This document shows positions 1-64,000 of a stretch of 64,000 bases of DNA, one piece after another. The notes beneath the pieces were generated by a model. It was not told the origin of the DNA and did no database searches. It saw nothing but the letters and a program-made list of their open reading frames with translations. Numbering within the stretch: the first letter of the stretch is position 1; every line of letters begins with the position of its first letter. The translations under genes and the position numbers were made by a program. Source of the stretch: an uncultured Bdellovibrionales bacterium (lineage in GTDB: Bacteria > Patescibacteriota > Minisyncoccia > Moranbacterales > UBA1568); contig CAZUWR010000001.1 in assembly GCA_964624415.1 (NCBI GenBank), forward strand, positions 180,256 through 244,255. The letters run 5' to 3'.

Positions 1-77
1 ATATAAACAAAACTCATTGCGCTCTTCCTCGTAAAAAAGTATAAAAAAATAACCACTCCATGTCGCCTGTTATCATG

Positions 78-105
78 GTATACTAAGGATATTCCCTTAG
101 TATAC
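78..105. promoter_or_regulatory. Palindrome gtatactaagg-N6-ccttagtatac, containing a TATACT hexamer on each strand, about 40 nt upstream of the flippase start
   Basis: Read directly from the sequence. Two 11-bp inverted arms flank a 6-nt spacer, and each arm contains a -10-like TATACT. It is a candidate operator/promoter. Confidence 0.3.
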
Positions 106-144
106 TCCATAATATTAAGACAATATTAGTATAGAAAAACGCTT

Positions 145-1608
145 ATGTCAAGACAAACCGCTCTCAAATCTATCTTCTGGCTTACCTTCTCGGAAATATT
201 GTTCAATCTCTCGGGCTATGTCATTCATGCGGTGGCCGGACGGCACTTAGGCCCGGCGGATTATGGTCGCTATAGCCTGGTCATTACCCTCACTACCGTC
301 ATAGTGGTACTGGTCGGCAACGGCATCCCGACAGCGATGTCCAAGTACCTCAGCGAGGCCTTCGAAAAAAATCCATCGCTTGTTCCGGTTATCAAAAAGC
401 AAGGTACTCGATTGCAAATGCTCGTGATGAGCGCTGTGACCGTAGTATTCTTCCTCGCCTCCCCACTCATCGCCTGGGCGCTCGGCGATGCCACCCTCAC
501 GCCGCTCTTTCAGCTCTCATCGCTCATCATACCCGCCTTTGCCGCCGCTTCTTTTTACTTTTCCTATTTCACCGGACTGCATCTCTTCAATCACCAATCC
601 ACGCTCAAGTCCTTCCGCTCCGTCGCTCGCATCATCGTCATCGTCGGTCTTGTACTGGTCTTCGGATTGCAGGGCGCTATTATCGGATACATCATCGCGC
701 CGCTCCTCACCTTTCTGCTCGGGATCTATTTGGACAAGAAAGTTTTCGCCACAGAATACGCACACCTTTCAACCAGCGAGACTTTTCCCGCGAAAAAACT
801 CCTCCGGTATGCCTGGCCGATCACCCTCTTTATGCTGTTTTACGAAATATTCGTATCGGTCGATCTCTATCTAATCAAAGCCCTGCTGCACAATGATGTC
901 CTCACCGGACTGTACAATGCTGCACTGACCATCGGACGCATCCCGTACTACCTCTTTTATGCACTTGCCATCTTCCTTCTTCCAGCGCTTGCTAAGATAC
1001 AATCCGAAAATGACACGGCAAAAATGAGACAGGTAATGACGACATCCCTGCGCTATGCCGGTATCATACTCCTCCCGACCGCCATCCTCATCATCGCCTA
1101 CGCTACGCCTCTGACGAGCCTCTTTTTCGGCAGCAAATACATCGCTTCAGCACCCATACTCCAGATACTGGTGGTGGGACTGAGTTTCCTCACTGTTTTC
1201 TATCTCCTGTGTTCGGCACTCAATGGTATCGGTCAGGCGAGACTATCGATGTGGCTTTCGGTTATCGGCACCCTTTTCAATGTCATCCTCAACTTTATCT
1301 TCATCGGACGCTGGGGTATCGTAGGCGCCGCATATGCCACGACCATCAGCGCCATACTCACCACCCTCATCGCACTCTTCATCTCACAGCCCTATATAAC
1401 TGTAGCATTCCACTGGACTAGCATAACCAAGACTTTGCTTACAGGAACGATACTGTGGTATACAGCATCACTTTTCCCTGCGCAAGGCAGCCTCTTCATA
1501 CTCTACAGTCTCGTTCTCGGTCTCGCATATACAGGAGGACTCTACGTACTCAATGTCATCACCGCAGACGACCTCGCTCGTTTTCACAAAAAAAAGAACC
1601 CCGCGTGA
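145..1608 (+). CDS. Polysaccharide biosynthesis flippase (Wzx/MOP superfamily)
   Basis: 487 aa with about 12-14 predicted TM helices. The N-terminus (SIFWLTFSEILFNLSGYV...GRHLGPADYGRYSL) is typical of oligosaccharide flippases (PF01943-like). Confidence 0.6.
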   Translation: MSRQTALKSIFWLTFSEILFNLSGYVIHAVAGRHLGPADYGRYSLVITLTTVIVVLVGNGIPTAMSKYLSEAFEKNPSLVPVIKKQGTRLQMLVMSAVTVVFFLASPLIAWALGDATLTPLFQLSSLIIPAFAAASFYFSYFTGLHLFNHQSTLKSFRSVARIIVIVGLVLVFGLQGAIIGYIIAPLLTFLLGIYLDKKVFATEYAHLSTSETFPAKKLLRYAWPITLFMLFYEIFVSVDLYLIKALLHNDVLTGLYNAALTIGRIPYYLFYALAIFLLPALAKIQSENDTAKMRQVMTTSLRYAGIILLPTAILIIAYATPLTSLFFGSKYIASAPILQILVVGLSFLTVFYLLCSALNGIGQARLSMWLSVIGTLFNVILNFIFIGRWGIVGAAYATTISAILTTLIALFISQPYITVAFHWTSITKTLLTGTILWYTASLFPAQGSLFILYSLVLGLAYTGGLYVLNVITADDLARFHKKKNPA

Positions 1609-1633
1609 TACTACAACGCAAGGCCTCATTTTT

Positions 1634-2065
1634 TCAGTTCTTTTCTTTCGGTCTTCTTGTATGATTTTCTAATCGATCTTTATCATAGATTCTTTGCCAC
1701 CACTCACAAAGTTTTTTAATTTTGTCTTTTCTTTCAACGCAATCCCTAAAATTCATCAATTCTATTTTGTGCCGCCAAACAGCACTTGTGACGTCGTCCT
1801 CCAAACCTTCAGGATCGATATAGTTTATCACTTGAATAGTCTGCGTAATCCACAATACAAAATCTCCTCGTTCCTCTTTTTGAATACTGAACCTGCATGG
1901 TATCTTTTGTTCATACCTAGACAGCAAGGCACCTAAATCGTAACGGTTATCTCTCAGCGCCTCTAAAATATCACATTCATCCTTGTCTTTTTTTGAAGCA
2001 TTGAATATTTCTTCCACTTTTTCGCGGAAATCATCCGGGTAAACAAGTTGGCTCATCGTTCGCAC
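1634..2065 (-). CDS. Hypothetical acidic cytosolic protein
   Basis: 143-aa ORF, divergent from the SNF2 helicase gene. No recognisable motif. The start may be the internal Met of MSQLVYP. Confidence 0.35.
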   Translation of the reverse strand: MRTMSQLVYPDDFREKVEEIFNASKKDKDECDILEALRDNRYDLGALLSRYEQKIPCRFSIQKEERGDFVLWITQTIQVINYIDPEGLEDDVTSAVWRHKIELMNFRDCVERKDKIKKLCEWWQRIYDKDRLENHTRRPKEKN

Positions 2066-2205
2066 TCCTCATAACAATACTTTTGTAGATTTTGTTATTC
2101 CTCAGCTACCTCGCAAAGAACACCGAAATCATATCCCATACACACGTTCATGTCAATTGTTATGCCCGCCAACAAACACCCCTCCCACTACAAAACTGGC
2201 TTTTT

Positions 2206-2241
2206 TGAGCGGTCCGTGGTATACTGGTTATTTACCGCTCA
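2206..2241 (+). promoter_or_regulatory. Extended -10 promoter TGGTATACT (2217-2225) bracketed by the inverted repeat tgagcggt/accgctca
   Basis: Read directly. TGnTATACT lies about 29 nt upstream of the helicase ATG. The 8-bp inverted arms at 2206-2213 and 2234-2241 flank the -10, giving an operator-like arrangement. Confidence 0.4.
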
Positions 2242-2253
2242 GCGACCATTTCT

Positions 2254-5200
2254 ATGCCCGAAATCGCTCTCAATAAGCATCATTTGACCGACCAGCTCCG
2301 CAGTTTTTTCGGCGGGGTCATGTTTCATCGTGGCAAAGAATACTTCGAGCAAAACCGCATCACAGACATCCGTATTTCACAGACCAATTCTCCGGAAAAA
2401 ATACAGATAGAGGCCTCGGTGCAAGGCACTGATCTGTATCAATCCAGCCTCAAGCTCAATTTGCGCACCGGGCAATTCGGTCATTCAAGGTGTTCGTGCC
2501 CATATGACTGGACCACCTGCAAGCACTCGGCTGCGCTCGGACTCGCCTTCATAGACAATGCCGATTCCCTCCTCAATGCCGATACTATCCAAGGCGTCGC
2601 CTTGCACAAAGAGAGACCGGCAAGCAAGAAATCTTTGCCCGCTCCTTCCATTCGCGTCAACAAGGATGTATTTGTCTTACCGGAAATCATCAGCAATCAC
2701 CTCGCTATTACCGATACTGATCCGCAAAAAACGCTTTCCGAAAAATACTACCTCATTATCGGCACGCGGTACTCGTTGAGTATCGACATCTACCTCAACA
2801 AAAATGATGCTCGCAATAACTGGCCGATCGCACCGGAAGTCATTCTGCAGTCTGAAGCGCACCGACTCAGCGATTCACAGAAAGACCTTTTTTCACTGCT
2901 TCGCGCCGTCAGTTTCCGCAATGCCGATGCCGACCTCGGCACACTCTTCACGTTGCTGGCATCCTCGAATCTGCCCGTATATCTGACCAAGAAATCCCGA
3001 GGAAACCTCCTTTCTTTCAATGCCTCTCCGAAAAAAATTCCCGCACAGCTATTCAAACAAGTATCCGAAACAACGCATTTCTCAGCGCAAACCCCTCGAA
3101 CCGACTTCATCTTCGCCTTCACGAAGCCGCTGTATGAGGACGGGAAAGTCTACTCGTTTTTTGGAAAACAGCATATCATACTCATCCGCGCACAGAATCA
3201 CACGGTAGAAATCCATCCTGTATCCTCGGCGATTTCCACGCTCGCAGCGACCTTAACCCAGACCGTTCGCGACCAGAGCCTCCCTGTTATTGAGCATCGC
3301 AAACAAGATACCGCCAACCTCTGGGAAACCGTGCTCGACGAAGAACACATCATCAACTTCAATCGATTCCTAACCGACGTGGAAAAAGCGTTTGATCTCA
3401 CGACATCGCTTCGTCCCTTGTTTTCAATACAGCAATCCTCCATTGCCACTCCGGTGATTTCTGTCGAGTATGACAGTGATCGGCATACGCTCGATATCCG
3501 CGCGACCATCGATTACGGATTCGCCAAAGTCGATGTATCCCAAGCCCTCTACAAGAGTATGCAGGGAGGCGGTATGAATTTCAAACGCAACCGACTCGAT
3601 GGTCGAAAACAGTATCATATCGTACTGGAAAAAGATACCATACACTACGCCCGCATCGATCACGCCCAAGAATCGGCACTATTTCAAAAACTGCATGCCG
3701 ATGATCGTTTCGGCTTTACCAAAAAAATGAGGTGTGTCCGCAAAGGCGCAAAAAATATATCGCTCTACCACACCCAGCACTGGCCACATCTGCAAAACCT
3801 CAAGCATCCTATCGAATATACCCGTCATCGATTCGCCTTTATCGAAGAACAGTTCAAAGCGGATGTGCGCGTCGATATGGACGCCAACAATGACTGGCTC
3901 ACCTTTGATGTGAATGTCTACTGCGGCGAAGATCGCGTGACACTCGATGACCTGAAGCGGTACATCCACGACAAGGAAGACTTCATCCGTATGAATGACG
4001 GCCGCTTATTGAAAATATCCAATACAAAGGATCTGGAACGGTTCGTGTTGATGCTGGAAAGTTTTCATCAGAAAGAAAATGACCGCTTCGAAGGCCGTGC
4101 CTACCACGCTCCCGAGCTTGAGAATATTTTCACCAACTCCCCCTATTACAATGCTAAATTTGAAAAGAGTTTCCGAAAATTTATGACAGAAGCTCAGAGC
4201 GGCAAACCGGTAGAGAAAGTCACCATGCCAGCATCTATAAGCAAAACGCTACGCACCTACCAAAAAGACGGCGTTCACTGGATGCATTTTCTACGCAAAT
4301 ATCGTTTTGCCGGAATCTTGGCCGACGATATGGGTCTGGGAAAAACACTGCAGGCGCTCACACTGCTCGATATGCACAAGCATGACAAAGAACCTTCGAT
4401 CGTTGTCTGCCCCAAAACGCTGCTCTTCAACTGGGAACAGGAAACGACCAAGTTCTTTCCCGATATCAAGACGCTCATCATCGAGGGCACACCTGCTGAA
4501 CGCGCCGAAAAAATACGGCACATCAAAGACTATGATCTGATTATCACATCCTATCCTTCCCTCAAAAAAGACTTCCCTACCTACGAAAAAACAGGGCAGC
4601 ATTTCCACTACTGCTTCATCGACGAGGCGCAGTTTATGAAAAATCACAAAACGCAGAACGCGCAGGTAGTCAAAAAAATCCCCGCCGATTATCGTCTTGC
4701 TCTTACCGGAACACCTCTGGAAAACAATGTTTCGGAAGTATGGTCTATTTTCGATTTCCTGATGCCGGGATTTTTGGGCAACTACGCGACCTTCGTCAAA
4801 AAATTCCAGACACCGATTATGAAAAACAACGATGCTCGTGCGCTGGACGAACTGCGCAAGAAAGTGTCGTGCTTTATGCTACGTCGTACCAAAGAAAAAG
4901 TGTTGACCGAACTTCCACCCAAGGTGGAACAAACGCTCTTGTGTGAACTCGAGGAAGCGCAGAACGTCTTGTATCAGGAAATCCTGGCCAATGTCAAAAG
5001 TAATATCTTCAATACGGTCAAAGAAAAAGGGTTTGCCAAATCCCACATCCATATCCTGGCAGGACTCACCAAGCTTCGGCAGGTCTGCAATCATCCAGCA
5101 CTACTTCTGAAGGACAAGGACTTCGATCAGTATGAATCCGCCAAGCTGAAAATATTCGAGGAACTCATCGAAGAAATCGTCTCTTCCGACCGAAAAGTGC

Positions 5201-5643
5201 TCGTCTTTAGCCAGTTCACGCAGATGCTTGATATTTTGCAGGAAGTGCTGCGCAAAAAAGGCGTGGAACACTTGTATCTCTCCGGTAAGACCAAGAATCG
5301 CAAGGAACTTGTGCAGGCATTTAATGAGGATGCTACCAAGAAAGTCTTTCTCATCAGCCTCAAAGCCGGCGGCACGGGACTCAACCTGACCTCTGCCGAC
5401 AATGTCATCATCTTTGATCCGTGGTGGAACCCGAGCGTGGAGAACCAGGCTGTCGATCGCGCCCACCGCATGGGTCAGACCAAGTCCGTCAATGTCTACC
5501 GCCTCGTCACCAAAGGCACCATCGAAGAAAAAATACTCAAACTCCAAGAGAAGAAGCAATTCCTTTTCGACAACCTCGTCAACGAAAGCAAGGATCTCTT
5601 CCAAAAACTCACCTGGGGCGATATCAAGGAGTTGTTTGAGTAA
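2254..5643 (+). CDS. SNF2-family helicase with N-terminal SWIM zinc finger
   Basis: 1129 aa. It carries a SWIM CxCxnCxH motif (CSCPYDWTTCKHSAALGL). The SNF2 N-domain has GILADDMGLGKT (Walker A) and a DEAQ box (CFIDEAQFMKN). The helicase C-domain has QAFNED..KVFLISLKAGGTGLNLTSADNVIIFDPWWNPSVENQAVDRAHRMGQTK. Confidence 0.85.
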   Translation: MPEIALNKHHLTDQLRSFFGGVMFHRGKEYFEQNRITDIRISQTNSPEKIQIEASVQGTDLYQSSLKLNLRTGQFGHSRCSCPYDWTTCKHSAALGLAFIDNADSLLNADTIQGVALHKERPASKKSLPAPSIRVNKDVFVLPEIISNHLAITDTDPQKTLSEKYYLIIGTRYSLSIDIYLNKNDARNNWPIAPEVILQSEAHRLSDSQKDLFSLLRAVSFRNADADLGTLFTLLASSNLPVYLTKKSRGNLLSFNASPKKIPAQLFKQVSETTHFSAQTPRTDFIFAFTKPLYEDGKVYSFFGKQHIILIRAQNHTVEIHPVSSAISTLAATLTQTVRDQSLPVIEHRKQDTANLWETVLDEEHIINFNRFLTDVEKAFDLTTSLRPLFSIQQSSIATPVISVEYDSDRHTLDIRATIDYGFAKVDVSQALYKSMQGGGMNFKRNRLDGRKQYHIVLEKDTIHYARIDHAQESALFQKLHADDRFGFTKKMRCVRKGAKNISLYHTQHWPHLQNLKHPIEYTRHRFAFIEEQFKADVRVDMDANNDWLTFDVNVYCGEDRVTLDDLKRYIHDKEDFIRMNDGRLLKISNTKDLERFVLMLESFHQKENDRFEGRAYHAPELENIFTNSPYYNAKFEKSFRKFMTEAQSGKPVEKVTMPASISKTLRTYQKDGVHWMHFLRKYRFAGILADDMGLGKTLQALTLLDMHKHDKEPSIVVCPKTLLFNWEQETTKFFPDIKTLIIEGTPAERAEKIRHIKDYDLIITSYPSLKKDFPTYEKTGQHFHYCFIDEAQFMKNHKTQNAQVVKKIPADYRLALTGTPLENNVSEVWSIFDFLMPGFLGNYATFVKKFQTPIMKNNDARALDELRKKVSCFMLRRTKEKVLTELPPKVEQTLLCELEEAQNVLYQEILANVKSNIFNTVKEKGFAKSHIHILAGLTKLRQVCNHPALLLKDKDFDQYESAKLKIFEELIEEIVSSDRKVLVFSQFTQMLDILQEVLRKKGVEHLYLSGKTKNRKELVQAFNEDATKKVFLISLKAGGTGLNLTSADNVIIFDPWWNPSVENQAVDRAHRMGQTKSVNVYRLVTKGTIEEKILKLQEKKQFLFDNLVNESKDLFQKLTWGDIKELFE

Positions 5644-5666
5644 GCCACAATAATCCTTTTTCTTCA

Positions 5667-5695
5667 TTGACAGGGTTTGTTTTGTATGCTATTAT
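5667..5695 (+). promoter_or_regulatory. Consensus sigma-70 promoter TTGACA-N17-TATTAT
   Basis: Read directly: ttgaca(5667-5672), then gggtttgttttgtatgc, then tattat(5690-5695). An RBS aaagaggg lies 7 nt before the ATG at 5775. Confidence 0.6.
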
Positions 5696-5774
5696 AGAGT
5701 GTCGAGTAAAGGCCTCCGGCGCTTTTACGAGACATGATAAATACTATTTTATATAAAACAAAGAGGGTTTACAA

Positions 5775-6317
5775 ATGAATATCAAACGTATTTGCACCAT
5801 ATTGGCTATCATTAGCTTATTGGTATTGTTCATAGCGGAAGTTGTGAATTATAGTCGTGCAACGAGTACAACTGAAGCAGATGCTTCGGTTTCGATAGTG
5901 GAGCAATATACTACCACCAATCTTGATCGTGTTGCCGCGCATTGTTCAGTACAGTTCAATGATGTATTTTTGAATGCCGCTAATACGATACGGCTCCTAA
6001 GAAGACCCGTATCCATCGCGGAAGCAAAAACGCAATTGGAGTTACTGGATCGCCTTAGCCGAGTAGAGGTCAATCAGATCAATAGTATTTGCGAAAGTGG
6101 TCGGCACAAAGCCTTTCTGGCACGTCTTGCCGTAACGCAACATACAGACTACTTCTTCGATACCCATACCGGGGTAAGCGTCGATGATAAACTCCTGTTG
6201 CTCAATAGGATTCCAGCGAATCAAACAACATTGGTCGCTCGCATAAAAAATCGTCTCCAAAAAATGGGTTGCAATGTTCAACAAGTTGATTTCGCATATC
6301 ATTGCGCAATTAACTAA
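5775..6317 (+). CDS. Hypothetical small secreted or membrane-anchored protein
   Basis: 180 aa with an N-terminal hydrophobic segment (ICTILAIISLLVLFIA). It is driven by the consensus promoter and followed by the terminator at 6339-6376. There is no pilin G-F-T-L-I-E motif. Confidence 0.45.
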   Translation: MNIKRICTILAIISLLVLFIAEVVNYSRATSTTEADASVSIVEQYTTTNLDRVAAHCSVQFNDVFLNAANTIRLLRRPVSIAEAKTQLELLDRLSRVEVNQINSICESGRHKAFLARLAVTQHTDYFFDTHTGVSVDDKLLLLNRIPANQTTLVARIKNRLQKMGCNVQQVDFAYHCAIN

Positions 6318-6338
6318 AAACCGATTACAGCGTGGCTA

Positions 6339-6376
6339 GAAAAACCCCGAACATGTGAATGTTCGGGGGTTTTTAT
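6339..6376. terminator. Bidirectional rho-independent terminator
   Basis: aaaaACCCCGAACATgtgaATGTTCGGGGgttttt. A GC-rich 13-bp stem with an A-tract on the 5' side and a T-tract on the 3' side sits between convergent genes. Confidence 0.7.
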
Positions 6377-6395
6377 ACCCAAGACTCTCTTTCAC

Positions 6396-7925
6396 TTACC
6401 ATCGATAGACGCTCACCTGGCCGCGAACCTGCGGATTGCTGATATGCTCCATATTTTTTTCGATAAAAGTCATCGCATCATTGGAGACAAAAGTATCGTC
6501 ATTGTCGGAGAGGACGACCCATCCGTGCGGATACTGACTGAGTATGGACTGCAGTCGCTCAGGTGTCAGTTTGTCCTTGGTCACTTCCCCGCCGATGTTT
6601 TCGATAGGCATATGTGCGCCAGACAGATAGTAACTGCGCAGATCGCGCGTGATGATGACATCATCCTTGGTACGATTCTTCATCACATAACCAAACACTT
6701 TCCTGTACTGAGGATTGTCGGACTGCGAAGTCTGATAATACGTAGTGTCGCTTTGGAAAAAATAGCCGTAATTCGGGAGGATAAGGAGACTGAGGATAAT
6801 GGTTGTGGCGAAAGCTTTTTTACCGAACTGCGGCATCTGCTGCTCGAAGAACTTAGCGACCGCGTATACGCCCAAAGCGATCATAATCATCTTAAACGGC
6901 TGAGCGAAAGAAATATACTGTTCGCCGACCGTGCGCCGCCACATAAAAACCGCCATAAACAAAGGGGTCAGAAACGAAAGCGCTACCCACAGACCCGCCT
7001 TGGTATGCTTTGTATCTTTCACTACATACCACACACCTGCGATGAAAAAGAATAGAGCAAGGAGACTGTGACTGTAGTCCTTGAGCACGATATCGAAATA
7101 CCCATAATGATTATCAGGAAAAGAGAAGGAGCTGGTCAAAAGCCCGAAGGTGCTGGGTGAAAGTATACGCAATAAAACAATACTCGCCACAAATCCTACG
7201 ATGATGGCCAGGTGTTTATTCCAGTGCCATCCCTTGTTTCGAACCAGCACAATAGCCTGTGCTATCGCATACGCCAAGACGATGAAAGCGATGTTGACGG
7301 TGAGTAAATGCAAGTGCAGACTCAGCGCTCCGAAAAGCAAAGCCGGCAGTATATAGAGCGCGTTGAGACCGAATCGTTTGTGTATCGTAGTGATCCATGT
7401 GATTTTACCCTGATATTTTTCCTCCAGGACGCGGTAAGTCATCCATGAAAATGCAAGAAAGACCGGCACAAACATCGCATACATACGCAAGCGCCGATCC
7501 ATCACTAGTGCCGAAATACTGATAGCATAGAAAAAGGCTGCTAGTAATCCGATTTCCTTGCGCTTGGTGAAGTATACGGTTGTCTGAAACACAAGAAGCA
7601 GCGTAACAAGACCCCATAGCGCACTGATGGCTCGAGCATGTTCCTCGGTCGGTGAAACCCAATGGAATAGCTCAGCCACCTGCCATTTATAAGCGAAAGC
7701 GCGTTCATCGCGAGCAATATTGGCATTCTCGGCCGTGTCGGGTCGTTCGAAGTTAAAATCCCACGCTTGCCACTGCCCGGTCTTGAAAAATCCGTACGAA
7801 GCATTGATATCAAGAAATTCATCCGCAACAAACGAGGTCGCTCCGAGATTGAAAAACCGCAAGAAGGCTCCGAGCAAAACGATGACAATCAACACTTTTT
7901 TCCAATCTTTGAAGAAGTTTTTCAT
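6396..7925 (-). CDS. GT-C glycosyltransferase, ArnT/PMT (GT39/GT83-like) family
   Basis: About 10 TM helices. The first extracytoplasmic loop has the Asp-Glu motif (ADEF) typical of PMT_2 family proteins, and there is a C-terminal soluble domain. The likely start is the Met of MKNFFKDWKK at 7925; the ORF track extends to 7970. Confidence 0.65.
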   Translation of the reverse strand: MKNFFKDWKKVLIVIVLLGAFLRFFNLGATSFVADEFLDINASYGFFKTGQWQAWDFNFERPDTAENANIARDERAFAYKWQVAELFHWVSPTEEHARAISALWGLVTLLLVFQTTVYFTKRKEIGLLAAFFYAISISALVMDRRLRMYAMFVPVFLAFSWMTYRVLEEKYQGKITWITTIHKRFGLNALYILPALLFGALSLHLHLLTVNIAFIVLAYAIAQAIVLVRNKGWHWNKHLAIIVGFVASIVLLRILSPSTFGLLTSSFSFPDNHYGYFDIVLKDYSHSLLALFFFIAGVWYVVKDTKHTKAGLWVALSFLTPLFMAVFMWRRTVGEQYISFAQPFKMIMIALGVYAVAKFFEQQMPQFGKKAFATTIILSLLILPNYGYFFQSDTTYYQTSQSDNPQYRKVFGYVMKNRTKDDVIITRDLRSYYLSGAHMPIENIGGEVTKDKLTPERLQSILSQYPHGWVVLSDNDDTFVSNDAMTFIEKNMEHISNPQVRGQVSVYRW

Positions 7926-8121
7926 AGTTGTGCAAACTATCCAAACCGTATCGATTTTTCTCAAAAACAAGACTCGCCGACCTTTTCCGTTACCTAAAAA
8001 TATCCCTCACTCGACACAATCAATGGCTATTTTTAGAACGGAAAAAGTCGTCTCAGACACGTTGTTTTCTTAAAAATCAATACGATTCGGATAGTTTATT
8101 TTAATTACAATTTAAAAGGCA

Positions 8122-9942
8122 TCACCCGCCGCTCTCATCCGCAGCTTCATCATCCGCGGTGCCGCCCTGATGATTCCACCACTCGCTCCAGGTGTAGCGC
8201 TCCGGCACGCTCGATACCGCAGGAGTTACATTCGGAACTTCCGGTTCGATAATCTGCTTTTCCGCCGTGATGGCCTTGGCTTTCGGCTGTAAGTGAAACA
8301 CCGTAAGCGTCCCTATTTCTTTTTCTTCTACCACATCGTACGCCGTCATATACTTTTGCAAACGATTGGTATGGTTGGACTCGGTACGGAGAATAAGGAA
8401 GTAATTGCCCTGTATATAGATACCATTGCTGTACCCGAGCACATCGTTGGTCATACCGCGACGTTCCATCAGGTACTTGAGAGCGCGCCTGTGCTCGGGC
8501 TCGCTGAACATATAGATCGGATACGTATTTTTCTTCTGAAACAGTTCCATATAATCCAAAACTTTCATCTGTTGTTCTAAAGTCACACGGGTTTTTTCTT
8601 TGAGTATCCTATCCGGCAAGGTATCGAAATTCTCAACAGAAGCGCGTTTGAGTTCACCCAATCGATGCGTCACGAAAAAGAGGTTGGACGCAATAAGTAC
8701 TGCCAACACCAGCCACACGATACCGGTAGCGATATATGCGTAGCGCTTCGCTGACTGCTGCAAAAATACGAGTAGCAGCCCGAAAAATACAAATGGAAAC
8801 GGCGCTATGAGCAGGAAGAATCGCGGCGCGAAATCATACGAAAGCGGTAAGAAAAGAGCGAAACAAGCGCCGAACCACAAAAACAACAAGAGAAGAAAAT
8901 CTTTCTTGCGCGGATCCGCCTCCTTCCACAAATTCCACATGAGGAGCGCTCCCCCGCCCAGAAAAACAACCATTGCCAGAAACGCTGACAGAAAATGCTC
9001 GTGGCAGTCATCATCGCAGATGAGCTCGAAATCGAATGTGCCCTGGCTAATGAATTGCCCCATCGAGGATTCCTCATAGCCGGTCAGTACTACCCAGTAC
9101 CCCAAAGCATGATTGGTGGTATCATGCACAAATTGTTCTACTAACGTATGATGCGACTTGTTGGACTTTCCGTGCACCGCCTGTATGAACTCTTGAGTAT
9201 TGGCACCGCCGGTAATCATTTCGTTCAAAAGCATCGGCATATACATAACCGCGATGACCGCGACCACAGCGAGCCACACTTTCCAGGAAAACCGCACACG
9301 CTTTATCAACAAGAAAATACCGACAATGACCGGCAGCGAAACGAAGGCAAGAAAATGCAGATGTGTCGCAAACGTCAACAGAAAAGCGGACAAGACCAAC
9401 CATCGGTCGCGATGCATTTCATCCCTATCCACCGCACGCAGCAAGGCATAGAAACCCAGCATCAAAAAAAACGGTACCGGATTGGGATTCCACACGAATC
9501 GACCGTATAAGACCACAAAGGCCGAGACGGAAAAAAGCATAGTAAGACCCAGTGAAAGCGCTACCGTAAAGTACCGTCGCATCAGAAAGAAAAAGACGAC
9601 GATGGACGCGATGGACAACACAGCAATGGGTACCGCTAGACCTCCGGGTGTACTCCCGAACACCAAAGCGCCCAGGTACTCCATATAGTAGAATCCCGGT
9701 CCGAGACGCAAGAACGTCCCTCCGGCACGAGGGCCGAGCAGCGGCAGATTGCCGATACCCTGATCGATGGCCAGGGCGATCACTTTGGCATCGCGAGCCT
9801 GATCGAGCTCGAAGTGCAACCAATCCGACAGATGGTACAGGCGTAAAAACGCACCCAGCACCACAATGAGCGCCATGACTGCAAACACGCCCCGCTTTCC
9901 TTCGAAAAACTGTTTCACTTTCTTTTTCGGGCTTTTTAACAT
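8122..9942 (-). CDS. GT-C glycosyltransferase, ArnT/PMT-like family (paralog 2)
   Basis: 606 aa and multi-TM. It has LGAFLRLYHL...ELDQARDA (a DE/DxD-like motif in loop 1) and a roughly 200-aa C-terminal extracytoplasmic domain with an acidic tail. Confidence 0.6.
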   Translation of the reverse strand: MLKSPKKKVKQFFEGKRGVFAVMALIVVLGAFLRLYHLSDWLHFELDQARDAKVIALAIDQGIGNLPLLGPRAGGTFLRLGPGFYYMEYLGALVFGSTPGGLAVPIAVLSIASIVVFFFLMRRYFTVALSLGLTMLFSVSAFVVLYGRFVWNPNPVPFFLMLGFYALLRAVDRDEMHRDRWLVLSAFLLTFATHLHFLAFVSLPVIVGIFLLIKRVRFSWKVWLAVVAVIAVMYMPMLLNEMITGGANTQEFIQAVHGKSNKSHHTLVEQFVHDTTNHALGYWVVLTGYEESSMGQFISQGTFDFELICDDDCHEHFLSAFLAMVVFLGGGALLMWNLWKEADPRKKDFLLLLFLWFGACFALFLPLSYDFAPRFFLLIAPFPFVFFGLLLVFLQQSAKRYAYIATGIVWLVLAVLIASNLFFVTHRLGELKRASVENFDTLPDRILKEKTRVTLEQQMKVLDYMELFQKKNTYPIYMFSEPEHRRALKYLMERRGMTNDVLGYSNGIYIQGNYFLILRTESNHTNRLQKYMTAYDVVEEKEIGTLTVFHLQPKAKAITAEKQIIEPEVPNVTPAVSSVPERYTWSEWWNHQGGTADDEAADESGG

Positions 9943-9999
9943 AGAATAGAATTACTTCTATCCTTAGTATAGTCATATTTTTAAACATAAGCAATCGCT

Positions 10000-12270
10000 A
10001 TGGAGAAACTCTTTCAAACCACGGAAAACAAGATTCTTGCTTTTTTGTCAATAGGTCTCTCGATCAACACTCTGTTCTTTATAGCTCGTGAAGTGAAATC
10101 CCTCAATTTTCTCATCATCACCCAAAACACCACCATTTTTTACTTCATCTACCTCGCGCTCGGCATCTGTCTTGCTGGGACTTTTTTCTTTTACGCAACC
10201 GGATTCCATTTCCGTGAATGGTACGCCAAAAAACTCCTCATTTTTTTTCCAACCGCCTTTCTGCTCGGATTCGCATTGATACAATCCAGACACTTCCACT
10301 ATATTTTTCAAATATCCGAAGGATTATACATTCTCGCGGTCGGATTCTTTCTCGTCGATCTGCATCACAGACGTGCACAGACATCCGACAAAACGCCTCG
10401 CCTTTCCGGCAAGCAATGGTTTGCCCTCCAAACCAAGCCTTTCCTCGCTATCCTCGCGCTGCTCGTCGTCATCAATCTTGGCTTCGGCACGTATCGTATC
10501 GCGCAATTCGCCGCTGTCGACGAAGCCCTTTGGACATTCGGCGGACGCATCAGCAAGTACTGGACCAATATCGCCGATCGCGACTGGAACGGAACACGAG
10601 TAAGCGACAAGCCGGGCGTAACAGTCTCCATCATCTCCGGCACAGGACTGCTTTTCGAAACACCTAAGAATTACAAACCAATCAAGTGGGAAGGCAGCAC
10701 CTATCACCCGAAAAACGACATTCAAAAACTCAACTTCGCGCTGCGTTTCCCTATCCTGCTCTTCACAGTGCTAATGCTTCCGGTATTTTACTTTTTCCTC
10801 GAGCGGCTCTTGGGATCCAAAAAAGCGCTCGTCTCCACCATTCTGATCGGCACCTCGCCCATTCTCCTGGGTATGGCGCGTATCATCAATCCCGATTCTT
10901 TACTGTGGGTTTTCGCGCCGCTCGCCATCGTCAGCTACCTGGTCTTTCTCAAACGCAAAGTCTTTGCCTATCTGTACTGGTCTGGCATATTCCTCGGGCT
11001 GGCGCTCCTCACTAAATACGTCGCCAATATCATCTTCGTTTTTTTCTTCGGTCTTATCTTCCTCGAATACATCCTGATGAGCAAAGAAGACCGGCAAACT
11101 ATCGACTTCATCAGATACATCAAAAAATCATTCGTCCACTACCTGATCCTGACCTTCATCGCCCTGGCCGTCTTTTACATCCTCTACCCGGCCGTGTGGG
11201 TCAAACCGACGCGCCTGCTCGATGCCACACTCCTCAGTCAGGCTTTCAAAAGCACCTGGCCACTCTTTATCGGTATCATCTCATTTGTCTTCGTCGATCA
11301 GTGGGCGATGAAAAACAGTATTACCAAAGCCATACTCGATGCGATTGCCGACAAAAAACACTGGCTCATCGCCAGTATCGCCAGCATATTCCTCCTTTCC
11401 GTTCTCTTTGTCTATCTCAATACCATCACCGGTATGCATTGGTATGACTTCGAGGATATGCTCGCTTCGCCAAAATCCGCCTACGCCTTCACGGGATTTC
11501 TGGGCATTTTCTTGGGTAATTTCTATCCTCTTCTCTTCGGCATCCATCCTCTCGCTTTCATCGCCCTCGTTATTTTCGCTATCTTCCTCACCCGCCATGC
11601 CAAAGCAACTTCCTTCACCTATCAATCGGGATTCTACTTCATTGCCTTCATCCTCCTCTACTACCTCGGCACCACCGTCAATCACGTCGCCACCATTTCG
11701 CGCTACCAGATTATGCTCTTCCCGATTATTCTCATCATCGCCGGCATCGCCCTCACCGTCGCGCTCGAAATCCTGCTCGCCAAAAAACCTCGTGTGCCTT
11801 TCGGTGCCGGAGCCTCTGCGGTACTGCTCATCGCTACGATGTCGCTCTGGCTTGCTACACCACTCTACAGCGGCTATGCTTCTGTATTACTCCCAAATAC
11901 CTATCATACCGATATCAAGGACATGGGTGACGGAAGCTACGAAGCAGCCGCCTTCCTCAATACCTTACCCGATGCCGAGCATATCACCATCTGGTCGGAC
12001 AAGAACGGCGTCTGTACTTTCTTCGTCGGCAATTGTTACAGCAGCTTCAATTACAACAACCTCATCACCAAAAACATCCAGTACGTGGTAGTCTCCTCCG
12101 GCCGCCAAAGCCGCACCACCAAAATGGTGCAAGGCTCGGTCGCCAACCTCAAACCCAATGTCATCCGCTTCGACCGCTACTACGATCAAACCGAAAATCT
12201 CTCCTGGTCGATCGCCATCGACGGCCGCCCGGGAAACTTCGTGAAGGTGATCCCTTTCGTCAAGGAATAG
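10000..12270 (+). CDS. GT-C glycosyltransferase, ArnT/PMT-like family (paralog 3)
   Basis: 756 aa with about 13 TM helices, the loop motif AAVDEALWTFGGR and a C-terminal soluble domain. Confidence 0.6.
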   Translation: MEKLFQTTENKILAFLSIGLSINTLFFIAREVKSLNFLIITQNTTIFYFIYLALGICLAGTFFFYATGFHFREWYAKKLLIFFPTAFLLGFALIQSRHFHYIFQISEGLYILAVGFFLVDLHHRRAQTSDKTPRLSGKQWFALQTKPFLAILALLVVINLGFGTYRIAQFAAVDEALWTFGGRISKYWTNIADRDWNGTRVSDKPGVTVSIISGTGLLFETPKNYKPIKWEGSTYHPKNDIQKLNFALRFPILLFTVLMLPVFYFFLERLLGSKKALVSTILIGTSPILLGMARIINPDSLLWVFAPLAIVSYLVFLKRKVFAYLYWSGIFLGLALLTKYVANIIFVFFFGLIFLEYILMSKEDRQTIDFIRYIKKSFVHYLILTFIALAVFYILYPAVWVKPTRLLDATLLSQAFKSTWPLFIGIISFVFVDQWAMKNSITKAILDAIADKKHWLIASIASIFLLSVLFVYLNTITGMHWYDFEDMLASPKSAYAFTGFLGIFLGNFYPLLFGIHPLAFIALVIFAIFLTRHAKATSFTYQSGFYFIAFILLYYLGTTVNHVATISRYQIMLFPIILIIAGIALTVALEILLAKKPRVPFGAGASAVLLIATMSLWLATPLYSGYASVLLPNTYHTDIKDMGDGSYEAAAFLNTLPDAEHITIWSDKNGVCTFFVGNCYSSFNYNNLITKNIQYVVVSSGRQSRTTKMVQGSVANLKPNVIRFDRYYDQTENLSWSIAIDGRPGNFVKVIPFVKE

Positions 12271-12290
12271 AGCATTTTACAATGAATATA

Positions 12291-12327
12291 AAAAACCCGC
12301 GAACATAAGGATGTCGCGGGTTTTTAA
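12291..12327. terminator. Rho-independent terminator between convergent genes
   Basis: aaaaaCCCGCGAACAtaaggaTGTCGCGGGttttt. Confidence 0.65.
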
Positions 12328-12347
12328 TTTTCTTTTTTCTCAAAAGC

Positions 12348-12869
12348 CTACTGAAAGTAGTCAAACTTTTTCAGGAAATCCTTATAACTCTCAAGGGTTT
12401 TCTTGGTCTGCTCAAGGTCTGGATGAAAGTCCTGCTCTTGAATGATACGATTGCGGATCTGATGGGCTTCGGAAAGCATCGCAGCATCGTCGGGCTGTGC
12501 GGCGCCGAGCTTCTCGATCTTTTGCGCCATATTCGCTCCCCCATTATACCCGACATCTTTCAAGATACCCTCCACAATGGCGTCCGCTTCCAGGATCGCT
12601 ACTTTATATTCCGAGAGGCTACCGCTACGCAACCTTTCTTCAATCTTGGACCACTGTTTGTCCATAGCCGATTTGGAAAGCGAGGGCACGTATTCGGATC
12701 CGAATTTACGCTGTTTCCTAAACTCGCTCACATCATGAAGGGAAAACAATAAAATCAGATCGAGAATCAGCACGACGCTATAGATGCCGAAAAATATCTT
12801 GATTGCCAAGAAAAAATACGATTGCGAAAACGCTTCATAGGCGGATTGGATGATGGTCAATTGATCCAT
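12348..12869 (-). CDS. Hypothetical membrane protein with one N-terminal TM helix and a helical cytoplasmic domain
   Basis: 173 aa. Hydrophobic segment FFLAIKIFFGIYSVVLILDLILLF. No confident family assignment. Confidence 0.4.
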   Translation of the reverse strand: MDQLTIIQSAYEAFSQSYFFLAIKIFFGIYSVVLILDLILLFSLHDVSEFRKQRKFGSEYVPSLSKSAMDKQWSKIEERLRSGSLSEYKVAILEADAIVEGILKDVGYNGGANMAQKIEKLGAAQPDDAAMLSEAHQIRNRIIQEQDFHPDLEQTKKTLESYKDFLKKFDYFQ

Positions 12870-13098
12870 AAGGGTCTCTATTTTATTGAATGAGAGGTGC
12901 GATAGAATGATTTTTGAAGAAACAAATTGTTTGAGACGACTTTTTACGCTCTAAAAATAGCCATTGATTGTGTGCAGTGAGGGATATTTTTAGCAAGCGT
13001 AAAAGGTCGGTGAGTCTTGTTTCAAGAAAATCGTCTATCGCATCTCTCATAAACATACTTTTCATAAGTATCATTTTCTCTTTCAAGAAACGTTTCTC

Positions 13099-14544
13099 TT
13101 ACTCTCCCTTTTCGAAAGCATCGGCGGCGCACAGGAGCGTCTCCTCATCGAACCACTTCGCCATCAGATGACCGCCGAGCGGCAAATTCTTGCCATCCTC
13201 GGTGAGCGTGCCCATCGGGAAAGATACAGCCGGGACACCAACCAAATTGGCCGTAATGGTATAGATATCGCCCAGATACATCTTGAGCGGATCATCGGTC
13301 TTCTCCCCAATCTTGAAAGCGACTTCCGGTGCGGTCGGTGAAAAAATAAGATCGACTTGCTCAAAGGCCTTTTCGAAATCATGTCGCAACAGCGAGCGGA
13401 CTTTCTGCGCCTTGATATAGAAAGCATCGTAGTAGCCGGCACTGAGGATATACGTCCCGAGCATAATACGGCGCTTCACTTCCTCGCCGAATCCGAAACG
13501 TCGCGTGTCCAGATAGGTTTCGAGCAATGTCGTGGTATGTTCAAAAGAATCTTCCTCGTCATTGATACGCAGGCCATACTTCACACCGTCGAATCGTGCC
13601 AGATTGGAGCTCACCTCGGCCGGCATAGCGATGTAATAGGCCGGGAGGGCGTACTTGCTGTTGGGTAAACTGATAGAGATGATTTCCGCACCCAGTCTTT
13701 TGAACTTTTCAATAGCCTCATCGGCCACCTTTTTAATACGCGGATCCAACGCTTCCGAAAAATATTCCTGCGGGATACCGATTTTCAAACCCTTAATATC
13801 ACCGGTCAGGAAGCTTTCATAGGGCTTATGCGCTCCCTCGGCGGTTGTGGCATCCATCGGGTCTTCACCCGCAATACACGAAAGTACCAAAGCGACATCC
13901 TCGACGGTTTTGCCGAAAGGTCCGATCTGATCGAGGCTCGAAGCCATCGCCATCGCGCCATAGCGAGAAACGCGTCCATAGGTCGGCTTGAGTCCTACCA
14001 GTCCGCAAAACGCGGCTGGCTGGCGGATCGATCCGCCCGTATCCGTCCCCAAGGAAAATACCGCTTCATCGGAAGCGACAGCCGCCGCCGATCCGCCCGA
14101 CGACCCTCCGGGAACACGCGCGGTATCGACCGGGTTTTTGGTCACCTTGTAGGCGCTGGTTTCGGTCGAAGAACCCATGGCAAATTCATCCATATTAGTC
14201 TTGCCGATCATCACCGCTCCCGCTTCTTTGAGTTTTTTGATCACTGTCGCATCATAGGGCGCGATGTAGTTGTCTAGGATTTTCGAACCGGCAGTAGCGC
14301 GTACGCCCTCGACACAGATATTGTCCTTGATAGCGCACGGGATACCCTCGAGCATACCGATCTTCTCGCCGTTCTTGATTTTTTCATCCACGACTCGGGC
14401 TTGCGCCAAGGCAGACTCTTTGGTCAGTGTCAGATAGGCTCCAATTTCTGCGTCCTGCTTTTCGATACGCGCAAAATAGCCTTCCGTCAACGCGACCGAA
14501 GTGATTTCACCGTCTACGAGTTTTTTGTGTAATTCTTTGATCAT
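13099..14544 (-). CDS. gatA: Glutamyl-tRNA(Gln)/Asp-tRNA(Asn) amidotransferase subunit A
   Basis: 481 aa. It has the amidase signature GGSSGGSAAAVA and a typical GatA N-terminus. It lies immediately downstream of gatC. Confidence 0.9.
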   Translation of the reverse strand: MIKELHKKLVDGEITSVALTEGYFARIEKQDAEIGAYLTLTKESALAQARVVDEKIKNGEKIGMLEGIPCAIKDNICVEGVRATAGSKILDNYIAPYDATVIKKLKEAGAVMIGKTNMDEFAMGSSTETSAYKVTKNPVDTARVPGGSSGGSAAAVASDEAVFSLGTDTGGSIRQPAAFCGLVGLKPTYGRVSRYGAMAMASSLDQIGPFGKTVEDVALVLSCIAGEDPMDATTAEGAHKPYESFLTGDIKGLKIGIPQEYFSEALDPRIKKVADEAIEKFKRLGAEIISISLPNSKYALPAYYIAMPAEVSSNLARFDGVKYGLRINDEEDSFEHTTTLLETYLDTRRFGFGEEVKRRIMLGTYILSAGYYDAFYIKAQKVRSLLRHDFEKAFEQVDLIFSPTAPEVAFKIGEKTDDPLKMYLGDIYTITANLVGVPAVSFPMGTLTEDGKNLPLGGHLMAKWFDEETLLCAADAFEKGE

Positions 14545-14548
14545 ACGT

Positions 14549-14836
14549 TTAAAATACGGACTTTACCTTCACATACCCATCTTTTGTTTCCGGCACATTC
14601 GCCATAATCGCTTCTGTTTGCTGCAGAGCGCCTTCTTTCACGCGGTCGCTTCGCATACCGTTTTCGCGACCGATAATTTGCCTCGGCACAGAGACCTGAC
14701 TCACATCCGCTGTTTCCAATTCCTTGAAAAAATCCAAAACGCCCGAAAGGTCTTTTTGGTATTTTTCCACTTCAGCATCCTTCACGCCGATGCGCGCGAG
14801 CAAAGCGATGTGTTTGACTTCTTCTTTTGAAAGCAT
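14549..14836 (-). CDS. gatC: Amidotransferase subunit C
   Basis: MLSKEEVKHIALLARIGVKDAEVEKYQKDLSGVLDFFKELE is the canonical GatC sequence. The true start is the internal Met at 14836; the ORF track extends upstream to 14935. Confidence 0.8.
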   Translation of the reverse strand: MLSKEEVKHIALLARIGVKDAEVEKYQKDLSGVLDFFKELETADVSQVSVPRQIIGRENGMRSDRVKEGALQQTEAIMANVPETKDGYVKVKSVF

Positions 14837-14941
14837 ATGATTGTATTCTACTGTTCGGATATATGTCGTATACGAGAATCTATTATGAGTATTTCTTATG
14901 AAAAAATACTTTTCTGATAAGAAATATCCCCGCAAGAGCTG

Positions 14942-17050
<2,109 letters not shown>

Positions 17051-17069
17051 TCAGTATATCACACGAAAT

Positions 17070-18248
17070 CTACCCCCGAAAATGGCGGATGATGTCTTGT
17101 GCGGGTTTTTGCCAGTTGAGTTCTTTGGCTCTCGCGAGGCCTCTTTGGCTGAGGGTGGCGTGGAGGTTTTTGTGAAGCAGGACTTCCTGTATCGCGTGGA
17201 AGAGGTCGTCGGGCTGATAGGGATCGATGAGGATACCGGCGCCACCGATCACTTCCGGAAATGACGAGGTGAGCGACGCGATAACCGGGACGCCGGACGC
17301 CATCGCCTCCACGGGCGGCAGTCCGAAGCCTTCGAAAAAGGACGGGTACACGAAAAGACTGGCGAGGTTGTACAGCGCGGATTTGTCGTTATCGTCCACG
17401 AAGTCGGTCACGATGATACTGTCGCGATACGGTGACTCCGCGATTTCCCAAAATATTTCCTCGCATTTCCACCCGCACACGCCGGCGATGACCAGCGCGT
17501 ACTTGCATAGTTCCGGATCGCCCGTCGCCTGGAGCTGATTGTAGGCGCGGATGATGGCCACGATGTTTTTGCGCGGTTCGATAGTGCCTAGGTACAGTAT
17601 GAAGCGATACGGCAATCGGTACTTGTCCTTGACCGCGACCAGTTCCGGGCTGTTGCGGTTCATCATGATGAATTTGCTCGACACGCCACTGAGCGTCGCT
17701 GTGACTTTTTTGGCGGGTATGCGATAGAACGAGACGATATCGGTCTTGGTGGATTCGGAGACGGCGAAGATATGATGCGCGCGTCGGCAGAGGCTGCGGA
17801 AATTGACCAGCGTGTGCCACAGTCGTCGCTTCCAAGAAAACATTTCCGGGTAGCGCTCGAAGGACAAATCGTGCGCCGTGACGAACAGCTTCGTGCGTTT
17901 GGAGACGGCGACGAAGTTCATATTGGGCATAAAGAAGACGTCCGTGCCGCCGAGCATCGTGTCCAGGTGTGGCCAGCGGAAATACCACAGGCACACGTTG
18001 AGGAGCTTGTTCGGGATGCGGAAGCGCTTGACGGAGACATTGGGATAGGACTTCACCCATTCCAGGTCGATGTCGGTGTCGTGGTAGATGTTGAGAAACA
18101 GGATGTAGGTGTTCTCACGGTCGCGCACGAACATATTTTCCAAGAGCTGCACCGTATATTCTTCCACGCCGGTATGTTTGCCGGCCGCGAGGCATCGTAT
18201 GTCGATTCCGATTTTCATAGTCGTGCTTTCAATACTGAAATACTGCAA
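17070..18248 (-). CDS. Glycosyltransferase family 4 (GT-B fold)
   Basis: 392 aa. The C-terminal GT4 motif is EGFGLPPVEAMASGVPVIAS. Confidence 0.75.
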   Translation of the reverse strand: MQYFSIESTTMKIGIDIRCLAAGKHTGVEEYTVQLLENMFVRDRENTYILFLNIYHDTDIDLEWVKSYPNVSVKRFRIPNKLLNVCLWYFRWPHLDTMLGGTDVFFMPNMNFVAVSKRTKLFVTAHDLSFERYPEMFSWKRRLWHTLVNFRSLCRRAHHIFAVSESTKTDIVSFYRIPAKKVTATLSGVSSKFIMMNRNSPELVAVKDKYRLPYRFILYLGTIEPRKNIVAIIRAYNQLQATGDPELCKYALVIAGVCGWKCEEIFWEIAESPYRDSIIVTDFVDDNDKSALYNLASLFVYPSFFEGFGLPPVEAMASGVPVIASLTSSFPEVIGGAGILIDPYQPDDLFHAIQEVLLHKNLHATLSQRGLARAKELNWQKPAQDIIRHFRG

Positions 18249-18402
18249 GGTTCTTCGCTTTATTCTCGATGGATTTTTAATGATTTTCTTGTTGCAAAAG
18301 ATTCTTTGAGAGTTTTCTTATGCAAAAGAATTTTTCAAGACCACTTGCGTACTCGCACTGGTCGGAAAAATTACTTTTGCAATAAGAAAACCCACTCGGA
18401 TC

Positions 18403-19038
18403 CTAGTTCTCTTTTTGAACAGATGTAAAATAGTGTCGCACAAGCACCGTCCAAAAACCCAGGAAAATGCCGAGTGCCAAGGCGATAGCGACGGTCACGG
18501 CGAGACTGATTTTCCCGTCGATCGCGACCGGCTCATCCCCCACCACCACAAACCACGAGACTTCCTGTTGATCCTTGTTGAGAGTATCCGTCTCTTCATT
18601 GACTCGCTTGATCAGCGATCGTGCGATAGCCCGCGCTTCGGTCGTACCGGTTGCCTTGTAGGTCACCTGTATCATCTGCGAGGAAAGTCGCTCGGCTTTG
18701 AAGGCGCGAAATCGTTCATCGCCCATGCGCAATCTTTCCGCATCCTGCGAATCAGAGGTAATCCATGCGTAAATATCCTCCACGATACGTGGAGAGCTCA
18801 GCCAACGCACCACCGTGTCCGCGAAACGCTCATCCGCTTGCAAACGATAGAAATCGTGATACTGATAGTCAGTCGTCTGCTCTGCTCCCGCGCGGGTAAT
18901 ATTGAGCGTCAGGTTACTCACGACAAAGTCCTTCTGCGCGAAATGAAATACGATACCCAAAGCGACACAGACCAACGTCGTCGTCCAAAAAGCGCGCGCG
19001 TGCCGACGAAAAAGATCGATAATGTCTTTGAATTCCAT
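18403..19038 (-). CDS. Wzz-like polysaccharide chain-length determinant protein (tentative)
   Basis: 211 aa. TM helices at both ends flank a hydrophilic domain. It sits inside the glycosyltransferase cluster. Confidence 0.4.
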   Translation of the reverse strand: MEFKDIIDLFRRHARAFWTTTLVCVALGIVFHFAQKDFVVSNLTLNITRAGAEQTTDYQYHDFYRLQADERFADTVVRWLSSPRIVEDIYAWITSDSQDAERLRMGDERFRAFKAERLSSQMIQVTYKATGTTEARAIARSLIKRVNEETDTLNKDQQEVSWFVVVGDEPVAIDGKISLAVTVAIALALGIFLGFWTVLVRHYFTSVQKEN

Positions 19039-19052
19039 AGTAAAATAATATA

Positions 19053-20156
19053 TTACCGCTTTGCCAGATGTTCGCGCAGAGCGTTTTCGATGTATGTCTT
19101 TATTGTAGCCTTAAAGCGCTCTTTGTCAAACGAAAGAGCCTTGTTCCGGATATACTGCGGGTCATAGTCATCATCTTTGAACCGCTTCACCGCCTCGATG
19201 ATAGCTTCCGGTGTCTGGCGCTCAAAAAACATCCCCATCTTCCCCTCTTCCAGATGCTCGGCGATATCCCCGCCGCGATACGCGATCAGAGGGCGACCGG
19301 CTGCCATCGCCTCGATAGCCACGATACCGAAATCTTCTTCCTGTGGAAAGACGAATGCCCGACACTTCGCATAATATTTTGGCAATTCTGCATCGGACAC
19401 GCGACCCAAAAACTCGATATTGGGACCGGCGATTTTCTTGAGGCGCTCAATTTCCAGGCCGCGGCCAATGATCTTGAGCGGAAGACCGAGCTTATTGAAG
19501 GCTTTGATAGCAATGTCGTGACGCTTGTAGGCGATCAATCGGCCCACCATGAGAAAATAGTCCTCCTGCTTGGGTGCGATATGAAAGCGATCCACATTGA
19601 CCGGCGGGTGTATGACTGTCGCTTCTTTGTGATAGTACTTGCGGATACGGCGCGCCACGAAGCGCGAATTGGCCAGGAAATCATCCACACGATCCGCACT
19701 CGCCTTGTCCCACAATCGAATGGGGTTCATAAAAAACGGGACGAATTTGGTTACAAATGCAGGGAAACCAAAATCCTGTGTGTATTTCTGGCAATCATCC
19801 CAAGCATAGCGCATCGGGGTGTGCATATAGCAGATATGGAGAGTTTTGGGTTTGGTAATAATGCCCTTGGCATAGCTGGAAGAATCTGAGAGCACGATAT
19901 CGTACTGCGAAAAGTCGAACTGCTCGATGGCGAGCGGCATCAACGGCGGAAACAAACGATGATTACGGCGTATCCATCCAAAGCGCTGCAGAAACGAGGT
20001 GCGGATATCTTTGTCCGCAAACAATCCCTGCATCGCTTCTTGGTCATAGATAAGCGTGTAAATGGGTGCATACGGAAACAGCTCGGCAAAGACCTCGAGC
20101 ACGCGCTCGGCGCCTCCTCGTTGAACCAGATAGTCATGCACCAGCGCTATTTTCAT
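19053..20156 (-). CDS. Glycosyltransferase family 4
   Basis: 367 aa with a GT-B architecture, containing ...GRPLIAYRGGDIAEHLEEGKMG... Confidence 0.7.
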   Translation of the reverse strand: MKIALVHDYLVQRGGAERVLEVFAELFPYAPIYTLIYDQEAMQGLFADKDIRTSFLQRFGWIRRNHRLFPPLMPLAIEQFDFSQYDIVLSDSSSYAKGIITKPKTLHICYMHTPMRYAWDDCQKYTQDFGFPAFVTKFVPFFMNPIRLWDKASADRVDDFLANSRFVARRIRKYYHKEATVIHPPVNVDRFHIAPKQEDYFLMVGRLIAYKRHDIAIKAFNKLGLPLKIIGRGLEIERLKKIAGPNIEFLGRVSDAELPKYYAKCRAFVFPQEEDFGIVAIEAMAAGRPLIAYRGGDIAEHLEEGKMGMFFERQTPEAIIEAVKRFKDDDYDPQYIRNKALSFDKERFKATIKTYIENALREHLAKR

Positions 20157-20216
20157 AGATTCTTTCCGTAATATTACAAAGTGTTTCCAAGTATTTTTTC
20201 CATCTTGTTTTTTTGG

Positions 20217-20284
20217 CTTTTGTATAGTATTTTTTCTCGCCTTTCGTCTTTGACCCGGCAGTTCAAAAAAACACTATACAAAAG
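20217..20284. repeat. Repeat copy 1: 19-20-bp terminal inverted repeats (cttttgtaNagtatttttt) flanking a 29-nt core ctcgcctttcgtctttgacccggcagttc
   Basis: Read directly. Copy 2 at 48446-48512 has the same inverted repeats and homologous outside flanks, but the core is reverse-complemented. Confidence 0.7.
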
Positions 20285-20346
20285 CAAAAAACGAAAAAGT
20301 TTTAGACAGTTACTTGAAACACTTCTTTCTACCTTTCACTTGTACC

Positions 20347-20700
20347 CTACTTCACCACATCAGTCGTGCGGAAAGCGAGGTGCAAGAACCAGTGCAAAAC
20401 CGACAATGCCAAAGCGCCCAAGAAAGCGGCGCCGAATCCGCTCACCTCAAATCCCTTGACGATGGTCGAAAGAAGCATCAGAAAAAAACCATTGATAACA
20501 AAGGTGAACAGTCCCAGGGTCAGGATATTGACCGGCAGGGTGAGGATGATGAGTAAGGGTTTGAGTGTCACACCGATAATACCCCAAAGCAAAGCGACAA
20601 TCAATGCTGTCCAAAAACTGGCAATGTGGATACCGGGGACGATGTTGGCAATAAGAAGAAAAGCGAGAGCGTTTAGAACCCATTTGGCAAGCATGTACAT
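20347..20700 (-). CDS. Phage-holin family 4 / YvlD-like small membrane protein
   Basis: NALAFLLIANIVPGIHIASFWTALIVALLWGIIGVTLKPLLIILTLPVNILTLGLFTFVINGFFLMLL matches the PF04020 pattern. The likely start is Met-Tyr-Met near 20700; the ORF track over-extends to 20865. Confidence 0.55.
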   Translation of the reverse strand: MYMLAKWVLNALAFLLIANIVPGIHIASFWTALIVALLWGIIGVTLKPLLIILTLPVNILTLGLFTFVINGFFLMLLSTIVKGFEVSGFGAAFLGALALSVLHWFLHLAFRTTDVVK

Positions 20701-20758
20701 ATCAGTATAAAGAAGGATTACTCCTTCAGTATAGCACAAAGCAAGGCAGGAGGAAGCA

Positions 20759-22174
20759 TTAATTCTTGCGCCTGCGGAAAAGCACACCCGCCGTTTTGAA
20801 ACACAGTTGGATATCGAGCCACAAAGACCAGTTCTCGATATAGAAGACGTCGAGTTTGTACTCATCCTCGAAAGGAAGATCGGAGCGGCCGGCGACCTGC
20901 GCCATACCCGTCACGCCCGGTTTGATGGTCAAGAGTCTGCGATGGTATTCTTTGTACTTCTCCACCTCGCGCTTCTGATGCGGACGCGGACCAACCAGAC
21001 TCATACTGCCGAAGAGTACATTGAAGAATTGCGGAAGCTCATCCAAAGAATAACGCTCGATGAACGCGCCGACACGCATTTTGCGCGGATCGTCCTGAAT
21101 CTTGTACAAAGGCCCCTTGCGGATGCTGCGCTCCTTGATCAATTCCTGTTCATACGCGATAGCCGCCTCAAACTCAAGGTTTTCCTTGGTGATGCAGTAT
21201 TTCCATTTCATATAGCGGAACTTGTAGACATAGAAGATGCCGCCGTTCTCGCCGATGCGCTCATTCTTGTAAATGATCGGCCCGGCCTTGTCTTCGATTT
21301 TGATAAGTATCGCCAAAAGCAGCATAATCGGCGACGAAACCAGAATAAGAATCGAAGATGCGACGATATCGAAGGCGCGCTTCAAAATCTTGCCCCAGCC
21401 ATCCAGCGGCGTGTGTTCCACCTCGATAATCGGTCCCCCATCGAAAATTTTCATAGTGAAGCGAGTCGTCTGCAGCGTGGTCGGGATATATTTATACGTT
21501 ATATTGTTGATAGCGCAGTAATCCAAAAGTTTGCTCTGCTCGCTGTCGGTCAGTGTCGGATCGCACACGATGATTTCGTCGACACCATGATCGAGGCGCA
21601 TTTCTTTGATAGCCTTGATACTCCCGGTTTCCAAACTCCCCACCACCTTGTAGCCCAGATTCGGATTTCGTTTGAAGACCATCTTGAGCCGGCGCAGTCT
21701 GCCATTGGTCCCGATGAGAGCGACCCGATGCACACCGACACCGCGATTCGCCACCAGCCATTTCTGGAATTTCTGCAGCCAGTACCGCGCGAAGACCACA
21801 TACATCACCGCAAACATCCAGCCGGCGAGAATGATAAAACGAGATGAGAACCATTCCCGTTTCAAAAAGATAGCGACGATGATAATGACCAGTCCGAGCG
21901 AAGTGGCCGAAAAAACTTTGAAGGCTTCCTGCCAAAACTTGCGCGTCACGCGGATATCATAGAGCCCTTCGAGCGCATACATTAGCACGAAAAGGCCTGC
22001 GATGATGAAAGTGACATCGAGATAATTCCTGAATGAAAACTGGTAGAGTTTAGGCAAAGCCGAGACTACCTGCGGGATATCGCGGATAGCGAAAGCGGTG
22101 AGTGATGCCAGAACTATCATTGCATAGTCCACCGGCACCTGCACGGCACTGAAAAAAAGTTCGGATCGTTTCAT
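20759..22174 (-). CDS. Undecaprenyl-phosphate sugar phosphotransferase (WbaP/exopolysaccharide initiating transferase)
   Basis: 471 aa. An N-terminal TM block is followed by the C-terminal bacterial sugar transferase domain (FDIVASSILILVSSPIMLLLAILIK...KFRYMKW...YSLDELPQFFNVLFGSMSLVGPRPH). Confidence 0.8.
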   Translation of the reverse strand: MKRSELFFSAVQVPVDYAMIVLASLTAFAIRDIPQVVSALPKLYQFSFRNYLDVTFIIAGLFVLMYALEGLYDIRVTRKFWQEAFKVFSATSLGLVIIIVAIFLKREWFSSRFIILAGWMFAVMYVVFARYWLQKFQKWLVANRGVGVHRVALIGTNGRLRRLKMVFKRNPNLGYKVVGSLETGSIKAIKEMRLDHGVDEIIVCDPTLTDSEQSKLLDYCAINNITYKYIPTTLQTTRFTMKIFDGGPIIEVEHTPLDGWGKILKRAFDIVASSILILVSSPIMLLLAILIKIEDKAGPIIYKNERIGENGGIFYVYKFRYMKWKYCITKENLEFEAAIAYEQELIKERSIRKGPLYKIQDDPRKMRVGAFIERYSLDELPQFFNVLFGSMSLVGPRPHQKREVEKYKEYHRRLLTIKPGVTGMAQVAGRSDLPFEDEYKLDVFYIENWSLWLDIQLCFKTAGVLFRRRKN

Positions 22175-22270
22175 AATGATTCTATTGTATCATAGATCTC
22201 TGACTCTGTGAGCACGCTGAATCGAAAAAATCAAATGGAGGGGAAATATCGGCTCTCCGAAGAAGCAGGA

Positions 22271-22384
22271 GCAAATGAGAAAGAGTTTCTTTTACAGAGT
22301 ACGGATATTTTTCTGCTGAAAAATTCCTCGTACTCACCCCGTCGGTCTCGCAAGCCTCTGTAAAAGAAACTCTCTCTCATTTGC
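22271..22384 (-). ncRNA. Long hairpin with a 29-bp stem (28/29 paired) and a 56-nt loop, immediately 3' of rnpB and in the 5' UTR of the WbaP-like gene
   Basis: Read directly. Arm 1 is gcaaatgagaaagagtttcttttacagag (22271-22299). The reverse complement of arm 2 (22356-22384) is gcaaatgagagagagtttcttttacagag. Confidence 0.45.
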
Positions 22385-22402
22385 GACGCCTTCGCTTCAC
22401 CT

Positions 22403-22781
22403 CACGCTCTATCACGACATACCTATAAGCCGGATTCTGTGCATCGCTTTTGCAAGCGACCGGCTATCATTTCTCTAGGCGCGGCATTGCTGCCGTGCTC
22501 AAGCGGTACTCCTCGGATACAAATCCAAGGCACGACCTTGCACTCGGGTAAGGATTTAGCCGTTTCACCCTCGATATTGCTATCAAGGCTCATCCTCACC
22601 GAAATGAGGATGGCTTCTTTTTTCAAAGAAAGCCGTCTCTGCTCGCACCTCTGTCCTCGCGGACGACGGGAATTACCCGCTACCTGTCTGCTTGTGTCGC
22701 CACAAGCGAGTGTCCGGACTTTCCTCACCCTCCCGTCGAAACGGAAGGGCGCGATGGCCCGATATGTCGTGATAGAGCGTA
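22403..22781 (-). ncRNA. rnpB: RNase P RNA (bacterial type A-like)
   Basis: The minus strand contains the universal P4 motif GAGGAAAGUCCGGAC (+ strand 22711-22727) and the 3' motif ACAGAAUCCGGCUUA (+ strand 22424-22440). The 5' CGCUCUAUCACGACAUA and 3' UAUGUCGUGAUAGAGCG form a perfect 17-bp P1 helix. Length is about 380 nt. The ORFs at 22423..22728(-) and 22439..22858(+) are artefacts over this RNA. Confidence 0.85.
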
Positions 22782-22859
22782 TTGTGAAGGAATCCGTATG
22801 GCTTCATACAACCTTCATAGCATACACCATTTCTTTGAAATTGTCTAGTGGAATATAAA

Positions 22860-22896
22860 AAACCACCCGCATCATTCCTGATTTGGGTGGGTTCAT
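22860..22896. terminator. Hairpin terminator downstream of the 740-aa secreted protein gene
   Basis: aaaaaCCACCCgcatcattcctgatttGGGTGGgtt. Confidence 0.45.
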
Positions 22897-22915
22897 ATTT
22901 GAAACAACCTTTACA

Positions 22916-25138
22916 TCATTTCTTGCTGTAGCGTCCATAGGTTGAAATACTGTCATCACCTGTACACGTAGGTTCTTCACCTCGAGGATTCACACAGGCT
23001 TGTATCGTATGCCATTGCTTTTTCCAGGAACCGTCTTTGGGTATTCTCCAACGGTCTCCGTCCATAGAGTCTTCATCCGTTTTACCCGGAGAAAGCTCGC
23101 TTGGAGAAATGGTGCCGTAACCGATGTTCCACCATGCTCCTCCTGTACCGTTACTTGCGATACGATAAAGCACTCTGACATTGTTAAGCGGTGAAGCTTG
23201 TCCGTCATTGCGCACCCAGATATCGGGATAGACATACTCACCGGTATTGGTGGTACAGCATCCTTTTTGGTCTTGAAATTTGATAATGACAAGATTTGGT
23301 TTAGGTCTGGGTTGTAAAGTGAAGCTCAGAGTCGAACAGTTGTTGTCTTCCCCTTCACTCGTAACCGCATTTTGATAATCAGCACACAGATAGGCCGTGC
23401 AATTTCCCGTCGCATTTGGCATCGTAACCGCAGCTTTGGTTTCTTCCCAGTTGTTTTGTCCGGGAATCAGGTTATAGCTTTCCGTTCCATCATCCGTCAG
23501 ATAGACGGTGCCGGTACCGGGGCATTGTACTGAATAACTGCTGCGGATACCGACTTGAGATGGATTGCTTCCGATGTTTTGGATATATCCGCCAAGTCTG
23601 CCTTGGTCTCCCGCATAAGTTGGAGTTTGTAAAAATTGAAGAGAATGAGCTATGAAGTCGATGTTTGGAACATTGACCACTTGCCCATCGGCTGTGACTT
23701 CGAAGACCGCTTCCGTCGAACCGTTATTGCTTTCGTGCTTTTCAGGATACGCTCCTCCGTTATTGTGATCATCTCTGATATGGTCGATGTAAGCAGTGAT
23801 GTTGTAAATACCAGGCTCGGGAATATCTCTCCAAAGCTCGATACCTTCTTCCTCTTCATGCGTCATCGCAGGAGTCATTCCTGATTTGAGGTGATCGCAT
23901 TGGATGAAATCGGTACCGACCCGTTTCCAGGCATGAGGTCCGCTATGGTCATCTTCTTTGTATCCTTTGGACAGATAGAAATGCACTTCAACCGGTTTTG
24001 AACAATCACCGTTGCCATCGCCTTTGTTTTCAAACTGAGCGTGCATCTGCATCTTCTCGGGAGAACCGTAGGTGTAGCTTTCCGTTTGCCAAGGAGTTGT
24101 GAGCCAGACTTTGTTGGTAACGTAGTCGGGTGGTGGAGATTCAATCGGATCAGTAACGGCAGACGCGCCACCAGGACCTTTTGATGGAATAGTGGCAAAT
24201 CGAGAGATGATTGTCGCCTGTCCGTTTGATAGCATATCATTCGGAATAGCGCCATTGGAATTATAAATTGCATCTGAAACTGCATCCTGAAAAGGATTAC
24301 CAGCGAAACAATCAATATCATCTCCTTGCTTTGCATACCAACAAATAGTTTTGTGATCAGGAACAACCATATTGCTGAAACCATCACTTTCCACTACAAA
24401 ATAGTCAAAGCCATCACCATTTCCGTCATTGGCATACCCATTCAATTGATGGTCACCATTATCATATGCAACTATCATTGGGTTAAGCAATGAAGTATCG
24501 ACGCTCACCTGAAAAATCAAACGCACATCACCGATTTCTTGAATCACAGGCATTGTCGATGGATTACTAATCGATGCACCTTGAGCATAAAAAGCGACAA
24601 CATACACTTTCCCGACTTCCAGTTTATGCGGATTTCGAATCACAACGCCATATCCCGGATGACTATCAAACTCAGGTGTATCTTGAAATAATCCTACGTC
24701 ATCATGGATATTTAATCCAACCGCTCTCCCAAGTGGACGAAAAACATTATTCTTCAACGGCGAAATATCAATCTCCAAACCCATTGGAAAACGAGTATTG
24801 GAATCAAGAAATTTTGACTTAAAGAAATCAATCATTTCATTATCCACTTTAAACGCTATGAGAATTACATTATCCCCAACCGCAACCTTACCTTTTGTTG
24901 GAATCCAACGATGAGGTCTGCTCAACAGTTGATTTTCTATGCCGCTCGCCTCAAACAAAGTTTCGTATCCTTGACCTTTGCATTGAGCATGTTTATTAGC
25001 GGTATCAAAAATAGAAATCTTTTGCGGCATAACCATACACCACCAATACGTTGAGCTTATTTTATCACTCAAAGTACCGGCAGCGACATTCTGCATTGCA
25101 AAGAGCAACGACAGTACTACTATTATACGTAAGAACAT
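22916..25138 (-). CDS. Large secreted protein with CARDB-like repeats
   Basis: 740 aa with an N-terminal signal peptide (MFLRIIVVLSLLFAMQNVAAG). It is Gly/Asn/Asp-rich. The CARDB-like segments are ...PEKHESNNGSTEAVFEV... and ...TSEGEDNNCSTLSFTL.... Confidence 0.5.
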   Translation of the reverse strand: MFLRIIVVLSLLFAMQNVAAGTLSDKISSTYWWCMVMPQKISIFDTANKHAQCKGQGYETLFEASGIENQLLSRPHRWIPTKGKVAVGDNVILIAFKVDNEMIDFFKSKFLDSNTRFPMGLEIDISPLKNNVFRPLGRAVGLNIHDDVGLFQDTPEFDSHPGYGVVIRNPHKLEVGKVYVVAFYAQGASISNPSTMPVIQEIGDVRLIFQVSVDTSLLNPMIVAYDNGDHQLNGYANDGNGDGFDYFVVESDGFSNMVVPDHKTICWYAKQGDDIDCFAGNPFQDAVSDAIYNSNGAIPNDMLSNGQATIISRFATIPSKGPGGASAVTDPIESPPPDYVTNKVWLTTPWQTESYTYGSPEKMQMHAQFENKGDGNGDCSKPVEVHFYLSKGYKEDDHSGPHAWKRVGTDFIQCDHLKSGMTPAMTHEEEEGIELWRDIPEPGIYNITAYIDHIRDDHNNGGAYPEKHESNNGSTEAVFEVTADGQVVNVPNIDFIAHSLQFLQTPTYAGDQGRLGGYIQNIGSNPSQVGIRSSYSVQCPGTGTVYLTDDGTESYNLIPGQNNWEETKAAVTMPNATGNCTAYLCADYQNAVTSEGEDNNCSTLSFTLQPRPKPNLVIIKFQDQKGCCTTNTGEYVYPDIWVRNDGQASPLNNVRVLYRIASNGTGGAWWNIGYGTISPSELSPGKTDEDSMDGDRWRIPKDGSWKKQWHTIQACVNPRGEEPTCTGDDSISTYGRYSKK

Positions 25139-25244
25139 TTTCTGTTCCTCCTGATGTTAAAGAGCTACAATGGTTTTCGAAAGGCGATGTTATGCCTTTC
25201 TTACAAAAGAGAGTTCTGATTCTCTTCTGAAAAGAAAGGAGCAA

Positions 25245-25679
25245 CTATTTTTTGGAAAGGATATCAATGAAGCTTTGAATGCGGGCAACTTGATCTTTTC
25301 GACCATTACTCTCACGTTCATTTGCCTTACTTATCCAAAGTAACTCTCCCTGAGCAATCTCCAACAATTCTTCTTTTGTATACTCTTTTCCCCACGCAGT
25401 TTTTTGTTGTCCTCGATCTATTGCAAGAAAAACGGCGTCATTTTCAGTGAAAAGAGGGTATATTGGCATTCCTTTTGGATATTCTTTGATACAATTTCCG
25501 TTAATATAATCATCAACACCGCAATGCCGATAGGAAACAGGGGGATCTGGCACAAAAATTGTTTTATAGTACACGACATCTTGAACATATAGAATAGCAA
25601 CCCAAAGTAAATAGAGACCAACCAGAGCAATAAAAGGAGTCGCTAAAATCCACAAAGAAATTCTGGTTATTTTTTTCAT
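25245..25679 (-). CDS. Hypothetical membrane-anchored protein
   Basis: 144 aa with an N-terminal TM helix (ISLWILATPFIALVGLYLLWVAILY). Confidence 0.4.
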   Translation of the reverse strand: MKKITRISLWILATPFIALVGLYLLWVAILYVQDVVYYKTIFVPDPPVSYRHCGVDDYINGNCIKEYPKGMPIYPLFTENDAVFLAIDRGQQKTAWGKEYTKEELLEIAQGELLWISKANERESNGRKDQVARIQSFIDILSKK

Positions 25680-25786
25680 ATCATGACATTATTAATATTC
25701 TTAGACCCTTATGAATCCGGGGAATTCCGAACCCGTTTCCAAACGACGGAGTTTCTCATCGCGTGGAAAGGATTCGGAAAAATGCC

Positions 25787-26509
25787 TTATCTGAAAAATT
25801 TCATACTCTTTAGAATGTTAGGGTAAGCAGCTCTAACTTCTGGATATCCAATAAGACCGTATGACAACGAGACTCTACTATTTTCTCGAAATATATCTGC
25901 ACTCAAACCAAATCCGCCATCCAATACGACCGCAGGATACTTATCAATAGTGGTCGTGAAAATCTTATCGCCGTATCCTTGTTTTCTTTTCAGCATAGCC
26001 TCTCTATAATTTAATGGCGTAGATGATATATTTTTATTTTGATAAATATATAAACATAAAGCATCTTCCTTCCCTCCTTCGTACCAATATTCTTTTCCTT
26101 TCTGTCCAAAACACACACCAAATTGTTCATTTCCACTGTAATACTTTGCAGTGGATGCATCCTCAGATTTACTTAAATCATTCACATACCAATCCTTGGG
26201 TATCTTTATCTCAAACCCCATTGCCTCATTGCGATACGTTTGCCATTTGGAGGTGTCTACCGGGCTAAAAGTATACTCTCCATCAATAATATCATTGATA
26301 CTATCCAGCTCATTTCCTTGCGACACCGCCATCTCCGCGGACTGGCCATCAGACACATTTTGTCCGGGAATCGTATATATCGTCTTTATTTCACCCTCTA
26401 TCGGCGAAACTGTCATTTTCTGTTTCGTATACCAAAACCACCCACCGACGACGATAGCAATAATGAGTACGATAATGGCTACAATTAGCCTCTTTGAGAT
26501 GTTTTGCAT
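25787..26509 (-). CDS. Membrane-anchored protein of the MQNISK family (paralog of 46298..47035)
   Basis: The N-terminus MQNISKRLIVAIIVLIIAIVVGGWFWY is nearly identical to that of the paralog. Both share the internal motif W-x-TYRNE-x-GFE-x-K-x-PK. The start is at 26509; the ORF track extends to 26551. Confidence 0.5.
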   Translation of the reverse strand: MQNISKRLIVAIIVLIIAIVVGGWFWYTKQKMTVSPIEGEIKTIYTIPGQNVSDGQSAEMAVSQGNELDSINDIIDGEYTFSPVDTSKWQTYRNEAMGFEIKIPKDWYVNDLSKSEDASTAKYYSGNEQFGVCFGQKGKEYWYEGGKEDALCLYIYQNKNISSTPLNYREAMLKRKQGYGDKIFTTTIDKYPAVVLDGGFGLSADIFRENSRVSLSYGLIGYPEVRAAYPNILKSMKFFR

Positions 26510-26621
26510 AGGATGATATATGTTTCTTAAAGCTATGCTTGAGAATAGCAAGAATTGGCGCTTGCGTCAAGTATTTTTTCAGCTCTACATAGAGAAAATA
26601 TAGATATGCTCGCTTTGAACA

Positions 26622-29009
26622 TTACGCTCGCCGGGTCACTTTCAGATCTTTTTCCAGCGAGGCGGTGATTTTTTCCAGGAGCGTGTCAACATGGGCGCCT
26701 TCAAGCGTCTTGTCCGTATCACCGAAGTGAATATGAAATGCCAGGCTCTTCATCTTCTTTTCCTCATCAAAGTACTGATCGAACAATTCAGCATACAGCA
26801 CCAGTCCCTGACCCTTCTTGACAATACCATCCAAAACATCTTTCACGCGGACGGTCGCCGGTACGAAAAGCGAGATATCACGCAAGACTTCCGGGAAGCG
26901 GCGGAGCGGTGTGAAAGACCGGCTTTCGGGAAGCGCTTTGTGGAGCGAGGTTTGATCCAACTCAAAATACGCCACGCGTTTTTTGATATGGAAATATTCC
27001 AGTACGAACGGGTGGATTTCGCCGATGCGGCCGATGTGGAGCGCCTCGCGTCCTTTGATGGCGAAGATATCGCCCGTGCGGGTCGGGTGCCAGTACTGCC
27101 CGACATGTTCGGTAGTGTCATATGTCGAGACGATGCCCAGCCCGTGAAGCATTTTCTCCAGCAGCCCCTTGAGCGCGAAGAATGGTTCCGCGTCGTTCTT
27201 TTCCAAAACCAATGCTCCGGCACACATCGTGCTTTCGTGCACGGCTTGGAAATCGGAAGCATAGTATACGTTGCCCGTTTCGAAAATACGCAGGGATTTC
27301 TGATGTTTCAGATTCTCTCGGATGTTTTTGAGCAAAGCGGGAAGCAAACTCGCACGCATCAGTGCCTGATCGGGATTCATCGGATTAGCAAGTTCCAAAT
27401 ACGCCACATCGCCCATGCCGATGGCGTCCGCGTCTTGCTTGCTGTAAAAAGCGTAGTTGAGCACTTCCGTGAAACCGCTGGCCACTGCGCTATCCTGGAG
27501 CTTACGGTGTAGTACCTGCGTGTCCGAGAGTGTTGCGCCCGAAAGCGGTACGAGCGGAGCCGTCGCAGGAATAGCATCATACCCGACCAATTTTCCTATC
27601 TCTTCGATCACATCCTCGATGGAGGTCATATCCAAACGATAGGTCGGCACGGTCACCTCGATACTCTGACTTGCCTTCTTGTATTTCACCTCGCACCCTA
27701 TGCGCGGTAACAGCTCGACGATTGCTTCGGCAGATACTTCGATACCGAGAAGTTGCTGCACAGCGTCAATCGGGAGTTTCAAAACTTTCGGTTGTACGGC
27801 TTCTGGATAAACATCAACTACCTGTGGTTCCTCGCCCTTGGCGATATGCTGCAACAGTTCCAGAGCGCGCACCAAAGCTTTCTCTGCAAGATTGGGATCG
27901 AGGTCTTTTTCGAAACGATCGGAAGCATCAGTACGGATACCCAGACGCGTGCGCGTCTTGCGCAAAGTGACGGCATCGAAGTGCGCACTCTCCACAAAAA
28001 TGCTCGTGGTCTTGGCGGTCACACCCGTCACCAGCCCGCCCATCACGCCCGCCACAGCCAAAACATTCTCACTGTCGGCGATTACGATATCCTCCGGCGA
28101 AAGCGCATAAGTCTTATCGTCCAACAATCGCAAAACTTCTCCTTCACGAGCCACGCGTACGGCGATATGTTTCGTACCGTCCGTGTCTGCGGCGATTGTA
28201 TCCCAATCGAAAGCATGCAGTGGCTGACCAAGTTCAAACATCACGAAATTCGTCACGTCCACCACGTTGTTGATGGATTTGATACCGAGTTTTTGCAGAC
28301 GATTTTTGAGCCACGCCGGAGATTTTTTCACCTCGATATTGTGTATCAAAGCACCAATATATCTTTTCGATACTGCCGGACTTTCGATTGATACGGAAAA
28401 TTCTTTCGTATCACCGTGTGTCAGCATTAGGCTTTCATAGTCATAATCCAATACTTCTCCTTCAAGCGCCGCGATCTCGCGAGCCATACCGACATGACTG
28501 AGTGCATCATGCGCCCGATCAGGCAGGACCTTGATATCCAAGAGAAAATCAGTGTCCTTGAGAAATGCTTTGAGCGTTATGCCGACAATCACGGATTTCG
28601 AAAGCACCATAATACCCTCATGACCTTCTCCAAGTCCGAGCTCCTTCTGCGAGCATATCATACCGTTCGATGTCACGTCGCGGATTTCGCTTTGCTTGAT
28701 GATGACACCTCCGGGCAAAATTGCGCCCACCAGCGCTACGGGCACTTTCTGCCCCGCCTTGATATTAGGCGCACCACACACGATTTGCAGGGTTTCCTCG
28801 CCGACATTAATCTGTGCTACCCGAAGACGATCGGCATTGGGATGTTTTTTTAAGTCCATCACCTCGCCCACGACCACGTTCTCAATATCGAAGCCAACTT
28901 CTTCGACCGATTCCACCTCGAAAGCGCGCATCGTCAAAAATTCCGCCAGCTCTTGCGGTGATTTGGATGTCCCGGATAATTCTTGAAGCCAATTGTAGGA
29001 ATATTTCAT
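26622..29009 (-). CDS. pheT: Phenylalanine--tRNA ligase beta subunit
   Basis: 795 aa. Canonical N-terminus MKYSYNWLQELSG...; tRNA-binding, B3/B4 and FDX-ACB domain order. Confidence 0.9.
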   Translation of the reverse strand: MKYSYNWLQELSGTSKSPQELAEFLTMRAFEVESVEEVGFDIENVVVGEVMDLKKHPNADRLRVAQINVGEETLQIVCGAPNIKAGQKVPVALVGAILPGGVIIKQSEIRDVTSNGMICSQKELGLGEGHEGIMVLSKSVIVGITLKAFLKDTDFLLDIKVLPDRAHDALSHVGMAREIAALEGEVLDYDYESLMLTHGDTKEFSVSIESPAVSKRYIGALIHNIEVKKSPAWLKNRLQKLGIKSINNVVDVTNFVMFELGQPLHAFDWDTIAADTDGTKHIAVRVAREGEVLRLLDDKTYALSPEDIVIADSENVLAVAGVMGGLVTGVTAKTTSIFVESAHFDAVTLRKTRTRLGIRTDASDRFEKDLDPNLAEKALVRALELLQHIAKGEEPQVVDVYPEAVQPKVLKLPIDAVQQLLGIEVSAEAIVELLPRIGCEVKYKKASQSIEVTVPTYRLDMTSIEDVIEEIGKLVGYDAIPATAPLVPLSGATLSDTQVLHRKLQDSAVASGFTEVLNYAFYSKQDADAIGMGDVAYLELANPMNPDQALMRASLLPALLKNIRENLKHQKSLRIFETGNVYYASDFQAVHESTMCAGALVLEKNDAEPFFALKGLLEKMLHGLGIVSTYDTTEHVGQYWHPTRTGDIFAIKGREALHIGRIGEIHPFVLEYFHIKKRVAYFELDQTSLHKALPESRSFTPLRRFPEVLRDISLFVPATVRVKDVLDGIVKKGQGLVLYAELFDQYFDEEKKMKSLAFHIHFGDTDKTLEGAHVDTLLEKITASLEKDLKVTRRA

Positions 29010-29016
29010 AGGAAAA

Positions 29017-30057
29017 TTAAAACTGACTTAAAAAGCGCGTGTCGCCGCTATGGAAAAGCCTCACATCAGGGATATCGTATTTCATCGTCACCAAGCGTTC
29101 AATGCCCAGCCCCCATGCCAATCCCTGATACCGATTGCGTTCGTATCCCGCATTGACCAACACATTCTGATTGACCATACCGGCACCGCCGAGTTCCAGC
29201 CAGCCATTATAGCGGCAAGCCGGGCAACCCTTGGAACCGCCGCAAGACAAGCAACTGATATCGAATTCAAAACCAGGCTCAACAAACGGGAAAAAACTCG
29301 GGCGAAGACGGATTTTCACATCCTTTTTAAAAAACTTGGAAAAAAATTCCTGCGCGATGTATTTTAAATGACCGACATTCATATCCTCTCCCACCATTAA
29401 GACCTCAAATTGGGAAAAGGTGTGCTCATGGGTTGTGTCGGTCGCCTCATTGCGAAACACCCGTCCCGGCACCATCAGGCGAAACGGCGGCGTATGCTGC
29501 TGCATATACCGTACCTGCGCAGCGGAAGTATGTGTGCGTAACAAAAGTTTCTCTTCCCCTTCCTTGGAGTGCACCCAAAACGTATCCTGCATATCGCGAG
29601 CCGGGTGATGCGCCGGGACATTGAGGGCATCGAAATTAAAAAATTCGGTCTCAATTTCCGGACCGTCTCCAATCTCAAAACCCATCGAGATAAAAATATC
29701 CTCGATCTCACGCTGTACCTGAGTAATGATATGCAGATGCCCTTCCGGAAAATTGACCCCGGGCGCCGTCACATCCAAGCGCTCTTTCTCCCAATCGACG
29801 GAAGCGAGCTTGATTTTCTGACGCGCCTCGCCCAGCGATTTGACCATTTCTTGTTTGACCGCATTGACCAAAGGGCCGACCATTTGCCGTTCCTCGGAGG
29901 ACAAATCCTTGAGACTTTTGAGCAGCGTCGTGAACTCGCTTTTGCGACCCAAAAAACGGATTTCCCATTCCGCGATGTCCGCTTCGGTCTTGGCTTTGGC
30001 TAGAAGCTTGAAGGCTTCGTTCTGAATATCGACGACGTGTTGTTTGAAAGTATTCAT
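29017..30057 (-). CDS. pheS: Phenylalanine--tRNA ligase alpha subunit
   Basis: 346 aa with class II motifs (FRNE..., GLAWGLGIERL), immediately upstream of pheT. Confidence 0.9.
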   Translation of the reverse strand: MNTFKQHVVDIQNEAFKLLAKAKTEADIAEWEIRFLGRKSEFTTLLKSLKDLSSEERQMVGPLVNAVKQEMVKSLGEARQKIKLASVDWEKERLDVTAPGVNFPEGHLHIITQVQREIEDIFISMGFEIGDGPEIETEFFNFDALNVPAHHPARDMQDTFWVHSKEGEEKLLLRTHTSAAQVRYMQQHTPPFRLMVPGRVFRNEATDTTHEHTFSQFEVLMVGEDMNVGHLKYIAQEFFSKFFKKDVKIRLRPSFFPFVEPGFEFDISCLSCGGSKGCPACRYNGWLELGGAGMVNQNVLVNAGYERNRYQGLAWGLGIERLVTMKYDIPDVRLFHSGDTRFLSQF

Positions 30058-30078
30058 AGTGACTGTAGTAGCGAATTT

Positions 30079-31284
30079 TTATTTTTTCTCACCGATGGAT
30101 ATGCGCACAAAATCCTTCTTACCGACCTTGAGAACTTTGCCATTGTCTCCCTCACTTACCAAAGCGTCGGCAAACAATTTCTCGCCCTCAAGAGACACTC
30201 CGCCTTGCTCGATTTTCCGTCGTGCGTCTCCCTTGCTTTCAGCCAAACCGTTCGCCGCGATCACATCGACATATTTCTCTCCGAGCACTGCCGGCACTTC
30301 GCGGACATCGGTCGGGATTTCTTTCTTGGAAAAAGTATCGATAAAATACTGCTCCGCTGCATCGGCATCGGATGCGCTGTGATACATCGTCACGATTTCT
30401 TTAGCCAAGCGCAACTTCGCATCGCGTGGATTGAGCGTGCCCGTCACCATGCCTTCGGCTATATCGGAAATCTCAAGCATCGGCACTCGTGTGCAGTGCA
30501 CCAGATAATCGACTATCACATCGTCCGGAGCGCTCATAACTTTTCCGAACATATCCTGAGTGTTGTCGAAAAGGTTGATGGTATTGCCCCAACTCGAACT
30601 CATCTTGCGTCCGTCTGTGCCGAGGATAAGATTGGTCAAAAGAATATCTTGGGGTGTTTGTTTGGCGTGCGCTTGCATCTTCCGTCCTGCTAGAATATTG
30701 AAACGCTGATCATTGCCGCCGATTTCCATATCTGCCTTGACGACGACGCTATCGTAGCCCTGCATCAAAGGATAGAGCATCTCACGAAGCGAAACTCTTT
30801 TTCCAGCATCTAGTCGTTTTTTGATATTGTCGCGTGCGATAAATTCCGCCACCGAAAATTGATCCGCATGCTCCCCGATTTCACCGTAGCCGAGTTTGCC
30901 GAGCCATTCGGAATTATAGTGCACTTCCACCTTTTCCATATCCAACAGTTTCGATACCTGAGTCAGATACGACTGCATATTGCTTTGCACCGCTTCCGCC
31001 GAAAGCATCGGGCGCTCGCTCTCCTTGTCCGAAGTGTCCCCTACCTGTCCCGTAAAATCACCCACGATAAAAACGATCGTATGACCCAGCCTTTGCAGAT
31101 CGCGCAATTTCAAAAGCGGAACGGATCGTCCGAGATGGATATTCGGACTGGTCGGGTCGATACCGAATTTGATACGCAGGCTTTTCCCGGAAAGCAGCTG
31201 TTCCTGTAAATGATACGTATCGATTACCTCAGACACACCGCGGGTCAAAATCTCGTCAACTTGTGATTGGATAGTGGTAGCCAT
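30079..31284 (-). CDS. tyrS: Tyrosine--tRNA ligase
   Basis: 401 aa class I synthetase. It has an HIGH-like motif (IHLGRS), KMSSS in place of KMSKS and a C-terminal S4 domain (ARRKIEQGGVSLEGEK). Confidence 0.85.
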   Translation of the reverse strand: MATTIQSQVDEILTRGVSEVIDTYHLQEQLLSGKSLRIKFGIDPTSPNIHLGRSVPLLKLRDLQRLGHTIVFIVGDFTGQVGDTSDKESERPMLSAEAVQSNMQSYLTQVSKLLDMEKVEVHYNSEWLGKLGYGEIGEHADQFSVAEFIARDNIKKRLDAGKRVSLREMLYPLMQGYDSVVVKADMEIGGNDQRFNILAGRKMQAHAKQTPQDILLTNLILGTDGRKMSSSWGNTINLFDNTQDMFGKVMSAPDDVIVDYLVHCTRVPMLEISDIAEGMVTGTLNPRDAKLRLAKEIVTMYHSASDADAAEQYFIDTFSKKEIPTDVREVPAVLGEKYVDVIAANGLAESKGDARRKIEQGGVSLEGEKLFADALVSEGDNGKVLKVGKKDFVRISIGEKK

Positions 31285-31317
31285 AAAATATGTATGCGTA
31301 ATAAAATGTTCCTCTGT

Positions 31318-31626
31318 TTATTTTTCGTGTTCCAACGCCGGATACTTTTGGGCATTGAGCGACATCTTTTCTTGTATCGCTTCCGAAATATCGATACCGT
31401 TGAGGAGGGCGAATCGCAAGCAATAGATCATCACATCGGCCAGTTCACGCTTGATTTCTATCGTTTTTTCATCACCTCTTTCGGACCACTGGTAATGCTC
31501 GAGCAATTCAGCAGCTTCCAGGGAAATGGAAATAGCCAGGTCGCGGGATTTTTCATCCCATCCGCGCTCCTTCGCAAATTGGTCAAGGGCTCCTTTGAGA
31601 CTTTCGATACTGGTTCGATCATCCAT
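31318..31626 (-). CDS. MazG-like nucleotide pyrophosphohydrolase
   Basis: EAAELLEHYQWS...ELADVMIYCLRFA is the MazG/EEXXE(12-28)EXXD-type core. The start is probably the Met of MDDRTS at 31626. Confidence 0.6.
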   Translation of the reverse strand: MDDRTSIESLKGALDQFAKERGWDEKSRDLAISISLEAAELLEHYQWSERGDEKTIEIKRELADVMIYCLRFALLNGIDISEAIQEKMSLNAQKYPALEHEK

Positions 31627-31633
31627 AGGGAAA

Positions 31634-31930
31634 CTATTTATCCAAACCCATCTTACGCTTGGCAAGCCTATACTGATCATCCGAGACCATACCGCTCTTA
31701 CGAGCATCTTCGAGCTGCTGCAGGATTTCATCTTTGTGCTTGGCGATATTTTTCGGCGTCATCATCTTCTGCACCATTTTCTGCTGCTCCTGCGGACTCA
31801 TCGCCATAAAGCGCTTCATCGCCATACGCTGGAGCATATTCATATTCTTCATATCCGGAGTACCGCCCGGCAGCGTCTCATCACTTTCCTTCTCGTCTTT
31901 TTTAGTAAAAGGGTTCCACATATATTTCAA
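31634..31930 (-). CDS. Hypothetical Met/Lys-rich small protein
   Basis: 98 aa with no TM helix. The start is ambiguous: TTG at 31930 or ATG 3 codons downstream. Confidence 0.3.
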   Translation of the reverse strand: MKYMWNPFTKKDEKESDETLPGGTPDMKNMNMLQRMAMKRFMAMSPQEQQKMVQKMMTPKNIAKHKDEILQQLEDARKSGMVSDDQYRLAKRKMGLDK

Positions 31931-31932
31931 TT

Positions 31933-32060
31933 AACAGTTAACAAATAACAATAAACGAAATTCCATGTTTTTTGTTATTTGTTAACTGTTGTCTGCTTTT
32001 TGTTTATTGTTCATTGTTTTTTGTTAACTGTTAATTGTTGTTAGCTGTTATGTGTTACTG
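31933..32060. repeat. Intergenic 19-bp perfect inverted repeat (aacagttaacaaataacaa / ttgttatttgttaactgtt) plus GTTAAC-containing degenerate tandem repeats
   Basis: Read directly. The inverted-repeat arms are at 31933-31951 and 31972-31990. Downstream come tgttaactgtt, ttgttagctgtta and tgtgttactggttac. Confidence 0.55.
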
Positions 32061-32061
32061 G

Positions 32062-32979
32062 TTACTTTTTATTTTTCCACTCATGGCCTGTCACGAGCAG
32101 CGCCGAGGCGACATAGATGGATGAGTATGTTCCCGCTGCCACACCGATAAGCAGGGCCAGAGAAAAGTATCGTATCGACGCACCTCCAAAGATAACAATG
32201 GCAAGCAAAACGATAATCACGGTAAACGAAGTATTGATCGATCGCGCAATGGTTTCGTTCAGCGATCGATTGACGATGATTTCAAAACTTTCCTTGGCAC
32301 GAGATCGGATAAGGTTCTCACGGACACGATCATACACCACGATGGTATCATGCACTGAAAATCCGAGGATGGTGAGCAGAGCCGCGATAAACGAAGCATC
32401 CACCTCCACCCCGAAAAAATGTCCCAGCACAGCGAAGATACCAACGGTGATAGTGAGATCATGAAACAATGCCACATTGGCCATAATACCATAGTACCAC
32501 GAGGATACCGGATGCGAGACCTTACGGAAGGCCCAGGCGATATACAAGGCGATACCAACAATAGCAACCAAGAGGGCCTTAATGGCATTGGCCTTGATCT
32601 GGTCGGATACGGAAGCGCCGATGAAATCCGTGCGCACGCTTGCGGCCTGATCATCAAATGTCTGAAGCTGTGCCAGCACCTTTTCATTGAGCGTCTCATC
32701 AGATGCCAGATAGCGGACGCTGAGTTCATTGGTTCCGGTCGGCTGCACCGTCAAACTATGCAATCCCAACGTCTCAAGCGATGCCTGGGCATCGGTGACC
32801 GAAGGTACTTTTCCATCTGAAAAGCGCACCTCCATCAGTGTCCCGCCTCCCTTGAAGTCGATACTGAGCTGCAATCCCCAAATCGAAATAGCCAAAATAC
32901 TCAAAATGGTCAGTGCGCCCGAAAACCAGTACGCGTATTTTCTTTTTTGAATCAATTTCCACATAACACTCTTTTTCAA
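32062..32979 (-). CDS. secF: Protein translocase subunit SecF
   Basis: 305 aa with 6 TM helices. It has the SecF N-terminal periplasmic motif (LSIDFKGGGTLMEVRF). Confidence 0.9.
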   Translation of the reverse strand: MKKSVMWKLIQKRKYAYWFSGALTILSILAISIWGLQLSIDFKGGGTLMEVRFSDGKVPSVTDAQASLETLGLHSLTVQPTGTNELSVRYLASDETLNEKVLAQLQTFDDQAASVRTDFIGASVSDQIKANAIKALLVAIVGIALYIAWAFRKVSHPVSSWYYGIMANVALFHDLTITVGIFAVLGHFFGVEVDASFIAALLTILGFSVHDTIVVYDRVRENLIRSRAKESFEIIVNRSLNETIARSINTSFTVIIVLLAIVIFGGASIRYFSLALLIGVAAGTYSSIYVASALLVTGHEWKNKK

Positions 32980-34668
32980 TTATTTCCCACTTCTCGGCAT
33001 CTTGCGTTTCGGAGCGATCAGCCACAAGTGCTTCTGCACCCATTCGCCTAAACAAAATCGTATAATCGTCTTGACCAACACGATAGCCGTGAACATCGAG
33101 AACACTACACCGATAAGCAAGATAATAGCGAATCCTTTAACAAATCCCGTACCCAGCCACATCAGGATAAGACAGGTCAGTATGGTCGAGGAATTACCAT
33201 CACGGATACTAGGCCAGGCTCGACGGAAGCCTTCTTCGATCGCCTTCGGAAGCGACTTGCCGTTTTTCAGTTCTTCCCACGTGCGTTCAAAAATCAAGAT
33301 ATTGGCATCGACAGCCATACCGATCGAAAGGATAAATCCGGCGATACCTGACAGCGTAAGCGTGATAGCGAAGGGTGTGTATGAAGAAAATTTGAACACC
33401 GTGACCAGAATCGCCGTATACAGCACGAGCGCCAAAGCAGCGATCAATCCGAGGAAACGATAGTAGATGATCATAAAGACGATGACGGTCGCCACACCGA
33501 TCAAGCCGGCAAAAAGGCTTTTGTGTAAAGATTCTTCACCCAAAGATGCAGAAACACTCTGCTGTCCGTCTAAAGTAATCGGTACCGGAAGCGCTCCTTC
33601 ATTGAGCCGAGCCACCAAAGCCTTGGCCTCCTTTTGCGTGAAGTTACCGGTAATAACCGCCTTGCCATTGGTGATTTCGCTTTGAACAGTTGGGGCGCTA
33701 ACGATCTGCCCGTCAATAAAGATGGCCATCTGTTTTCCGAGATTTTTTTTCGTTAAGTCGGCAAACAACTGCGTCCCCTCGGCATCAAAAGTGACAGCAA
33801 CCTGCGGATTGCTCAAACCCTGATTCTGATACTCGACATGCGCATCCTGCAGGTTCTTGCCCGTCAGTCCTGTCTTGGTCCATGCCAGATCCGGATACAT
33901 ATCAATAGTCTGCTTGCGGAACAAAATATGCTCAGCGCGAACTTCTTTATTGTCGCCATCGCCACGCTCCTCAACTTTTTTGATGATATGCCACCCGTAC
34001 TGACTCTCTACCAAATCCGGCCATACATCACCTACTTTCAGATCATTATTAAAAATCACATTATCGAATTCCGGTACAAATTGGCCTTTCTTTGCAAAAT
34101 CAAGATCACCGCCGCTCTCTTTGGATCCGGGATCTTGGCTGAATTGCTTCGCCAGGTCTTCGAAATTTTCGCCATTTTTGACGCGCACCAGCATAGCCTG
34201 GGCATCTGCTTTGGCTTTCGCATTGGACTGATCAAACATCTGGGCCACCTCAGGTCCCGCTGCTTCTTTGAACTCGAGCAACGGCGTATCCTTGAGCATT
34301 TTCTTCGCCTGCTCGATATCTTTGATACCCGGGAGTTCTACGATAATATGGTCCTCGTTGCCAGACTTGGCCAGCTGCACGAGCGGCTCACCGACACCGA
34401 AGGCATTCACTCGGCGCTCAATCACTGCTAAAGAGGACTGCAGCGCATCGGCTTTTTTCTCTGCCGGAACCTGCGAGACATCCAAAGCATACTCAAGCCG
34501 GACACCTCCCTGCAAATCCAAACCGAGGTTGATTTTCGGCTTGTTCAAGAAATCCTGCACGGCCTGGGGCATAAACTTAGCCGCCTGAGGATACGCAAAA
34601 AACCCCGCCACGACAGCCAGCACTATAACCAACCCGAATTGTACTCGTATTTTCTGGCGAATTTTCAT
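32980..34668 (-). CDS. secD: Protein translocase subunit SecD with an embedded parvulin (PpiC-type) PPIase domain in the periplasmic head
   Basis: 562 aa. It has the SecD P1 start motif GLDLQGGVRLEY and C-terminal TM 2-6. Residues about 140-230 read GENFEDLAKQFSQDPGSKESGGDLDFAKKGQFVPEFDNVIF...YGWHIIKK, a full parvulin rotamase signature, where the P1 head subdomain would normally be. Confidence 0.85.
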   Translation of the reverse strand: MKIRQKIRVQFGLVIVLAVVAGFFAYPQAAKFMPQAVQDFLNKPKINLGLDLQGGVRLEYALDVSQVPAEKKADALQSSLAVIERRVNAFGVGEPLVQLAKSGNEDHIIVELPGIKDIEQAKKMLKDTPLLEFKEAAGPEVAQMFDQSNAKAKADAQAMLVRVKNGENFEDLAKQFSQDPGSKESGGDLDFAKKGQFVPEFDNVIFNNDLKVGDVWPDLVESQYGWHIIKKVEERGDGDNKEVRAEHILFRKQTIDMYPDLAWTKTGLTGKNLQDAHVEYQNQGLSNPQVAVTFDAEGTQLFADLTKKNLGKQMAIFIDGQIVSAPTVQSEITNGKAVITGNFTQKEAKALVARLNEGALPVPITLDGQQSVSASLGEESLHKSLFAGLIGVATVIVFMIIYYRFLGLIAALALVLYTAILVTVFKFSSYTPFAITLTLSGIAGFILSIGMAVDANILIFERTWEELKNGKSLPKAIEEGFRRAWPSIRDGNSSTILTCLILMWLGTGFVKGFAIILLIGVVFSMFTAIVLVKTIIRFCLGEWVQKHLWLIAPKRKMPRSGK

Positions 34669-34754
34669 AGTATACGCAGTATATCGCGCCTTTTCGTTTT
34701 AGGCAAATCAAAACAAATCGCTTCCAGAGTGCTCTATAAAAGGATTTTCATCTT

Positions 34755-35273
34755 TTATCGACTCAAAAAAACGTCAGCGGAAGTCAGGATATCTTTAGCG
34801 GCCGGAAATGTGAGCTTGGTAATCGCCTCTTCGAACGGAAGCCATGCGAAACCGATGTGCTCATTTGAGATAACGATTTCGCTATCGATAGCCTCCGCGA
34901 GGTAGAAATAAACGATCTTGAATATCCAGATACCATCACCGGCACGCTTGCGTTTTTCAAGCTCAGTTCCCTTCGCCGTATAAAAATACCGCGTGTGCTT
35001 GCGAAAACCCTTCATAATACTGATGGATTTGATGCCGGATTCCTCTTCTGTTTCACGGCGCAACGTCTCTTCTTGTGTTTCGCCTGCTTCGGAATGCCCC
35101 TTCACATAATCCCAGTGCCCGTGAGGATAGCGCAACAGCAAATACTCGACACCCCTCTCTGAACGACGAAAAATAACCGCACCGACGGAAATCTCGAATG
35201 CGAGCGGAAAACCGAAAAAACTCTGAAACCCGGGTTTTCTTTTTGTACCCCATCCGAACATATCCGGTAACAT
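34755..35273 (-). CDS. NUDIX hydrolase
   Basis: Nudix box GHWDYVKGHSEAGETQEETLRRETEEESG (GX5EX7REUXEEXGU). Confidence 0.75.
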   Translation of the reverse strand: MLPDMFGWGTKRKPGFQSFFGFPLAFEISVGAVIFRRSERGVEYLLLRYPHGHWDYVKGHSEAGETQEETLRRETEEESGIKSISIMKGFRKHTRYFYTAKGTELEKRKRAGDGIWIFKIVYFYLAEAIDSEIVISNEHIGFAWLPFEEAITKLTFPAAKDILTSADVFLSR

Positions 35274-35565
35274 TTAATGAGAGTTTCCTTATAAAAGAAA
35301 TACCCTCTACGACTTAAGCTAGGACTACTATCGAAGAAAAGTTTTATACTGAAACCCCAACCTAATTGCGGGTAGTACTATTTCGATATTTCGAGCGAGA
35401 CGAAGTGAAAATTATGAGGCATATCCGTAGATACGTTGAGTGATTTTCACAAAGTCGCAGCCGAAATATCGGAATGGTACGCGCAAGGAGGTTGAGGTTT
35501 CAGTATCGACTATCTATACTGCCATTCTATCGCAAAAAACCAAGAAGGGCAACCATACCGTCGTA

Positions 35566-36816
35566 TCACTGACGAATCGCCTGGATAGGATTGATCTGCG
35601 ACCCACGCCACGCCGGATACACCCCGAAGACCAGTCCTGCCAACAGCGAAAATCCCATCGCCAAAAGCACCGTCGTCCATGAGAACTGAAAGGTCACCGC
35701 CAAACCAAATGATGGAAGAACGGCGAAAATCCCGAAAAGCAGCGCTTCAGCAATCACGATACCGATGATACCTCCGATCAAAGCCACGATGAGCGCCTCT
35801 ACCAAAAATTGGAAAAGGATATCCTTGGCGCGTGCACCCACCGCTTTGCGCAGACCGATCTCACCCGTACGCTCCGTCACCGCCACAAACATCACATTCA
35901 TAATCCCCACACCGCCTACTACCAGAGAAATCGACGCCAACATCAAAAGCAGGATCTGAATCGCGCCAAAGACAGTCTGGACGGTTTCTTGGGCTTCTTT
36001 GATGGTTGTTACAGCGAAGTCATCCTGTCCTTCCTTGCGGATATCATGCCGATCGCGAAGCAAAATTTCAATATCCTGCGCTGTCTGCGTTGCTTTGGAT
36101 ATATCCGCGATCTTGACGGTGATAAACTGCGCATGATCGGTGCCGAGAATCTTTTTCTGCATCGTCAGCAGCGGAACATAGATAAAATCATCGAAACTGA
36201 TAAATCCGGTCGAACCTCGCTCCTTGAGCACCCCTATCACCCGATAGGTCTGATTCTTCATTTTAATGGTCTTGCCTACCGCGGATGTCTCGCCGAAGAG
36301 AGATTTCTTCACACCCGATCCGATCACCACTGATTGAGACAGTCCTTTTTCCATCGAGTCGGTATAAAAACTTCCCTCGGTCAGCGTGAGGTTTTTGTCC
36401 ACACCTACTATAGAAGCTGTGGCACCAAACAGCATGATACGCTTGTTGAGTTCTTGGTAACTCACCAGTTCCTGCCCTATCACCGCAGCATACCAGGTCA
36501 GCACATTAGGAAGTTTTTGCATCGCTTCGCCGTCACTTTGCTTGAGCGTGGTAATCTGCACACCCGATGCCAGCGAAGTCGCGTTTTGGGTTGAATTTTT
36601 GGAAGCAGACGGAATCTTGACCTCCACCTGGATCACATCCGACCCGAAAGTATCGATCTGTCCCAGCACATAGCCTTTGACCACATCCCCGAGCGTCACC
36701 ACCATAATGATGACGATAGTGCCGATAATGATACCGGACAACGTCAACATCGTCCGACCGAAATTGGCGGTCAGGCTCTTGAAAGCGAATTTGAGCGAGA
36801 GAAAAATTTCCTGCAT
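35566..36816 (-). CDS. ABC transporter permease, MacB/FtsX family
   Basis: 416 aa. TM1 is followed by a large periplasmic domain and the C-terminal FtsX 3-TM module. Confidence 0.8.
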   Translation of the reverse strand: MQEIFLSLKFAFKSLTANFGRTMLTLSGIIIGTIVIIMVVTLGDVVKGYVLGQIDTFGSDVIQVEVKIPSASKNSTQNATSLASGVQITTLKQSDGEAMQKLPNVLTWYAAVIGQELVSYQELNKRIMLFGATASIVGVDKNLTLTEGSFYTDSMEKGLSQSVVIGSGVKKSLFGETSAVGKTIKMKNQTYRVIGVLKERGSTGFISFDDFIYVPLLTMQKKILGTDHAQFITVKIADISKATQTAQDIEILLRDRHDIRKEGQDDFAVTTIKEAQETVQTVFGAIQILLLMLASISLVVGGVGIMNVMFVAVTERTGEIGLRKAVGARAKDILFQFLVEALIVALIGGIIGIVIAEALLFGIFAVLPSFGLAVTFQFSWTTVLLAMGFSLLAGLVFGVYPAWRGSQINPIQAIRQ

Positions 36817-36911
36817 AGTTTATTCCAGTATAGCATAGATGCGAAAACAGAAGGTCTCATAAAGAACCTCCTGTTATACTAAGTATTTGCACATTGCAAA
36901 GCAACGTTTCA

Positions 36912-37370
36912 TTAAGCAGCTTTCTTCACATCACTCAATGGATGCGAACGATCATCATCCATAGCACGCTTAAGTCTTCCTGTCTGAATATCTCCGCCCG
37001 AGAATTGACCTTCTTTAAATTTGAAATTCTCGTCCTCTAAGTCTACTTCAGCTGGTTTATCGGTATTCTTTGTAAACGAAAGCACTCCAGGTTCTCGATC
37101 ACCGCGATCAACACTCGGCAAACCTTTTTCGATATTTCGAATACGTTTCGCTTCTCGATCAAACTCCTCCTTTGTAGCAGCAACAAATGATTCACCTCCT
37201 GTAACTTGCTCCGGCAAATGTTTTTTCACGACATTCTCAATCCCTTTTGCTGGTTTATCAAAAGACGCAGCCATTTCTTGAGACATAAGCATTTCATTAC
37301 AAATTAGAGAACCGTCCCCCACACCGCCACTATACCACATTTTACAAAGCATTGCCTCTATACTTGTCAA
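36912..37370 (-). CDS. Hypothetical hydrophilic, likely disordered protein within the efflux operon
   Basis: 152 aa and acidic/Lys-rich. Its start lies 4 nt from the upstream permease stop, suggesting translational coupling. Confidence 0.35.
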   Translation of the reverse strand: MTSIEAMLCKMWYSGGVGDGSLICNEMLMSQEMAASFDKPAKGIENVVKKHLPEQVTGGESFVAATKEEFDREAKRIRNIEKGLPSVDRGDREPGVLSFTKNTDKPAEVDLEDENFKFKEGQFSGGDIQTGRLKRAMDDDRSHPLSDVKKAA

Positions 37371-37373
37371 TCG

Positions 37374-38615
37374 CTATTCATACCGCAAGGCCTCCATCGG
37401 GCTCACCTGGGCGGCTTTCTTGGCAGGATAGAGACCGAAGACGATACCGATAAAGAGTACGACTGACAGAGCTACCAATGCTGACTGGAGCGTGAGGATA
37501 AATTCCCATTCATAGCCCAGGCTCCGAATAACCACCGATGCCAGATAGGTCAAAGCAACCCCGAGGATGAAGCCGAGCACGCCGCCCGCCAAAGAAATGA
37601 AGACTGACTCGACGATAAACTGGAATTCGATGTCCGTATTGCGCGCACCCAAGGCCTTGCGCAGCCCCACCTCGCGGATGCGTTGTTTGAGCGCGATGAG
37701 CATGATATTCATAATCCCGATACCTCCGACAAACAGCGAGATACCCGCCACAAAGGTGAGGAAGTATTTGAGCACATTGGTCACATTGGTCAGGATAGAC
37801 AAAGCATCCGCCGTATTGCGTATGGAAAAATCATCCTCCTTATCGCCTTTGAGCTTATGCTTATCGCGCAAAATAGCGCGCATACTCTCACTCACCGCAG
37901 CGATGTTTTTTTCATCGTCCACCTTCATGCGGGACAGATTGATATAGTCGATACCGAGCAACAGTTTCTGCGCCGTCAAAAGTGGCACAAATACCATCTG
38001 ATCGGGATTGGAAAACCCCGAGCTCCCCCGTTTTTCCAATACACCCACGACGGAAAAATTCACATCCCCAAAAGAAACCGTCTTGCCCAGAGGATCGTCA
38101 GCACCGAAAAGGTCATTGGCCCGATCCGCACCCAGCACCACCACACGAGCCAATCGATCATTCTCATCCTTGGTAAAAAACCTCCCTTGCCCGATGATAA
38201 TTTTTTCCACCTGCGGAAGCGCTGGAGAGACGCCCTGATAAGTCATAGAAAACGACTCACTCTTATACGACACGGTCGCCGAGCCACTCACATACCCGGA
38301 CGCCGCCACAATATGCGGGTTTTGCTTCACGATAGCCTCTATATCCGACATTTTGAGCGTCGTTGTAATAACGCCAAGAGCCGAGGCGGGCGGTCCATTG
38401 GAATCCGAAGCTCCAGGAAGCACACCTACCAGATTCGACCCCACCGAGCGAATCTGACCCAAGATAAGGGCTTGCGCCGAAGCACCAACCGACATCACCA
38501 GTATCACCGAAGCGATACCAATCACAATACCCAGTATCGTCAAAAACGTCCGAAACTTCGAAGCGGACAGATTCTTCCAGGCCATTTTCATGGAGCGATA
38601 GATTTGTGGAATCAT
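37374..38615 (-). CDS. ABC transporter permease, MacB/FtsX family (paralog)
   Basis: 413 aa with the same architecture as 35566..36816. Confidence 0.8.
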   Translation of the reverse strand: MIPQIYRSMKMAWKNLSASKFRTFLTILGIVIGIASVILVMSVGASAQALILGQIRSVGSNLVGVLPGASDSNGPPASALGVITTTLKMSDIEAIVKQNPHIVAASGYVSGSATVSYKSESFSMTYQGVSPALPQVEKIIIGQGRFFTKDENDRLARVVVLGADRANDLFGADDPLGKTVSFGDVNFSVVGVLEKRGSSGFSNPDQMVFVPLLTAQKLLLGIDYINLSRMKVDDEKNIAAVSESMRAILRDKHKLKGDKEDDFSIRNTADALSILTNVTNVLKYFLTFVAGISLFVGGIGIMNIMLIALKQRIREVGLRKALGARNTDIEFQFIVESVFISLAGGVLGFILGVALTYLASVVIRSLGYEWEFILTLQSALVALSVVLFIGIVFGLYPAKKAAQVSPMEALRYE

Positions 38616-39739
38616 AGATGTCTGCTTAATACTCTCAATCGCAATAATGGATACGCCGTCGCTATGAACAAAAATCCGGCAAAGATGTACATCAGTATCG
38701 CGAAAGAATACCGATCAAGAATAAATCCGGAAGCGAAAATCATACCGGCGGAAAACAATCTCAACACAAGACTCTTCAAAGACAAAACACTGGCGCGTAC
38801 CGATGCGTCGATAGTCTCGGTTATATCGACATCAAGCATCGTCTCAATGTAGCCCCGCAGTATATGCATCGCAAAAAGCGCTGCAATAGCCGTGGAAATA
38901 TGCTGTGTGTAACCGAGCATCACTATCAGACACAAAAAAATGAGTGTTGTTATTACTAGCGACCATCGGCGTACTTTTCGATATATATGCGCGCCAAAAG
39001 CGATCAAAAGCGTTGCGATACTGATAACAATCCCCCACTGCGCCACAGGGATATGCAGTTGCAAGAAAAGTGGATTATAAAACCATTTGAAACTAAAGAA
39101 AAAAGCCCCCCACATCGAAGCGATGCCGATCAATACACGCAGTTTTTGATTCCGCCATACAGTCTGCATACCCGTTCGAGCGGTGGCGAAGATATTGCCT
39201 GAAAGCTTTTCATACTGATACTGACCGATAGAAAATGTAAACGCACTCGCTATCAAGAAAAAAAGCGCCGACAAGTAGAATGGGTATCGCAAATCAAAAG
39301 ACGCTGCAAAACCGCCGAACGCGATGGCGCAGACGGACATTATGATACTATACAACCTCACTTGTGCATAATCGTCCTTGAAGTTCTGTGATAATGCGTG
39401 GATCAATGCCGTATCGCTCCCGGACACCAGCGCGGCACCGAGCGCTCCAAATACCAGCAATGCAGCATACATTGCAAACGAAACCGGGAATACCATCACC
39501 GCAAATACCACGCTCAAGAGCAAGTAGCCCAAAGACATCGAAACCTTATGGGAAAAGTAATCCCCGATAACTCCCGTAGGGTATTCGAACAGCACGATGC
39601 ACAAGGAGTAAAAAGCGAGCAATTCATAGGTTTGCGTCGTCGTCACGCCTTTCGTAGTGAGAAACAACACAAAAGTCGGCATCCAAAATTGGCAGGATGC
39701 GAATATGATAGCCAATTTTGCTTTCGTCAGTGCATTCAT
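38612..39739 (-). CDS. MFS transporter
   Basis: About 12 TM helices. The start is probably the Met of MNALTKAKL at 39739, which avoids overlap with the upstream ATPase. The ORF track gives 39820. Confidence 0.65.
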   Translation of the reverse strand: MNALTKAKLAIIFASCQFWMPTFVLFLTTKGVTTTQTYELLAFYSLCIVLFEYPTGVIGDYFSHKVSMSLGYLLLSVVFAVMVFPVSFAMYAALLVFGALGAALVSGSDTALIHALSQNFKDDYAQVRLYSIIMSVCAIAFGGFAASFDLRYPFYLSALFFLIASAFTFSIGQYQYEKLSGNIFATARTGMQTVWRNQKLRVLIGIASMWGAFFFSFKWFYNPLFLQLHIPVAQWGIVISIATLLIAFGAHIYRKVRRWSLVITTLIFLCLIVMLGYTQHISTAIAALFAMHILRGYIETMLDVDITETIDASVRASVLSLKSLVLRLFSAGMIFASGFILDRYSFAILMYIFAGFLFIATAYPLLRLRVLSRHL

Positions 39740-39746
39740 AAGCAAT

Positions 39747-40562
39747 CTATTTCGCCAAATCGGTTTCATCTTTGGCGATGCGACGGATTTTGATGAGATC
39801 ATCGGCGATGATTCTTCCATCCTTCATATAGAGCATGCGCTTGGCGTGATTGGCAGTAGTGGTTTCGTGCGTGACGAGTACCACGGTGTGACCCGCGTCA
39901 TTGAGCGCCTGCAGTATCATCATCACCTGCAGTCCCGATTTAGAATCCAGGTTCCCTGTTGGCTCATCCGCAAAAATAATATCAGGATTGTTGACCAGGG
40001 CGCGCGCGATAGCGACACGCTGCATTTCCCCGCCCGAAAGTTGATTGGTCATATAGTCGCGGCGATGCTCCATCCCTACGGCCGTGAGCGCTTCCATCAC
40101 CTTCGTCTCATGCGTTTCCCGGCTCATCCCCGACCACATCTTAAAAAACGATTGCTTGAGCGCCGCAGGATCAGGCGTTGAAATACCGCGAAAAGCCCGG
40201 CGACTCACACCGTACACATCATACAGAAGCGGGAGCTCGACATTCTCAAACACGCTCGTGCGCGGGAGCAGGTTGAACGACTGGAAAATGAATCCTATTT
40301 TCTGATTGCGGATTTCGGCCAATTCATCCTGCGAGAGACTTGTTACATTTTTCCCGAGGAACAGATATTCGCCCGACGTCGCCTGATCGAGCAGTCCGAG
40401 CAAATGCATCAGTGTGGATTTGCCCGAGCCGGACGGCCCCATGAGCGCCACGAATTCCCCCTTGTCGATAGCAAAAGACGCCTCCGCCAGAGCGACGGTC
40501 TTAATATCGCCGCTCTCGTATATTTTGGTCAGCTTGTCGCACTGGATGAGGGGTTCATTCAT
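39747..40562 (-). CDS. ABC transporter ATP-binding protein (MacB/LolD-type)
   Basis: Walker [10 protein letters not shown]; ABC signature [15 protein letters not shown]; Walker [13 protein letters not shown]. The start is the Met of [11 protein letters not shown] at 40562. Confidence 0.85.
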
Positions 40563-40563
40563 A

Positions 40564-41886
40564 CTATTTCTTCGTCTCAGTGATAACCTGATCCCCTTCG
40601 CTAATACCGGAGATGATTTCAATCTGGCCGTCACTGCCTTCCAGGCCAACTTTCACTTCCTTACGGACAGCGGTTTTACCATCAGAGCTCTTCACCTCCA
40701 CATAGCGCGTGTTGCCGTCTTGTTTGACCGCGCGCGTCGGCAACAGCAAGACGCCTTTTCTCTCGGCGATATGGATATCGATATCCCCACTCATTCCTGG
40801 TTTAAGACGCTTATCGATATTCGCCAATCGCAGTTTCACTTTGTAGTACACGACATCCTGGATAACGGTCGATTCCGGATCGATTTCCACAACGCTCGCA
40901 TCGAATTTCTCATCCGATCCTAGGGCATCGAAGGTGGTTGTTGCAGTTTGATTGAGCTTAACCGAAGCGATATCGGACTCGGGAATCTTGGCTTCCAGAA
41001 TCATATCCGCAGACAAAAGCCTCCCGAACGATTTGGCTACGGCGGATCCGATCACTTCGCCTCGCTGATAATTAAGTACTGTCACCGTACCATTAACCGG
41101 CGCCTTCAAGAGGGCTTTGTCGAGATTATTCATCGCGATATCATAGTTAGACGATGCGATGGCGATGGCGCTGTTCTCGATGATCTGCTTGCTCTTGGAT
41201 TCGAGCGACTTCACATTTTCTTTTTGTGAATCATAACTGTTTTCAGCAACCCTTACCGCCACGTCACGATTGCGTCGCGCGGTATCCTGAGCCTCCTTGG
41301 CAGCTTCCTTGGCATTGGTGGCAGCTGTCAAAGAAAGCTTGGCATTCTTGGCTGTCGAACCGCTCGCACCATTATCGCTGACCACCTGGTTATAATAGCT
41401 CTGCACATCTGCTTCATAATTCACGGCATTGTCATAGGCTTTATCGGCAGCATCGACTTTCTGGTCTTCCGCATCGGACACATCCGACGCATACTGCTTG
41501 GCATTCTTCTCGGCATTGCGCGCCTCGCGCAACACATCATCATTGACACCCGCATCAGCTTGAGCCTTATCTAGAGCCGCCTGCGCTTTTTTGACATCCT
41601 CGGTCAGGGCGACGGATTCGACGGATGCCAAAGTATCGCCCGCACTGACTTGCGCGCCGACCCTGGTCGAAATATTCTTCACCCGTCCGGCCGTCTCGAA
41701 ATTCAGATCGATTTCCTGATCAGCCAAAAGCGTTGCCGAGGCGGACACGAGTTGGGAAATATCGCCCCGAGACACCGGCGCCGCCACAAACAAATCCTGA
41801 TTCGCATTACGCTTGGCATACCACCAGTATCCCCCCACCACCATGATGACGATAATCCACAACCACTTCTTCTTGAAAATCGACAT
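40564..41886 (-). CDS. HlyD/MacA-family periplasmic adaptor (membrane fusion protein)
   Basis: 440 aa with an N-terminal TM helix, a coiled-coil middle region and a barrel-sandwich hybrid domain (AAPVSRGDISQLVSASATLLADQEIDLNFETAGRV). Confidence 0.75.
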   Translation of the reverse strand: MSIFKKKWLWIIVIMVVGGYWWYAKRNANQDLFVAAPVSRGDISQLVSASATLLADQEIDLNFETAGRVKNISTRVGAQVSAGDTLASVESVALTEDVKKAQAALDKAQADAGVNDDVLREARNAEKNAKQYASDVSDAEDQKVDAADKAYDNAVNYEADVQSYYNQVVSDNGASGSTAKNAKLSLTAATNAKEAAKEAQDTARRNRDVAVRVAENSYDSQKENVKSLESKSKQIIENSAIAIASSNYDIAMNNLDKALLKAPVNGTVTVLNYQRGEVIGSAVAKSFGRLLSADMILEAKIPESDIASVKLNQTATTTFDALGSDEKFDASVVEIDPESTVIQDVVYYKVKLRLANIDKRLKPGMSGDIDIHIAERKGVLLLPTRAVKQDGNTRYVEVKSSDGKTAVRKEVKVGLEGSDGQIEIISGISEGDQVITETKK

Positions 41887-41929
41887 AGAAAAAAGATAGA
41901 TAAAATTATATCTTCAGTATAGCACAAAA

Positions 41930-42358
41930 CTACACCAGACTCTTTTGTTTATTCGCGTTATCGAGCGCATGATTCACCATTGCATCTGCGCGCTTATTCT
42001 GCTCGCGCGGGACATGAGTAAAGGTCACTTTGCCGAAATCAAGCATCTCATTCCAGATTTCCATAAACAATTTCTGGATGCGTTCTTCCTTGATCTTATA
42101 GATATGATTGAGTTGGCGCACGGCAAGCTCGCTATCCATATACATATCGACGTGTATCTTTTTCGCCTTATCTTTGCCGAGTAAAGCCTTCACTTTTTGC
42201 AGACCAAACAAAATAGCGCCGTACTCCGCATCATTATTCGTCTTGTGCCCGATGCATTCGCCATATTCTTTGTTCAGCGTTTCGATATACACCCCGATGG
42301 CCGCATCCCCCGGGTTACCTCGCGATCCGCCATCCGTAAACACTACTATTTTTTCCAT
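41930..42358 (-). CDS. rnhA: Ribonuclease HI
   Basis: MEKIVVFTDGGSRGNPGDAAIGV... with the conserved D/E/D/D catalytic residues. The start is at the Met of MEKIVV. Confidence 0.85.
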   Translation of the reverse strand: MEKIVVFTDGGSRGNPGDAAIGVYIETLNKEYGECIGHKTNNDAEYGAILFGLQKVKALLGKDKAKKIHVDMYMDSELAVRQLNHIYKIKEERIQKLFMEIWNEMLDFGKVTFTHVPREQNKRADAMVNHALDNANKQKSLV

Positions 42359-42487
42359 ACTGCTCATTACTACCAATTACCCTCTCAGTATACCACACCC
42401 CCTTCACTCTCGTTTTGCCAGCGGACAAACAAAAAGGCCCACGGTCTTAAATCCGTAAGCCTTTCAGAAGCAGCACTCTTTCAAATA

Positions 42488-42769
42488 CTAGTTACCGATA
42501 ACCGCCAAGACATCCTCGTTTTTCACGATCAGGTAATCCGTATCGTCGATCTTGACCTCAGTGCCACCATATCGCGTGTAAATGACCGTCTGACCAACCT
42601 TTACCACGATCTTGTCACTCTCGCCCACGGCGATCACCTTTCCCTGCTGTGGGCGCTCTTCAGTGGCGGTATCGGGAAGAAAAATACCGGTTCCGGTTTT
42701 CTTTTCCGCCTTCTGAGGCAACACCAAAATATTCTTTCCAAGCGGTTGTATATTCACGGCAGTCATATA
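42488..42769 (-). CDS. groES: Co-chaperonin GroES
   Basis: MTAVNIQPLGKNILVLPQKAEKKTGTGIFLPDTA...GKVIAVG is canonical GroES. No groEL follows: the next downstream gene is rnhA. Confidence 0.85.
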   Translation of the reverse strand, partial: YMTAVNIQPLGKNILVLPQKAEKKTGTGIFLPDTATEERPQQGKVIAVGESDKIVVKVGQTVIYTRYGGTEVKIDDTDYLIVKNEDVLAVIGN

Positions 42770-42807
42770 TTTTTTCTTACTGTTTACCGCTCCATTATAC
42801 CAAACGA

Positions 42808-42834
42808 TTAGCACTCGTCAATATCGAGTGCTCA
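42808..42834 (-). promoter_or_regulatory. CIRCE operator (HrcA binding site) upstream of groES
   Basis: TTAGCACTC-gtcaatatc-GAGTGCTCA matches the consensus TTAGCACTC-N9-GAGTGCTAA at 17 of 18 positions. It lies 39-65 nt upstream of the groES start. Confidence 0.8.
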
Positions 42835-42963
42835 TTCTCATAACCATACTCCCTCAGTATCCCCTCTTAAAATGTAAATTCAGGTATGAAAAAAGGCCCT
42901 AACATTCGATAGAGCCTTCTTGTTTTCATACATTTCTCCTTTCCAGATATTACTGAAAAAAAT

Positions 42964-45900
42964 TTACTTCGGCATCACATAATCCCCTGCCGTTACATCC
43001 ACCACTATCCCCGAACCGAAAGCGAAGGTGGCGACGCTTTGCCAACTTTTCGTACCATTGGTCAGTGTCAGATAGGCATTGCCCCCAAACTCGGGAGGCA
43101 GTCCCGTAAAGACGAGAGTCCAGATACCACTTGATGAACGAGCAACCGTTCCGGCAATCAGTTTGGTTGCCTGACCGGTCGGAGCTATCCACGCATCGAA
43201 ATACCCGTCTTTGGTGATGTGAGAGATATTGGTAATACCGTTGAATGATGTCAGCATCCGACTATCGCCATTGATAGTAAGCGTCAGTTTTTGCTGGCCT
43301 TTGTCATAGGTCACCTCTCTTTTTTGAAAAGGACTGGCACTAAGTGGGAGTTTGTAGTCTCCATTGGCATTGACGATGGTTGCACCCACAGGTAGTATCC
43401 ACTGATTGGTGGTTTGCCATCCAAATTGAGTTCCATCAGTCAGTCCGAGAAGTATCCTTCCCGTGCTTCCCGGAGCGACGTTTGCTATGCTCGCTATCAG
43501 TTTCCCGTTCGCATCACAACTCAATTGCCCTGGCATTCCCGGATAATTGTCTTGGTCATTGTTCCAAAAGACTTTTCCGTTGAGGACAGTGCCTGTCGGG
43601 AGCCAGAATCCTGAAATGACCTTTGATGAGAAAGCGGTATTGAGCGCCATACCCGAAGCATCTTCACTGACCGTAACCGTATTGGGAGTCCATCCGTTGT
43701 AACGGATATGTCCATCGGTATCATTTTCTAAAAGAGTGATGGTACTTGGATTGACCCAGTATTCCGTATCCCCTTGTTTGAAAGACCACGTGCCTTTCGA
43801 AGCCTGAGGGGTGTTGGGAATATCCACTATCCAGTTGGTTCCTTGTAAAGTGAATGTATTGGCACAAGCTGTTGATGCAGTCACTCCCCAATTGGTATCG
43901 GCAGAATTAAAACAAATCCTTGTTACCAAGGACGGATGAAAAGAAGAGAAGCCTCCCCACACCAAACTGATTTTTGCTTGCACCAAGGTGGATGCAGGTA
44001 GAATCAGTCTTTGCTTGTTGTTCCCGAAAATGACCGCGCCGACGTCTCCACTTTGGATAGTCGGTATAGCGTTGAAGTCAGGGTCGGGCGCTTGCGCGCA
44101 ACTGGTGATGAGTGGGATGTTGGCCGGTTTATACACTATGGTATATACCGTCAACACCTTTTCAACACAGTTATCGCCTTCATTGGACTCGGCTATTTCC
44201 CCAAGATAATCGACACACGCTTTGAGAGTGTGCTGACCCGGAGTCGAAATCGAGAACTTCTCCAGCGTTTCCCGCTTGGTTTTACCTGTCGGTAAGTTTA
44301 TGGCCTGTACCTGGTCGGTACCCGCCAAGATACCGTCCCGATAGTAACCGATTTTGATAAGTTTATCCGCCAATCCGCCATCATTTCTGACTGTGAATCC
44401 GGGAGTAAACGTTTCATTGACTTCGATGACCTGTTCTCCGCCGAGGTCTATGGAGACACCGACGAGACTGGGTAACGGACGCACTTCATACGGCATCGAT
44501 TTGCAATTGTCCGTTTCATTGGTTTCCGCAATACGGTTATCAAAGTCGGGACAAACCATCAGCGTATGCATGCCGGGTGTCATCGGAGCGATAGCAACAC
44601 TAAGATTTTCCACCTTACTGACACCGCCCTTAAGATTTTCCCGTTGAATCCGGTCTGTACCAATGAGCGTGCCGTCATTGTAGTAGCCGATAAGCATGGT
44701 TTTTCCAAAGTTTTCTTCATTGTTTGTCAAAGTAGCGTCAATACTGAATGTTTCACCCGGAAGTAAAACGGTCTTATTGCCGATGATGGTTATATTGGTC
44801 GTCAATACATTAGCATTGCTCCACACAGTGAAAGGGTCTTCGATATGGCAATTGTCATTTTCTTTCAATTCCTTCACTTGACCCTGACTCGGTCCTGCGG
44901 AATCCGTACACCACACAAGATTGTACTTTCCCGGAAACTCCGGGGCAATAAAGTCTTCGTGCTCGGTATTGGTAGCGCCTTTGGCAAGACCTTTCGTATC
45001 TTCTTTGCCTTGGTCTTTCGGATTAGTGTCTATCTTATCCCCGTCGGATATCCAACACTGACTCTGAAACGCCGTCGCATCTTTAGTGCCGATATTCTTC
45101 GTCTGCATCCTGCAAAAGCCCGGTTCATTGATGTGCAATGTCGTGACCTTTGTCTTGGATGCGTTTTCGACATCGGAATTGTTGGCAATGAGATTGGCGA
45201 GTGTTCCGGTGTTGGTACCGCCGGTGACAGGCATCGGACCTGCGACTTCGGAACCGCCGCCAGCGTCTCCTGCACCTCTTGTACCTGCAAGAAAAACTGC
45301 ATCCTGAAAAAACATCATCGGGTTTACTGGTTTTTGTAAAGTATTGGCGCAATATGATTGTATTGCAGCATTACTCAGATTCCACGCCGCAGATAAAACA
45401 CCACCCTCACTTTTGAAATAATTTGTGTGAGAAGTTCCATTAACACAAGCTGAATTATTTACGCCTCTTGGATTCATCCAACACAAAATACCTCCTCCAA
45501 AGTTTTCATTAAGAACAAGACAATTTCCAGCACTATATCCATTAGATAAAATAAAATTAATGGGATTAGTATACTGTGATTTTATCCAATCGGAGTTGTG
45601 TCCAGCAACCTCGCAAAAATACGATGGATTAGTGGCTTTTTCATGCTCAGGTCTCCGCACTTCAAAGTGTAGATGTGCTGATCCTGACGCGCCATTATCC
45701 CATATACAACCAATCTGCTGACCAATTTTTATATTGTCGCCCAATTTTACTTTTGTGAATGAATGTCCCTTACCATTTACTGTTGACTGACATTGTACGG
45801 GATCCAGTTCAGCATGACCATAAATGGAGTAATATTGTACATTACCCATTGTATGCTCTAGAGAAATCCTTGACCAACCATTATCAATAACTGAAATGGC

Positions 45901-46185
45901 TTTTCCGTTAGCAATAGCATATATAGGAAAACCTTTATCTCCATTGGCAGTAGTGCCTTTTTTATTTATATCGACACCTGGATGAAGAATAGCTGAATCC
46001 CCACAGCTAGGATAAGGGGTAACATTGCCATTCGAAGCTTTGGTATCCTCTAAAAAATTATAACCAATCTGCTCAGATGGATTAAAATCAACGGGTGATC
46101 GAATCGTATTCTCACTATGCACTAAACATGGCATAGCCACTACCACAGATAAACCCAAACAAAACACTTTCGTTAGCTTTTTCAT
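42964..46185 (-). CDS. Large secreted M23-family metallopeptidase with multiple CARDB-like repeats and a C-terminal beta-rich domain
   Basis: 1073 aa with a signal peptide. The M23 motifs are HxxxD (GHAELD) and HxH (SAHLHFEV). CARDB-like repeats follow (PGMHTLMVCPDFDNRIAETNETDNC; TPGQHTLKACVDYLGEIAESNEGDNC). The C-terminal roughly 400 aa are Gly/Thr/Asn-rich. Confidence 0.7.
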   Translation of the reverse strand: MKKLTKVFCLGLSVVVAMPCLVHSENTIRSPVDFNPSEQIGYNFLEDTKASNGNVTPYPSCGDSAILHPGVDINKKGTTANGDKGFPIYAIANGKAISVIDNGWSRISLEHTMGNVQYYSIYGHAELDPVQCQSTVNGKGHSFTKVKLGDNIKIGQQIGCIWDNGASGSAHLHFEVRRPEHEKATNPSYFCEVAGHNSDWIKSQYTNPINFILSNGYSAGNCLVLNENFGGGILCWMNPRGVNNSACVNGTSHTNYFKSEGGVLSAAWNLSNAAIQSYCANTLQKPVNPMMFFQDAVFLAGTRGAGDAGGGSEVAGPMPVTGGTNTGTLANLIANNSDVENASKTKVTTLHINEPGFCRMQTKNIGTKDATAFQSQCWISDGDKIDTNPKDQGKEDTKGLAKGATNTEHEDFIAPEFPGKYNLVWCTDSAGPSQGQVKELKENDNCHIEDPFTVWSNANVLTTNITIIGNKTVLLPGETFSIDATLTNNEENFGKTMLIGYYNDGTLIGTDRIQRENLKGGVSKVENLSVAIAPMTPGMHTLMVCPDFDNRIAETNETDNCKSMPYEVRPLPSLVGVSIDLGGEQVIEVNETFTPGFTVRNDGGLADKLIKIGYYRDGILAGTDQVQAINLPTGKTKRETLEKFSISTPGQHTLKACVDYLGEIAESNEGDNCVEKVLTVYTIVYKPANIPLITSCAQAPDPDFNAIPTIQSGDVGAVIFGNNKQRLILPASTLVQAKISLVWGGFSSFHPSLVTRICFNSADTNWGVTASTACANTFTLQGTNWIVDIPNTPQASKGTWSFKQGDTEYWVNPSTITLLENDTDGHIRYNGWTPNTVTVSEDASGMALNTAFSSKVISGFWLPTGTVLNGKVFWNNDQDNYPGMPGQLSCDANGKLIASIANVAPGSTGRILLGLTDGTQFGWQTTNQWILPVGATIVNANGDYKLPLSASPFQKREVTYDKGQQKLTLTINGDSRMLTSFNGITNISHITKDGYFDAWIAPTGQATKLIAGTVARSSSGIWTLVFTGLPPEFGGNAYLTLTNGTKSWQSVATFAFGSGIVVDVTAGDYVMPK

Positions 46186-46297
46186 TTTACTACCTCATAA
46201 GTTGTCAATGTACCATATTTTCGAGAAACAGTTGTCCCTCGAGAGTGGCACTATTATATACAAATATAGCAACACTCTTAGAAGGACCCTGAAATCA

Positions 46298-47035
46298 CTA
46301 ACGACTAGTCTCAATAAGACGAAAAGATTGAATGAATCCAAGGGATGTTCCGTGGATATTCGACATCTCATCAAACTCATAATTCCCTATACCTGAACTG
46401 GAAACATACGCATATTTCAGATCATCAACAGCTTCTTTTTGCTCTACGGAACGTTTCTCAAAAACAGCATACACAGCGCCACTCGCTCCATCTGTCTTTT
46501 GTATAGATACGTTTTGACGAAGTGGTTTAGATATAAACTGATTTCCAGATTCAGCTGCAAAATCTTTTTTCCACACAGTTATAGTTATACCATTTGGATA
46601 ACCGCTCAATGAACCCTTCTCTCCAAAGTAAAATGCATGCGCTCCATCCATACCGGAAGTAGTGAGTCCTAAATCAGTTTCGGTTACTACCCATTCACAA
46701 TCATACGTTTTTTGATTACAGTAATTACCATAACTTTTTTTCGGGTATTTAACTTCAAAACCAAACTCTTCATTGCGGTAAGTCTCCCAATTTGAAGTAT
46801 CGTCTGCTGTAGAAAAAAATTCTTGAGGAGGAATATATTGTGGCTCATAGGATTCCAATGTATCTGAAGTTAAGGGGATGTTACTTTTTGAAACATTAAT
46901 CGCTTGGGATATTTCTTGCTGCTGCTTTACTTCTCCTGGTTCCCGTACGGAAGCATACCAAAACCACCCACCGGCAACAATGGTGATAATGAGTACGATA
47001 ATAGCTACAATGAGCCTCTTTGAGATATTTTGCAT
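46298..47035 (-). CDS. Membrane-anchored protein of the MQNISK family (paralog of 25787..26509)
   Basis: N-terminus MQNISKRLIVAIIVLIITIVAGGWFWY. The 5' region, including about 40 nt upstream, is about 88% identical at the nucleotide level to 26429..26552. The remainder of the protein is divergent. Confidence 0.5.
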   Translation of the reverse strand: MQNISKRLIVAIIVLIITIVAGGWFWYASVREPGEVKQQQEISQAINVSKSNIPLTSDTLESYEPQYIPPQEFFSTADDTSNWETYRNEEFGFEVKYPKKSYGNYCNQKTYDCEWVVTETDLGLTTSGMDGAHAFYFGEKGSLSGYPNGITITVWKKDFAAESGNQFISKPLRQNVSIQKTDGASGAVYAVFEKRSVEQKEAVDDLKYAYVSSSGIGNYEFDEMSNIHGTSLGFIQSFRLIETSR

Positions 47036-47190
47036 ATAATATGAGTAAGTTTCTTAAAGCTACTCTTGAAAATAGCAGAGATGCATATTCCCGTAAAGGC
47101 TTATGCAAAGCAAAATTGCACATCCTATTCCCTATTCAACCCACCAAAAAGAAGAAAGGAATCCCTTTGCCATTTTTTCAAAAAATCCCC

Positions 47191-48372
47191 TTACTGCAAG
47201 ATTACGCTTATCTTTTTTTCTTCTTTGCCGCGAACCACGAGAAACTCCGCCGTGTCACCCTTCTTCAATCGTCCCACCACCATCGAGAGCGGGTTATCCA
47301 GGTTTATTTCAGCACCGTTCACGGATACGATAATATCGTTGACCGCAAACATCGCCTTATCCGCAGGAGATCCGGCGATTACCGCCAATCCCAATTTTCC
47401 CGAAGGAGAATACACTAAGGCGCCATGATCGCGCTCAAAGTGATACGCAAGATTCATTTCCTGGGTAATGGAGCGGTAGTAGAGTCCCAGTACCGGTCGT
47501 GTGGCCAGATTGCCTGAAAGCTGCAGATCCAGGGATGACTTGATCACATTGGCTGGGATAACGAAGTACTGCTTCTGATTATCCAGTTCCGTCAACGCTA
47601 CCATACCTACCATTTCGCCGTTGTAGTTGATAACAGGTCCTCCGATATAGTCTTTCTGATTCGGAAAATCCATCACTAATACACCCTCCATCTTTTCAGA
47701 TGAAGAAACGGTCTTTTCCGAAAGATTGAATGTCTTGTCGACAGTATTGAGCAATGCGGTCGAAAATTGATCCTGATATCCCTGCGCGGCCATCGCCAAA
47801 GCGATAAGCTTTTTTCCCGAACGGACATCCGACGAATCCGCAAAAGAAATCGCCGGTACATTGGTCGCTTGAATTTTCAAATACGCGAGATTGGTCAGTG
47901 TATCGATTCCGACCAGGTCAGCGGTATAATTCACTCCGTTGAAAAGCACGACGGTATAGTGGGCATTCTTTTCAGTTATCGCCTTACGATACGTCACAAT
48001 CAATCCGTCATTGGTGACCAAAATACCCGATCCGACAAGCAAAGGCGAGGTCGCGGCAACGACCGGCGCATCCCCTACTGCCTTGGTATTTTTAACTTCA
48101 TCAGTCACGCTGACGATTTTCACGACAGCCGTCGTTGCTTGCGAGGCTATCTTTTCCACCGAATCATCTTCGCGTACCACCACCTGTTCCGTCTTGTTGA
48201 TGATGGTCGTAGTCTCGGTAGCTTTTTTCAAAAAAGCGAAACGGGAAAAAACGGATGAATCCGCAAACTTAGGAATAATGTATCGTTCGACTATAACGGA
48301 ACCGACACCTCCGAGGAACATAATCCAAAGAATCACTATCAGTATCCGACCGATTTTTTTCAACACATTCAT
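47191..48372 (-). CDS. HtrA/DegP-like trypsin-fold protein with PDZ domain and a degenerate catalytic triad (predicted inactive)
   Basis: 393 aa with an N-terminal TM anchor. Aligned to the S1C motifs it reads GSGILVTNDGLIVTYRKAI (His missing), NLAYLKI (Asp to Asn) and DYIGGPV in place of GNSGGP (Ser to Ile). The C-terminal PDZ domain is intact. Confidence 0.6.
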   Translation of the reverse strand: MNVLKKIGRILIVILWIMFLGGVGSVIVERYIIPKFADSSVFSRFAFLKKATETTTIINKTEQVVVREDDSVEKIASQATTAVVKIVSVTDEVKNTKAVGDAPVVAATSPLLVGSGILVTNDGLIVTYRKAITEKNAHYTVVLFNGVNYTADLVGIDTLTNLAYLKIQATNVPAISFADSSDVRSGKKLIALAMAAQGYQDQFSTALLNTVDKTFNLSEKTVSSSEKMEGVLVMDFPNQKDYIGGPVINYNGEMVGMVALTELDNQKQYFVIPANVIKSSLDLQLSGNLATRPVLGLYYRSITQEMNLAYHFERDHGALVYSPSGKLGLAVIAGSPADKAMFAVNDIIVSVNGAEINLDNPLSMVVGRLKKGDTAEFLVVRGKEEKKISVILQ

Positions 48373-48445
48373 ACATGCTATGCTATTAAAATTAAGTGTT
48401 CGCTTGGGGTAGCTCAGTAACTATCTGAAATCTTTTCGTTTTTTA

Positions 48446-48512
48446 CTTTTGTAGAGTATTTTTTCGAACTGCCGGGTCAAAGACGAAAGGCGAGAAAAAA
48501 TACTCTCAAAAG
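48446..48512. repeat. Repeat copy 2 (same inverted repeats and flanks as 20217..20284, core reverse-complemented)
   Basis: cttttgtagagtattttttc | gaactgccgggtcaaagacgaaaggcgag | aaaaaatactctcaaaag. About 17 nt upstream and 38 nt downstream are also homologous to the copy 1 flanks, in the same orientation. Confidence 0.7.
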
Positions 48513-48543
48513 TTAAAAAACAAGAAAAAGATTTGAACAGTTA

Positions 48544-49284
48544 CTAAGACACCGGGAGCCACCGCGTACTCGTCAGTACCATACCTATCAAAAAGATAAA
48601 GAGTACGGTATGGGCCAGAATATATTTTTTAGACAGCGTCTTCAAAAAATAGCTCTGCACCATATACCACAGCAGGTAGTAAAACATAAGCACCACCACT
48701 CCCGTAGTCAGATACCCAAAAGGCCAGAAATTGATAATCCAGGCCACCTCTGCCAAAGACAATCCAAGCAAGAGGCTGTATATACGTGCCAGGCGCGCAT
48801 CATTCTTATCGAAAATCAGAAAATACTGATAGCTTACCAGCGCCGTCGCAATGCAGTACGCCAACATCAATCCTCCAATGGGAATGGCGAAGTTAAGGTA
48901 TATGCCATATGCCCCCGCATAAAAGAGGAAAAGCGTGGACATGCTCGCAAAAGCCATCAATCCGCGGGCTGTCTGATCGCGCTTATAGTATCGTAACCTA
49001 TATATGCCTAAAAAAGCAAGGTAATAGGCACAAAAACTCAGCATGATTAGCAATTGTTGCTGCTTGAACGAATCGACCAGATACAGGATCATCACCGAAG
49101 AAAGGGCGAAAACAAGCGGTATTATCCCAGAAAAAGAGCTTTTCCCGAATTTTTTGGCGGCCTGAAACGTCACAAAAGCAATGGTGGCGGCGACCAAAAA
49201 CACCCACTCGTTCTGAAAGACGATGAGCTCGAGTCCGCAAAGGAACAACAACGCAGAGAAAAGGACGGAAAAATTGAAAAACAT
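48544..49284 (-). CDS. Hypothetical polytopic membrane protein
   Basis: 246 aa with about 7-8 TM helices and no recognisable catalytic motif. Confidence 0.4.
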   Translation of the reverse strand: MFFNFSVLFSALLFLCGLELIVFQNEWVFLVAATIAFVTFQAAKKFGKSSFSGIIPLVFALSSVMILYLVDSFKQQQLLIMLSFCAYYLAFLGIYRLRYYKRDQTARGLMAFASMSTLFLFYAGAYGIYLNFAIPIGGLMLAYCIATALVSYQYFLIFDKNDARLARIYSLLLGLSLAEVAWIINFWPFGYLTTGVVVLMFYYLLWYMVQSYFLKTLSKKYILAHTVLFIFLIGMVLTSTRWLPVS

Positions 49285-49377
49285 AGGTTATTTCTTTGAT
49301 TTGACGGATTCTTATTCAGACGATATCTGACTTATTGAGGAGTGTCTTCATATTCGGATAAAACCGTCTTTGCAAAA

Positions 49378-50673
49378 CTATTTCTTCTCTTCCAGTGTCA
49401 CTTTCACGGTTTTCGTCTCACCTTTGTGCCACACGGTCAACGACAACGTATCGCCCGGTTTATGATCAGCGATAACATCAGCCACCTGCTGATTGGCATC
49501 TATTTTCACACCATCGATCTCAGTAATCACATCGTTTTCCATAAGTCCGGCCTTATCGGCAGGAGACCCTGGTATGACGGCGAAGTCAGTCATTTTCTCT
49601 CCTCGCAAAATGAGCGCACCATGATCGACCGCTAAATTATTCTCTTTTTGAATTTCAGTCGTCAGCATACTGTAGCGGACTCCCAAATAAGCCGTCGTGA
49701 TCTTTCCGGTCGACTGCACCTGATCGATAATTTTTTTTATCTGATTGGCGGGAAGGGCAAATCCGATGCTCTGAGCCCCCTGCGCCATAGCAACATTCAC
49801 TCCGATGACTTTTCCTGAAATATTCAAGAGCGGCCCTCCGGAATTACCGGGATTGATAGCAGCATCGGTCTGAATGATATTGCTGAGGTATTCGCTTCCG
49901 CCCGCATCACCGCCAGCGACAAGATTCCGCCTCAGTCCTGATATGATTCCTTTGCTCACGGTATTGGAAAACTCGCCCAAAGAATTGCCGATGGCCACGA
50001 CACTTTGTCCGACCTTGATGGTATCAGAATTATCGAATTCGAGAAAAGGCATATTCTGCGCGTCGATTTTGAGTACAGCGATATCCCTGTTCGGATCACG
50101 TGCCAGCACCTTCGCCTTATACTCCTTTCCATCGGTCGTGATAACCGTATAATCCGCACCTGTCGAAGAAACCACATGCTTATTTGTAACAATCATACCA
50201 TCCGAAGACACCAGAAATCCCGAACCCTGACCGATAGTCTGTTTCTCGGTATCATTTCCTCCGGTAGCACCGCGATCTTGACTACCTTGCGGCATCATAA
50301 AAAAGGGAAATCCGAAGAAGCCATTACCCCTGTTTTGCAGTTTCGGGACATCCTGACTGATAACCACGCTCACAACAGCTGGTGAGGCTGCCTCGACCGT
50401 CGCTATGACCGCGGTATCTTCTGCGCCTATGTCTTGTTTCGTCGCGGAAGCATTCTGACTGCGTACGGATGATGACTGTTGCGGCAGATGCTTTGCCAAA
50501 AATGGCATCCGATGCTCTAGCGTCGGCAATGCCATGAAAGCCACCACTCCGCCCACAAAACCGGCGACAAGACCTAAAAGCATAGTAATAACTCTCTGGC
50601 TACAGCGAAAACGTCTAAACCTCTCTGTGTGCGTATTATTGACAGGCGTCTCTTTTTCAAAAGAATGATTCAT
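49378..50673 (-). CDS. HtrA/DegP-family serine protease (S1C) with PDZ domain
   Basis: The intact triad motifs are GSGFLVSSDGMIVTNKHVV (His), DIAVLKI (Asp) and GNSGGPLLN (Ser). There is a C-terminal PDZ domain and an N-terminal TM helix. Confidence 0.85.
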   Translation of the reverse strand: MNHSFEKETPVNNTHTERFRRFRCSQRVITMLLGLVAGFVGGVVAFMALPTLEHRMPFLAKHLPQQSSSVRSQNASATKQDIGAEDTAVIATVEAASPAVVSVVISQDVPKLQNRGNGFFGFPFFMMPQGSQDRGATGGNDTEKQTIGQGSGFLVSSDGMIVTNKHVVSSTGADYTVITTDGKEYKAKVLARDPNRDIAVLKIDAQNMPFLEFDNSDTIKVGQSVVAIGNSLGEFSNTVSKGIISGLRRNLVAGGDAGGSEYLSNIIQTDAAINPGNSGGPLLNISGKVIGVNVAMAQGAQSIGFALPANQIKKIIDQVQSTGKITTAYLGVRYSMLTTEIQKENNLAVDHGALILRGEKMTDFAVIPGSPADKAGLMENDVITEIDGVKIDANQQVADVIADHKPGDTLSLTVWHKGETKTVKVTLEEKK

Positions 50674-50707
50674 ATATTTGAAAATAAACTGATTACACCA
50701 AAACTCG

Positions 50708-51766
50708 TTAGAAGAGAACGGAAGCGTCTCCTTGCGATGTCTGCAGTATGTTTTCTTCGAAAGACCTCATTTCCGGTTGTTTGAATTCGATGCGCGCCGT
50801 ATCCTTATCCCACATATATCCCTTGAATAATACTGTTACATTCATACGTTTCATCTGCTGTGTCAGCCAATCCGAAAACGTGACCTTTCTGGTAAAAATC
50901 TGTTTCATGCGAACCATTTCCTGACCCTGTTCCTGCTTGCGCTCTTCGATGGCGATGATATGAAACCCAAGCGAACTCTCGATAATATCACTCACCTGGT
51001 TGATAGCTTGCTTTTTCACCGTCGATGTGAGTTCCGGCGCCAATGAAGATATAGGGACCCATCCGAGTTCGCCGCCATCTGCAGCAGTATTACCCTGCGA
51101 GTATTCCTTGGCGACATCCGCGAAAGATTTTTTCTGCTTCAGGTCATTTTGTGCTGCGAGCGCACGATTCTTTGCATACGATGAAGTGTCGATATCTTTG
51201 GCATACACCGCCGCCAAAGCATCGCGGTACATTTCCGGCGCGACGATTTTATTCTCGAAATCATCCATGTCCCATCCGTACAAGCGCTTGAGTTTTGCTG
51301 ACACATCATCGCGATTATTTCCAAGCGCGCTTATTTTCTGATCGACAGCTGAACTGACCGCGTCTTGAGTAATGGTGATATGTCTATCCTGCGCCAGTAT
51401 CTGTATCGCTTTATCCTCGACCATCTTGTTCAACAATTCCTTTTCGCGTACCATCAACCGTTTCTGCCCATCCTCGGTCGAAAAATCAACACGGACACCC
51501 GCTTTCGATAACTCATCCGACTGGCTTTCGTAGAAACGCCGTATGGAGGCCATATCGGTATCGACATCATGAAACATAATCATATGTGTACCATTGACGA
51601 GAATAGCCGGCTGAGGCACGATGCTGCGTATACGGACAGAAGCCCCATTCTGAGGAAATAGATAGGTGAAAGCCGTCAGCCCCGCCACCAACACGAAAGC
51701 GATGATAAGGCCCGCTATCACTACCGATTTCACCCTGATACTTTTTGTATTCTCCTGTTCCTGCAT
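50708..51766 (-). CDS. Parvulin-type peptidyl-prolyl isomerase (PrsA/SurA-like foldase), membrane-anchored
   Basis: An N-terminal TM helix and a PpiC domain (FADVAKEYSQGNTAADGGELGWV...SSLGFHIIAIEE). Confidence 0.75.
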   Translation of the reverse strand: MQEQENTKSIRVKSVVIAGLIIAFVLVAGLTAFTYLFPQNGASVRIRSIVPQPAILVNGTHMIMFHDVDTDMASIRRFYESQSDELSKAGVRVDFSTEDGQKRLMVREKELLNKMVEDKAIQILAQDRHITITQDAVSSAVDQKISALGNNRDDVSAKLKRLYGWDMDDFENKIVAPEMYRDALAAVYAKDIDTSSYAKNRALAAQNDLKQKKSFADVAKEYSQGNTAADGGELGWVPISSLAPELTSTVKKQAINQVSDIIESSLGFHIIAIEERKQEQGQEMVRMKQIFTRKVTFSDWLTQQMKRMNVTVLFKGYMWDKDTARIEFKQPEMRSFEENILQTSQGDASVLF

Positions 51767-51796
51767 AGCTATGGAAATAATAATGCTGATTATAAG

Positions 51797-52192
51797 CTAC
51801 TTCGTAAAAAATTGACTCCACCACTTTTCGTAATTAGGAAGAAGGTTGTGTGCCCTGACTGAAAAAGAAGCCCCGTCGTCTTTCTGCGTAGGTTCATCGG
51901 GAACATTCGATTTAATCACCACCGTCTTTTCATTCGGGCTTTGGTAATTGAGCTTATCGCGAGCTTCCTGAGCTTGAAAAGCATCTGTCTGGAAATACTT
52001 TATTTTCTCCTCGAGTAGCGCATTTTCTTTCTGCGTCTTTTGCGCCTCCATTTGCAAAGAGGTGATTTCCTCTTGAATACGTTTTCCCCGATCCATTTCT
52101 TTCAGCGTAGCATTCCCCACCCAAAAAGCCAACGCAAGGGATATAAGTATGAACAACTTGGGGATGATAAAATGAAATGTTTTTCCAAGCAT
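51797..52192 (-). CDS. FtsB/DivIC-family septum formation initiator
   Basis: 131 aa with an N-terminal TM helix and a coiled coil (EITSLQMEAQKTQKENALLEEKIKYFQTD). Confidence 0.55.
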   Translation of the reverse strand: MLGKTFHFIIPKLFILISLALAFWVGNATLKEMDRGKRIQEEITSLQMEAQKTQKENALLEEKIKYFQTDAFQAQEARDKLNYQSPNEKTVVIKSNVPDEPTQKDDGASFSVRAHNLLPNYEKWWSQFFTK

Positions 52193-52229
52193 AAGAACGC
52201 GACTCTGTCACCCGAGATACAGGGCGATA

Positions 52230-52343
52230 TTAATACATAAATAGCGGCGCTATAAGAAAAAGCAACATCGAAAGACCGGTCAGTACCGATATGACCACCC
52301 AAATAGCATATATTTTTTTGTGACGCTTCTGAAAATTTTGCAT
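52230..52343 (-). CDS. Unannotated small ORF encoding a 37-aa single-TM peptide (MQNFQKRHKKIYAIWVVISVLTGLSMLLFLIAPLFMY)
   Basis: My own six-frame reading. An AAGGA sequence lies 10 nt upstream of the ATG. It is shorter than the ORF-track threshold. Confidence 0.3.
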   Translation of the reverse strand: MQNFQKRHKKIYAIWVVISVLTGLSMLLFLIAPLFMY

Positions 52344-52445
52344 ACGAGACAATCCTTAATAACAGTATCTATCCTACTGAATAGTATACCAATATACCTG
52401 TCATTTGTCTAAATGAGGGCTTACGCGTAGCTCTAAACAACTCTC

Positions 52446-54365
52446 TTAAAAAAGAGCTGGGGTGCTGCGGGTATCGTCTGCGGGAGCATCGTCGGCTGGT
52501 GCACTTGGTTGAACAAGGGCAGTTGAAGGTGATGATGCATGCGCAAATTTCTTGGGCGCAATGTATTCCATCTGGGAAAGCGAGAGCGGTTTGGCATCGG
52601 AAACACGCACGCCTGAACGCACATTGTTCGCCTCAAATACTCCTTGAGAGGGCTGCGCCGCTCGCGGAGCCATAATGCGCGAACTTCCCTGCAATTCCTC
52701 TTTCGCCTTGGCTGCTGTACGCTGATATTCCTTGAGGTGATCGCGACAGAATGTCGGCCGTTTGCCATCCGGTTTGAAAGGCACATTGATTTCCGTATCG
52801 CACACGGCGCAGTACGCGATATACAATTGTTTTTCAACTACCGGTATCGGCTCTTGCGCCACAACATTGCCCGCAGGCATCGCGGCTATTTCTTGCGGCG
52901 CTACAGTAGCTGCCGGCGCAGACACGGCAGGGCGAGGCGAAGGTGCTACTGCCGATACAGGCGCAGCAAAGATTGGCGCAGGCATACGCTGTTGAGAAGC
53001 TGCTGCTGGCGTCACCGGCATACCGACCGGTCGCGCCGCCCGACTCTCCGCCACTCGACTGGCAAAAACCGCTCGCTCCGCCTCAGTGAGCATACCCGTC
53101 CAGCGCCTGATCTTATCCTCGACATCCTGCTTTTTGGATGTATAACGCTCCCGTGAAATACGGATAACCTTTTCGATATTCTCCGCGGTTCCGTGAAGCT
53201 CAATAGGCGGCAACACCGTCGCACTGAAAGCATCCCCTGCCACCCCATCGATCATCAATTTCAAATAGATATTAAACTTGGGCAAATTAACCAAATCGTT
53301 CACCATAAAAATCGGCTCGAATTCTTTTTCGAGAAATTCCGCATCGGCAGCACCGACTCGGAAGCTGATAATCGTACCCGCATTGCCGAAAATAGCATCA
53401 CGCACCTTCTCATCCACCTGAGACACATACTGGTTGGCAAGGATAAGGCTGAGGCGATATTTTCGAGCTTCGGACAAAATATTGGCAAAAGATTCCGTGG
53501 CGAAGTTTTGGAACTCATCGACATAGAGGAAAAAGTCCTTTCGGGTATCTTCTTCGATATCCACGCGACCCATCGCCGCCAACTGGATTTTCGTGATCAT
53601 CATCGCTCCCAACAAGGCACTGTTATCCTCACCGATACGTCCCTTGGCCAGATTGAGAATAAGGATTTTTTTCGAATCCATCGCTTCGCGCACATCAAAC
53701 GACGACTTGGTCTGTCCGACGATATTGCGGATAAGCGAGCTCGACAAAAACTGCCCGACCTTGTTTTGGATCGGCGCGATCACTTCCTGCAACACGCGAT
53801 CATTCCATTTGGTAAATTCATCCACCCAAAACGACTTCACTACCGGATCAGTCACTTTGTCCACCACGCGCTTGCGGTATTCTTTGTCTACCAATATCCT
53901 TGTGACGCCCAAAAGTGTGCTCCCAGGGTATTCCAAGAGCGCCAAGATGGCATTGCGCAAGATGTATTCCAAGCGAGGTCCCCACGAATCCGCCCAGATT
54001 TTTTTGAACACACCGACCAGACCCGAAGCGACCAAATGCCGATGCTCCAAACTCACGCTTTCCATCACATTAAAAGCTAATGGAAAATCCTGATCGGCCG
54101 GATTGAAATAGATGACATCATTGATACGATGAGCCGGAATAGCCTTGATAATCTTTTCAGCCGTGTCACCGTGCGGATCGATAAAAGCGACACCATGGCC
54201 GTGCTGGATGTCTTGGATGACCAGGTTCTCGAGCAGGTTCGTCTTTCCCATACCCGTCTTTCCGATCACGTACATATGGCGGCGCCGATCATCGGTCTTT
54301 ATACCGAATACCCGTTGCTGATTGCGAAAATTGGTCTTAGCAAAAAAAGTGATTTCTTGTTGCAT
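52446..54365 (-). CDS. P-loop NTPase of the TraD/TraG/VirD4 (type IV coupling protein, AAA_10/DUF87-like) family with a C-terminal Pro/Ala-rich linker and zinc ribbon
   Basis: Walker A IGKTGMGKTN; Walker B FFLYVDEFQNF. The C-terminus has a PAPIFAAPVSAVAPSPRPAVSAPAATVAP linker followed by CAVCDTEINVPFKPDGKRPTFCRDH (CxxC..CxxH). Confidence 0.55.
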   Translation of the reverse strand: MQQEITFFAKTNFRNQQRVFGIKTDDRRRHMYVIGKTGMGKTNLLENLVIQDIQHGHGVAFIDPHGDTAEKIIKAIPAHRINDVIYFNPADQDFPLAFNVMESVSLEHRHLVASGLVGVFKKIWADSWGPRLEYILRNAILALLEYPGSTLLGVTRILVDKEYRKRVVDKVTDPVVKSFWVDEFTKWNDRVLQEVIAPIQNKVGQFLSSSLIRNIVGQTKSSFDVREAMDSKKILILNLAKGRIGEDNSALLGAMMITKIQLAAMGRVDIEEDTRKDFFLYVDEFQNFATESFANILSEARKYRLSLILANQYVSQVDEKVRDAIFGNAGTIISFRVGAADAEFLEKEFEPIFMVNDLVNLPKFNIYLKLMIDGVAGDAFSATVLPPIELHGTAENIEKVIRISRERYTSKKQDVEDKIRRWTGMLTEAERAVFASRVAESRAARPVGMPVTPAAASQQRMPAPIFAAPVSAVAPSPRPAVSAPAATVAPQEIAAMPAGNVVAQEPIPVVEKQLYIAYCAVCDTEINVPFKPDGKRPTFCRDHLKEYQRTAAKAKEELQGSSRIMAPRAAQPSQGVFEANNVRSGVRVSDAKPLSLSQMEYIAPKKFAHASSPSTALVQPSAPADDAPADDTRSTPALF

Positions 54366-54385
54366 ACGGTTATATTATGACACTA

Positions 54386-55675
54386 CTATATAGGGAGATT
54401 AGAAGGCGAACCGCCACGCTTGGCACTGACACGAGTGAGCGCCGGGGAAATGACCGACATATCCGGAAGGTGAAATAAAGTCGCCAGCTCCGAGGTGCTG
54501 AGCACGAAAATGTTTTCAGCCGGATACCGGTCCCGATCGCAGTAACGGCGATACAAACGCCTCTGCAAAAAAAGCAGCCTCGATTTTGTGAAAAGATACT
54601 CCGCGGATGTCTTCGTTGGATTGTATGGGATGATACTATTGAGATTCGAGTCGCCGTACGGCTTGATAACCGCGCCGAAAATCGCCGGCAAAAAAGCGCC
54701 GCTGTTGTAATTCTCCCGTCGTCCCAGATACATAAATCGCATCTTGACCTTGAAAACATTTTTTCCGATATTGCTTTCGATAGCCTCAAGTACTTTTCTT
54801 TGCACCGGAGTCAAGCGAAGATCAAGAGGATCAGTAGGTTTGCTTTCCTTTTTTTCCGCCGACTCGGCCGCGCCGAAAAGACCGCGTATCACACCTCCGA
54901 CGATATCGCTTAAATGCTTTACGAGCTGGGATACTACTCCCGCCGGCTTTTCTTTTTTCCCTTTGACGATTTCATCCACCAACGTTTTGCCTTCATTGTC
55001 GTACCATGTAGAGCGTTCCGGGGAAATAATGTACTGCAGCCAAATTTTCTGCCCCGGAGGAAGCTTGCCGATGACTTCGATCAAACCTGCCAAAGGATCT
55101 ATCATCTTGCCCGTCACGCTTTCCTCGAACAGATGATACGTCTTAATAGGATACGCATCGGCCCTGGCCAGCTTCATATCGGTTCCCCATACGTTCCAAT
55201 CCTTATTAGGGACCAGTTTCGGCATTGCATTGACGTAATCCTCGACCTCCACGATTTCCACATCCGGATACTGAGCATACAAATGCGCTTCGATGAGGTT
55301 TCGGTTCACAGCGGGAGTGCGTATATAAAAATGGACATGACCATCTTCACCGACGACTTCAAGACTGAATTTCGGCGCACCCATACCCAAAACGAATTGC
55401 TCATACGTCAAAAACGCCTTGTCTGTGCCGGCCAAACCATCAAAGAGCCCCTCCATAAGCTGCGGGCTCTTTTCAATATCCTTAGGCGGAATAAGCTCAA
55501 GCATCACGCGCGGCACCTTGGATTCGTATCCGCCGATGATATGATTCATCCACACATACATAAACAAAGGATACAGCATGACTGGCAACGCCAAAAACCA
55601 CACCGAACCCCCGATAGAGGCAATCTGCGAAAAGGTATGCGTGATGTTCGCGATACTGGCAAGGAGAATATCCAT
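54386..55675 (-). CDS. Hypothetical membrane-anchored protein (two N-terminal TM helices and a large soluble domain), likely co-transcribed with the ATPase
   Basis: 429 aa. There is a 20-nt gap to the downstream ATPase gene. Confidence 0.4.
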   Translation of the reverse strand: MDILLASIANITHTFSQIASIGGSVWFLALPVMLYPLFMYVWMNHIIGGYESKVPRVMLELIPPKDIEKSPQLMEGLFDGLAGTDKAFLTYEQFVLGMGAPKFSLEVVGEDGHVHFYIRTPAVNRNLIEAHLYAQYPDVEIVEVEDYVNAMPKLVPNKDWNVWGTDMKLARADAYPIKTYHLFEESVTGKMIDPLAGLIEVIGKLPPGQKIWLQYIISPERSTWYDNEGKTLVDEIVKGKKEKPAGVVSQLVKHLSDIVGGVIRGLFGAAESAEKKESKPTDPLDLRLTPVQRKVLEAIESNIGKNVFKVKMRFMYLGRRENYNSGAFLPAIFGAVIKPYGDSNLNSIIPYNPTKTSAEYLFTKSRLLFLQRRLYRRYCDRDRYPAENIFVLSTSELATLFHLPDMSVISPALTRVSAKRGGSPSNLPI

Positions 55676-55741
55676 GAGTGTACTTTTAATTTACGCTTTT
55701 GTATTGGAGTGAAACGACACCTTCAGACTCTTTGCACGTCC

Positions 55742-56758
55742 TTACTTCAAAGTATAAGCGTCCTTGCCGACTTTGGCAAAAAAAGTATTGAGATTGATGA
55801 TAATAGTGGACTTCTTGACCTGACGAATACCCAAAACCCGGTCGATAATATCCGTGCGATTCATAGGCGCACCTTCTTTGCGGAGCACTTCGCGTATCAC
55901 ATCCCTAACCGTCCCTTGAGCATATCCCCACTCGGATAAAGCATAGGTCCCCCGTCCCACCAGAATAAATCGATTATCTTTGATGAGTTCATTGTGTACG
56001 GTTTGCGGATGCGTTTTCTTTTTGCTGTTCTTGTTAAGTCCGTATGTATCGATAAGACCGGTAATTTCCCGAAAATGTAGTGGCTTATGCGTCGACTTTA
56101 AGATAAGGTAGGCTTTCTCACGCGTTCCTTTTGGGGAAACATCACTCCAGAAGTGCAGTCCGAAGCGGCCGAAGACATTCTGCTTCACCTCTTTGGATAC
56201 TGCCAGATAATCGAAAAACTGCTGTCCTGTAATCGAAGAGGTATTCTTATGCGAAACCTTCTCCAAAAGAGTTTTTTTCTCAACTGCTTCCTTTTCGCCT
56301 TCAAGGACCTTTACCGTGTCGCGAACAATTGCCTTCCATACATCCAATGGGAAGTTCTTGAGAGCATAGGAACGCTGTATATGAGCATCTTCTTTGAGAA
56401 GCCCAATGGTTGAAAGGCACTCCAAGAAAAAATGAAGCGCGGCAACCTCCTTGGGATTACCTTTGCCCAGCACCTTCACAATATCGGATTCGCTCATGAT
56501 TCCGCTTCGATCCTTGAGCGCTGTCTCGATCCTCTTCTCTATCTCTTGAAAAGAGGCTTTATTACGTGATTGAACGTCTTTCAATGAGCTTCTGATAATC
56601 TGACGTACCCGTTCTCTGGTGATACGATACTTCTTACCGATTTCCTCGAGCGTTTTGGCCTGTCCATCCACGATGCCGAAGCGCTCGCGCAAAATGTCCT
56701 GCGACCTTACGAGGAGGCTGTTAGTGAGCTTTTCAAAATGAGCGTAAAAAGATTCCAT
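55742..56758 (-). CDS. Sigma-70 region-4-like HTH protein with a C-terminal HARE-HTH/winged-helix domain
   Basis: [32 protein letters not shown] is a sigma-70 r4.2 signature. The C-terminus [14 protein letters not shown]...[12 protein letters not shown] resembles the HARE-HTH of the RNAP delta subunit. Confidence 0.55.
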
Positions 56759-56885
56759 AGAAACAATTCTTTACTGAATGATACCATCAATATACATTAG
56801 TACATATTCTATGTTTTTGTCAAGTATTCCCGATTTTTTTCTGGTTTCCATTGAAATAAATCCTCTTAAATCAGCTTATATAAGC

Positions 56886-58184
56886 CTATTTTTTCAATTT
56901 TTCTTTCAATACTTCCAAAGCCTTGTCCAATTGCGGATCTTTTTCCTGTTCCCTGTCCGAAGCGGCGAAAGCAACCTCCACATCCGGCGCTATACCCTCG
57001 TGATTGATCTGCTTTCCATTGGGCGTAAGCCATTTTGCGACCGTAATCTTGACCAAGGTATCCTTGGTCACCGAAACGGGCTCCTGTACCGATCCTTTAC
57101 CGAAAGATTTCTTGCCTACGAGTGTCACATTGCTGCGATTATCCCGCAGCGCACCGGATAAAATCTCCGAGGCGCTCGCGCTTCCCTCATTAATAAGCAC
57201 GACGGTTTCGATACTGGAGGCCACATCGCCACCACGGGCATATGTCTGCGTTCGCTTACCATTGCCATCCTCCTCCATCACGACCACTTTTCCTTTCGGG
57301 AGCATCAGGCTCGCCATAGAAACCGCACTCTCCAGATACCCACCAGGATTGTTGCGCAGATCGATCACTATTCCGGGACTTTTTTTCGCGATAGCATCAT
57401 TGATAGCCTGCTTGAATTCATCTTCCGTCTTATCACCGAACACATTTACCTTGATATACGCGATATTATTATCCTTAAATTCAGTCTTCACGCTTTTGAC
57501 CGTGATGATATCGCGCTTTACCGTTATCTCTTTGGTCTGCTCGACACCACCATTACGGAAAATAGTCATCTTCACTTCCGTATCTTTAGGCCCACGCATC
57601 AAAGATACCGCTTGCGTGATATCCATATCCATCGTGCTTGTCCCGTCGATTTTCAAAACCTTATCCCCTGCCAAAAGTCCCGCTTTCTGCGCTGGCGAAT
57701 CATCAAGAGGCGCTATAATCGTCAAAACATTGTCCTTCATACCAACTTCCGCCCCGATGCCAGCAAAGCTACCACTGAGCTCTTCCTGGAAACTCTTGTT
57801 TTCTTTCGGATCAAAGAAAGTAGTATATGGGTCGCCAGTCGATGCCAGCATACCCTTGATAGCGCCGTACATCATCTCATTGGCATCCAAGCTCCCCTTA
57901 TCAACATACTTGTCCTTGAGCAGATCCCATGATTTCCAAAACAAGCTGAAATCAACCGAGTTATTGCCGTTCTTATCACTGATACACTCATTTTTTGATG
58001 AAAGGATAGTATCCAAAACAGAAGAGGAAGCTGCTCCGCTATACGAACGACTGCCCTTCTCAATACCTGCCCAAAACGAGAGCGCCATCAACAAAACAAC
58101 AGTGACCACCGGAAAGGCTCGCCGCTGCTTGTTGCGCTTTGACTCGACTGTGGGTACATTCTCTTTATTGACAGATGTTTCCAT
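56886..58184 (-). CDS. ctpA: Carboxyl-terminal processing protease (S41, CtpA-like) with PDZ domain
   Basis: S41 motifs IVIDLRNNPGGYL, GSASASEIL (catalytic Ser) and TLVGKKSFGKGSVQ (Lys), plus a PDZ domain. Confidence 0.85.
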   Translation of the reverse strand: METSVNKENVPTVESKRNKQRRAFPVVTVVLLMALSFWAGIEKGSRSYSGAASSSVLDTILSSKNECISDKNGNNSVDFSLFWKSWDLLKDKYVDKGSLDANEMMYGAIKGMLASTGDPYTTFFDPKENKSFQEELSGSFAGIGAEVGMKDNVLTIIAPLDDSPAQKAGLLAGDKVLKIDGTSTMDMDITQAVSLMRGPKDTEVKMTIFRNGGVEQTKEITVKRDIITVKSVKTEFKDNNIAYIKVNVFGDKTEDEFKQAINDAIAKKSPGIVIDLRNNPGGYLESAVSMASLMLPKGKVVVMEEDGNGKRTQTYARGGDVASSIETVVLINEGSASASEILSGALRDNRSNVTLVGKKSFGKGSVQEPVSVTKDTLVKITVAKWLTPNGKQINHEGIAPDVEVAFAASDREQEKDPQLDKALEVLKEKLKK

Positions 58185-58202
58185 AGGTATGTATTTGATT
58201 AT

Positions 58203-59021
58203 TTATTGGTGTTTCGGAAGCGGTTTACCGCTGTATTTCTTGAAATATTTCAGAGCGCTGGCGATATGGTACCACATCAATTTATTGAAGAGCAATGAAT
58301 ACAGAAATCCTCCCTTGGCGCTACCCTTTCCGTGATAGTGATACATATGCGCATACGGATAGTACATCACCTTGTACCCGGATTCCCAAAACCTCCGGCA
58401 CCAATCGACATCCTCCATATACATGAAGAATCGCTCATCCATATAGCCCACCTTGTGCACGGCCGTCAAAGGCACCATCATAGCCGAACCCATCAGCCAG
58501 TCCACTTCGCGCGGCTGCTTGTGATCATAGTCCTTCATCAGAAACCAATCCGTGTGTTTTTTAGCGAAAGCGAACCGTCCGAGAAAGGTCCGGCGATACA
58601 AAATAGTAACCGGCTTGTAAAAGCGGAAACAGGATTCTTGAAACTCCTCGCTAAAGCCGAGCAATTTCGGGCCAACCATACCGACGTCCGGATGCTCCTG
58701 CAAAAAGCCGTGTAGACCCTCCACCACGCCTTCTGTCACAATAATATCGCTGTTAAGAAGGAGGGCATATTTACCCCTGCTCATTTCCAAACCCTTTTGC
58801 ACCAAACGACGGAATCCAACATTCTCCGCGAAGGAAAAAAACCTCACATCGGGAAAGTCTTCACGCATCATCATCGCCGTCGACTCCTGCGTCTCACCAT
58901 CCACAACGATAACCTCAAAAGAAACGTTTTTCACGTTTCTTTTGATGGACTCGATACAAAGCCTTAAAAGCTCGGTATTCTTGTAGCTATTGATAGCGAT
59001 GGAAACATCGATTGATTCCAT
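58203..59021 (-). CDS. Glycosyltransferase family 2
   Basis: 272 aa. GT-A fold with N-terminal VSIAINSYKN...EVIVVDGE...LLNSDIIV. Confidence 0.8.
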   Translation of the reverse strand: MESIDVSIAINSYKNTELLRLCIESIKRNVKNVSFEVIVVDGETQESTAMMMREDFPDVRFFSFAENVGFRRLVQKGLEMSRGKYALLLNSDIIVTEGVVEGLHGFLQEHPDVGMVGPKLLGFSEEFQESCFRFYKPVTILYRRTFLGRFAFAKKHTDWFLMKDYDHKQPREVDWLMGSAMMVPLTAVHKVGYMDERFFMYMEDVDWCRRFWESGYKVMYYPYAHMYHYHGKGSAKGGFLYSLLFNKLMWYHIASALKYFKKYSGKPLPKHQ

Positions 59022-59024
59022 AGT

Positions 59025-60248
59025 TTACGGTAACGAAGCGAATAATGCGTGAATGCGATCATAGTTGTCACCGCGCGGCCTGAGGATATAGCCTGTCTCT
59101 TTGGTTTCCTGCGGCGCATAGAGCAAACCTTCTTCGGAATCCTCCAGTACCTTCTGAGTGAGCGGTGCCGAATCGCCGACGGTCTTGTAGATATCAAACA
59201 AACGCTTCAGTTCCCAACCCTCCATATCGGTGCGGACATTGTCGCCGAGCGCATCGATCATGGCATTCACCTTGGTGAAATCAGTCAGGGTACCGGCACT
59301 GAGCGCCTTGGCCTTCAGAGCCTGAAGCACAGACTGCTGTCTGCGGGCGCGTTCGAAGTCGTTGGATGTATAGCGGGCGCGAGCATAACATAAAGCCTTG
59401 TCTCCCTCGAGATGATTAACACCGACGGGAAGCTCGAATAATCCGCCGCACTCCACATCTTTGTTATAACAAAGCGGATAGGACTTGGCGATATATTTGG
59501 TTCCGTTGGCTCTCACGTGATACTTGTTCTCAAACTGCTGCGGCTTGGTCGGTACATTGAAAACATACGGATCGCACACATGCGGCTGACGGAACTGCAC
59601 GCCTTCGGAAAACGGCTCGGTCAGTGTGATGTCGACGCCACCCACGGCATTCACTAAATCAGTAAATCCCTGGAAGCTGATGCTGACCGCGTACGAAATC
59701 GGCACACCGGTCACTTCGCTCAAGATTGTCTCCATGCTCTTCAAGCCTTCCCCGGTACCATTCTTCTCGCCCAAAGCATGTACCGCATTAATCTTCATCT
59801 GATCGGATGTCCCAGGAGCTGTCACATACAAATCGCGCGGCACGGATACGAGCGATGCTTTCGCAGGGTCGCCTTCTCCCTTGGATGGGTGAATGCTCAG
59901 TATCATGATCGTATCCGTAAGCAATCCGCCGCCATCCATATGCTCGCCGCGCATACCCAAAAGCGCGATATTGATGCGTCCCTCATCTTCGCCTTTGAGG
60001 GTCTTGTCCACGCCCGGCAATGACTTCACCAGACTACTGAAAATATTGCCCTTCGAGGTGATTTTGTTGAGCGTCGTGCCCGTCTTCCACAAAAACGCAC
60101 CGCCAACAAGCACGATAACACCCAATCCGATAAGCACCCACTTAAGCCACGCTCTTTTTTTCTTCAGAGGTGGTGGATTTCCGCCGAATGTCGGACGCGC
60201 GCCGCTATTTTTCGTTGTCGTAAAAAAATTCATATATATCGAACTCAA
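59025..60248 (-). CDS. LCP (LytR-CpsA-Psr) family cell-envelope glycopolymer phosphotransferase
   Basis: An N-terminal TM helix. LCP core INIALLGMRGEHMDGGGLLTDTIMILSIHP...LVSVPRDLYV. Confidence 0.8.
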   Translation of the reverse strand: MSSIYMNFFTTTKNSGARPTFGGNPPPLKKKRAWLKWVLIGLGVIVLVGGAFLWKTGTTLNKITSKGNIFSSLVKSLPGVDKTLKGEDEGRINIALLGMRGEHMDGGGLLTDTIMILSIHPSKGEGDPAKASLVSVPRDLYVTAPGTSDQMKINAVHALGEKNGTGEGLKSMETILSEVTGVPISYAVSISFQGFTDLVNAVGGVDITLTEPFSEGVQFRQPHVCDPYVFNVPTKPQQFENKYHVRANGTKYIAKSYPLCYNKDVECGGLFELPVGVNHLEGDKALCYARARYTSNDFERARRQQSVLQALKAKALSAGTLTDFTKVNAMIDALGDNVRTDMEGWELKRLFDIYKTVGDSAPLTQKVLEDSEEGLLYAPQETKETGYILRPRGDNYDRIHALFASLP

Positions 60249-60258
60249 AAAAATTACA

Positions 60259-61404
60259 CTACTTCATCTCCCTATATATCATGAGCATATTCTCCGCACT
60301 GACACGCCACGAGAAGCGCTCCGATCGCTGCATACCGACATCGATCAGTTTGTCACGTACGGTTGCCACAGTGGAGATAGTATACAAAACTTCGGAGAAT
60401 TTGGCAAGGTCGCGCGTATCGACAAAGAGCGCTCCGTCCTCGCCGATTTCCCGAAGCGGGGGTATGTCCGAAGCCACCACCGGTACCCGCTGACTCATCG
60501 CTTCCAGCACCGGAAGCCCAAACCCCTCATACAGCGAGGGAAACACAAAGGCTCGCGCCATCCGCATAATAACCGGCAAATCGCACTGCTCCACAAATCC
60601 CGGAAACAAAACGTCTTCTTGCACCACACTTTCCTGGAGAGCCTTGTCAATTTGCGTGTCATAGTTGTGTCCGGCCCTGTTCCCGACGATCACCAGCTTC
60701 ATCTCAGGAAGCTTGGTATGCAGAAGCGCAAAAGCCCTGATGAGAGCGGGAATGTTTTTCCTTGGCTGCAGCGTCCCGACATACAGGAGGAATGTTTCCG
60801 GAAGCGCATACTGTTTTCGCACGGCAGCGAATCTCTCTGAAGCGATGGGCTCATATGAAGCGAAGTCTCCCGACACAGCATTGAGCACAACCGCCACCTT
60901 GCTTTCCTTGATACCGTATCGCTCGATGATTTCTCGTTTCGTAAATTCCGACACCGCGATAATTCTGTCCGCCCGGCGCAGGCTTCGCGGAATCAAAAGA
61001 CCCAGAAACACCCTATCTTTCCAATTGATATACTGCGGATACACGCGAAACGAAATATCATGGATATGGGTAAGTATCTTGACCTTGCGCGAGACGAAAA
61101 ACGGCACGATATACTGCGTGTGATACGCATCAACAGGATATTTTCGCAGATATCGCGGCAGCGTCCACATATTCCAAGTGAATTTATTCGCCGTCGGAAG
61201 TGAAACTATGTGAAAATTGCTTTTGTCTCCGATACCAAGCGCGAGCGCGATAGCCGAAAGCTCCTCCTTAGAGCGCCCATCGATAAACAGACTATACTGA
61301 TTTTCCCCATCGATAAGCGCCAGATTTTTGACTATATTGAAAAACACCGACTCATCGCCCGTCCGTTTGCGCCCCACCATTCGAATGTCTATCCCTATAT
61401 GCAT
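60259..61404 (-). CDS. Glycosyltransferase family 4
   Basis: GT-B fold with EGFGLPVLEAMSQRVPVVASD. The start is at the Met of MHIGIDIRMVG (61404), which avoids overlap with the upstream gene. Confidence 0.75.
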   Translation of the reverse strand: MHIGIDIRMVGRKRTGDESVFFNIVKNLALIDGENQYSLFIDGRSKEELSAIALALGIGDKSNFHIVSLPTANKFTWNMWTLPRYLRKYPVDAYHTQYIVPFFVSRKVKILTHIHDISFRVYPQYINWKDRVFLGLLIPRSLRRADRIIAVSEFTKREIIERYGIKESKVAVVLNAVSGDFASYEPIASERFAAVRKQYALPETFLLYVGTLQPRKNIPALIRAFALLHTKLPEMKLVIVGNRAGHNYDTQIDKALQESVVQEDVLFPGFVEQCDLPVIMRMARAFVFPSLYEGFGLPVLEAMSQRVPVVASDIPPLREIGEDGALFVDTRDLAKFSEVLYTISTVATVRDKLIDVGMQRSERFSWRVSAENMLMIYREMK

Positions 61405-61423
61405 ACTTTTGTTATACGATACC

Positions 61424-63037
61424 TTACGAAATTTTCTTCTGCACAAAACCGATGGCGACCGCCAGCCATGCCCAAAAAAATCCAAGCAGTATGCCGGCAT
61501 TAAAAAGATTGAAAATCGTCAATCCGATCCAAGTGATGACGATAAACACATACACAGCGGTCAAAGGATTGTCTTTTTGACCCATAAGAAGCATTGCCCG
61601 ATACAAAGACACCGCACCGATAGACAGCCATATATACACAAAAGCAAGCAATCCGATAAGTCCGCTCCCGAGCCATACCTCCAAAAAGATATTGCTTGCA
61701 TTCAGTCCCGCACCACGCTCATCGGTCCCTAGAAGAGTGTGTATACTGCCAAAACCGACACCGAAGACGAAATGCTCGCGAAGCGCCGAAAAAGTCCGCG
61801 CATAGATATCCCTGCGGATACTCACATTGGGATCATCCCGGTATATCTCCCGCACAATTTCACCCTGCGCTTTCAGACTCTCCACTTCCTCCAAATTAAT
61901 ATGCCGGCAACCATAGCCCGCCAACTCATCCACCGAAACGATTCTCTCCGGAAGCGCGGCATCCGTCATGCACGCCACGGTAATGCGCTGCTCTCCGGAA
62001 GCGGTGCTTTGAGCCCGATTCAAAAGCTGAAACGACGTCAGATGAAACCCGACCACACACATCACGCTCACCGCCAAAGCGATGCCAATACCGCCGGCAT
62101 ACAGCAGCCCCGAGCGCCACTGCCAGCTCCTCACAGAGACGACGCGACCACCGGTCAACACGATACCGAAAGCGACTACCGTCATCAGCGCCACCCCAAG
62201 CCACGCGCTTCGCACCACCGAGAGAATAAGCGCTGTATAGAAAAGAATAAGCAGACTATGCAAAAAAATAACCAAGGGTAATTTCCGCTTCGACTGATCT
62301 TTGATACGATACTTCATCACAAGCGCATAGACCGCACCGATGGCAACCATCAGAAAAGCGCCCATCCAGTCCGGCTCCGCGAAAACACTGTTCGGTCTGC
62401 CTGGCATCACCTCAAATGCCCGAAGTCCTCGTGCAAACAAACTGTTCTGCCACAAGGCATATACGGCCACCACCACGCCCGAACCCATACAAAAAGTGAC
62501 GATATTGCCGACATCGCCCGCCGTCCGAATAAATATCCGTACCAAGGCGTACAAAGCGACGAATGAAAGTACGATGATAGATTGTTTCAGATCAGCACTT
62601 CGCTGCGCCGAAAATAACGCTGTCAGCAAACTCCCTGCCCAGAGCACCGCCACCGCCACATCCAATCGGTGCATCCGAGGCAGCGAAAAAGACAATCTCC
62701 CCGCGAAAAATCGTATGGCCACTGCGCCCAAAGTCAGGATGCCCACCCACTGATACGGACGCAAAGAAAGTCCCAATTCCACCGGCGCAAGACTGACAAT
62801 CTCAAAAGGAAGCAACCCGATAAAAAACAAAAATGCCCATCCCGGTCGATACAGAGCACACAACAATACCAGTCCGGAAAAAAACACGAAGTCACCCAAA
62901 GCGAGCGGGAACACACCACTGGTATACAGCGCAATCAGAACGCATGAAAACAGGACGCTCCCTGCAAGAAGCGCCATCTTTATCGGATGAAGAGATCGTA
63001 TCGATACCAGTATTTTCTCAAACATAGTTCGGATCAT
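61424..63037 (-). CDS. O-antigen ligase/polymerase-like (Wzy_C/WaaL family) polytopic membrane protein
   Basis: 537 aa with at least 10 TM helices and one large external loop. It is in the glycosyltransferase cluster. Confidence 0.5.
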   Translation of the reverse strand: MIRTMFEKILVSIRSLHPIKMALLAGSVLFSCVLIALYTSGVFPLALGDFVFFSGLVLLCALYRPGWAFLFFIGLLPFEIVSLAPVELGLSLRPYQWVGILTLGAVAIRFFAGRLSFSLPRMHRLDVAVAVLWAGSLLTALFSAQRSADLKQSIIVLSFVALYALVRIFIRTAGDVGNIVTFCMGSGVVVAVYALWQNSLFARGLRAFEVMPGRPNSVFAEPDWMGAFLMVAIGAVYALVMKYRIKDQSKRKLPLVIFLHSLLILFYTALILSVVRSAWLGVALMTVVAFGIVLTGGRVVSVRSWQWRSGLLYAGGIGIALAVSVMCVVGFHLTSFQLLNRAQSTASGEQRITVACMTDAALPERIVSVDELAGYGCRHINLEEVESLKAQGEIVREIYRDDPNVSIRRDIYARTFSALREHFVFGVGFGSIHTLLGTDERGAGLNASNIFLEVWLGSGLIGLLAFVYIWLSIGAVSLYRAMLLMGQKDNPLTAVYVFIVITWIGLTIFNLFNAGILLGFFWAWLAVAIGFVQKKIS

Positions 63038-63040
63038 TAC

Positions 63041-64000
63041 TTACAACATTCTCACAAGTTTCCCCACGCATCGCTGCCAGGAAAAATCCTGTGAGCGCAC
63101 CTTTCCACGACTGCCAAGGGTAACACGAAAATCCTTGTCGAGCAACATTTTCTGCATCGCGTGCGCTATAGATTCATCATTCATCGGATCACAGTACATC
63201 ACCGCATCCAAGCCCACCTCGGGCAGCGACGACGTCTGAGACGATAGCACAGCCGTCCCCTGACTCATCGCCTCAAGCACCGGCAATCCAAATCCCTCAT
63301 ACAACGAAGGAAAGACAAAAAACAAAGCCTCATGATACAGTGCCGGCAAATCCTCCTGCGGGACAAATCCCAACACCTTCACATGCGTCGAAAGATTGAG
63401 CTCCTTGACCAACGCTTCCACATCCGTAATCAGCGGCGCCAGCTGCGGCATCAGCTTGCCGGAAATCACCAGCTTCGGAATCGTCCTTCCCCATGGCTTT
63501 TTCTTGCCATCTTTGAGCAGTAATTTGTACGCGCGCAAAAGCCCCTCGATGTTCTTACGCTTTTCCAATCCCCCGCCCGCATAGATGTATCCGGGATGCA
63601 GCCGATATTTCTTCAGCACCTCCTGCATCCTGCTTATGGAAACCGTTTTCCGAAAAAGCGGATCGATATCGATATGATCCACAGTGATGGTATGCGCCAA
63701 AATACCCAGATGCGCGATGAGATCCTTTTCCGTCTTGGTCGAGACCGCCACGATCTTGTCCACCTTCCGGATGGCCTTCTCGATCCGATGCTGATACCAA
63801 CGTTTGCGCGCATTATTAAGATACTCGGGAAACAGTCGCGGGATGATATCGTGCACCACCATCACGTGCTTCATGCCCTTCGGTGCTATCGTCGCGCACT
63901 GATACAGACTAAGCAGCACATCGCAGCCATCCTGCTTGGCACGACTCGGAAGCGAAAACCTCTCCCAAAGCAGCGTACGGATCAAGTCATCGCGCCGCCA
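63041..64000 (-). CDS. Glycosyltransferase family 4 (5' end truncated by the window edge)
   Basis: C-terminal GT4 motif EGFGLPVLEAMSQGTAVLSS. The reading frame is still open at 63985-64000. Confidence 0.65.
   Translation of the reverse strand, partial: WRRDDLIRTLLWERFSLPSRAKQDGCDVLLSLYQCATIAPKGMKHVMVVHDIIPRLFPEYLNNARKRWYQHRIEKAIRKVDKIVAVSTKTEKDLIAHLGILAHTITVDHIDIDPLFRKTVSISRMQEVLKKYRLHPGYIYAGGGLEKRKNIEGLLRAYKLLLKDGKKKPWGRTIPKLVISGKLMPQLAPLITDVEALVKELNLSTHVKVLGFVPQEDLPALYHEALFFVFPSLYEGFGLPVLEAMSQGTAVLSSQTSSLPEVGLDAVMYCDPMNDESIAHAMQKMLLDKDFRVTLGSRGKVRSQDFSWQRCVGKLVRML

Follow-up and report, generated by a model that had tools for sequence, protein, structure and literature searches.

A SecD protein of Moranbacteria-type Patescibacteria with an apparently circularly permuted parvulin domain between the P1 base and the P1 head

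Results

A parvulin domain is added beside an intact P1 head in SecD

The SecD protein encoded in the analysed window (the whole stretch of 64,000 nucleotides from contig CAZUWR010000001.1) contains a parvulin domain which, according to profile matches and alignments, is added beside an intact P1 head, between the strand LLEFKE of the P1 base and the strand WTKTGLT of the head. The gene occupies a single uninterrupted frame on the minus strand (32980..34668; 562 amino acids and a stop codon). The initial annotation had already assigned this open reading frame to SecD, and the assignment was borne out: the frame is continuous, the quoted sequences are present and the product passed the NCBIfam SecD equivalog TIGR01129 with 391.5 bits (cut-off 244.4) over residues 48-536. 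The best Foldseek matches of the full-length AF2 model (pTM 0.47) were the SecDF crystal structures 5xan, 5yhf and 3aqp; the search with this model returned SecDF and RND transporters only and was not informative for the insert. The secF gene (32062..32979, minus strand; TIGR00966 269 bits, cut-off 160; Pfam SecD_SecF_C, E = 1.1e-54) starts at the base directly after the secD stop codon, and a scan for promoters and terminators around secDF gave results at the chance level. By its family profiles, the product of 32980..34668 is a bona fide SecD, the partner of the adjoining SecF, of Moranbacteria-type Patescibacteria (CPR).

The profile matches showed the order TM1, base-N, parvulin, head and TM2-6 along the protein, with all elements encoded on the minus strand. 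TM1 (residues ~10-26, 34591..34641) corresponds to the hydrophobic segment FGLVIVLAVVAGFFAY, inside helix 3-25 of the AF2 model, and is followed by the Sec_GG motif GLDLQGGVRLEY (residues 44-63, 34480..34539; Pfam PF07549, E = 3.6e-4), in which L50-G55 did not vary among 68 homologues. The N-terminal part of the P1 base (SecD_1st; residues 77-136, 34261..34440; Pfam PF21760, E = 6.8e-18) aligned to residues 30-130 of T. thermophilus SecDF and has LLEFKE (131-136) as its last strand. The inserted PpiC-type parvulin, delimited by Pfam Rotamase_3 and an insert-only AF2 model, spans residues 139-252 (33913..34254). The P1 head (residues 263-362, 33583..33882), whose first strand is WTKTGLT (263-269), aligned with T. 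thermophilus SecDF from residue 160 onward. The TM2-TM6 bundle (SecD_SecF_C; residues 369-538, 33055..33564; Pfam PF02355) carries the GMAVDANILIFER motif, in which D454 was invariant in homologues and, in the 3aqp alignment, faces the Asp of GAAVDGNVLSFER (Thermus GAAVDGN). Canonical SecD and SecDF proteins (T. thermophilus 3AQP/5YHF, D. radiodurans 5XAN) share TM1, the GG motif, the P1 base and head, the five-helix C-terminal bundle with its conserved Asp (D454) and the adjoining secF. They differ at the base-head connector, where ~29 Thermus residues stand in the place of our parvulin of ~115 residues; the T. thermophilus SecDF alignment flanks the insert on both sides (residues 43-144 and 268-554).

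The core idea of the initial annotation, a parvulin domain built into the P1 region of SecD, therefore stood, and the domain proved to be strongly conserved, but its placement had been misread. The parvulin had been described as replacing the periplasmic head, so that the preprotein-capturing subdomain would have been lost. Nothing beyond an impression from the raw sequence favours such a replacement, and we give it next to no probability in view of the SecDF_P1_head profile (Pfam PF22599, E = 2.3e-32, residues 265-362), the alignment of residues 268-366 to the isolated Thermus P1 domain 3aqo (E = 2.8e-30) and the position of the head among the best conserved parts of SecD (mean column conservation 0.775).

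The inserted parvulin is apparently circularly permuted

A profile search detected the rotamase domain well above chance at residues 146-233, by Pfam Rotamase_3 (PF13616; E = 2.4e-24, 86.6 bits, cut-off 22.5) and, within the same residues, by Rotamase (PF00639; E = 3.9e-20, 73.1 bits, cut-off 21.7). The structures of PrsA, SurA and PpiC matched the insert at the sequence level with E values from 1e-8 to 1e-15. The PpiC-type match claimed earlier for residues 140-230 was thus upheld, but the domain there is not complete, as its first strand sits at residues 242-251. The Rotamase_3 match covers profile positions 30-114 of 116, and the Rotamase match begins at position 12 of 97; since both start late in their profiles, this region lacks the N-terminal beta1 and, with it, the first catalytic His. 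Instead of the canonical order beta1-alpha1-alpha2-alpha3-beta2-alpha4-beta3-beta4, the elements of the insert follow the order alpha1-alpha2-(alpha3)-beta2-alpha4-beta3-beta4-beta1'. The relocated beta1', EVRAEHILFR (residues 242-251, 33916..33945, minus strand), contains His247, was assigned as a DSSP strand in the AF2 model and follows beta4 after the hairpin loop GDGDNK. The DSSP strands in the AF2 models lie at residues 188-193, 225-235 and 242-251, and the insert-only model reached a pLDDT of 94.1 and a pTM of 0.87. Because beta1' with H247 follows beta4 as a hairpin, the chain ends lie on one side. Same-side chain ends are suited to domain insertion.

When residues 238-253 were moved to the front, the Rotamase_3 match extended to positions 13-114 with a gain of 7 bits, and the Rotamase match to positions 1-95 with a gain of 3 bits. 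The rearranged construct scored 60.0 bits against an independent test profile, an HMM built from 118 canonical parvulins. This score was reached by none of the 400 controls (random prefix, 54.9 ± 0.6; shuffled strand, 55.2 ± 0.7). Only 80-85 columns of canonical single parvulins aligned with the insert model, and the RMSD to full-length PrsA was 13 Å. The parvulin is circularly permuted at the sequence level, and its fold appears to be kept. The possibility that EVRAEHILF is a relic of a lost second parvulin was also considered and seems unlikely, there being no other first strand and the His being invariant; the AF2 models, in which the strand is confidently placed as part of a single compact domain, also speak against it. 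Among the papers searched, none joined 'parvulin' with 'circular permutation', and circular permutation of a parvulin has apparently not been described so far.

Catalytic-type residues are conserved in the clade and lost in several other lineages

Alignment to PrsA and SurA assigned H247, D179, S222 and H227 as the catalytic-type set. H247, D179 and H227 are the equivalents of Pin1 H59, C113 and H157, and S222 holds the Ser/Thr position of parvulins (Pin1 S154/T152); the D179 position is Asp in PrsA and Par10 and Cys in Pin1. Selection was gauged by residue invariance and by identity correlation among homologues, as synonymous sites have probably reached saturation at the amino-acid identity of the closest homologues (85% or less). 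In the 68 homologues (60-84% identity), D179, G187, D188, L189, F201, H227, H247 and L249 were invariant, and S/T222 was conserved. The insert was somewhat less conserved than the remainder of SecD (mean pairwise identity 0.61 versus 0.71). A wider set of parvulin modules from SecDs carried D-[ST]-H-H at the catalytic positions in 205 of 294 cases. Lineages with short inserts either kept both His or lost both, except for two H/Q cases. Both His were gone, with the domain kept, in P0124 (F/P), P0143 (Y/Y) and P0182 (G/R), and Gln occupied the second His position of the retained domain in P0126 and P0128. The presence of such degenerate inserts in several lineages indicates that PPIase chemistry is not universally needed for the role of the insert.

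The architecture recurs across hundreds of genomes

The survey of SecD homologues in related genomes that had been proposed with the initial annotation found the parvulin insertion in all of the 120 closest proteins, each with both the SecD and the parvulin Pfam domain sets. An identical protein was found on a 272-kb NCBI contig, and 119 more homologues with 61-85% identity (NCBI, JGI, ENA, Logan) had equal length and the same Pfam set. A relative of the junction segment is encoded in at least 426 species-representative genomes, mostly of Moraniibacteriota; the best 80 of these matches covered essentially the full segment with both junctions. The identity of the insert correlated with that of the SecD remainder (r = 0.61), and no GC discontinuity was seen. 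As judged from these comparisons, the architecture was shown to be vertically inherited over hundreds of species-level genomes. A frameshift or an assembly chimera joining a fragment of a parvulin gene to secD, the artefact foreseen by the initial annotation, had no points in its favour and was rejected as virtually impossible given this conservation, which comprises the identical NCBI protein, the 119 homologues and the at least 426 genomes with a junction relative, together with the continuous reading frame and the absence of a compositional break.

Other Patescibacteria possess tandem-parvulin or SecDF-fused SecDs (Falkowbacteria and Parcubacteria types, e.g. P0130 and P0137), in which, as in our protein, the insertion lies between P1 base-N and the head. 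They differ in having two modules. The inner module is a complete parvulin of canonical order (Rotamase positions 1-96) with both His invariant; the outer module is degenerate, and a strand after the inner domain seems to complete it. None of 120 tandem-type SecDs had the beta4 His in its outer module (0/120), and one module retained both His (119/120 and 120/120). Unrelated inserts of 100-400 amino acids, with no Pfam match, occupy the same junction in P0144, P0148 and P0203, and the head of E. coli SecD begins only near residue 312-325. The parvulin fusion shows that accessory domains have docked at the P1 base-head junction in evolution.

Comparison with PrsA-like proteins and other translocon-associated chaperones

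A membrane-anchored PrsA/SurA-like chaperone, with SurA_N_3 and Rotamase domains (Rotamase E = 5.9e-18), is encoded at 50708..51766 on the minus strand, where the initial annotation had located it. BLASTP aligned this protein collinearly with the SecD insert, up to and including the strand that follows beta4 (E = 4e-10). The SecD parvulin is not a stand-in for a PrsA-type protein, because a separate one is still encoded.

The insert belongs to the same parvulin subfamily as Bacillus PrsA, E. coli SurA and PpiD, and its best sequence matches were B. subtilis PrsA 4wo7 (E = 2e-16) and SurA P2 (E = 9e-16). It resembles them in its catalytic-type residues and in its presumed clients, the chains leaving SecYEG. 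Whereas PrsA, SurA and PpiD are separate proteins (lipoprotein, anchored or soluble), our domain is covalently part of SecD and has a permuted strand order, and no SurA_N or trigger-factor-like chaperone domain was matched by Pfam in the SecD protein. From its sequence relationships, the SecD fusion may work like PrsA, SurA and PpiD, yet it stands outside that family. The best structural match of the insert over its full length was a periplasmic PPIase of Bacteroides fragilis (8HM3/8HM4), the target of BfUbb; 8hm3_B aligned with the insert model over 118 columns, including the post-beta4 strand, with an RMSD of 2.6 Å, a TMq of 0.75 and 36% identity. The local 8HM3 sequence GFHIIQLIEKRGDRINTRHILLK parallels GWHIIKKVEERGDGDNKEVRAEHILF of the SecD insert. 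The 8HM3 protein differs in being SurA-like and soluble, with an N-terminal chaperone domain, two parvulin modules and a strand VEVQIITQ ahead of the first module. Its B. fragilis gene was rebuilt from a frameshifted assembly, and a 60-amino-acid piece of the protein, used as the query for homologues, returned short fragments only.

The Mycoplasma pneumoniae PrsA-like PPIC lipoproteins (Mdp444/436/489) form a dome with SecDF-SecYEG, in which the active PPIC domain contacts density assigned to the emerging substrate (bioRxiv 10.1101/2025.04.25.650208, 10.1101/2024.09.05.611430). That system is similar to ours in that PPIC/parvulin domains of a genome-reduced bacterium lie over the Sec translocon and touch SecDF. 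It differs in relying on giant PrsA-like lipoproteins held non-covalently, in contrast to one small parvulin fused in SecD. SurA binds the holo-translocon, where the periplasmic domains of SecDF have been proposed to recruit it (PMC9987972), and PpiD-YfgM associates with SecYEG (PMC9643414). A literature search found no paper describing a SecD-parvulin fusion.

Discussion

The observations are probably best explained by a functional SecD with an extra P1 parvulin, which would likely serve as a foldase or holdase receiving emerging chains. Preprotein is bound by the P1 head, which rotates, and the base-head connector acts as the hinge in SecDF (review PMC8082313). In the proposed mechanism, the proton-motive force would drive the swing of the SecDF P1 head and thus the capture of the chain emerging from SecYEG, and a parvulin fixed to the neck of the head would find itself beside the released chain while this is still unfolded. 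In that position it could be the first holdase and Xaa-Pro isomerase to meet the chain, a job done elsewhere by the separate PrsA, PpiD or SurA. In bacteria with small genomes, which are usually regarded as having no outer membrane, the fusion would hard-wire the chaperone recruitment that other bacteria reach through non-covalent contacts between SecDF and chaperones. We infer that a coupling of translocation to prolyl isomerisation and chaperoning is plausible because it fits the published SecDF-SurA, SecDF-Mdp and SecYEG-PpiD links.

The isomerase chemistry may nevertheless be dispensable, the insert being mainly a non-catalytic module for substrate binding or docking that enlarges or shields the periplasmic surface of SecD. 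Catalytically inactive parvulin domains are established in PpiD and in SurA P1, and the same could apply here given the independent lineages that have lost both His (P0124, P0143, P0182) or have Gln (P0126, P0128) and the outer tandem modules, all of which lack the beta4 His. We regard this reading as rather unlikely for our protein, since the 68 clade sequences show no variation at D179, H227 and H247 and conserve S/T222, and the tandem forms keep one two-His module. This pattern of His retention is as expected from purifying selection on catalysis. A role in cis, directed at SecDF rather than at exported clients, is markedly less probable still: the insert would be a brake, spacer or latch that adjusts the swing of the head, or an aid in the folding and assembly of SecD and SecF. 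The location of the parvulin exactly in the base-to-head connector, the SecDF hinge, is consistent with such a role, as are the unrelated inserts found at this junction elsewhere, which indicate that the site tolerates, and perhaps exploits, bulk of various kinds. A purely mechanical role, however, gives no reason for the parvulin active-site residues to be conserved and leaves unexplained why the tandem forms have repeatedly retained a fully catalytic-looking module.

Beyond the preferred foldase or holdase function, we tentatively suggest, as a possibility with less than even prospects, that the permuted parvulin (alpha1 to beta4 plus beta1') is a reusable cassette, which in Patescibacteria would be placed in the P1 neck, swung by the proton-driven SecDF cycle and handed each chain as a foldase or holdase. 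If true, this would amount to a minimal covalent translocation-folding machine, and the same logic would cover the PrsA-like protein, the nested tandems of the Falkowbacteria type and possibly Bacteroides 8HM3.

One open question in protein export is how chains exiting SecYEG pass to folding factors, and recent work argues that chaperones, namely SurA in E. coli and the PrsA-like dome proteins in Mycoplasma, are recruited by the SecDF periplasmic domains. The covalent fusion of parvulin and SecD, which is natural, ancient and widespread, supplies independent 'Rosetta-stone' evidence for the link between SecDF and chaperones, and the fusion together with SecF could serve as a compact model for translocation-coupled folding. 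The SecD-parvulin fusion is conserved throughout the lineage and would give the export machinery a built-in folding helper; with regard to CPR biology, small genomes seem to economise through fused envelope functions. Fusion proteins of this kind are at present annotated as plain 'SecD'.

A parvulin domain inserted between the P1 base and the P1 head of SecD

The secD gene of the window was recovered as a single, uninterrupted ORF of 562 aa (32980..34668, minus strand), in which the sequences quoted in the initial annotation were matched exactly. The encoded protein scored 391.5 bits against the NCBI SecD equivalog model TIGR01129 (cut-off 244.4) and displayed every sequence-testable feature of the SecD family, to which we assign it. 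Pfam analysis identified Sec_GG (residues 44-63, E 3.6e-4), SecD_1st (77-136, E 6.8e-18), Rotamase_3 (146-233, E 2.4e-24), Rotamase (146-231, E 3.9e-20), SecDF_P1_head (265-362, E 2.3e-32) and SecD_SecF_C (369-538, E 2.9e-11). By these scores the parvulin signal is real and far beyond chance, and the profile search bore out the rotamase domain proposed in the initial annotation. The same annotation described a complete parvulin standing in place of the P1 head, and neither part of that description held. The head-replacement reading was rejected on the SecDF_P1_head match and on the alignment of Thermus thermophilus SecDF (3aqp) to residues 43-144 and 268-554, either side of the domain; approximately 123 residues of the window SecD stand where the Thermus protein has about 29. 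These alignments show the parvulin to be inserted where the P1 base meets the head (residues 139-252), beside a P1 head that is intact and well conserved. Completeness was not upheld, as the Pfam matches begin at profile position 30 of 116 (Rotamase_3) and 12 of 97 (Rotamase). Profile score and active-site residues place the insert in the parvulin superfamily; the canonical order of elements is missing.

The secF ORF (32062..32979, minus strand) scored 269 bits against TIGR00966 (cut-off 160). The secD stop codon occupies 32982..32980 and the earliest possible secF start is a TTG at 32979, the very next base, which suggests that the two genes share an operon and are translationally coupled. 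No YajC-like gene adjoined secD or secF in the window. The pair is flanked upstream by genes for a NUDIX hydrolase (34755..35273) and a MacB/FtsX-type permease (35566..36816), and downstream by a 98-aa ORF (31634..31930) and a MazG-like gene (31318..31731).

Conservation of the fusion

A survey of SecD homologues revealed the same insertion in the 120 best homologues. An identical protein was present on a 272-kb NCBI contig, and the next 119 (61-85% identity; NCBI, JGI, ENA and Logan) all shared its Pfam combination and were almost equally long; the named close homologues read 'SecD [Candidatus Moranbacteria / Moraniibacteriota]'. The junction segment, running from the end of the base through the parvulin into the start of the head, was then searched for in one genome per GTDB species, and relatives were found in at least 426 species-representative genomes. 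The best 80 of these covered the segment essentially whole, with titles mostly of Moraniibacteriota and a few of Paceibacterota, Parcubacteria or Patescibacteria. Pairwise identity of the insert correlated with that of the rest of the protein (r = 0.61, 7140 pairs; means 0.61 and 0.71, respectively), a pattern expected of an old, vertically inherited, constrained domain. An assembly chimera or frameshift, against which the initial annotation had cautioned, was rejected given the continuous ORF, the identical protein elsewhere, the 119 similar homologues, the genome scan and the absence of a GC break across the insert. Many TPA MAGs titled 'uncultured Bdellovibrionales bacterium' (loci L002, L003, L014, L015, L025 and others of the scan) carried a Moranbacteria-type SecD junction with 49-65% identity to the window, as did one record bearing the title 'Candidatus Fimivivens sp.'; in all these cases, Patescibacteria bins appear to have been given the wrong taxonomic name.

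Probable circular permutation of the inserted parvulin

In parvulins, the two catalytic histidines lie on the neighbouring strands beta1 and beta4. The part of the profile missing from the Pfam matches is the first beta strand, bearer of the first catalytic His, and no equivalent was found ahead of the insert domain in the window SecD. Instead, the last strand (GWHIIKKVEER) is followed consecutively by a short loop (GDGDNK) and by EVRAEHILF, which resembles the canonical first strand (KIRASHILV in PrsA, EVHARHILL in SurA P2) and is paired with it by HMMER itself. When residues 238-253 were placed ahead of 148-236 in a synthetic construct, Rotamase then matched over profile positions 1-95 (+3 bits) and Rotamase_3 over 13-114 (+7 bits). 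An independent parvulin HMM, trained on 118 canonical modules taken from tandem-type SecDs, gave the rearranged construct 60.0 bits, compared with 54.9 +/- 0.6 for random 16-mer prefixes and 55.2 +/- 0.7 for shuffled strands; none of the 400 controls reached the score of the construct. The full-length AlphaFold2 model (pLDDT 77, pTM 0.47) was most confident in the insert (84-91), with helices at 139-164, 169-176 and 199-205 and strands at 188-193, 225-235 and 242-251. Modelled alone, the insert formed a compact single domain (pLDDT 94.1, pTM 0.87) that included the last strand at pLDDT above 90. Its best PDB match was the Bacteroides fragilis periplasmic PPIase (8HM3/8HM4; 118 columns, RMSD 2.6 A, TMq 0.75). 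Canonical single-domain parvulins matched over only 80-85 columns (TMq 0.54-0.55), and full-length PrsA gave an RMSD of 13 A over 118 columns; in PrsA the chain leaves the parvulin domain after beta4. The profile and model evidence together make it very likely that the insert is a circularly permuted parvulin. Since the catalytic strands are adjacent, a beta4 hairpin into the relocated beta1 (beta1', residues 242-251) would rebuild the sheet and bring both chain ends to the beta1/alpha1 loop, which would suit an inserted domain.

Active-site equivalences were assigned by aligning the insert to PrsA, SurA and Pin1. We take H247 to correspond to Pin1 H59, H227 to Pin1 H157 and D179 to Pin1 C113 (Asp in PrsA and Par10), S222 to be the Thr/Ser preceding the G-aromatic-H motif, and L189, F197 and F201 to form the hydrophobic proline pocket. 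D179, L189, F201, H227, H247 and L249 were invariant in 68 homologues of the window SecD, and D-[ST]-H-H occupied the active-site positions in 205 of the 294 parvulin modules found in SecDs.

Parvulin modules across the SecD family

The best 150 SecDs from a HMMER search over 1.84 billion cluster representatives were examined, and parvulin modules were counted with our own HMM (E 1e-3). One module was present in 55 proteins, two in 17 and none in 78; weak Pfam Rotamase remnants were detected in two of the last group (P0187 and P0241, whose inserts of about 230 and 400 aa belong to the larger class). The module lay between the base N-part and the head in every SecD with both flanking domains in the sequence. 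Insert-bearing variants included short single-insert forms, tandem forms of 650-705 aa, forms of 775-940 aa with additional sequence, and SecDF fusions of 877-1119 aa (P0124, P0137, P0150, P0155 and others). The inner module of the long forms is a complete canonical parvulin by Pfam (profile positions 1-96). Tandem-class proteins (P0130-P0141, P0145, P0304-P0422) bore the names Falkowbacteria, Parcubacteria or Patescibacteria. Among 120 tandem SecDs, His was found in beta4 of the outer module in none, in the strand between the modules in 119, in beta4 of the inner module in all, and in the strand after it in 49. This pattern fits a degenerate permuted parvulin whose beta4-to-beta1' loop houses a second parvulin, canonical and of catalytic type. 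The loop varied from 6 to more than 30 residues. Some close homologues of the window SecD carry a 13-14-residue low-complexity insertion (e.g., PARNASPSDAGGGEGD) exactly there, so the loop tolerates insertions, in keeping with nesting.

Inserts of approximately 100-400 aa occurred at the P1 base-head junction in many SecDs. Those of approximately 100-190 aa in three homologues (P0144, P0148, P0203) had no Pfam match, and E. coli SecD (5mg3_D) has a long insert there, its head starting only around residue 312-325. The junction appears to be a general hot spot where accessory domains, mostly uncharacterised, are inserted.

Proposed function

In Gram-positive bacteria, PrsA isomerises Xaa-Pro bonds and holds unfolded chains; in E. 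coli, PpiD and SurA do so. The window SecD is not a member of these families, because it has no NC chaperone domain; it may nevertheless work like them. Preproteins are proposed to bind in a cavity of the SecDF P1 head, and proton flow rotates this head between its F and I forms, so that chains are pulled out of SecYEG (PMC8082313). Anchored in the connector between base and head, a parvulin would travel with the neck of the head and lie close to the chain during its release; in that place it could keep hold of unfolded stretches and isomerise Xaa-Pro bonds. The logic of such a foldase is supported by known contacts: SurA binds the holo-translocon and is proposed to be recruited there by the periplasmic domains of SecDF (PMC9987972), SecYEG is a docking site for PpiD-YfgM (PMC9643414), and SecDF-SecYEG of Mycoplasma pneumoniae is surrounded by a dome of PrsA-like PPIC lipoproteins, in which the active PPIC domain touches substrate density (bioRxiv 10.1101/2025.04.25.650208, 10.1101/2024.09.05.611430). 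The Patescibacteria fusion would be a covalent version of the latter arrangement.

We lean towards a foldase or holdase tethered to SecD that meets the chain at release. Its main rival, a chiefly non-catalytic binding or docking module, appears unlikely overall and draws on the short-insert lineages: both His were kept in eight representatives, both were lost in three (P0124, P0143, P0182) and a His was combined with Gln in two (P0126, P0128). Judged from these residues, the two positions are coupled, yet catalysis is not kept in all lineages. It is very improbable that the insert acts in cis on the mechanics of the P1 head.

Full-text literature searches, with most subscription journals outside their coverage, turned up no account of either a SecD-parvulin fusion or a parvulin with permuted order. 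Precomputed Pfam annotations already show the domain combination, which is in that sense known to databases and uninterpreted there; public records label the parvulin-bearing proteins 'SecD' only. That chaperones act at the Sec exit is an idea already in circulation, and a natural fusion is useful to the field of translocation-coupled folding. The permutation, which we hold to be highly probable, would extend the parvulin fold by a new topological variant.

Stand-alone PPIase and neighbouring genes

The separate PrsA-like gene reported in the initial annotation was confirmed at 50708..51766 (minus strand) and encodes a membrane-anchored chaperone with a TM anchor, SurA_N_3 and a parvulin domain; the fused SecD parvulin is therefore no substitute for a stand-alone chaperone. 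The Pfam parvulin match of this protein starts at profile position 14, with no His strand ahead of alpha1; after GFHIIAIEER comes EMVRMKQIFTRK, in which Gln takes the place of the His. The protein aligns collinearly to the SecD insert (BLASTP E 4e-10) and seems, by this order of elements, to share its permutation. The essential periplasmic PPIase of B. fragilis (the BfUbb target; PDB 8HM3/8HM4), the best full-length structural match to the insert, has the order SurA_N, VEVQIITQ, module 1 (GFHII), TRHILLK and module 2 (CAIVKL). A His-bearing strand after a His-bearing module is a hint that the solved structure is nested or strand-swapped. In assembly GCA_044873885.1 its gene (locus L081, 2276..3710, plus strand) is split over three frames, probably by sequencing errors.

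An HtrA/DegP-like protease is encoded directly downstream of the PrsA/SurA-like gene and a second one 2 kb away (49378..50673 and 47191..48372, both minus strand), in what looks like an envelope quality-control cluster. A DivIC-like gene (51797..52192) adjoins the gene for a VirD4/TraG/TrwB-like coupling-protein ATPase of 639 aa (52446..54365, minus strand), which has a Pro/Ala-rich linker and a C-terminal treble-clef zinc finger.

Follow-up and report, generated by a model that had tools for sequence, protein, structure and literature searches.

Gram-positive phage endolysins and the bacteriolysins lysostaphin and zoocin A combine an N-terminal M23 or CHAP domain with a C-terminal non-catalytic body. 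The enzymes are secreted and their heads have been shuffled on a constant body made of SH3b, LysM or TRD modules, the latter being the target-recognition domain of zoocin A. Immunity to bacteriolysins is provided by Lif and Zif, two cytoplasmic FemABX-type enzymes. In the polymorphic toxin-immunity loci CdiA-CT/CdiI, Rhs and LXG, a variable enzymatic domain is exchanged at a fixed junction on a conserved scaffold, the adjoining small gene changes with this domain, and extra or orphan small genes are found. Immunity proteins against wall-targeting toxins can be membrane-anchored, as are Cmi (colicin M) and TipC (TelC).

The 64-kb window, i.e. the whole stretch of DNA analysed here, carries two modules on the minus strand that share features with both groups: locus B at 43-47 kb and locus A at 22.9-26.5 kb. 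They appear to be paralogous copies of a lineage-specific module of Moranbacteria-like bacteria of the candidate phyla radiation (CPR). Gene 1 is predicted to code for a small N-in/C-out membrane-anchored protein, and gene 2 for a Sec-secreted, modular cell-wall hydrolase of the endolysin or bacteriolysin kind with an N-terminal catalytic head. With moderate confidence, we interpret the module as a polymorphic secreted peptidoglycan hydrolase together with a membrane-anchored partner specific to its head, which probably serves as inhibitor or immunity protein; this role of the partner and the target of the enzyme are inferences. A sequence-only reading of the window had described the repeated two-gene layout, and the ORFs were as stated there. 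Module B consists of the following features.

42964..46185, minus strand: large protein B, 1073 aa (ORF call)
46298..47035, minus strand: anchor B, an MQNISK protein of 245 aa with a single membrane pass (ORF call, hydropathy)
46941..47120, minus strand: left conserved arm with promoter, 5′UTR and first ~30 codons (blastn, motif alignment, pattern counts)
45265..46940, minus strand: variable block (blastn mosaic, protein HSPs, Pfam on heads)
42966..45252, minus strand: right conserved arm with linker, CARDB body I and C-terminal domain (blastn)

The 1073-aa protein begins with a signal peptide (aa 1-24) for Sec secretion, followed by the M23 head (~aa 60-190), a neck, a Gly linker (~aa 308-320), three CARDB-type repeats (~aa 325-681) and a conserved C-terminal domain of ~385 aa (aa ~690-1073) with the end FAFGSGIVVDVTAGDYVMPK. 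Pfam matches above cut-off bore out both domain assignments of the earlier reading, with 36.8 bits for Peptidase_M23 (cut-off 28.7) and 92.4 bits for CARDB over three stretches; the repeats number three, where at least two had been claimed. The catalytic domain is intact, as had been proposed from HxxxD and HLHFE. Its residues H68-x3-D72, H124 and H171-L-H173-F-E, which put HLHFE at 171-175, are present, and H68, D72, H124, H171 and H173 align to lysostaphin-type structures, lysostaphin itself being among the PDB M23 matches. The C-terminal domain, previously described as ~400 aa and Gly/Thr-rich, could be recovered, but its enrichment is only mild (T 11.5%, G 10.2%; entire protein T 9.3%, G 10.2%). 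Unlike the SH3b, LysM or TRD bodies of endolysins and bacteriolysins, the body here thus consists of CARDB repeats and this uncharacterised domain, and with 700-1200 aa the proteins are much larger.

The variable block of module B holds the anchor ectodomain, a 112-nt spacer, the hydrolase signal peptide and the M23 head. In the left arm, a promoter with the −35 element TTTACG, a 17-nt spacer and the extended −10 element TGCTATTTT precedes a 5′UTR (TAGCTTTAAGAAAC...), and an N-in signal-anchor helix is encoded by the ~30 initial codons (MQNISKRLIVAIIVLIITIVAGGWFWYASV). In anchor B, a TM helix (residues ~4-29) is joined through a linker to a divergent, PsbP-like ectodomain that starts at W83-ETYRNEEFGFEVKYP; in its AF2 model, only the TM helix and the initial β-hairpin (83-98) are confident. 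Both AlphaFold models were poor (pLDDT 47 and 44) and lend the proposed partnership no structural support. Locus A differs in its head and contains an additional gene.

22916..25138, minus strand: 740-aa secreted protein (ORF call, Pfam, homologue comparison)
25245..25679, minus strand: 144-aa membrane-anchored protein (ORF call)
25787..26509, minus strand: anchor A, an MQNISK protein of 240 aa with a predicted PsbP-like ectodomain, ATG at 26509 (ORF call)
25710..25780, minus strand: stem-loop directly 3′ of the anchor A stop codon (blastn, fold)
26429..26571, minus strand: left conserved arm with promoter, 5′UTR and first ~27 codons (promoter scan, blastn)
24136..25709, minus strand: replaced block (blastn of A versus L007)

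The 740-aa protein carries a signal peptide, a head (aa 1-316) and a CARDB-type body II (aa ~317-740) with a borderline CARDB match (24.6 bits, cut-off 22.7). Conserved residues of the 316-aa head are C53, W78, E122, D124, D153, C266-W267 and C277; it has no conserved His and no match in PDB, NCBIfam or PHROGs. In the closely related locus L007, an M23 head follows straight after the hairpin, at the place where locus A has the replaced block of 144-aa protein gene, spacer, signal peptide and 316-aa head (blastn). The anchors of A and L007 are 48% identical over their full length. The stem-loop itself (−36.3 kcal/mol, z = −4.1) is 96% identical between both loci, which exceeds the conservation of the flanking coding DNA. 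A further protein, P0174, has a body 86% identical to that of locus A, yet an M23 head; the anchor P0005 is only presumed to adjoin it, because their contigs have the same length.

Head exchange recurs among the 13 further modules compared, which come from Moranbacteria-like contigs, most of them short metagenome contigs. Two conserved CARDB bodies carry M23, CHAP or 316-aa heads, body I being combined with M23 or CHAP and body II with all three (128 homologues), and the CHAP heads keep Cys and His. A DNA comparison of locus B with L002 gave 85% identity for the left and 87% for the right arm, whereas the 1.69-kb middle with ectodomain, spacer, signal peptide and head is unalignable. The variable block of module B has no blastn similarity to L002, L003 or L004, which bear CHAP heads, and its right breakpoint lies within 12 nt of one position in all three comparisons. 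Judged from these alignments, the module is a mosaic in which two conserved arms, the left one formed by promoter, 5′UTR and signal anchor and the right one by Gly linker and CARDB body, enclose a variable middle. This middle, composed of the gene 1 ectodomain, any extra small gene, the spacer and, from gene 2, the signal peptide and head, is swapped as one unit of 1.6-1.7 kb. The shared 5′ cassette had been suggested to drive variable surface proteins; the main variable element is instead this block between the arms. Its exchange may proceed by homologous recombination through both arms, and near-identical 5′ cassette DNA beside a saturated remainder of gene 1 would follow from such recombination.

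The resemblance to polymorphic toxin-immunity loci extends to the fixed junction and to extra small genes, namely the tandem PsbP-like genes of L010 and the anchor retained in locus A. In contrast to these loci, the polarity is inverted: the variable domain is N-terminal, directly behind a Sec signal peptide, and its partner is encoded upstream instead of downstream. Moreover, the conserved left arm is the promoter and signal anchor of the partner gene, the module lacks a trafficking domain and a dedicated secretion system, and neutralisation is a candidate function.

Gene 1 was consistently paired with gene 2. A PsbP-like anchor with a single TM helix lies immediately upstream on the same strand in 10/10 inspected modules with M23 or CHAP heads, and a 144-aa-type protein immediately upstream of the 316-aa head in 3/3 (locus A, L010, L013), so that the 144-aa ORF of locus A is not incidental. 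The small proteins have a single N-terminal TM helix with the positive residues first. Similarity of the ectodomains correlated with that of the heads (Spearman 0.47, p = 3e-4) and not significantly with that of the bodies (−0.19), the underlying pairs not being independent observations. Because variation of the ectodomain follows the head, not the body, the small protein is most likely a head-specific binding partner on the surface of the producer. Physical linkage alone could produce the same co-variation, the segments being neighbours on the DNA. PsbP-like anchors of one broad type adjoin M23 as well as CHAP heads (L004, L008), and locus A kept its PsbP-like anchor despite the changed head.

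The MQNISK protein had been described as an anchor protein, which falls short: its ectodomain appears to be a fast-evolving PsbP-like domain co-varying with the hydrolase head. Like Mog1/PsbP-fold proteins (Pfam PsbP_2), it starts with the strand motif WxTYxNxxyGFxfkYP. The anchor motif occurs in 1243 representative proteins, the ten scanned being PsbP_2-positive, and 9/19 members of the anchor family match PsbP_2 (best 8e-7). Unlike these, the anchors of the window remain below the Pfam threshold (12.4 bits for anchor B versus 27), and their fold is a prediction with a poor AF2 model. The DUF1795/Eag proteins of T6SS have a Mog1/PsbP fold and are likewise encoded beside a secreted effector-like enzyme; Eag chaperones are cytoplasmic, whereas the proteins described here are membrane-anchored and extracytoplasmic. 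The term 'PsbP-like' occurs once in a paper on a T6SS effector-associated accessory protein (PMC4524185).

The most serious competing explanation is a housekeeping autolysin that remodels the cell's own wall during growth and cell separation and is regulated or tethered by a membrane-anchored protein. The secreted M23/CHAP enzyme would then be positioned or activated by the membrane protein encoded upstream; FtsEX-PcsB, ActH-LytH and SpdC-SagB are hydrolase-regulator pairs of Gram-positive bacteria for comparison. M23 and CHAP are indeed the domains usual in autolysins, the small protein is anchored in the membrane and faces outward, class A PBP genes adjoin the module directly downstream in L004 and L005, and hydrolases are needed by these organisms, which make peptidoglycan. 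However, swapping of M23, CHAP and 316-aa heads on one body between arms of 87% identity is not expected of a housekeeping pair, nor are partner ectodomains diverged past BLAST detection or several paralogous modules on one contig or in one genome (the window; L010, L013). Moreover, the genes around the window modules (GroES, RNase H, HtrA, PheT) are unrelated to them. We consider an autolysin unlikely, although it retains appreciable weight.

The shared DNA of the two window loci, 47077..46955 and 26550..26429 (84.6% over 123 columns, blastn), contains a sigma-70-like promoter, the 5′UTR and ~27 initial codons. Identity amounts to 89% over the first 81 coding nt and to 66% over the 62 nt upstream, and it drops sharply past ~codon 27. 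Cassette-derived patterns occurred exactly twice in the window versus 0 expected. Locus A has the −35 element TTGACG, 17 nt and a TG-extended −10 element TATTCT (TGCTATTCT), in the same layout as the promoter of locus B, and the 5′UTR is conserved. The postulated cassette of promoter and signal anchor, shared by genes that are otherwise diverged, was therefore found, with an overall identity of 85-89% instead of ~88%. Beyond it, the anchors share only the W-x-TYRNE-x-GFE motif, as had been noted, and the large proteins are 25% identical across the CARDB region only. Since identity is uneven and confined to ~123 nt, the loci are not a simple recent duplication. The same codon was used at 73-92% of identical residues in the cassette and at 33-55% elsewhere in the genes; this lower synonymous divergence points to recombination or to constraint at the nucleotide level.

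The variable surface lipoprotein families of Mycoplasma (vsp, vlp, vsa) likewise have conserved 5′ non-coding and membrane-targeting sequences across divergent paralogues. Antigenic or phase variation, with the cassette as expression site and coding bodies recombined within one cell line, would account for this arrangement being repeated in the genome and for the conserved synonymous sites. Yet both window copies have a complete promoter and ORF and are thus independently promoted, so that there are no silent cassettes. The only two copies in 64 kb lie 20 kb apart in direct orientation with essential genes (e.g. pheT) between them, which makes inversion or reciprocal exchange unworkable as a switch. 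Lipobox and inversion sites are absent, tandem repeats were not seen by eye in the variable parts, the annotated flanking genes include no recombinase, and the promoter spacer has no homopolymer tract. In contrast to the Mycoplasma systems, diversity was observed between contigs or genomes. We judge phase variation improbable.

Marginally less probable still is a duplication followed by a recent gene-conversion tract confined to the two 5′ ends of this genome. The sharp edge at ~codon 27 and the 85-89% identity of the tract against saturation elsewhere would suit such an event, and conversion between A and B had been suggested before. It is not needed, because A and B are not the closest pair: over the first 81 coding nt, A is 98% identical to L006, 94% to L003 and 89% to B. 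The cassette is family-wide, being 89-98% identical in loci of other metagenome contigs. The left arm of B matched L006 (47120..46941, 88%), L002 (47102..46945, 85%), L003 and locus A (47077..46955, 85%), and by its upstream spacer A belongs with L007 and B with L006, the opposite of paralogues clustering within one genome. Inside the tract, identity of the promoter spacer reaches only ~66%, although the functional boxes are preserved, which looks like selection on elements and not like one fresh conversion tract. Finally, a phage lysis cassette remnant of endolysin and holin-like protein is highly improbable: its catalytic head plus binding body is endolysin-like and the M23 head matches PHROGs endolysin and metallo-endopeptidase families, but these matches span the generic M23 domain only, the small proteins have none, a Sec signal peptide is part of the large protein itself, the ~200-aa external domain of the small protein is unlike holins, phage genes are absent from the vicinity, and the module occurs in differing chromosomal contexts at at least 10 loci.

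Returning to the hydrolase and its head-specific partner, gene 1 is apparently served by a strong promoter of its own, with a stable hairpin behind it (z = −3.8 to −5.8 at four loci 3′ of the stop codon), whereas gene 2 seems to have its own weaker, predicted promoter-like site and a Shine-Dalgarno sequence. With separate signals, the partner could be produced independently of the enzyme. It may act as inhibitor, immunity protein or safety catch guarding the peptidoglycan of the producer. Unrelated to Lif and Zif, this candidate would face the compartment of the enzyme, as do Cmi and TipC. The CARDB-repeat body, with or without the C-terminal domain, most likely binds the target surface. The hydrolase would then be aimed at the walls of other cells, either competitors or, for an episymbiont, its host or prey, and a host- or prey-directed role of this candidate enzyme is plausible.

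Two modules on the minus strand of the window each combine a small anchored protein of the MQNISK family with a large secreted protein, and all the ORFs that the sequence-only reading had placed there were recovered:

46298..47035, minus strand: anchor B, 245 aa, begins MQNISKRLIVAIIVLIITIVAGGWFWY
42964..46185, minus strand: large protein B, 1073 aa, after a 112-nt spacer behind anchor B
ATG at 26509, minus strand: anchor A, MQNISK protein of 240 aa
25245..25679, minus strand: 144-aa protein of locus A
22916..25138, minus strand: large protein A, 740 aa

A longer ORF for anchor A with a TTG start at 26551 was discarded because it is the promoter region translated. The intact M23 domain suspected in the 1073-aa protein was confirmed in Pfam (PF01551, 36.8 bits against a cut-off of 28.7, E = 4.5e-9), and this N-terminal head aligned with lysostaphin and other solved M23 chains in the PDB (E down to 4.6e-6). 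The catalytic and zinc-binding set is complete, comprising H68-PGV-D72 (HxxxD), the middle His of YGH124 and H171-L-H173-FE (HxH). By profile and motifs, the protein is thus a predicted metallo-endopeptidase of the LytM/lysostaphin type. CARDB repeats had been proposed for both large proteins. In Pfam, the 1073-aa protein reached 92.4 bits with three CARDB stretches, where at least two had been noted, whereas the 740-aa protein was borderline (24.6 bits, cut-off 22.7); homologues scored up to 122 bits. The C-terminal domain of the 1073-aa protein, described earlier as about 400 aa long and Gly/Thr-rich, exists with about 385 aa but is only mildly enriched in these residues, and it showed no family match, no PDB match and no internal repeat. 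PDB profile searches with the head and body of the 740-aa protein and with the body and C-terminal domain of the 1073-aa protein gave nothing significant, phmmer found no match for the 740-aa protein, and NCBIfam and PHROGs had none for it or for any small protein. The AF2 model of the 1073-aa protein, built on an 8-sequence alignment, was poor overall (pLDDT 44), with beta-sandwich strands at residues 460-680 (pLDDT about 70). Both large proteins start with a Sec-type signal peptide. The three small proteins have one N-terminal hydrophobic helix each, and as positive residues precede this single helix, their bulk should face outward. Weak Pfam matches of the anchor helix to 'archaeal pilin N-terminal' families were dismissed as hydrophobic-helix noise, there being no class III signal motif.

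The outward part of the anchor, its ectodomain, belongs to a wider sequence neighbourhood. An exhaustive HMMER search matched 1243 cluster representatives, most of them at residues ~74-100 only, where a D-x-S-x-W-x-TYRNE-x-x-GFE-x-KYP strand motif is found, often several times per protein. Ten motif-sharing representatives were scanned for Pfam family PsbP_2: seven exceeded its 27-bit gathering cut-off (six with 45-71 bits, one with 29.9), two fell below it and one did not have PsbP_2 listed at E <= 0.01. Within the MQNISK family itself, 9 of 19 members matched PsbP_2 weakly (best 8e-7). Anchor B stayed below the same cut-off (12.4 bits, E = 0.16), anchor A had no PsbP_2 match in Pfam, and a neighbour gene at a related locus (L010_204) is recorded as PsbP_2. 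The AF2 model of anchor B, based on a 19-sequence alignment, was confident in the TM helix and first hairpin alone (mean pLDDT 47). Hence, we call the ectodomain 'PsbP-like' purely on transitive evidence from sequence.

Body I, which consists of linker, CARDB repeats and C-terminal domain, is kept in the homologues of the 1073-aa protein, four of the seven having a CHAP head in place of M23. Among six aligned sequences with CHAP heads or motif (P0024-P0029), the Cys-containing motif occurs in all and the His-containing motif in all except P0025, which has none in the alignment. Body II, the C-terminal ~420 aa of the 740-aa protein, is the part shared by its 128 homologues. Among the 120 of these that were listed, 61 carry M23, 10 CHAP and about 16 the 'unknown' 316-aa head of the window protein (locus-A-type head), most others being short, headless forms. 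Source names of the homologues are Candidatus Moranbacteria or Moraniibacteriota, and it is from such names that the assignment to Moranbacteria derives. Several body II homologues carry MAG labels of Accumulibacter, Undibacterium or Thermodesulfovibrionales, which look like binning contamination because the distribution is otherwise restricted to Moranbacteria.

At the DNA level, the modules are mosaics. Comparison of module B with the related locus L002 resolved three segments:

47102..46945, minus strand: left arm, 85% identical
46944..45253, minus strand: middle without similarity, covering ectodomain, spacer, signal peptide and head (M23 in B, CHAP in L002)
45252..42966, minus strand: right arm, 87% identical, with one CARDB repeat as an indel

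Against L002, L003 and L004, the right breakpoint lies at 45252-45264, i.e. within 12 nt, in the Gly-rich linker (aa ~308-312). Module A and locus L007 are 84% identical over the arm and part of the ectodomain and, beyond a hairpin, diverge until the body resumes at 24135; between hairpin and body, an M23 head in L007 corresponds to the 144-aa gene and the locus-A-type head in the window. Taken together, these comparisons show that the small upstream gene moves as one with the 5′ part of the large gene, where the head is encoded. Protein P0174 is 86% identical to the body II of the window but has an M23 head. It and an A-like anchor, P0005, both lie on 11496-bp contigs, which suggests that the two may be adjacent.

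Gene contexts, obtained mostly via exact-protein look-ups, were tabulated for 13 further modules and the two window modules. All ten M23 or CHAP heads are immediately preceded on the same strand by a single-TM protein with a PsbP-like start motif, all three locus-A-type heads (window, L010 and L013) by a homologue of the 144-aa protein (33-36% identity, E ~1e-14), and the one divergent 'unknown' head, in the second module of L013, by a 102-aa polytopic membrane protein. Across 55 module pairs, which are not independent, ectodomain similarity tracked head similarity (Spearman 0.47, p = 3e-4), whereas its correlation with body similarity (-0.19) was not significant. Physical linkage of adjacent sequences alone could produce the former correlation.

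Several related loci show further peculiarities. In L010, two PsbP-like single-TM genes stand in tandem ahead of an M23 module; on the same contig, the module with the 144-aa homologue and locus-A-type head is closely preceded by an ORF for a LAGLIDADG endonuclease and by a group II intron-like reverse transcriptase (RVT_1; L010:459-2528). Two different MQNISK-family proteins, P0004 and P0021, each on a 6955-bp contig, suggest tandem or nearby anchor genes elsewhere. A module lacking the C-terminal domain, with a 647-aa CHAP-CARDB protein, is followed by a gene for a 103-aa secreted protein (L003:4816-5127). Directly after an M23-CARDB module in Moranbacteria MAG GCA_030645735.1 (L011/L012:7317-11310), an OLD-family AAA_15/TOPRIM protein and a UvrD-type helicase are encoded, a pair that looks like a Gabija-type defence system. 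Finally, behind the Walker A region of the UvrB homologue of a Moraniibacteriota MAG (L005:968-4621, 1217 aa) sits a large insertion resembling an intein with a homing-endonuclease domain.

We interpret the module as a modular, predicted secreted peptidoglycan hydrolase of catalytic head and binding-type body, which, judging from the contexts, is obligately paired with a putative outward-facing, membrane-anchored small protein; ectodomain and head are exchanged as a block between conserved arms. The small protein would be a partner specific to the head, the simplest assumption being an inhibitor or immunity protein that shields the wall of the producer; foreign walls would be the target of the enzyme, and recombination would use the arms as handles. 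As a complete package, we regard this reading as somewhat probable, its structural description alone being far better secured than the role in immunity. Foremost among the rival readings, with a real but small probability, is an autolysin that acts on the cell's own wall and has a regulator or tether. It is favoured by the genes for PBPs adjoining two of the related modules and by the classic association of M23 and CHAP with autolysins; it accounts poorly for head swapping and the hypervariability of the partner. The neighbourhood of the window modules contains the following features:

37374..41886, minus strand: genes of a MacAB-like export set that follow module B closely
40564..41886, minus strand: HlyD-type adaptor of this set
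39747..40649, minus strand: ABC ATPase of this set
38612..39820, minus strand: MFS protein of this set
37374..38615, minus strand: MacB/FtsX-type permease of this set
47191..48372 and 49378..50673, minus strand: two HtrA-like trypsin-PDZ proteases, immediately upstream of module B
48544..49284, minus strand: DUF5656 polytopic membrane protein between the proteases
22410..22770, minus strand: bacterial RNase P RNA of class A, matched over its full length with 122 bits; it lies some 150 nt past the 3′ end of the 740-aa gene

In other bacteria, transporters of the FtsX type control wall hydrolases, but here the genes for GroES and RNase H stand between the MacAB-like set and module B. The RNase P RNA was the only match of the Rfam search, and ORFs over it (22423..22728 and others) are spurious.

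The left arm comprises promoter, leader and about 27 first codons. The 5′ ends of the two window loci had been described as about 88% identical; we obtained 84.6% over 123 columns (47077..46955 against 26550..26429). As had been noted, the remainder has diverged: this cassette is the sole DNA that the loci have in common, identity is at background past ~codon 27, and uniform identity along the whole genes was not seen. Patterns taken from the cassette have exactly two occurrences in the window, with zero expected. The suggested shared promoter was borne out, as the upstream part is of the sigma-70 type, with a -35 box TTGACG or TTTACG, a 17-nt spacer and a TG-extended -10 box TGCTATTCT or TGCTATTTT. 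It is followed by a conserved leader, TAGCTTTAAGAAAC, without obvious Shine-Dalgarno sequence. At locus B, a 1-nt indel shifts the upstream region out of the ATG frame, which marks this region as non-coding. A search with anchor B returned 17 further proteins, 14 with near-identical N-termini (MQNISKRLIVAIIVLIIAIVAGGWFWYASVQ) and very different C-terminal parts, and promoter boxes, leader and first 27 codons are kept in the DNA of ten loci. Scans of genome and metagenome collections with the anchor alignment gave one locus each, the genome match being a Moraniibacteriota MAG.

A 5′ region of promoter, UTR and signal common to paralogues is also what Mycoplasma-style switching would provide. 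Such switching is nevertheless unlikely here, as each window copy is complete and has its own promoter, the two are in direct orientation with 20 kb between them, the N-terminus has no lipobox Cys and the promoter spacer no homopolymer. Gene conversion between the two window copies, as suggested by the sequence-only reading, is likewise unlikely. Over the first 81 coding nt, A is closer to L006 (98%) and L003 (94%) than to B (89%), B and L006 share 90%, and by promoter spacer A falls with L007 and B with L006. Neither window copy is thus the nearest relative of the other, and a conversion private to A and B need not be invoked. It is also unlikely that the modules are a phage lysis remnant. 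Among B, A, L002, L003, L006 and L007, codons agree at 73-92% of the identical residues in the cassette versus 33-55% of those elsewhere in the genes; in the more distant L004, L005 and L009, codon sameness in the cassette is at background. Conserved RNA structure was rejected as the cause of the nucleotide conservation (RNAalifold -10 kcal/mol, no compensatory pairs). Thus, either the copies of the cassette share a more recent ancestor than those of the remaining gene, or the nucleotide sequence of the cassette is itself under constraint. A terminator-like hairpin with T-run inside the coding region of the cassette (46983..46968 and 26457..26442, minus strand) was set aside as probably a by-product of the IVAGGWFW codons; no covariation was seen.

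Two further elements may bear on expression. Directly after the stop codon of anchor A lies a long, stable stem-loop without U-tail:

25710..25780, minus strand: stem-loop, z = -4.1

Corresponding stem-loops follow the anchors of L007 (z = -5.8, 6693-6763), L008 (-5.6, 2424-2475) and L004 (-3.8, 5995-6034); the folding signal of locus B is weak over the whole spacer. The hairpin of locus A is 96% identical to that of L007, above the flanking coding DNA, and could be a terminator, an attenuator or an RNA-stability element. At least 11 of 14 large genes have a conserved motif, (G)TTCTTTGACAA or GCTCTTTAACA, 8-25 nt before a clear Shine-Dalgarno sequence and often preceded by TTCGAA ~17 nt upstream. 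It is present whatever the type of head or body and absent before the small genes:

46195..46225, minus strand: motif before the 1073-aa gene
25148..25180, minus strand: motif before the 740-aa gene

It also occurs at this position in L002, L004, L005, L008, L009, L012 and L013. The motif may be a second promoter, weaker and with a short leader, or an operator. Its promoter-like character suggests that small protein and enzyme may be expressed independently.

The architecture of head plus targeting body resembles that of endolysins and bacteriolysins. With polymorphic toxin-immunity loci, the module shares a variable enzymatic domain swapped at a fixed junction on a conserved scaffold and an adjacent small gene that co-varies with this domain, for which linkage is an alternative cause. 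In contrast to the C-terminal toxin, downstream immunity gene and dedicated trafficking or secretion domain of those loci, here the head stands at the N-terminus, its partner gene precedes it and a plain Sec signal peptide serves for export. We tentatively extend our reading, as a possibility we consider more doubtful than the package itself, to an 'inverted' polymorphic effector-immunity system in Moranbacteria and perhaps other CPR episymbionts. A CARDB-targeted, Sec-secreted lytic enzyme would act against host or rival cells, head and upstream surface-anchored inhibitor would form one exchangeable cassette with the promoter/signal-anchor arm and the CARDB arm as handles, and populations would shuffle lytic chemistries together with matching self-protection. 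No description of the module was found in the searchable literature, where M23 peptidases of Patescibacteria are mentioned only speculatively as possible lytic factors (PMC11393006).

The module bears on the ways in which CPR/Patescibacteria attach to their hosts, feed on them or kill them. It offers a candidate family of host- or competitor-directed lytic enzymes, a candidate cognate protection protein and a defined recombination architecture that could be tracked in metagenomes, and it places in a context some members of the very large PsbP-like 'WxTYxNxxYGFxFxYP' domain family of CPR proteins (1243 cluster representatives), which lacks annotation. If the partner is an inhibitor, it would represent a new class of peptidoglycan-hydrolase immunity protein, and the polarity of variable N-terminal head and upstream partner would be new for polymorphic toxins.

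Follow-up and report, generated by a model that had tools for sequence, protein, structure and literature searches.

The 64,000-nucleotide stretch of DNA analysed here (the window) encodes two HtrA-like proteins on its minus strand, only one of which carries the catalytic triad of a serine protease, and raises the question of what an HtrA fold is kept for once its catalytic residues have gone. An earlier note on this DNA had described three ORFs in the region, and these are present at the positions it gave, all on the minus strand: a triad-less gene (47191..48372; hereafter, pseudo-HtrA), a gene for a membrane protein (48544..49284) and a gene for a canonical, active-type HtrA (49378..50673).

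Conserved loss of the catalytic triad

Pseudo-HtrA is a protein of 393 amino acids that combines a predicted N-terminal membrane anchor (residues 10-28; 48289..48345; hydropathy score 2.76), a degenerate trypsin-like domain in which the GGP of loop L1 is kept (residues 111-285; 47518..48042) and a single PDZ domain (residues 286-393; 47194..47517), all encoded on the minus strand. Pfam recognizes the protease domain as Trypsin_2 (E 4e-14), with the model covered over 1-144 of its 144 positions, and the PDZ domain as PDZ_2 (E 9e-12, residues 317-392). The AF2 model (pLDDT 84.3) has a helix predicted over residues 2-37, and a Foldseek search with it returned DegP, MucD, M. tuberculosis HtrA and DegS as the best matches (E 4e-25 to 1e-20). 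The PDZ domain retains the R292-x-x-L-G296-L motif of the carboxylate-binding loop, with R292, L295, G296 and L297 conserved in the family; G296 never varies, and R292, Y298 and Y299 hardly do. An identical protein (P0001) is encoded on a 272-kb NCBI contig. The active-type HtrA (431 amino acids; Trypsin_2, E 9e-37) likewise has a membrane anchor and one PDZ domain, together with the full triad of His166, Asp197 and Ser278.

Among the features that define the HtrA/DegP family (MEROPS S1C), pseudo-HtrA has the chymotrypsin/trypsin fold and at least one C-terminal PDZ domain; it has neither the His-Asp-Ser triad nor the GNSGGP loop L1, which reads D-Y-I-G-G-P instead. It scores below every curated NCBIfam cut-off examined (degP_htrA_DO, HhoA/HhoB/HtrA, DegS, DegQ and DegP), its best score being 115.9 bits against TIGR02037 (cut-off 416.2), with 65.5 bits against DegS (cut-off 423), and the NCBIfam cut-off is also missed by the active paralog, at 302.8 bits. 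The triad positions are occupied by Lys130 in place of His (codon 47983-47985), Asn161 in place of Asp (47890-47892) and Ile243 in place of Ser (47644-47646). BLASTP aligns the two proteins over 280 residues at 30% identity with one single-residue gap (E 3e-40), and pairs TYRK130AI with TNKH166VV, TN161LAYLKI with RD197IAVLKI, and DYI243GGP with GNS278GGP. The same positions emerge from phmmer alignments to human HTRA1 (3nzi, with a wild-type GNSGGP), a DegP-like protein and H. pylori HtrA. Pfam, BLASTP and phmmer hence bear out the contrast drawn in the earlier note between a protein with a full triad and a triad-less relative with trypsin fold and PDZ domain.

The loss extends well beyond the window. 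The triad is absent from all 120 of the closest database homologues, and among 80 syntenic orthologues His and Ser are never found at the triad positions (0/80 each), while the Asp position holds Asp in 8 and Asn in 67. Loop L1 follows the consensus x-Y-[VIL]-G-G-P throughout the triad-less clade, so that only Val, Ile or Leu occurs at the nucleophile position, and no constraint is seen at the former His position, which holds E, N, S, T, D, K or G. No alignment column of the degenerate group holds a conserved His, the highest frequency of this residue being 27.5%. Relocation of the triad to other conserved positions, which the earlier note had named as grounds for abandoning its prediction, is ruled out by the lack of a conserved His and by the aliphatic nucleophile site. 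Pseudo-HtrA is hence most likely a natural, non-catalytic pseudoprotease, as the note had predicted, to judge from the replacement of all three catalytic residues and its recurrence across the orthologues. The labels under which databases list members of the clade ('S1C family serine protease', 'serine protease Do' and '2-alkenal reductase') include a protease designation that is almost certainly wrong for the whole of it.

The gene is under purifying selection. All 80 orthologous loci contain intact ORFs (332-473 amino acids), with no sign of the frameshift decay that the note had proposed to look for, and relatives are encoded in 192 species-level genomes. Against an orthologue of 76% identity, pN is 0.146 and pS is saturated (0.77); pN is 0.198 for the active HtrA in the same type of comparison. 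A neighbor-joining tree groups the window protein with the 80 syntenic pseudo-HtrAs and 22 representatives in a single clade without any His/Asp/Ser member, and the 50 syntenic active HtrAs, all with His/Asp/Ser (50/50), form another. The triad-less clade spans dozens of 50%-identity clusters, and the 36 highest-scoring representatives at that level are all triad-less. Pseudo-HtrA thus belongs to an old triad-less HtrA clade of Moranbacteria (CPR) and related Patescibacteria. The earlier note had treated the two HtrAs as paralogs, and they are indeed homologous; their 30% identity and separate clades mark them as anciently diverged lineages and not recent duplicates. Mean pairwise identity in the protease domain is 53% among pseudo-HtrAs versus 70% among active HtrAs, which fits a relaxed constraint on that domain, whereas the membrane segment and linker are more conserved in pseudo-HtrA than in the active paralog (44% vs 31%). 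Clade-specific motifs, including a loop in the protease domain (S225-E-K-x-E229-G-V), the N-terminal linker and R381, indicate newly constrained surfaces.

DUF5656 as the constant genomic partner

The membrane protein encoded upstream of pseudo-HtrA (48544..49284, minus strand; 246 amino acids, nine predicted helices) had been described as lacking any known family, which is incorrect: it matches Pfam DUF5656 (PF18900) with 28.5 bits, above the gathering threshold of 23.3, and the same model is matched by all 64 of its homologues (best E 6e-14). Its AF2 model is confident (pLDDT 92.1, pTM 0.89). A Foldseek search of solved structures with this model gave no match (best E 1.0) and hence no functional clue, and none of the 64 members matches TauE. 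A literature search with DUF5656, with HtrA and CPR, and with Moranbacteria and protease returned no description of this family.

Among the 73 loci with at least 900 bp of upstream DNA, DUF5656 lies directly upstream of pseudo-HtrA in 72, mostly with a spacer below 130 bp, and the pairing is retained in 8 of 11 distant representatives with upstream DNA. Seven further metagenomic DUF5656-HtrA pairs all have a degenerate HtrA partner (7/7), and partly degenerate partners occur with the residues E/D/S, S/E/S, S/D/L and H/D/T at the triad positions. When three proteins with His/Asp/Ser were looked up, one (P0157) was paired with DUF5656 and the other two were found in a GatCAB context. Read by their residues at these positions, distant DUF5656-paired HtrA-like proteins span the range from a full triad, through partial loss, to complete loss, and His appears to be the first of the three residues to be lost. 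In other lineages, 12 of 20 DUF5656 loci have no HtrA-like gene downstream, several of them on short contigs, indicating that an HtrA-like partner is no strict requirement for DUF5656.

The pair forms part of a larger recurrent cluster, the first gene of which encodes a membrane-anchored PpiC-type peptidyl-prolyl isomerase resembling the PrsA and SurA foldases (50708..51766, minus strand; Pfam Rotamase, E 6e-18; SurA_N_3, E 1.6e-5; membrane segment at residues 15-33) that is syntenic in most loci. The gene adjoining the pair upstream is the active HtrA in about 31 of 72 loci and ClpB in 35; in some loci ClpB separates the active HtrA from the pair, and in several the active HtrA is absent. The window has HtrA directly upstream, and a tblastn search of it for ClpB gave no match. 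The gene downstream of pseudo-HtrA (46298..47035) has a homologue in none of the 80 loci and lies outside the module. Of the three-gene module proposed earlier, what survives is a recurrent cluster that does contain the active HtrA, along with the foldase upstream; the conserved unit within it is DUF5656 followed by pseudo-HtrA. DUF5656, and not the active HtrA, is hence the constant genomic partner of pseudo-HtrA.

The spacer between the two genes is filled in the window by a long palindromic hairpin (48408..48545, unstranded; arms 48433-48465 and 48494-48526) with a folding energy of -49.7 kcal/mol (z -8.2). A second copy of the element lies at about 20190-20300, and both orientations occur elsewhere in the window. 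The hairpin is missing from the closest orthologous locus (L001, with a 28-bp spacer) and therefore does not belong to the conserved module. A search for a sigma-70-like promoter in the spacer found none, and Rfam returned only sub-threshold chance matches for the hairpin. The absence from L001, the two orientations and the Rfam result also discount the element as a heat-shock operator of the CIRCE/HrcA type or a known RNA, and its sequence is unlike the CIRCE consensus. The inverted-core element, in the region from which the earlier note had the gene transcribed, is thus a repeated palindrome and not a feature of the module.

A proposed membrane complex and its alternatives

The occupation of the triad positions by Lys, Asn and Ile, together with the wide conservation of the protein, makes a non-cutting binding subunit the most likely identity for pseudo-HtrA, and its genomic pairing suggests a subunit of what. 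K5, K6 and R9 precede the anchor of pseudo-HtrA, and the positive-inside rule hence predicts an internal N-terminus and an external location for most of the protein. DUF5656 has 13 Lys and Arg residues in its predicted cytoplasmic loops and 2 outside, pointing to an N-in, C-out orientation that would leave its C-terminal tail external. This tail ends exactly four residues past an invariant Trp, and in 117 of 135 sequences the terminal residue is Val or Ile; the tail in the window, RWLPVS, has an atypical Ser end (1/135). A hydrophobic C-terminus in fixed register and probably outside the cell is a candidate ligand for the PDZ domain. In a test for covariation of tail and PDZ domain, the division into two tail classes, WxPxΦ and PWRIΦV, matched a split into two deep subclades, and these classes were tracked equally by the active HtrA.

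We consider it probable that pseudo-HtrA is a functional, non-catalytic, peptide-binding subunit of a membrane complex with DUF5656. In the proposed model, a single N-terminal helix would hold pseudo-HtrA in the cytoplasmic membrane, with the protease-like and PDZ domains outside the cell, and the HtrA-like part of the complex would bind peptides or proteins without cleaving them, through its PDZ groove and the retained scaffold of the substrate cleft. The proposed task of the complex is the quality control of proteins outside the cytoplasm, alongside the cluster's PpiC-type foldase and its genuine HtrA protease. As the most specific guess, the PDZ domain might dock the C-terminal tail of DUF5656 and thereby tether or regulate the complex. 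A bolder extension, to which we give limited credence, would make DUF5656 and its HtrA-like partner a previously unrecognized two-protein membrane machine of Patescibacteria, with the external Trp-x-x-x-hydrophobic tail as a built-in PDZ ligand and an HtrA subunit that began as a protease with His/Asp/Ser, lost its triad step by step in different lineages and ended as a lid or adaptor with a purely structural or regulatory part to play. If so, cleavage was at no time what this lineage of HtrAs was essentially kept for.

Several other explanations can be weighed against the same observations. On the one hand, pseudo-HtrA might mainly regulate the neighboring active HtrA, either in mixed oligomers or through non-catalytic activation or restraint, in the manner of MamO and MamE. 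The cluster does include an active HtrA, in the window as well as at 50 or more related loci, MamO promotes proteolysis by MamE without needing its own triad (PMC4794232), and inactive plant DegP-like proteins have been proposed as modulators of active ones (PMC1560137). The active HtrA is, however, not a constant neighbor, since it may be displaced behind ClpB or be missing, and some distant contigs show an HtrA-like protein paired with DUF5656 and no second HtrA. The 30% identity and separate clades also make mixed trimers of pseudo- and active HtrA less likely, and on balance we regard this explanation as unlikely.

On the other hand, pseudo-HtrA could be a stand-alone, membrane-tethered holdase, a natural equivalent of DegP S210A that would bind unfolded secreted proteins independently of DUF5656, with the adjacency reflecting co-regulation only; the chaperone or anti-protease role put forward in the earlier note is speculative. 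The retained HtrA fold and PDZ domain agree with such a role, as does the proteostasis theme of the cluster, which comprises the PpiC foldase, HtrA and, in many genomes, ClpB; furthermore, E. coli DegP S210A retains chaperone activity. The chaperone function of DegP nevertheless depends on cage-forming oligomers with two PDZ domains, whereas pseudo-HtrA has one PDZ domain and a membrane anchor, and the near-universal adjacency to DUF5656, kept in very divergent relatives, is tighter than is usual for co-regulation, so that this reading appears more doubtful still. Residual enzymatic activity through a non-canonical site is very improbable. Candidate polar residues exist in the degenerate group (S225, 79%; K227, 80%; E229, 81%; also Y128 and T127), one DUF5656-paired relative keeps H-D-T, and the nucleophile position of MamO is likewise Thr (PMC4794232), but residues 221-225 of the S-E-K loop are predicted to be disordered (pLDDT <50), and the invariably aliphatic nucleophile site, the variable His position and the lack of a conserved His speak against any such chemistry. 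Lastly, a decaying pseudogene or annotation artefact, for which nothing but the triad loss would plead, is refuted by the intact ORFs, the low pN against saturated pS, the 192 species-level genomes and the confident AF2 fold, and its probability is negligible.

The DUF5656 pairing provides the first functional handle on a family without a structural relative among solved structures. The naturally replicated series from full to partial to no triad, within one HtrA lineage and with one membrane partner, is suited to the study of how a protease turns into a pseudoenzyme, and the clade is useful for asking what non-cutting HtrA folds do. CPR genomes are small and the bacteria that carry them are thought to depend on other cells, and the maintenance of a second, non-catalytic HtrA in well over a hundred species hence implies a genuine function on the surface of the cell.

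Comparison with known systems

The general view is that CPR bacteria have no outer membrane. The envelope-stress role proposed earlier, in the sense of E. coli DegP and DegS, is hence a loose analogy, and secretion quality control by the Gram-positive PrsA and HtrA comes closer. As in that pair, genes for an HtrA and a parvulin-type foldase, both membrane-anchored, lie together in an organism generally held to have no outer membrane, although the Gram-positive systems are not known to include a triad-less HtrA subunit or a DUF5656 partner. With E. coli DegP and DegQ, pseudo-HtrA shares a homologous protease fold and PDZ1, and its best structural matches are DegP 12-mers and 24-mers (E 4e-25); it differs in having one PDZ domain instead of two and in being membrane-anchored, not soluble. 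DegP S210A provides the idea of function without proteolysis, but pseudo-HtrA has lost all three catalytic residues naturally, and the oxyanion-hole Asn-Ser as well.

In domain architecture, E. coli DegS, an HtrA activated by C-terminal peptides, is a close parallel, combining an N-terminal anchor with a protease-fold domain and a single PDZ domain (Foldseek E about 1e-20). Pseudo-HtrA keeps the carboxylate-binding loop of the PDZ domain and has a candidate ligand in a hydrophobic C-terminus; this proposed ligand belongs to a neighboring inner-membrane protein, whereas that of DegS comes from outer-membrane porins, and without a catalytic triad pseudo-HtrA could not cleave an RseA-like substrate. 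Plant DegP-like proteins with substituted catalytic residues have been speculated to serve chaperone or modulatory roles (PMC1560137). These proteins are eukaryotic and organellar, many lack a PDZ domain, and they have no known conserved membrane-protein partner.

MamO and the degenerate MamE proteins of magnetotactic bacteria, in which triads have been lost repeatedly from duplicated MamE copies (PMC4794232), likewise represent degenerate-triad HtrAs that selection maintains next to an active paralog. Activation of MamE requires a TauE-like transporter domain fused into MamO (Hershey et al., 2016, PMC4794232), and a non-catalytic role tied to a polytopic membrane module is what is here proposed for pseudo-HtrA. 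The two cases differ in origin, which is independent (CPR here, Proteobacteria for MamO), and in construction: the membrane module is here a separate gene of another family, DUF5656, and pseudo-HtrA itself has only a single membrane anchor. Furthermore, the surface di-His metal site of MamO is not found in pseudo-HtrA, where no column exceeds 27.5% His, and pseudo-HtrA lacks a magnetosome context and keeps its PDZ domain. HtrA pseudoproteases such as MamO are thus already known, and the DUF5656-paired clade of the CPR is a further variant.

A triad-less HtrA homologue and its conservation

The three minus-strand ORFs of the earlier note were borne out: the candidate pseudo-HtrA at 47191–48372 (393 aa), a membrane protein at 48544–49284 (246 aa) and an active-type HtrA at 49378–50673 (431 aa). 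The candidate and its paralog alike match Pfam Trypsin_2 and PDZ_2, the Trypsin_2 match being weaker for the candidate (E 4e-14 vs 9e-37), and they align by BLASTP over 280 residues at 30% identity with a single one-residue gap (E 3e-40). In this alignment, the places of the intact paralog triad (His166, Asp197 and Ser278) are taken in the candidate by Lys130, Asn161 and Ile243 (codons at 47983–47985, 47890–47892 and 47644–47646, minus strand), and phmmer alignments with solved human HTRA1, a DegP-like protein and H. pylori HtrA yield the same placement. The AlphaFold2 model of the candidate, built from 72 homologues (pLDDT 84.3), finds its best solved-structure matches by Foldseek in DegP, MucD, M. 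tuberculosis HtrA and DegS (E 4e-25 to 1e-20), and the candidate scores far under NCBIfam cut-offs. By homology and fold the candidate belongs to the HtrA lineage without its defining catalytic features, in agreement with the original claim that all three catalytic positions are replaced within a retained trypsin-like fold and PDZ domain.

Named homologues and related genome records derive nearly all from Candidatus Moranbacteria/Moraniibacteriota or 'Patescibacteria group' MAGs. One NCBI contig of 272 kb encodes a protein identical to the candidate. The Moranbacteria-type cluster also occurs, at 43–52% identity, in many MAG records (L002, L007, L009, L011, L013 and about 30 others, with CAY*/CAZ* accessions) whose title is 'uncultured Bdellovibrionales bacterium', and these titles look like taxonomic mislabels. 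The triad is absent from all 120 best database homologues (46–100% identity). When each GTDB species was represented by one genome, 192 genomes were found to encode a relative. In the 80 best loci, longest-ORF calling recovered an intact ORF throughout (332–473 aa), with His at the first triad position in 0/80 and Ser at the third in 0/80; the triad loss is conserved. The second position in these 80 loci holds Asn (67), Asp (8) or Gly (5), and the former nucleophile position Val (50), Ile (20) or Leu (10). In a profile search covering 1.84 billion 50%-identity representatives, the 36 best-scoring clusters were all triad-less, the first His/Asp/Ser protein appearing at about 305 bits. Neighbour-joining groups the window protein with the 80 syntenic pseudo-HtrAs and 22 representatives in a clade that holds no His/Asp/Ser protein; purely degenerate clades reach 131 leaves at most, and 50 syntenic active HtrAs, all His/Asp/Ser (50/50), form a separate clade. 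Database names within the triad-less clade (P0002, P0062, P0063 and other homologues) include 'S1C family serine protease', 'serine protease Do' and '2-alkenal reductase'; for the clade as a whole, calling these proteins proteases is very probably an error, and the finding corrects database annotation.

Relocation of the catalytic residues to other conserved positions is ruled out, since no conserved His column was found across the degenerate group (maximum His frequency 27.5%). Pseudogene decay is likewise ruled out by the intact ORFs and by the comparison with the closest orthologue (76% identity), in which pN is 0.146 against a saturated pS of 0.77; pN in the same comparison is 0.198 for the active HtrA and 0.187 for the membrane protein. 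On sequence evidence, the candidate is a real, conserved pseudoenzyme.

The pseudo-HtrA retains general HtrA scaffold residues (G116, D122, G123, T127, D157, G186 and the GGP of loop L1) and the PDZ motif R292-x-x-L-G296-L. Clade-specific features are T-Y-R in place of T-N-x-H, an S-E-K-x-E-G-V loop, a conserved linker (…T-I-I-N-K-T-E-Q…) leading from the membrane helix to the protease domain, and R381 within the PDZ domain. For one set of 49 genomes together with the window, mean pairwise identity in the pseudo-HtrA and the active HtrA is, respectively, 53% and 70% for the protease domain, 53% and 62% for the PDZ domain, and 44% and 31% for the N-terminal transmembrane segment and linker. Constraint on the catalytic domain of the pseudo-HtrA is apparently relaxed, not gone, and a new constraint is apparent near the membrane.

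The DUF5656–pseudo-HtrA pair and its neighbourhood

The intervening membrane protein, described in the earlier note as having no known family, scores above the Pfam threshold for DUF5656, and so do 64/64 of its homologues. Among the 73 loci that have 900 bp or more of upstream DNA, 72 carry DUF5656 immediately upstream of the pseudo-HtrA (the exception being L015), with spacers below 130 bp in most loci. The gene directly upstream of DUF5656 varies: the active HtrA, as in the window, in about 31 loci, PpiC in 2, and in 35/80 related loci (L001 2562–5231, L082 1562–4201 and 33 others) a ClpB of about 880 aa with Clp_N, two AAA domains and ClpB_D2-small. The window has no ClpB, either at this position or anywhere else in its 64 kb. 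The part that stays constant is therefore the pair of DUF5656 and the pseudo-HtrA behind it; the proposed three-gene module holds for this pair and not for the adjacency of the active HtrA.

The pair sits in a looser proteostasis cluster, which in the window comprises, all on the minus strand, a TrwB/TraG-like ATPase with zinc finger, DivIC, a membrane-anchored PpiC-type isomerase with a SurA_N-like region, the active HtrA, DUF5656 and the pseudo-HtrA. The TrwB/TraG/HerA-like ATPase (52446–54365, minus strand), which carries a C-terminal treble-clef zinc finger, and the DivIC-like gene (51797–52192, minus strand) are syntenic upstream of the PpiC–HtrA cluster in about 25 related loci at 51–82% identity. 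Since the gene order is conserved, the ATPase appears to belong to the core genome and not to a mobile conjugation system. The downstream gene (46298–47035) is not conserved in related loci. Further downstream lies a gene (42964–46185, minus strand) for a secreted protein of 1073 aa, which combines an M23 peptidase domain at its N-terminus with two CARDB domains and has no counterpart at the same position in related loci.

The DUF5656–pseudo-HtrA spacer of the window contains a palindromic hairpin (48408–48545; 33-nt arms, folding energy -49.7 kcal/mol, z -8.2). A second copy (20190–20300), on the opposite strand relative to its flanking genes, has an identical 29-nt loop (GAACTGCCGGGTCAAAGACGAAAGGCGAG) and stems that differ by apparently compensating changes, and a third, looser hairpin (about 18310–18400) shares only the GAAAAA(A/T)TACT arm ends. 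All three lie between co-directional minus-strand genes, and the 13-nt core of the element occurs 11 times in the window vs 2.2 expected. The element has no Rfam family, is absent from the orthologous locus L001, and could be of MITE/REP-like nature or serve as a site for protein binding.

Pairing and triad loss in distant homologues

Contig look-ups of the gene directly upstream were extended to distant representatives. DUF5656 precedes the degenerate P0140 and P0155 (the latter with an active HtrA upstream of DUF5656, as in the window) and, giving the residues at the former His/Asp/Ser positions in order, P0166 (A/R/V; ClpB–DUF5656–pseudo-HtrA), P0185 (S/D/L), P0188 (E/D/S), P0178 (S/E/S), P0198 (H/D/T; a 49-aa upstream fragment only, DUF5656 HMM match E 1e-6) and P0157 (full H/D/S). 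It does not precede P0172 and P0174 (H/D/S, GatCAB context) or the degenerate P0177. Scanning metagenomes with distant DUF5656 proteins as seeds yielded 7 more DUF5656–HtrA pairs, all with degenerate partners (Q/N/S twice, S/E/S, N/D/S, N/N/L twice and N/G/D). Pairing with DUF5656 is therefore the mark of one particular HtrA lineage, within which the triad appears to have been lost to varying degrees, His most often first; this varying loss suggests that proteolysis is dispensable for the role of the pair.

In 12 loci of the same scan, several of them short contigs, no HtrA-like ORF was found downstream of DUF5656, and the longer ones show a YebC–RuvC–DUF5656 … XerC-like context. In the lineage with this context, where DUF5656 has no HtrA neighbour (L107–L112), about 750–920 bp after DUF5656 (e.g., L108 3809–4578) are without an ORF of at least 70 aa (genetic code 11). 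Distant loci also carry a Cys-rich DUF5679 protein of about 50 aa upstream of DUF5656 (L091 1894–2043, L092 271–429, L096 3052–3207) and, on the downstream side of the HtrA-like gene, a chain-length determinant of the Wzz/GNVR-like kind (L088 2071–2706, L092 2793–3461, L095 5501–6493), neither of which was found at the pseudo-HtrA locus of the window.

Proposed role and known precedents

The DUF5656 model (pLDDT 92.1, pTM 0.89) has nine helices, and 13 Lys/Arg residues in predicted cytoplasmic loops vs 2 in the other loops indicate a predicted N-in, C-out topology. In that topology the C-terminal tail and the invariant N-F-W-P-F-G-Y-L-T loop would face the cell exterior, as would the pseudo-HtrA domains, which follow a predicted N-in anchor of their own (K5, K6 and R9, then helix 10–28). 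The register of the tail is fixed, with [KR]-W-[LIVM]-P-x-Φ or P-W-[RH]-I-Φ-V as its pattern, the tail always ending four residues past an invariant Trp, with Val/Ile as last residue in 117/135 members and Val, Ile, Ala or Leu in nearly all members; distant partners end in …KWTY, …QWTF, …RWELAV and …SWFI. The window protein is atypical (…RWLPVS, 48544–48564), its terminal Ser occurring in 1/135 members. HtrA PDZ domains, such as those of DegS and DegP, recognize short, fixed-length, hydrophobic C-termini. Since the DUF5656 tail is of this kind, its docking in the pseudo-HtrA PDZ domain is tentatively proposed as a possible contact; a test of covariation between tail and PDZ domain did not separate signal from phylogeny.

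The pseudo-HtrA would probably bind peptides or proteins without catalysis, as a subunit of a membrane complex with DUF5656 engaged in extracytoplasmic protein quality control beside a foldase and a true protease. A MamO-like regulation of the adjacent active HtrA seems unlikely, given that this adjacency is variable, and a stand-alone holdase is somewhat more doubtful still, given that the protein has one PDZ domain only, is anchored in the membrane and is very tightly paired with DUF5656. An enzyme with a non-canonical site is very improbable, and a pseudogene barely credible.

A literature search returned no mention of DUF5656, nor of HtrA in CPR or Moranbacteria in the present sense. DegP-like proteins of plants that lack catalytic residues are on record, and their role has drawn similar speculation (PMC1560137). 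The closest precedent is provided by MamO and degenerate MamE paralogs, HtrA-family pseudoproteases retained beside an active paralog, and the non-catalytic action of MamO needs its fused polytopic TauE domain (PMC4794232). The pseudo-HtrA is nonetheless not a member of the MamO family, differing in its taxon, in its retained PDZ domain and in having neither a di-His metal site nor a TauE domain. While the existence of HtrA pseudoproteases is already known, the strict partnership with DUF5656 and the graded triad loss within it are new.
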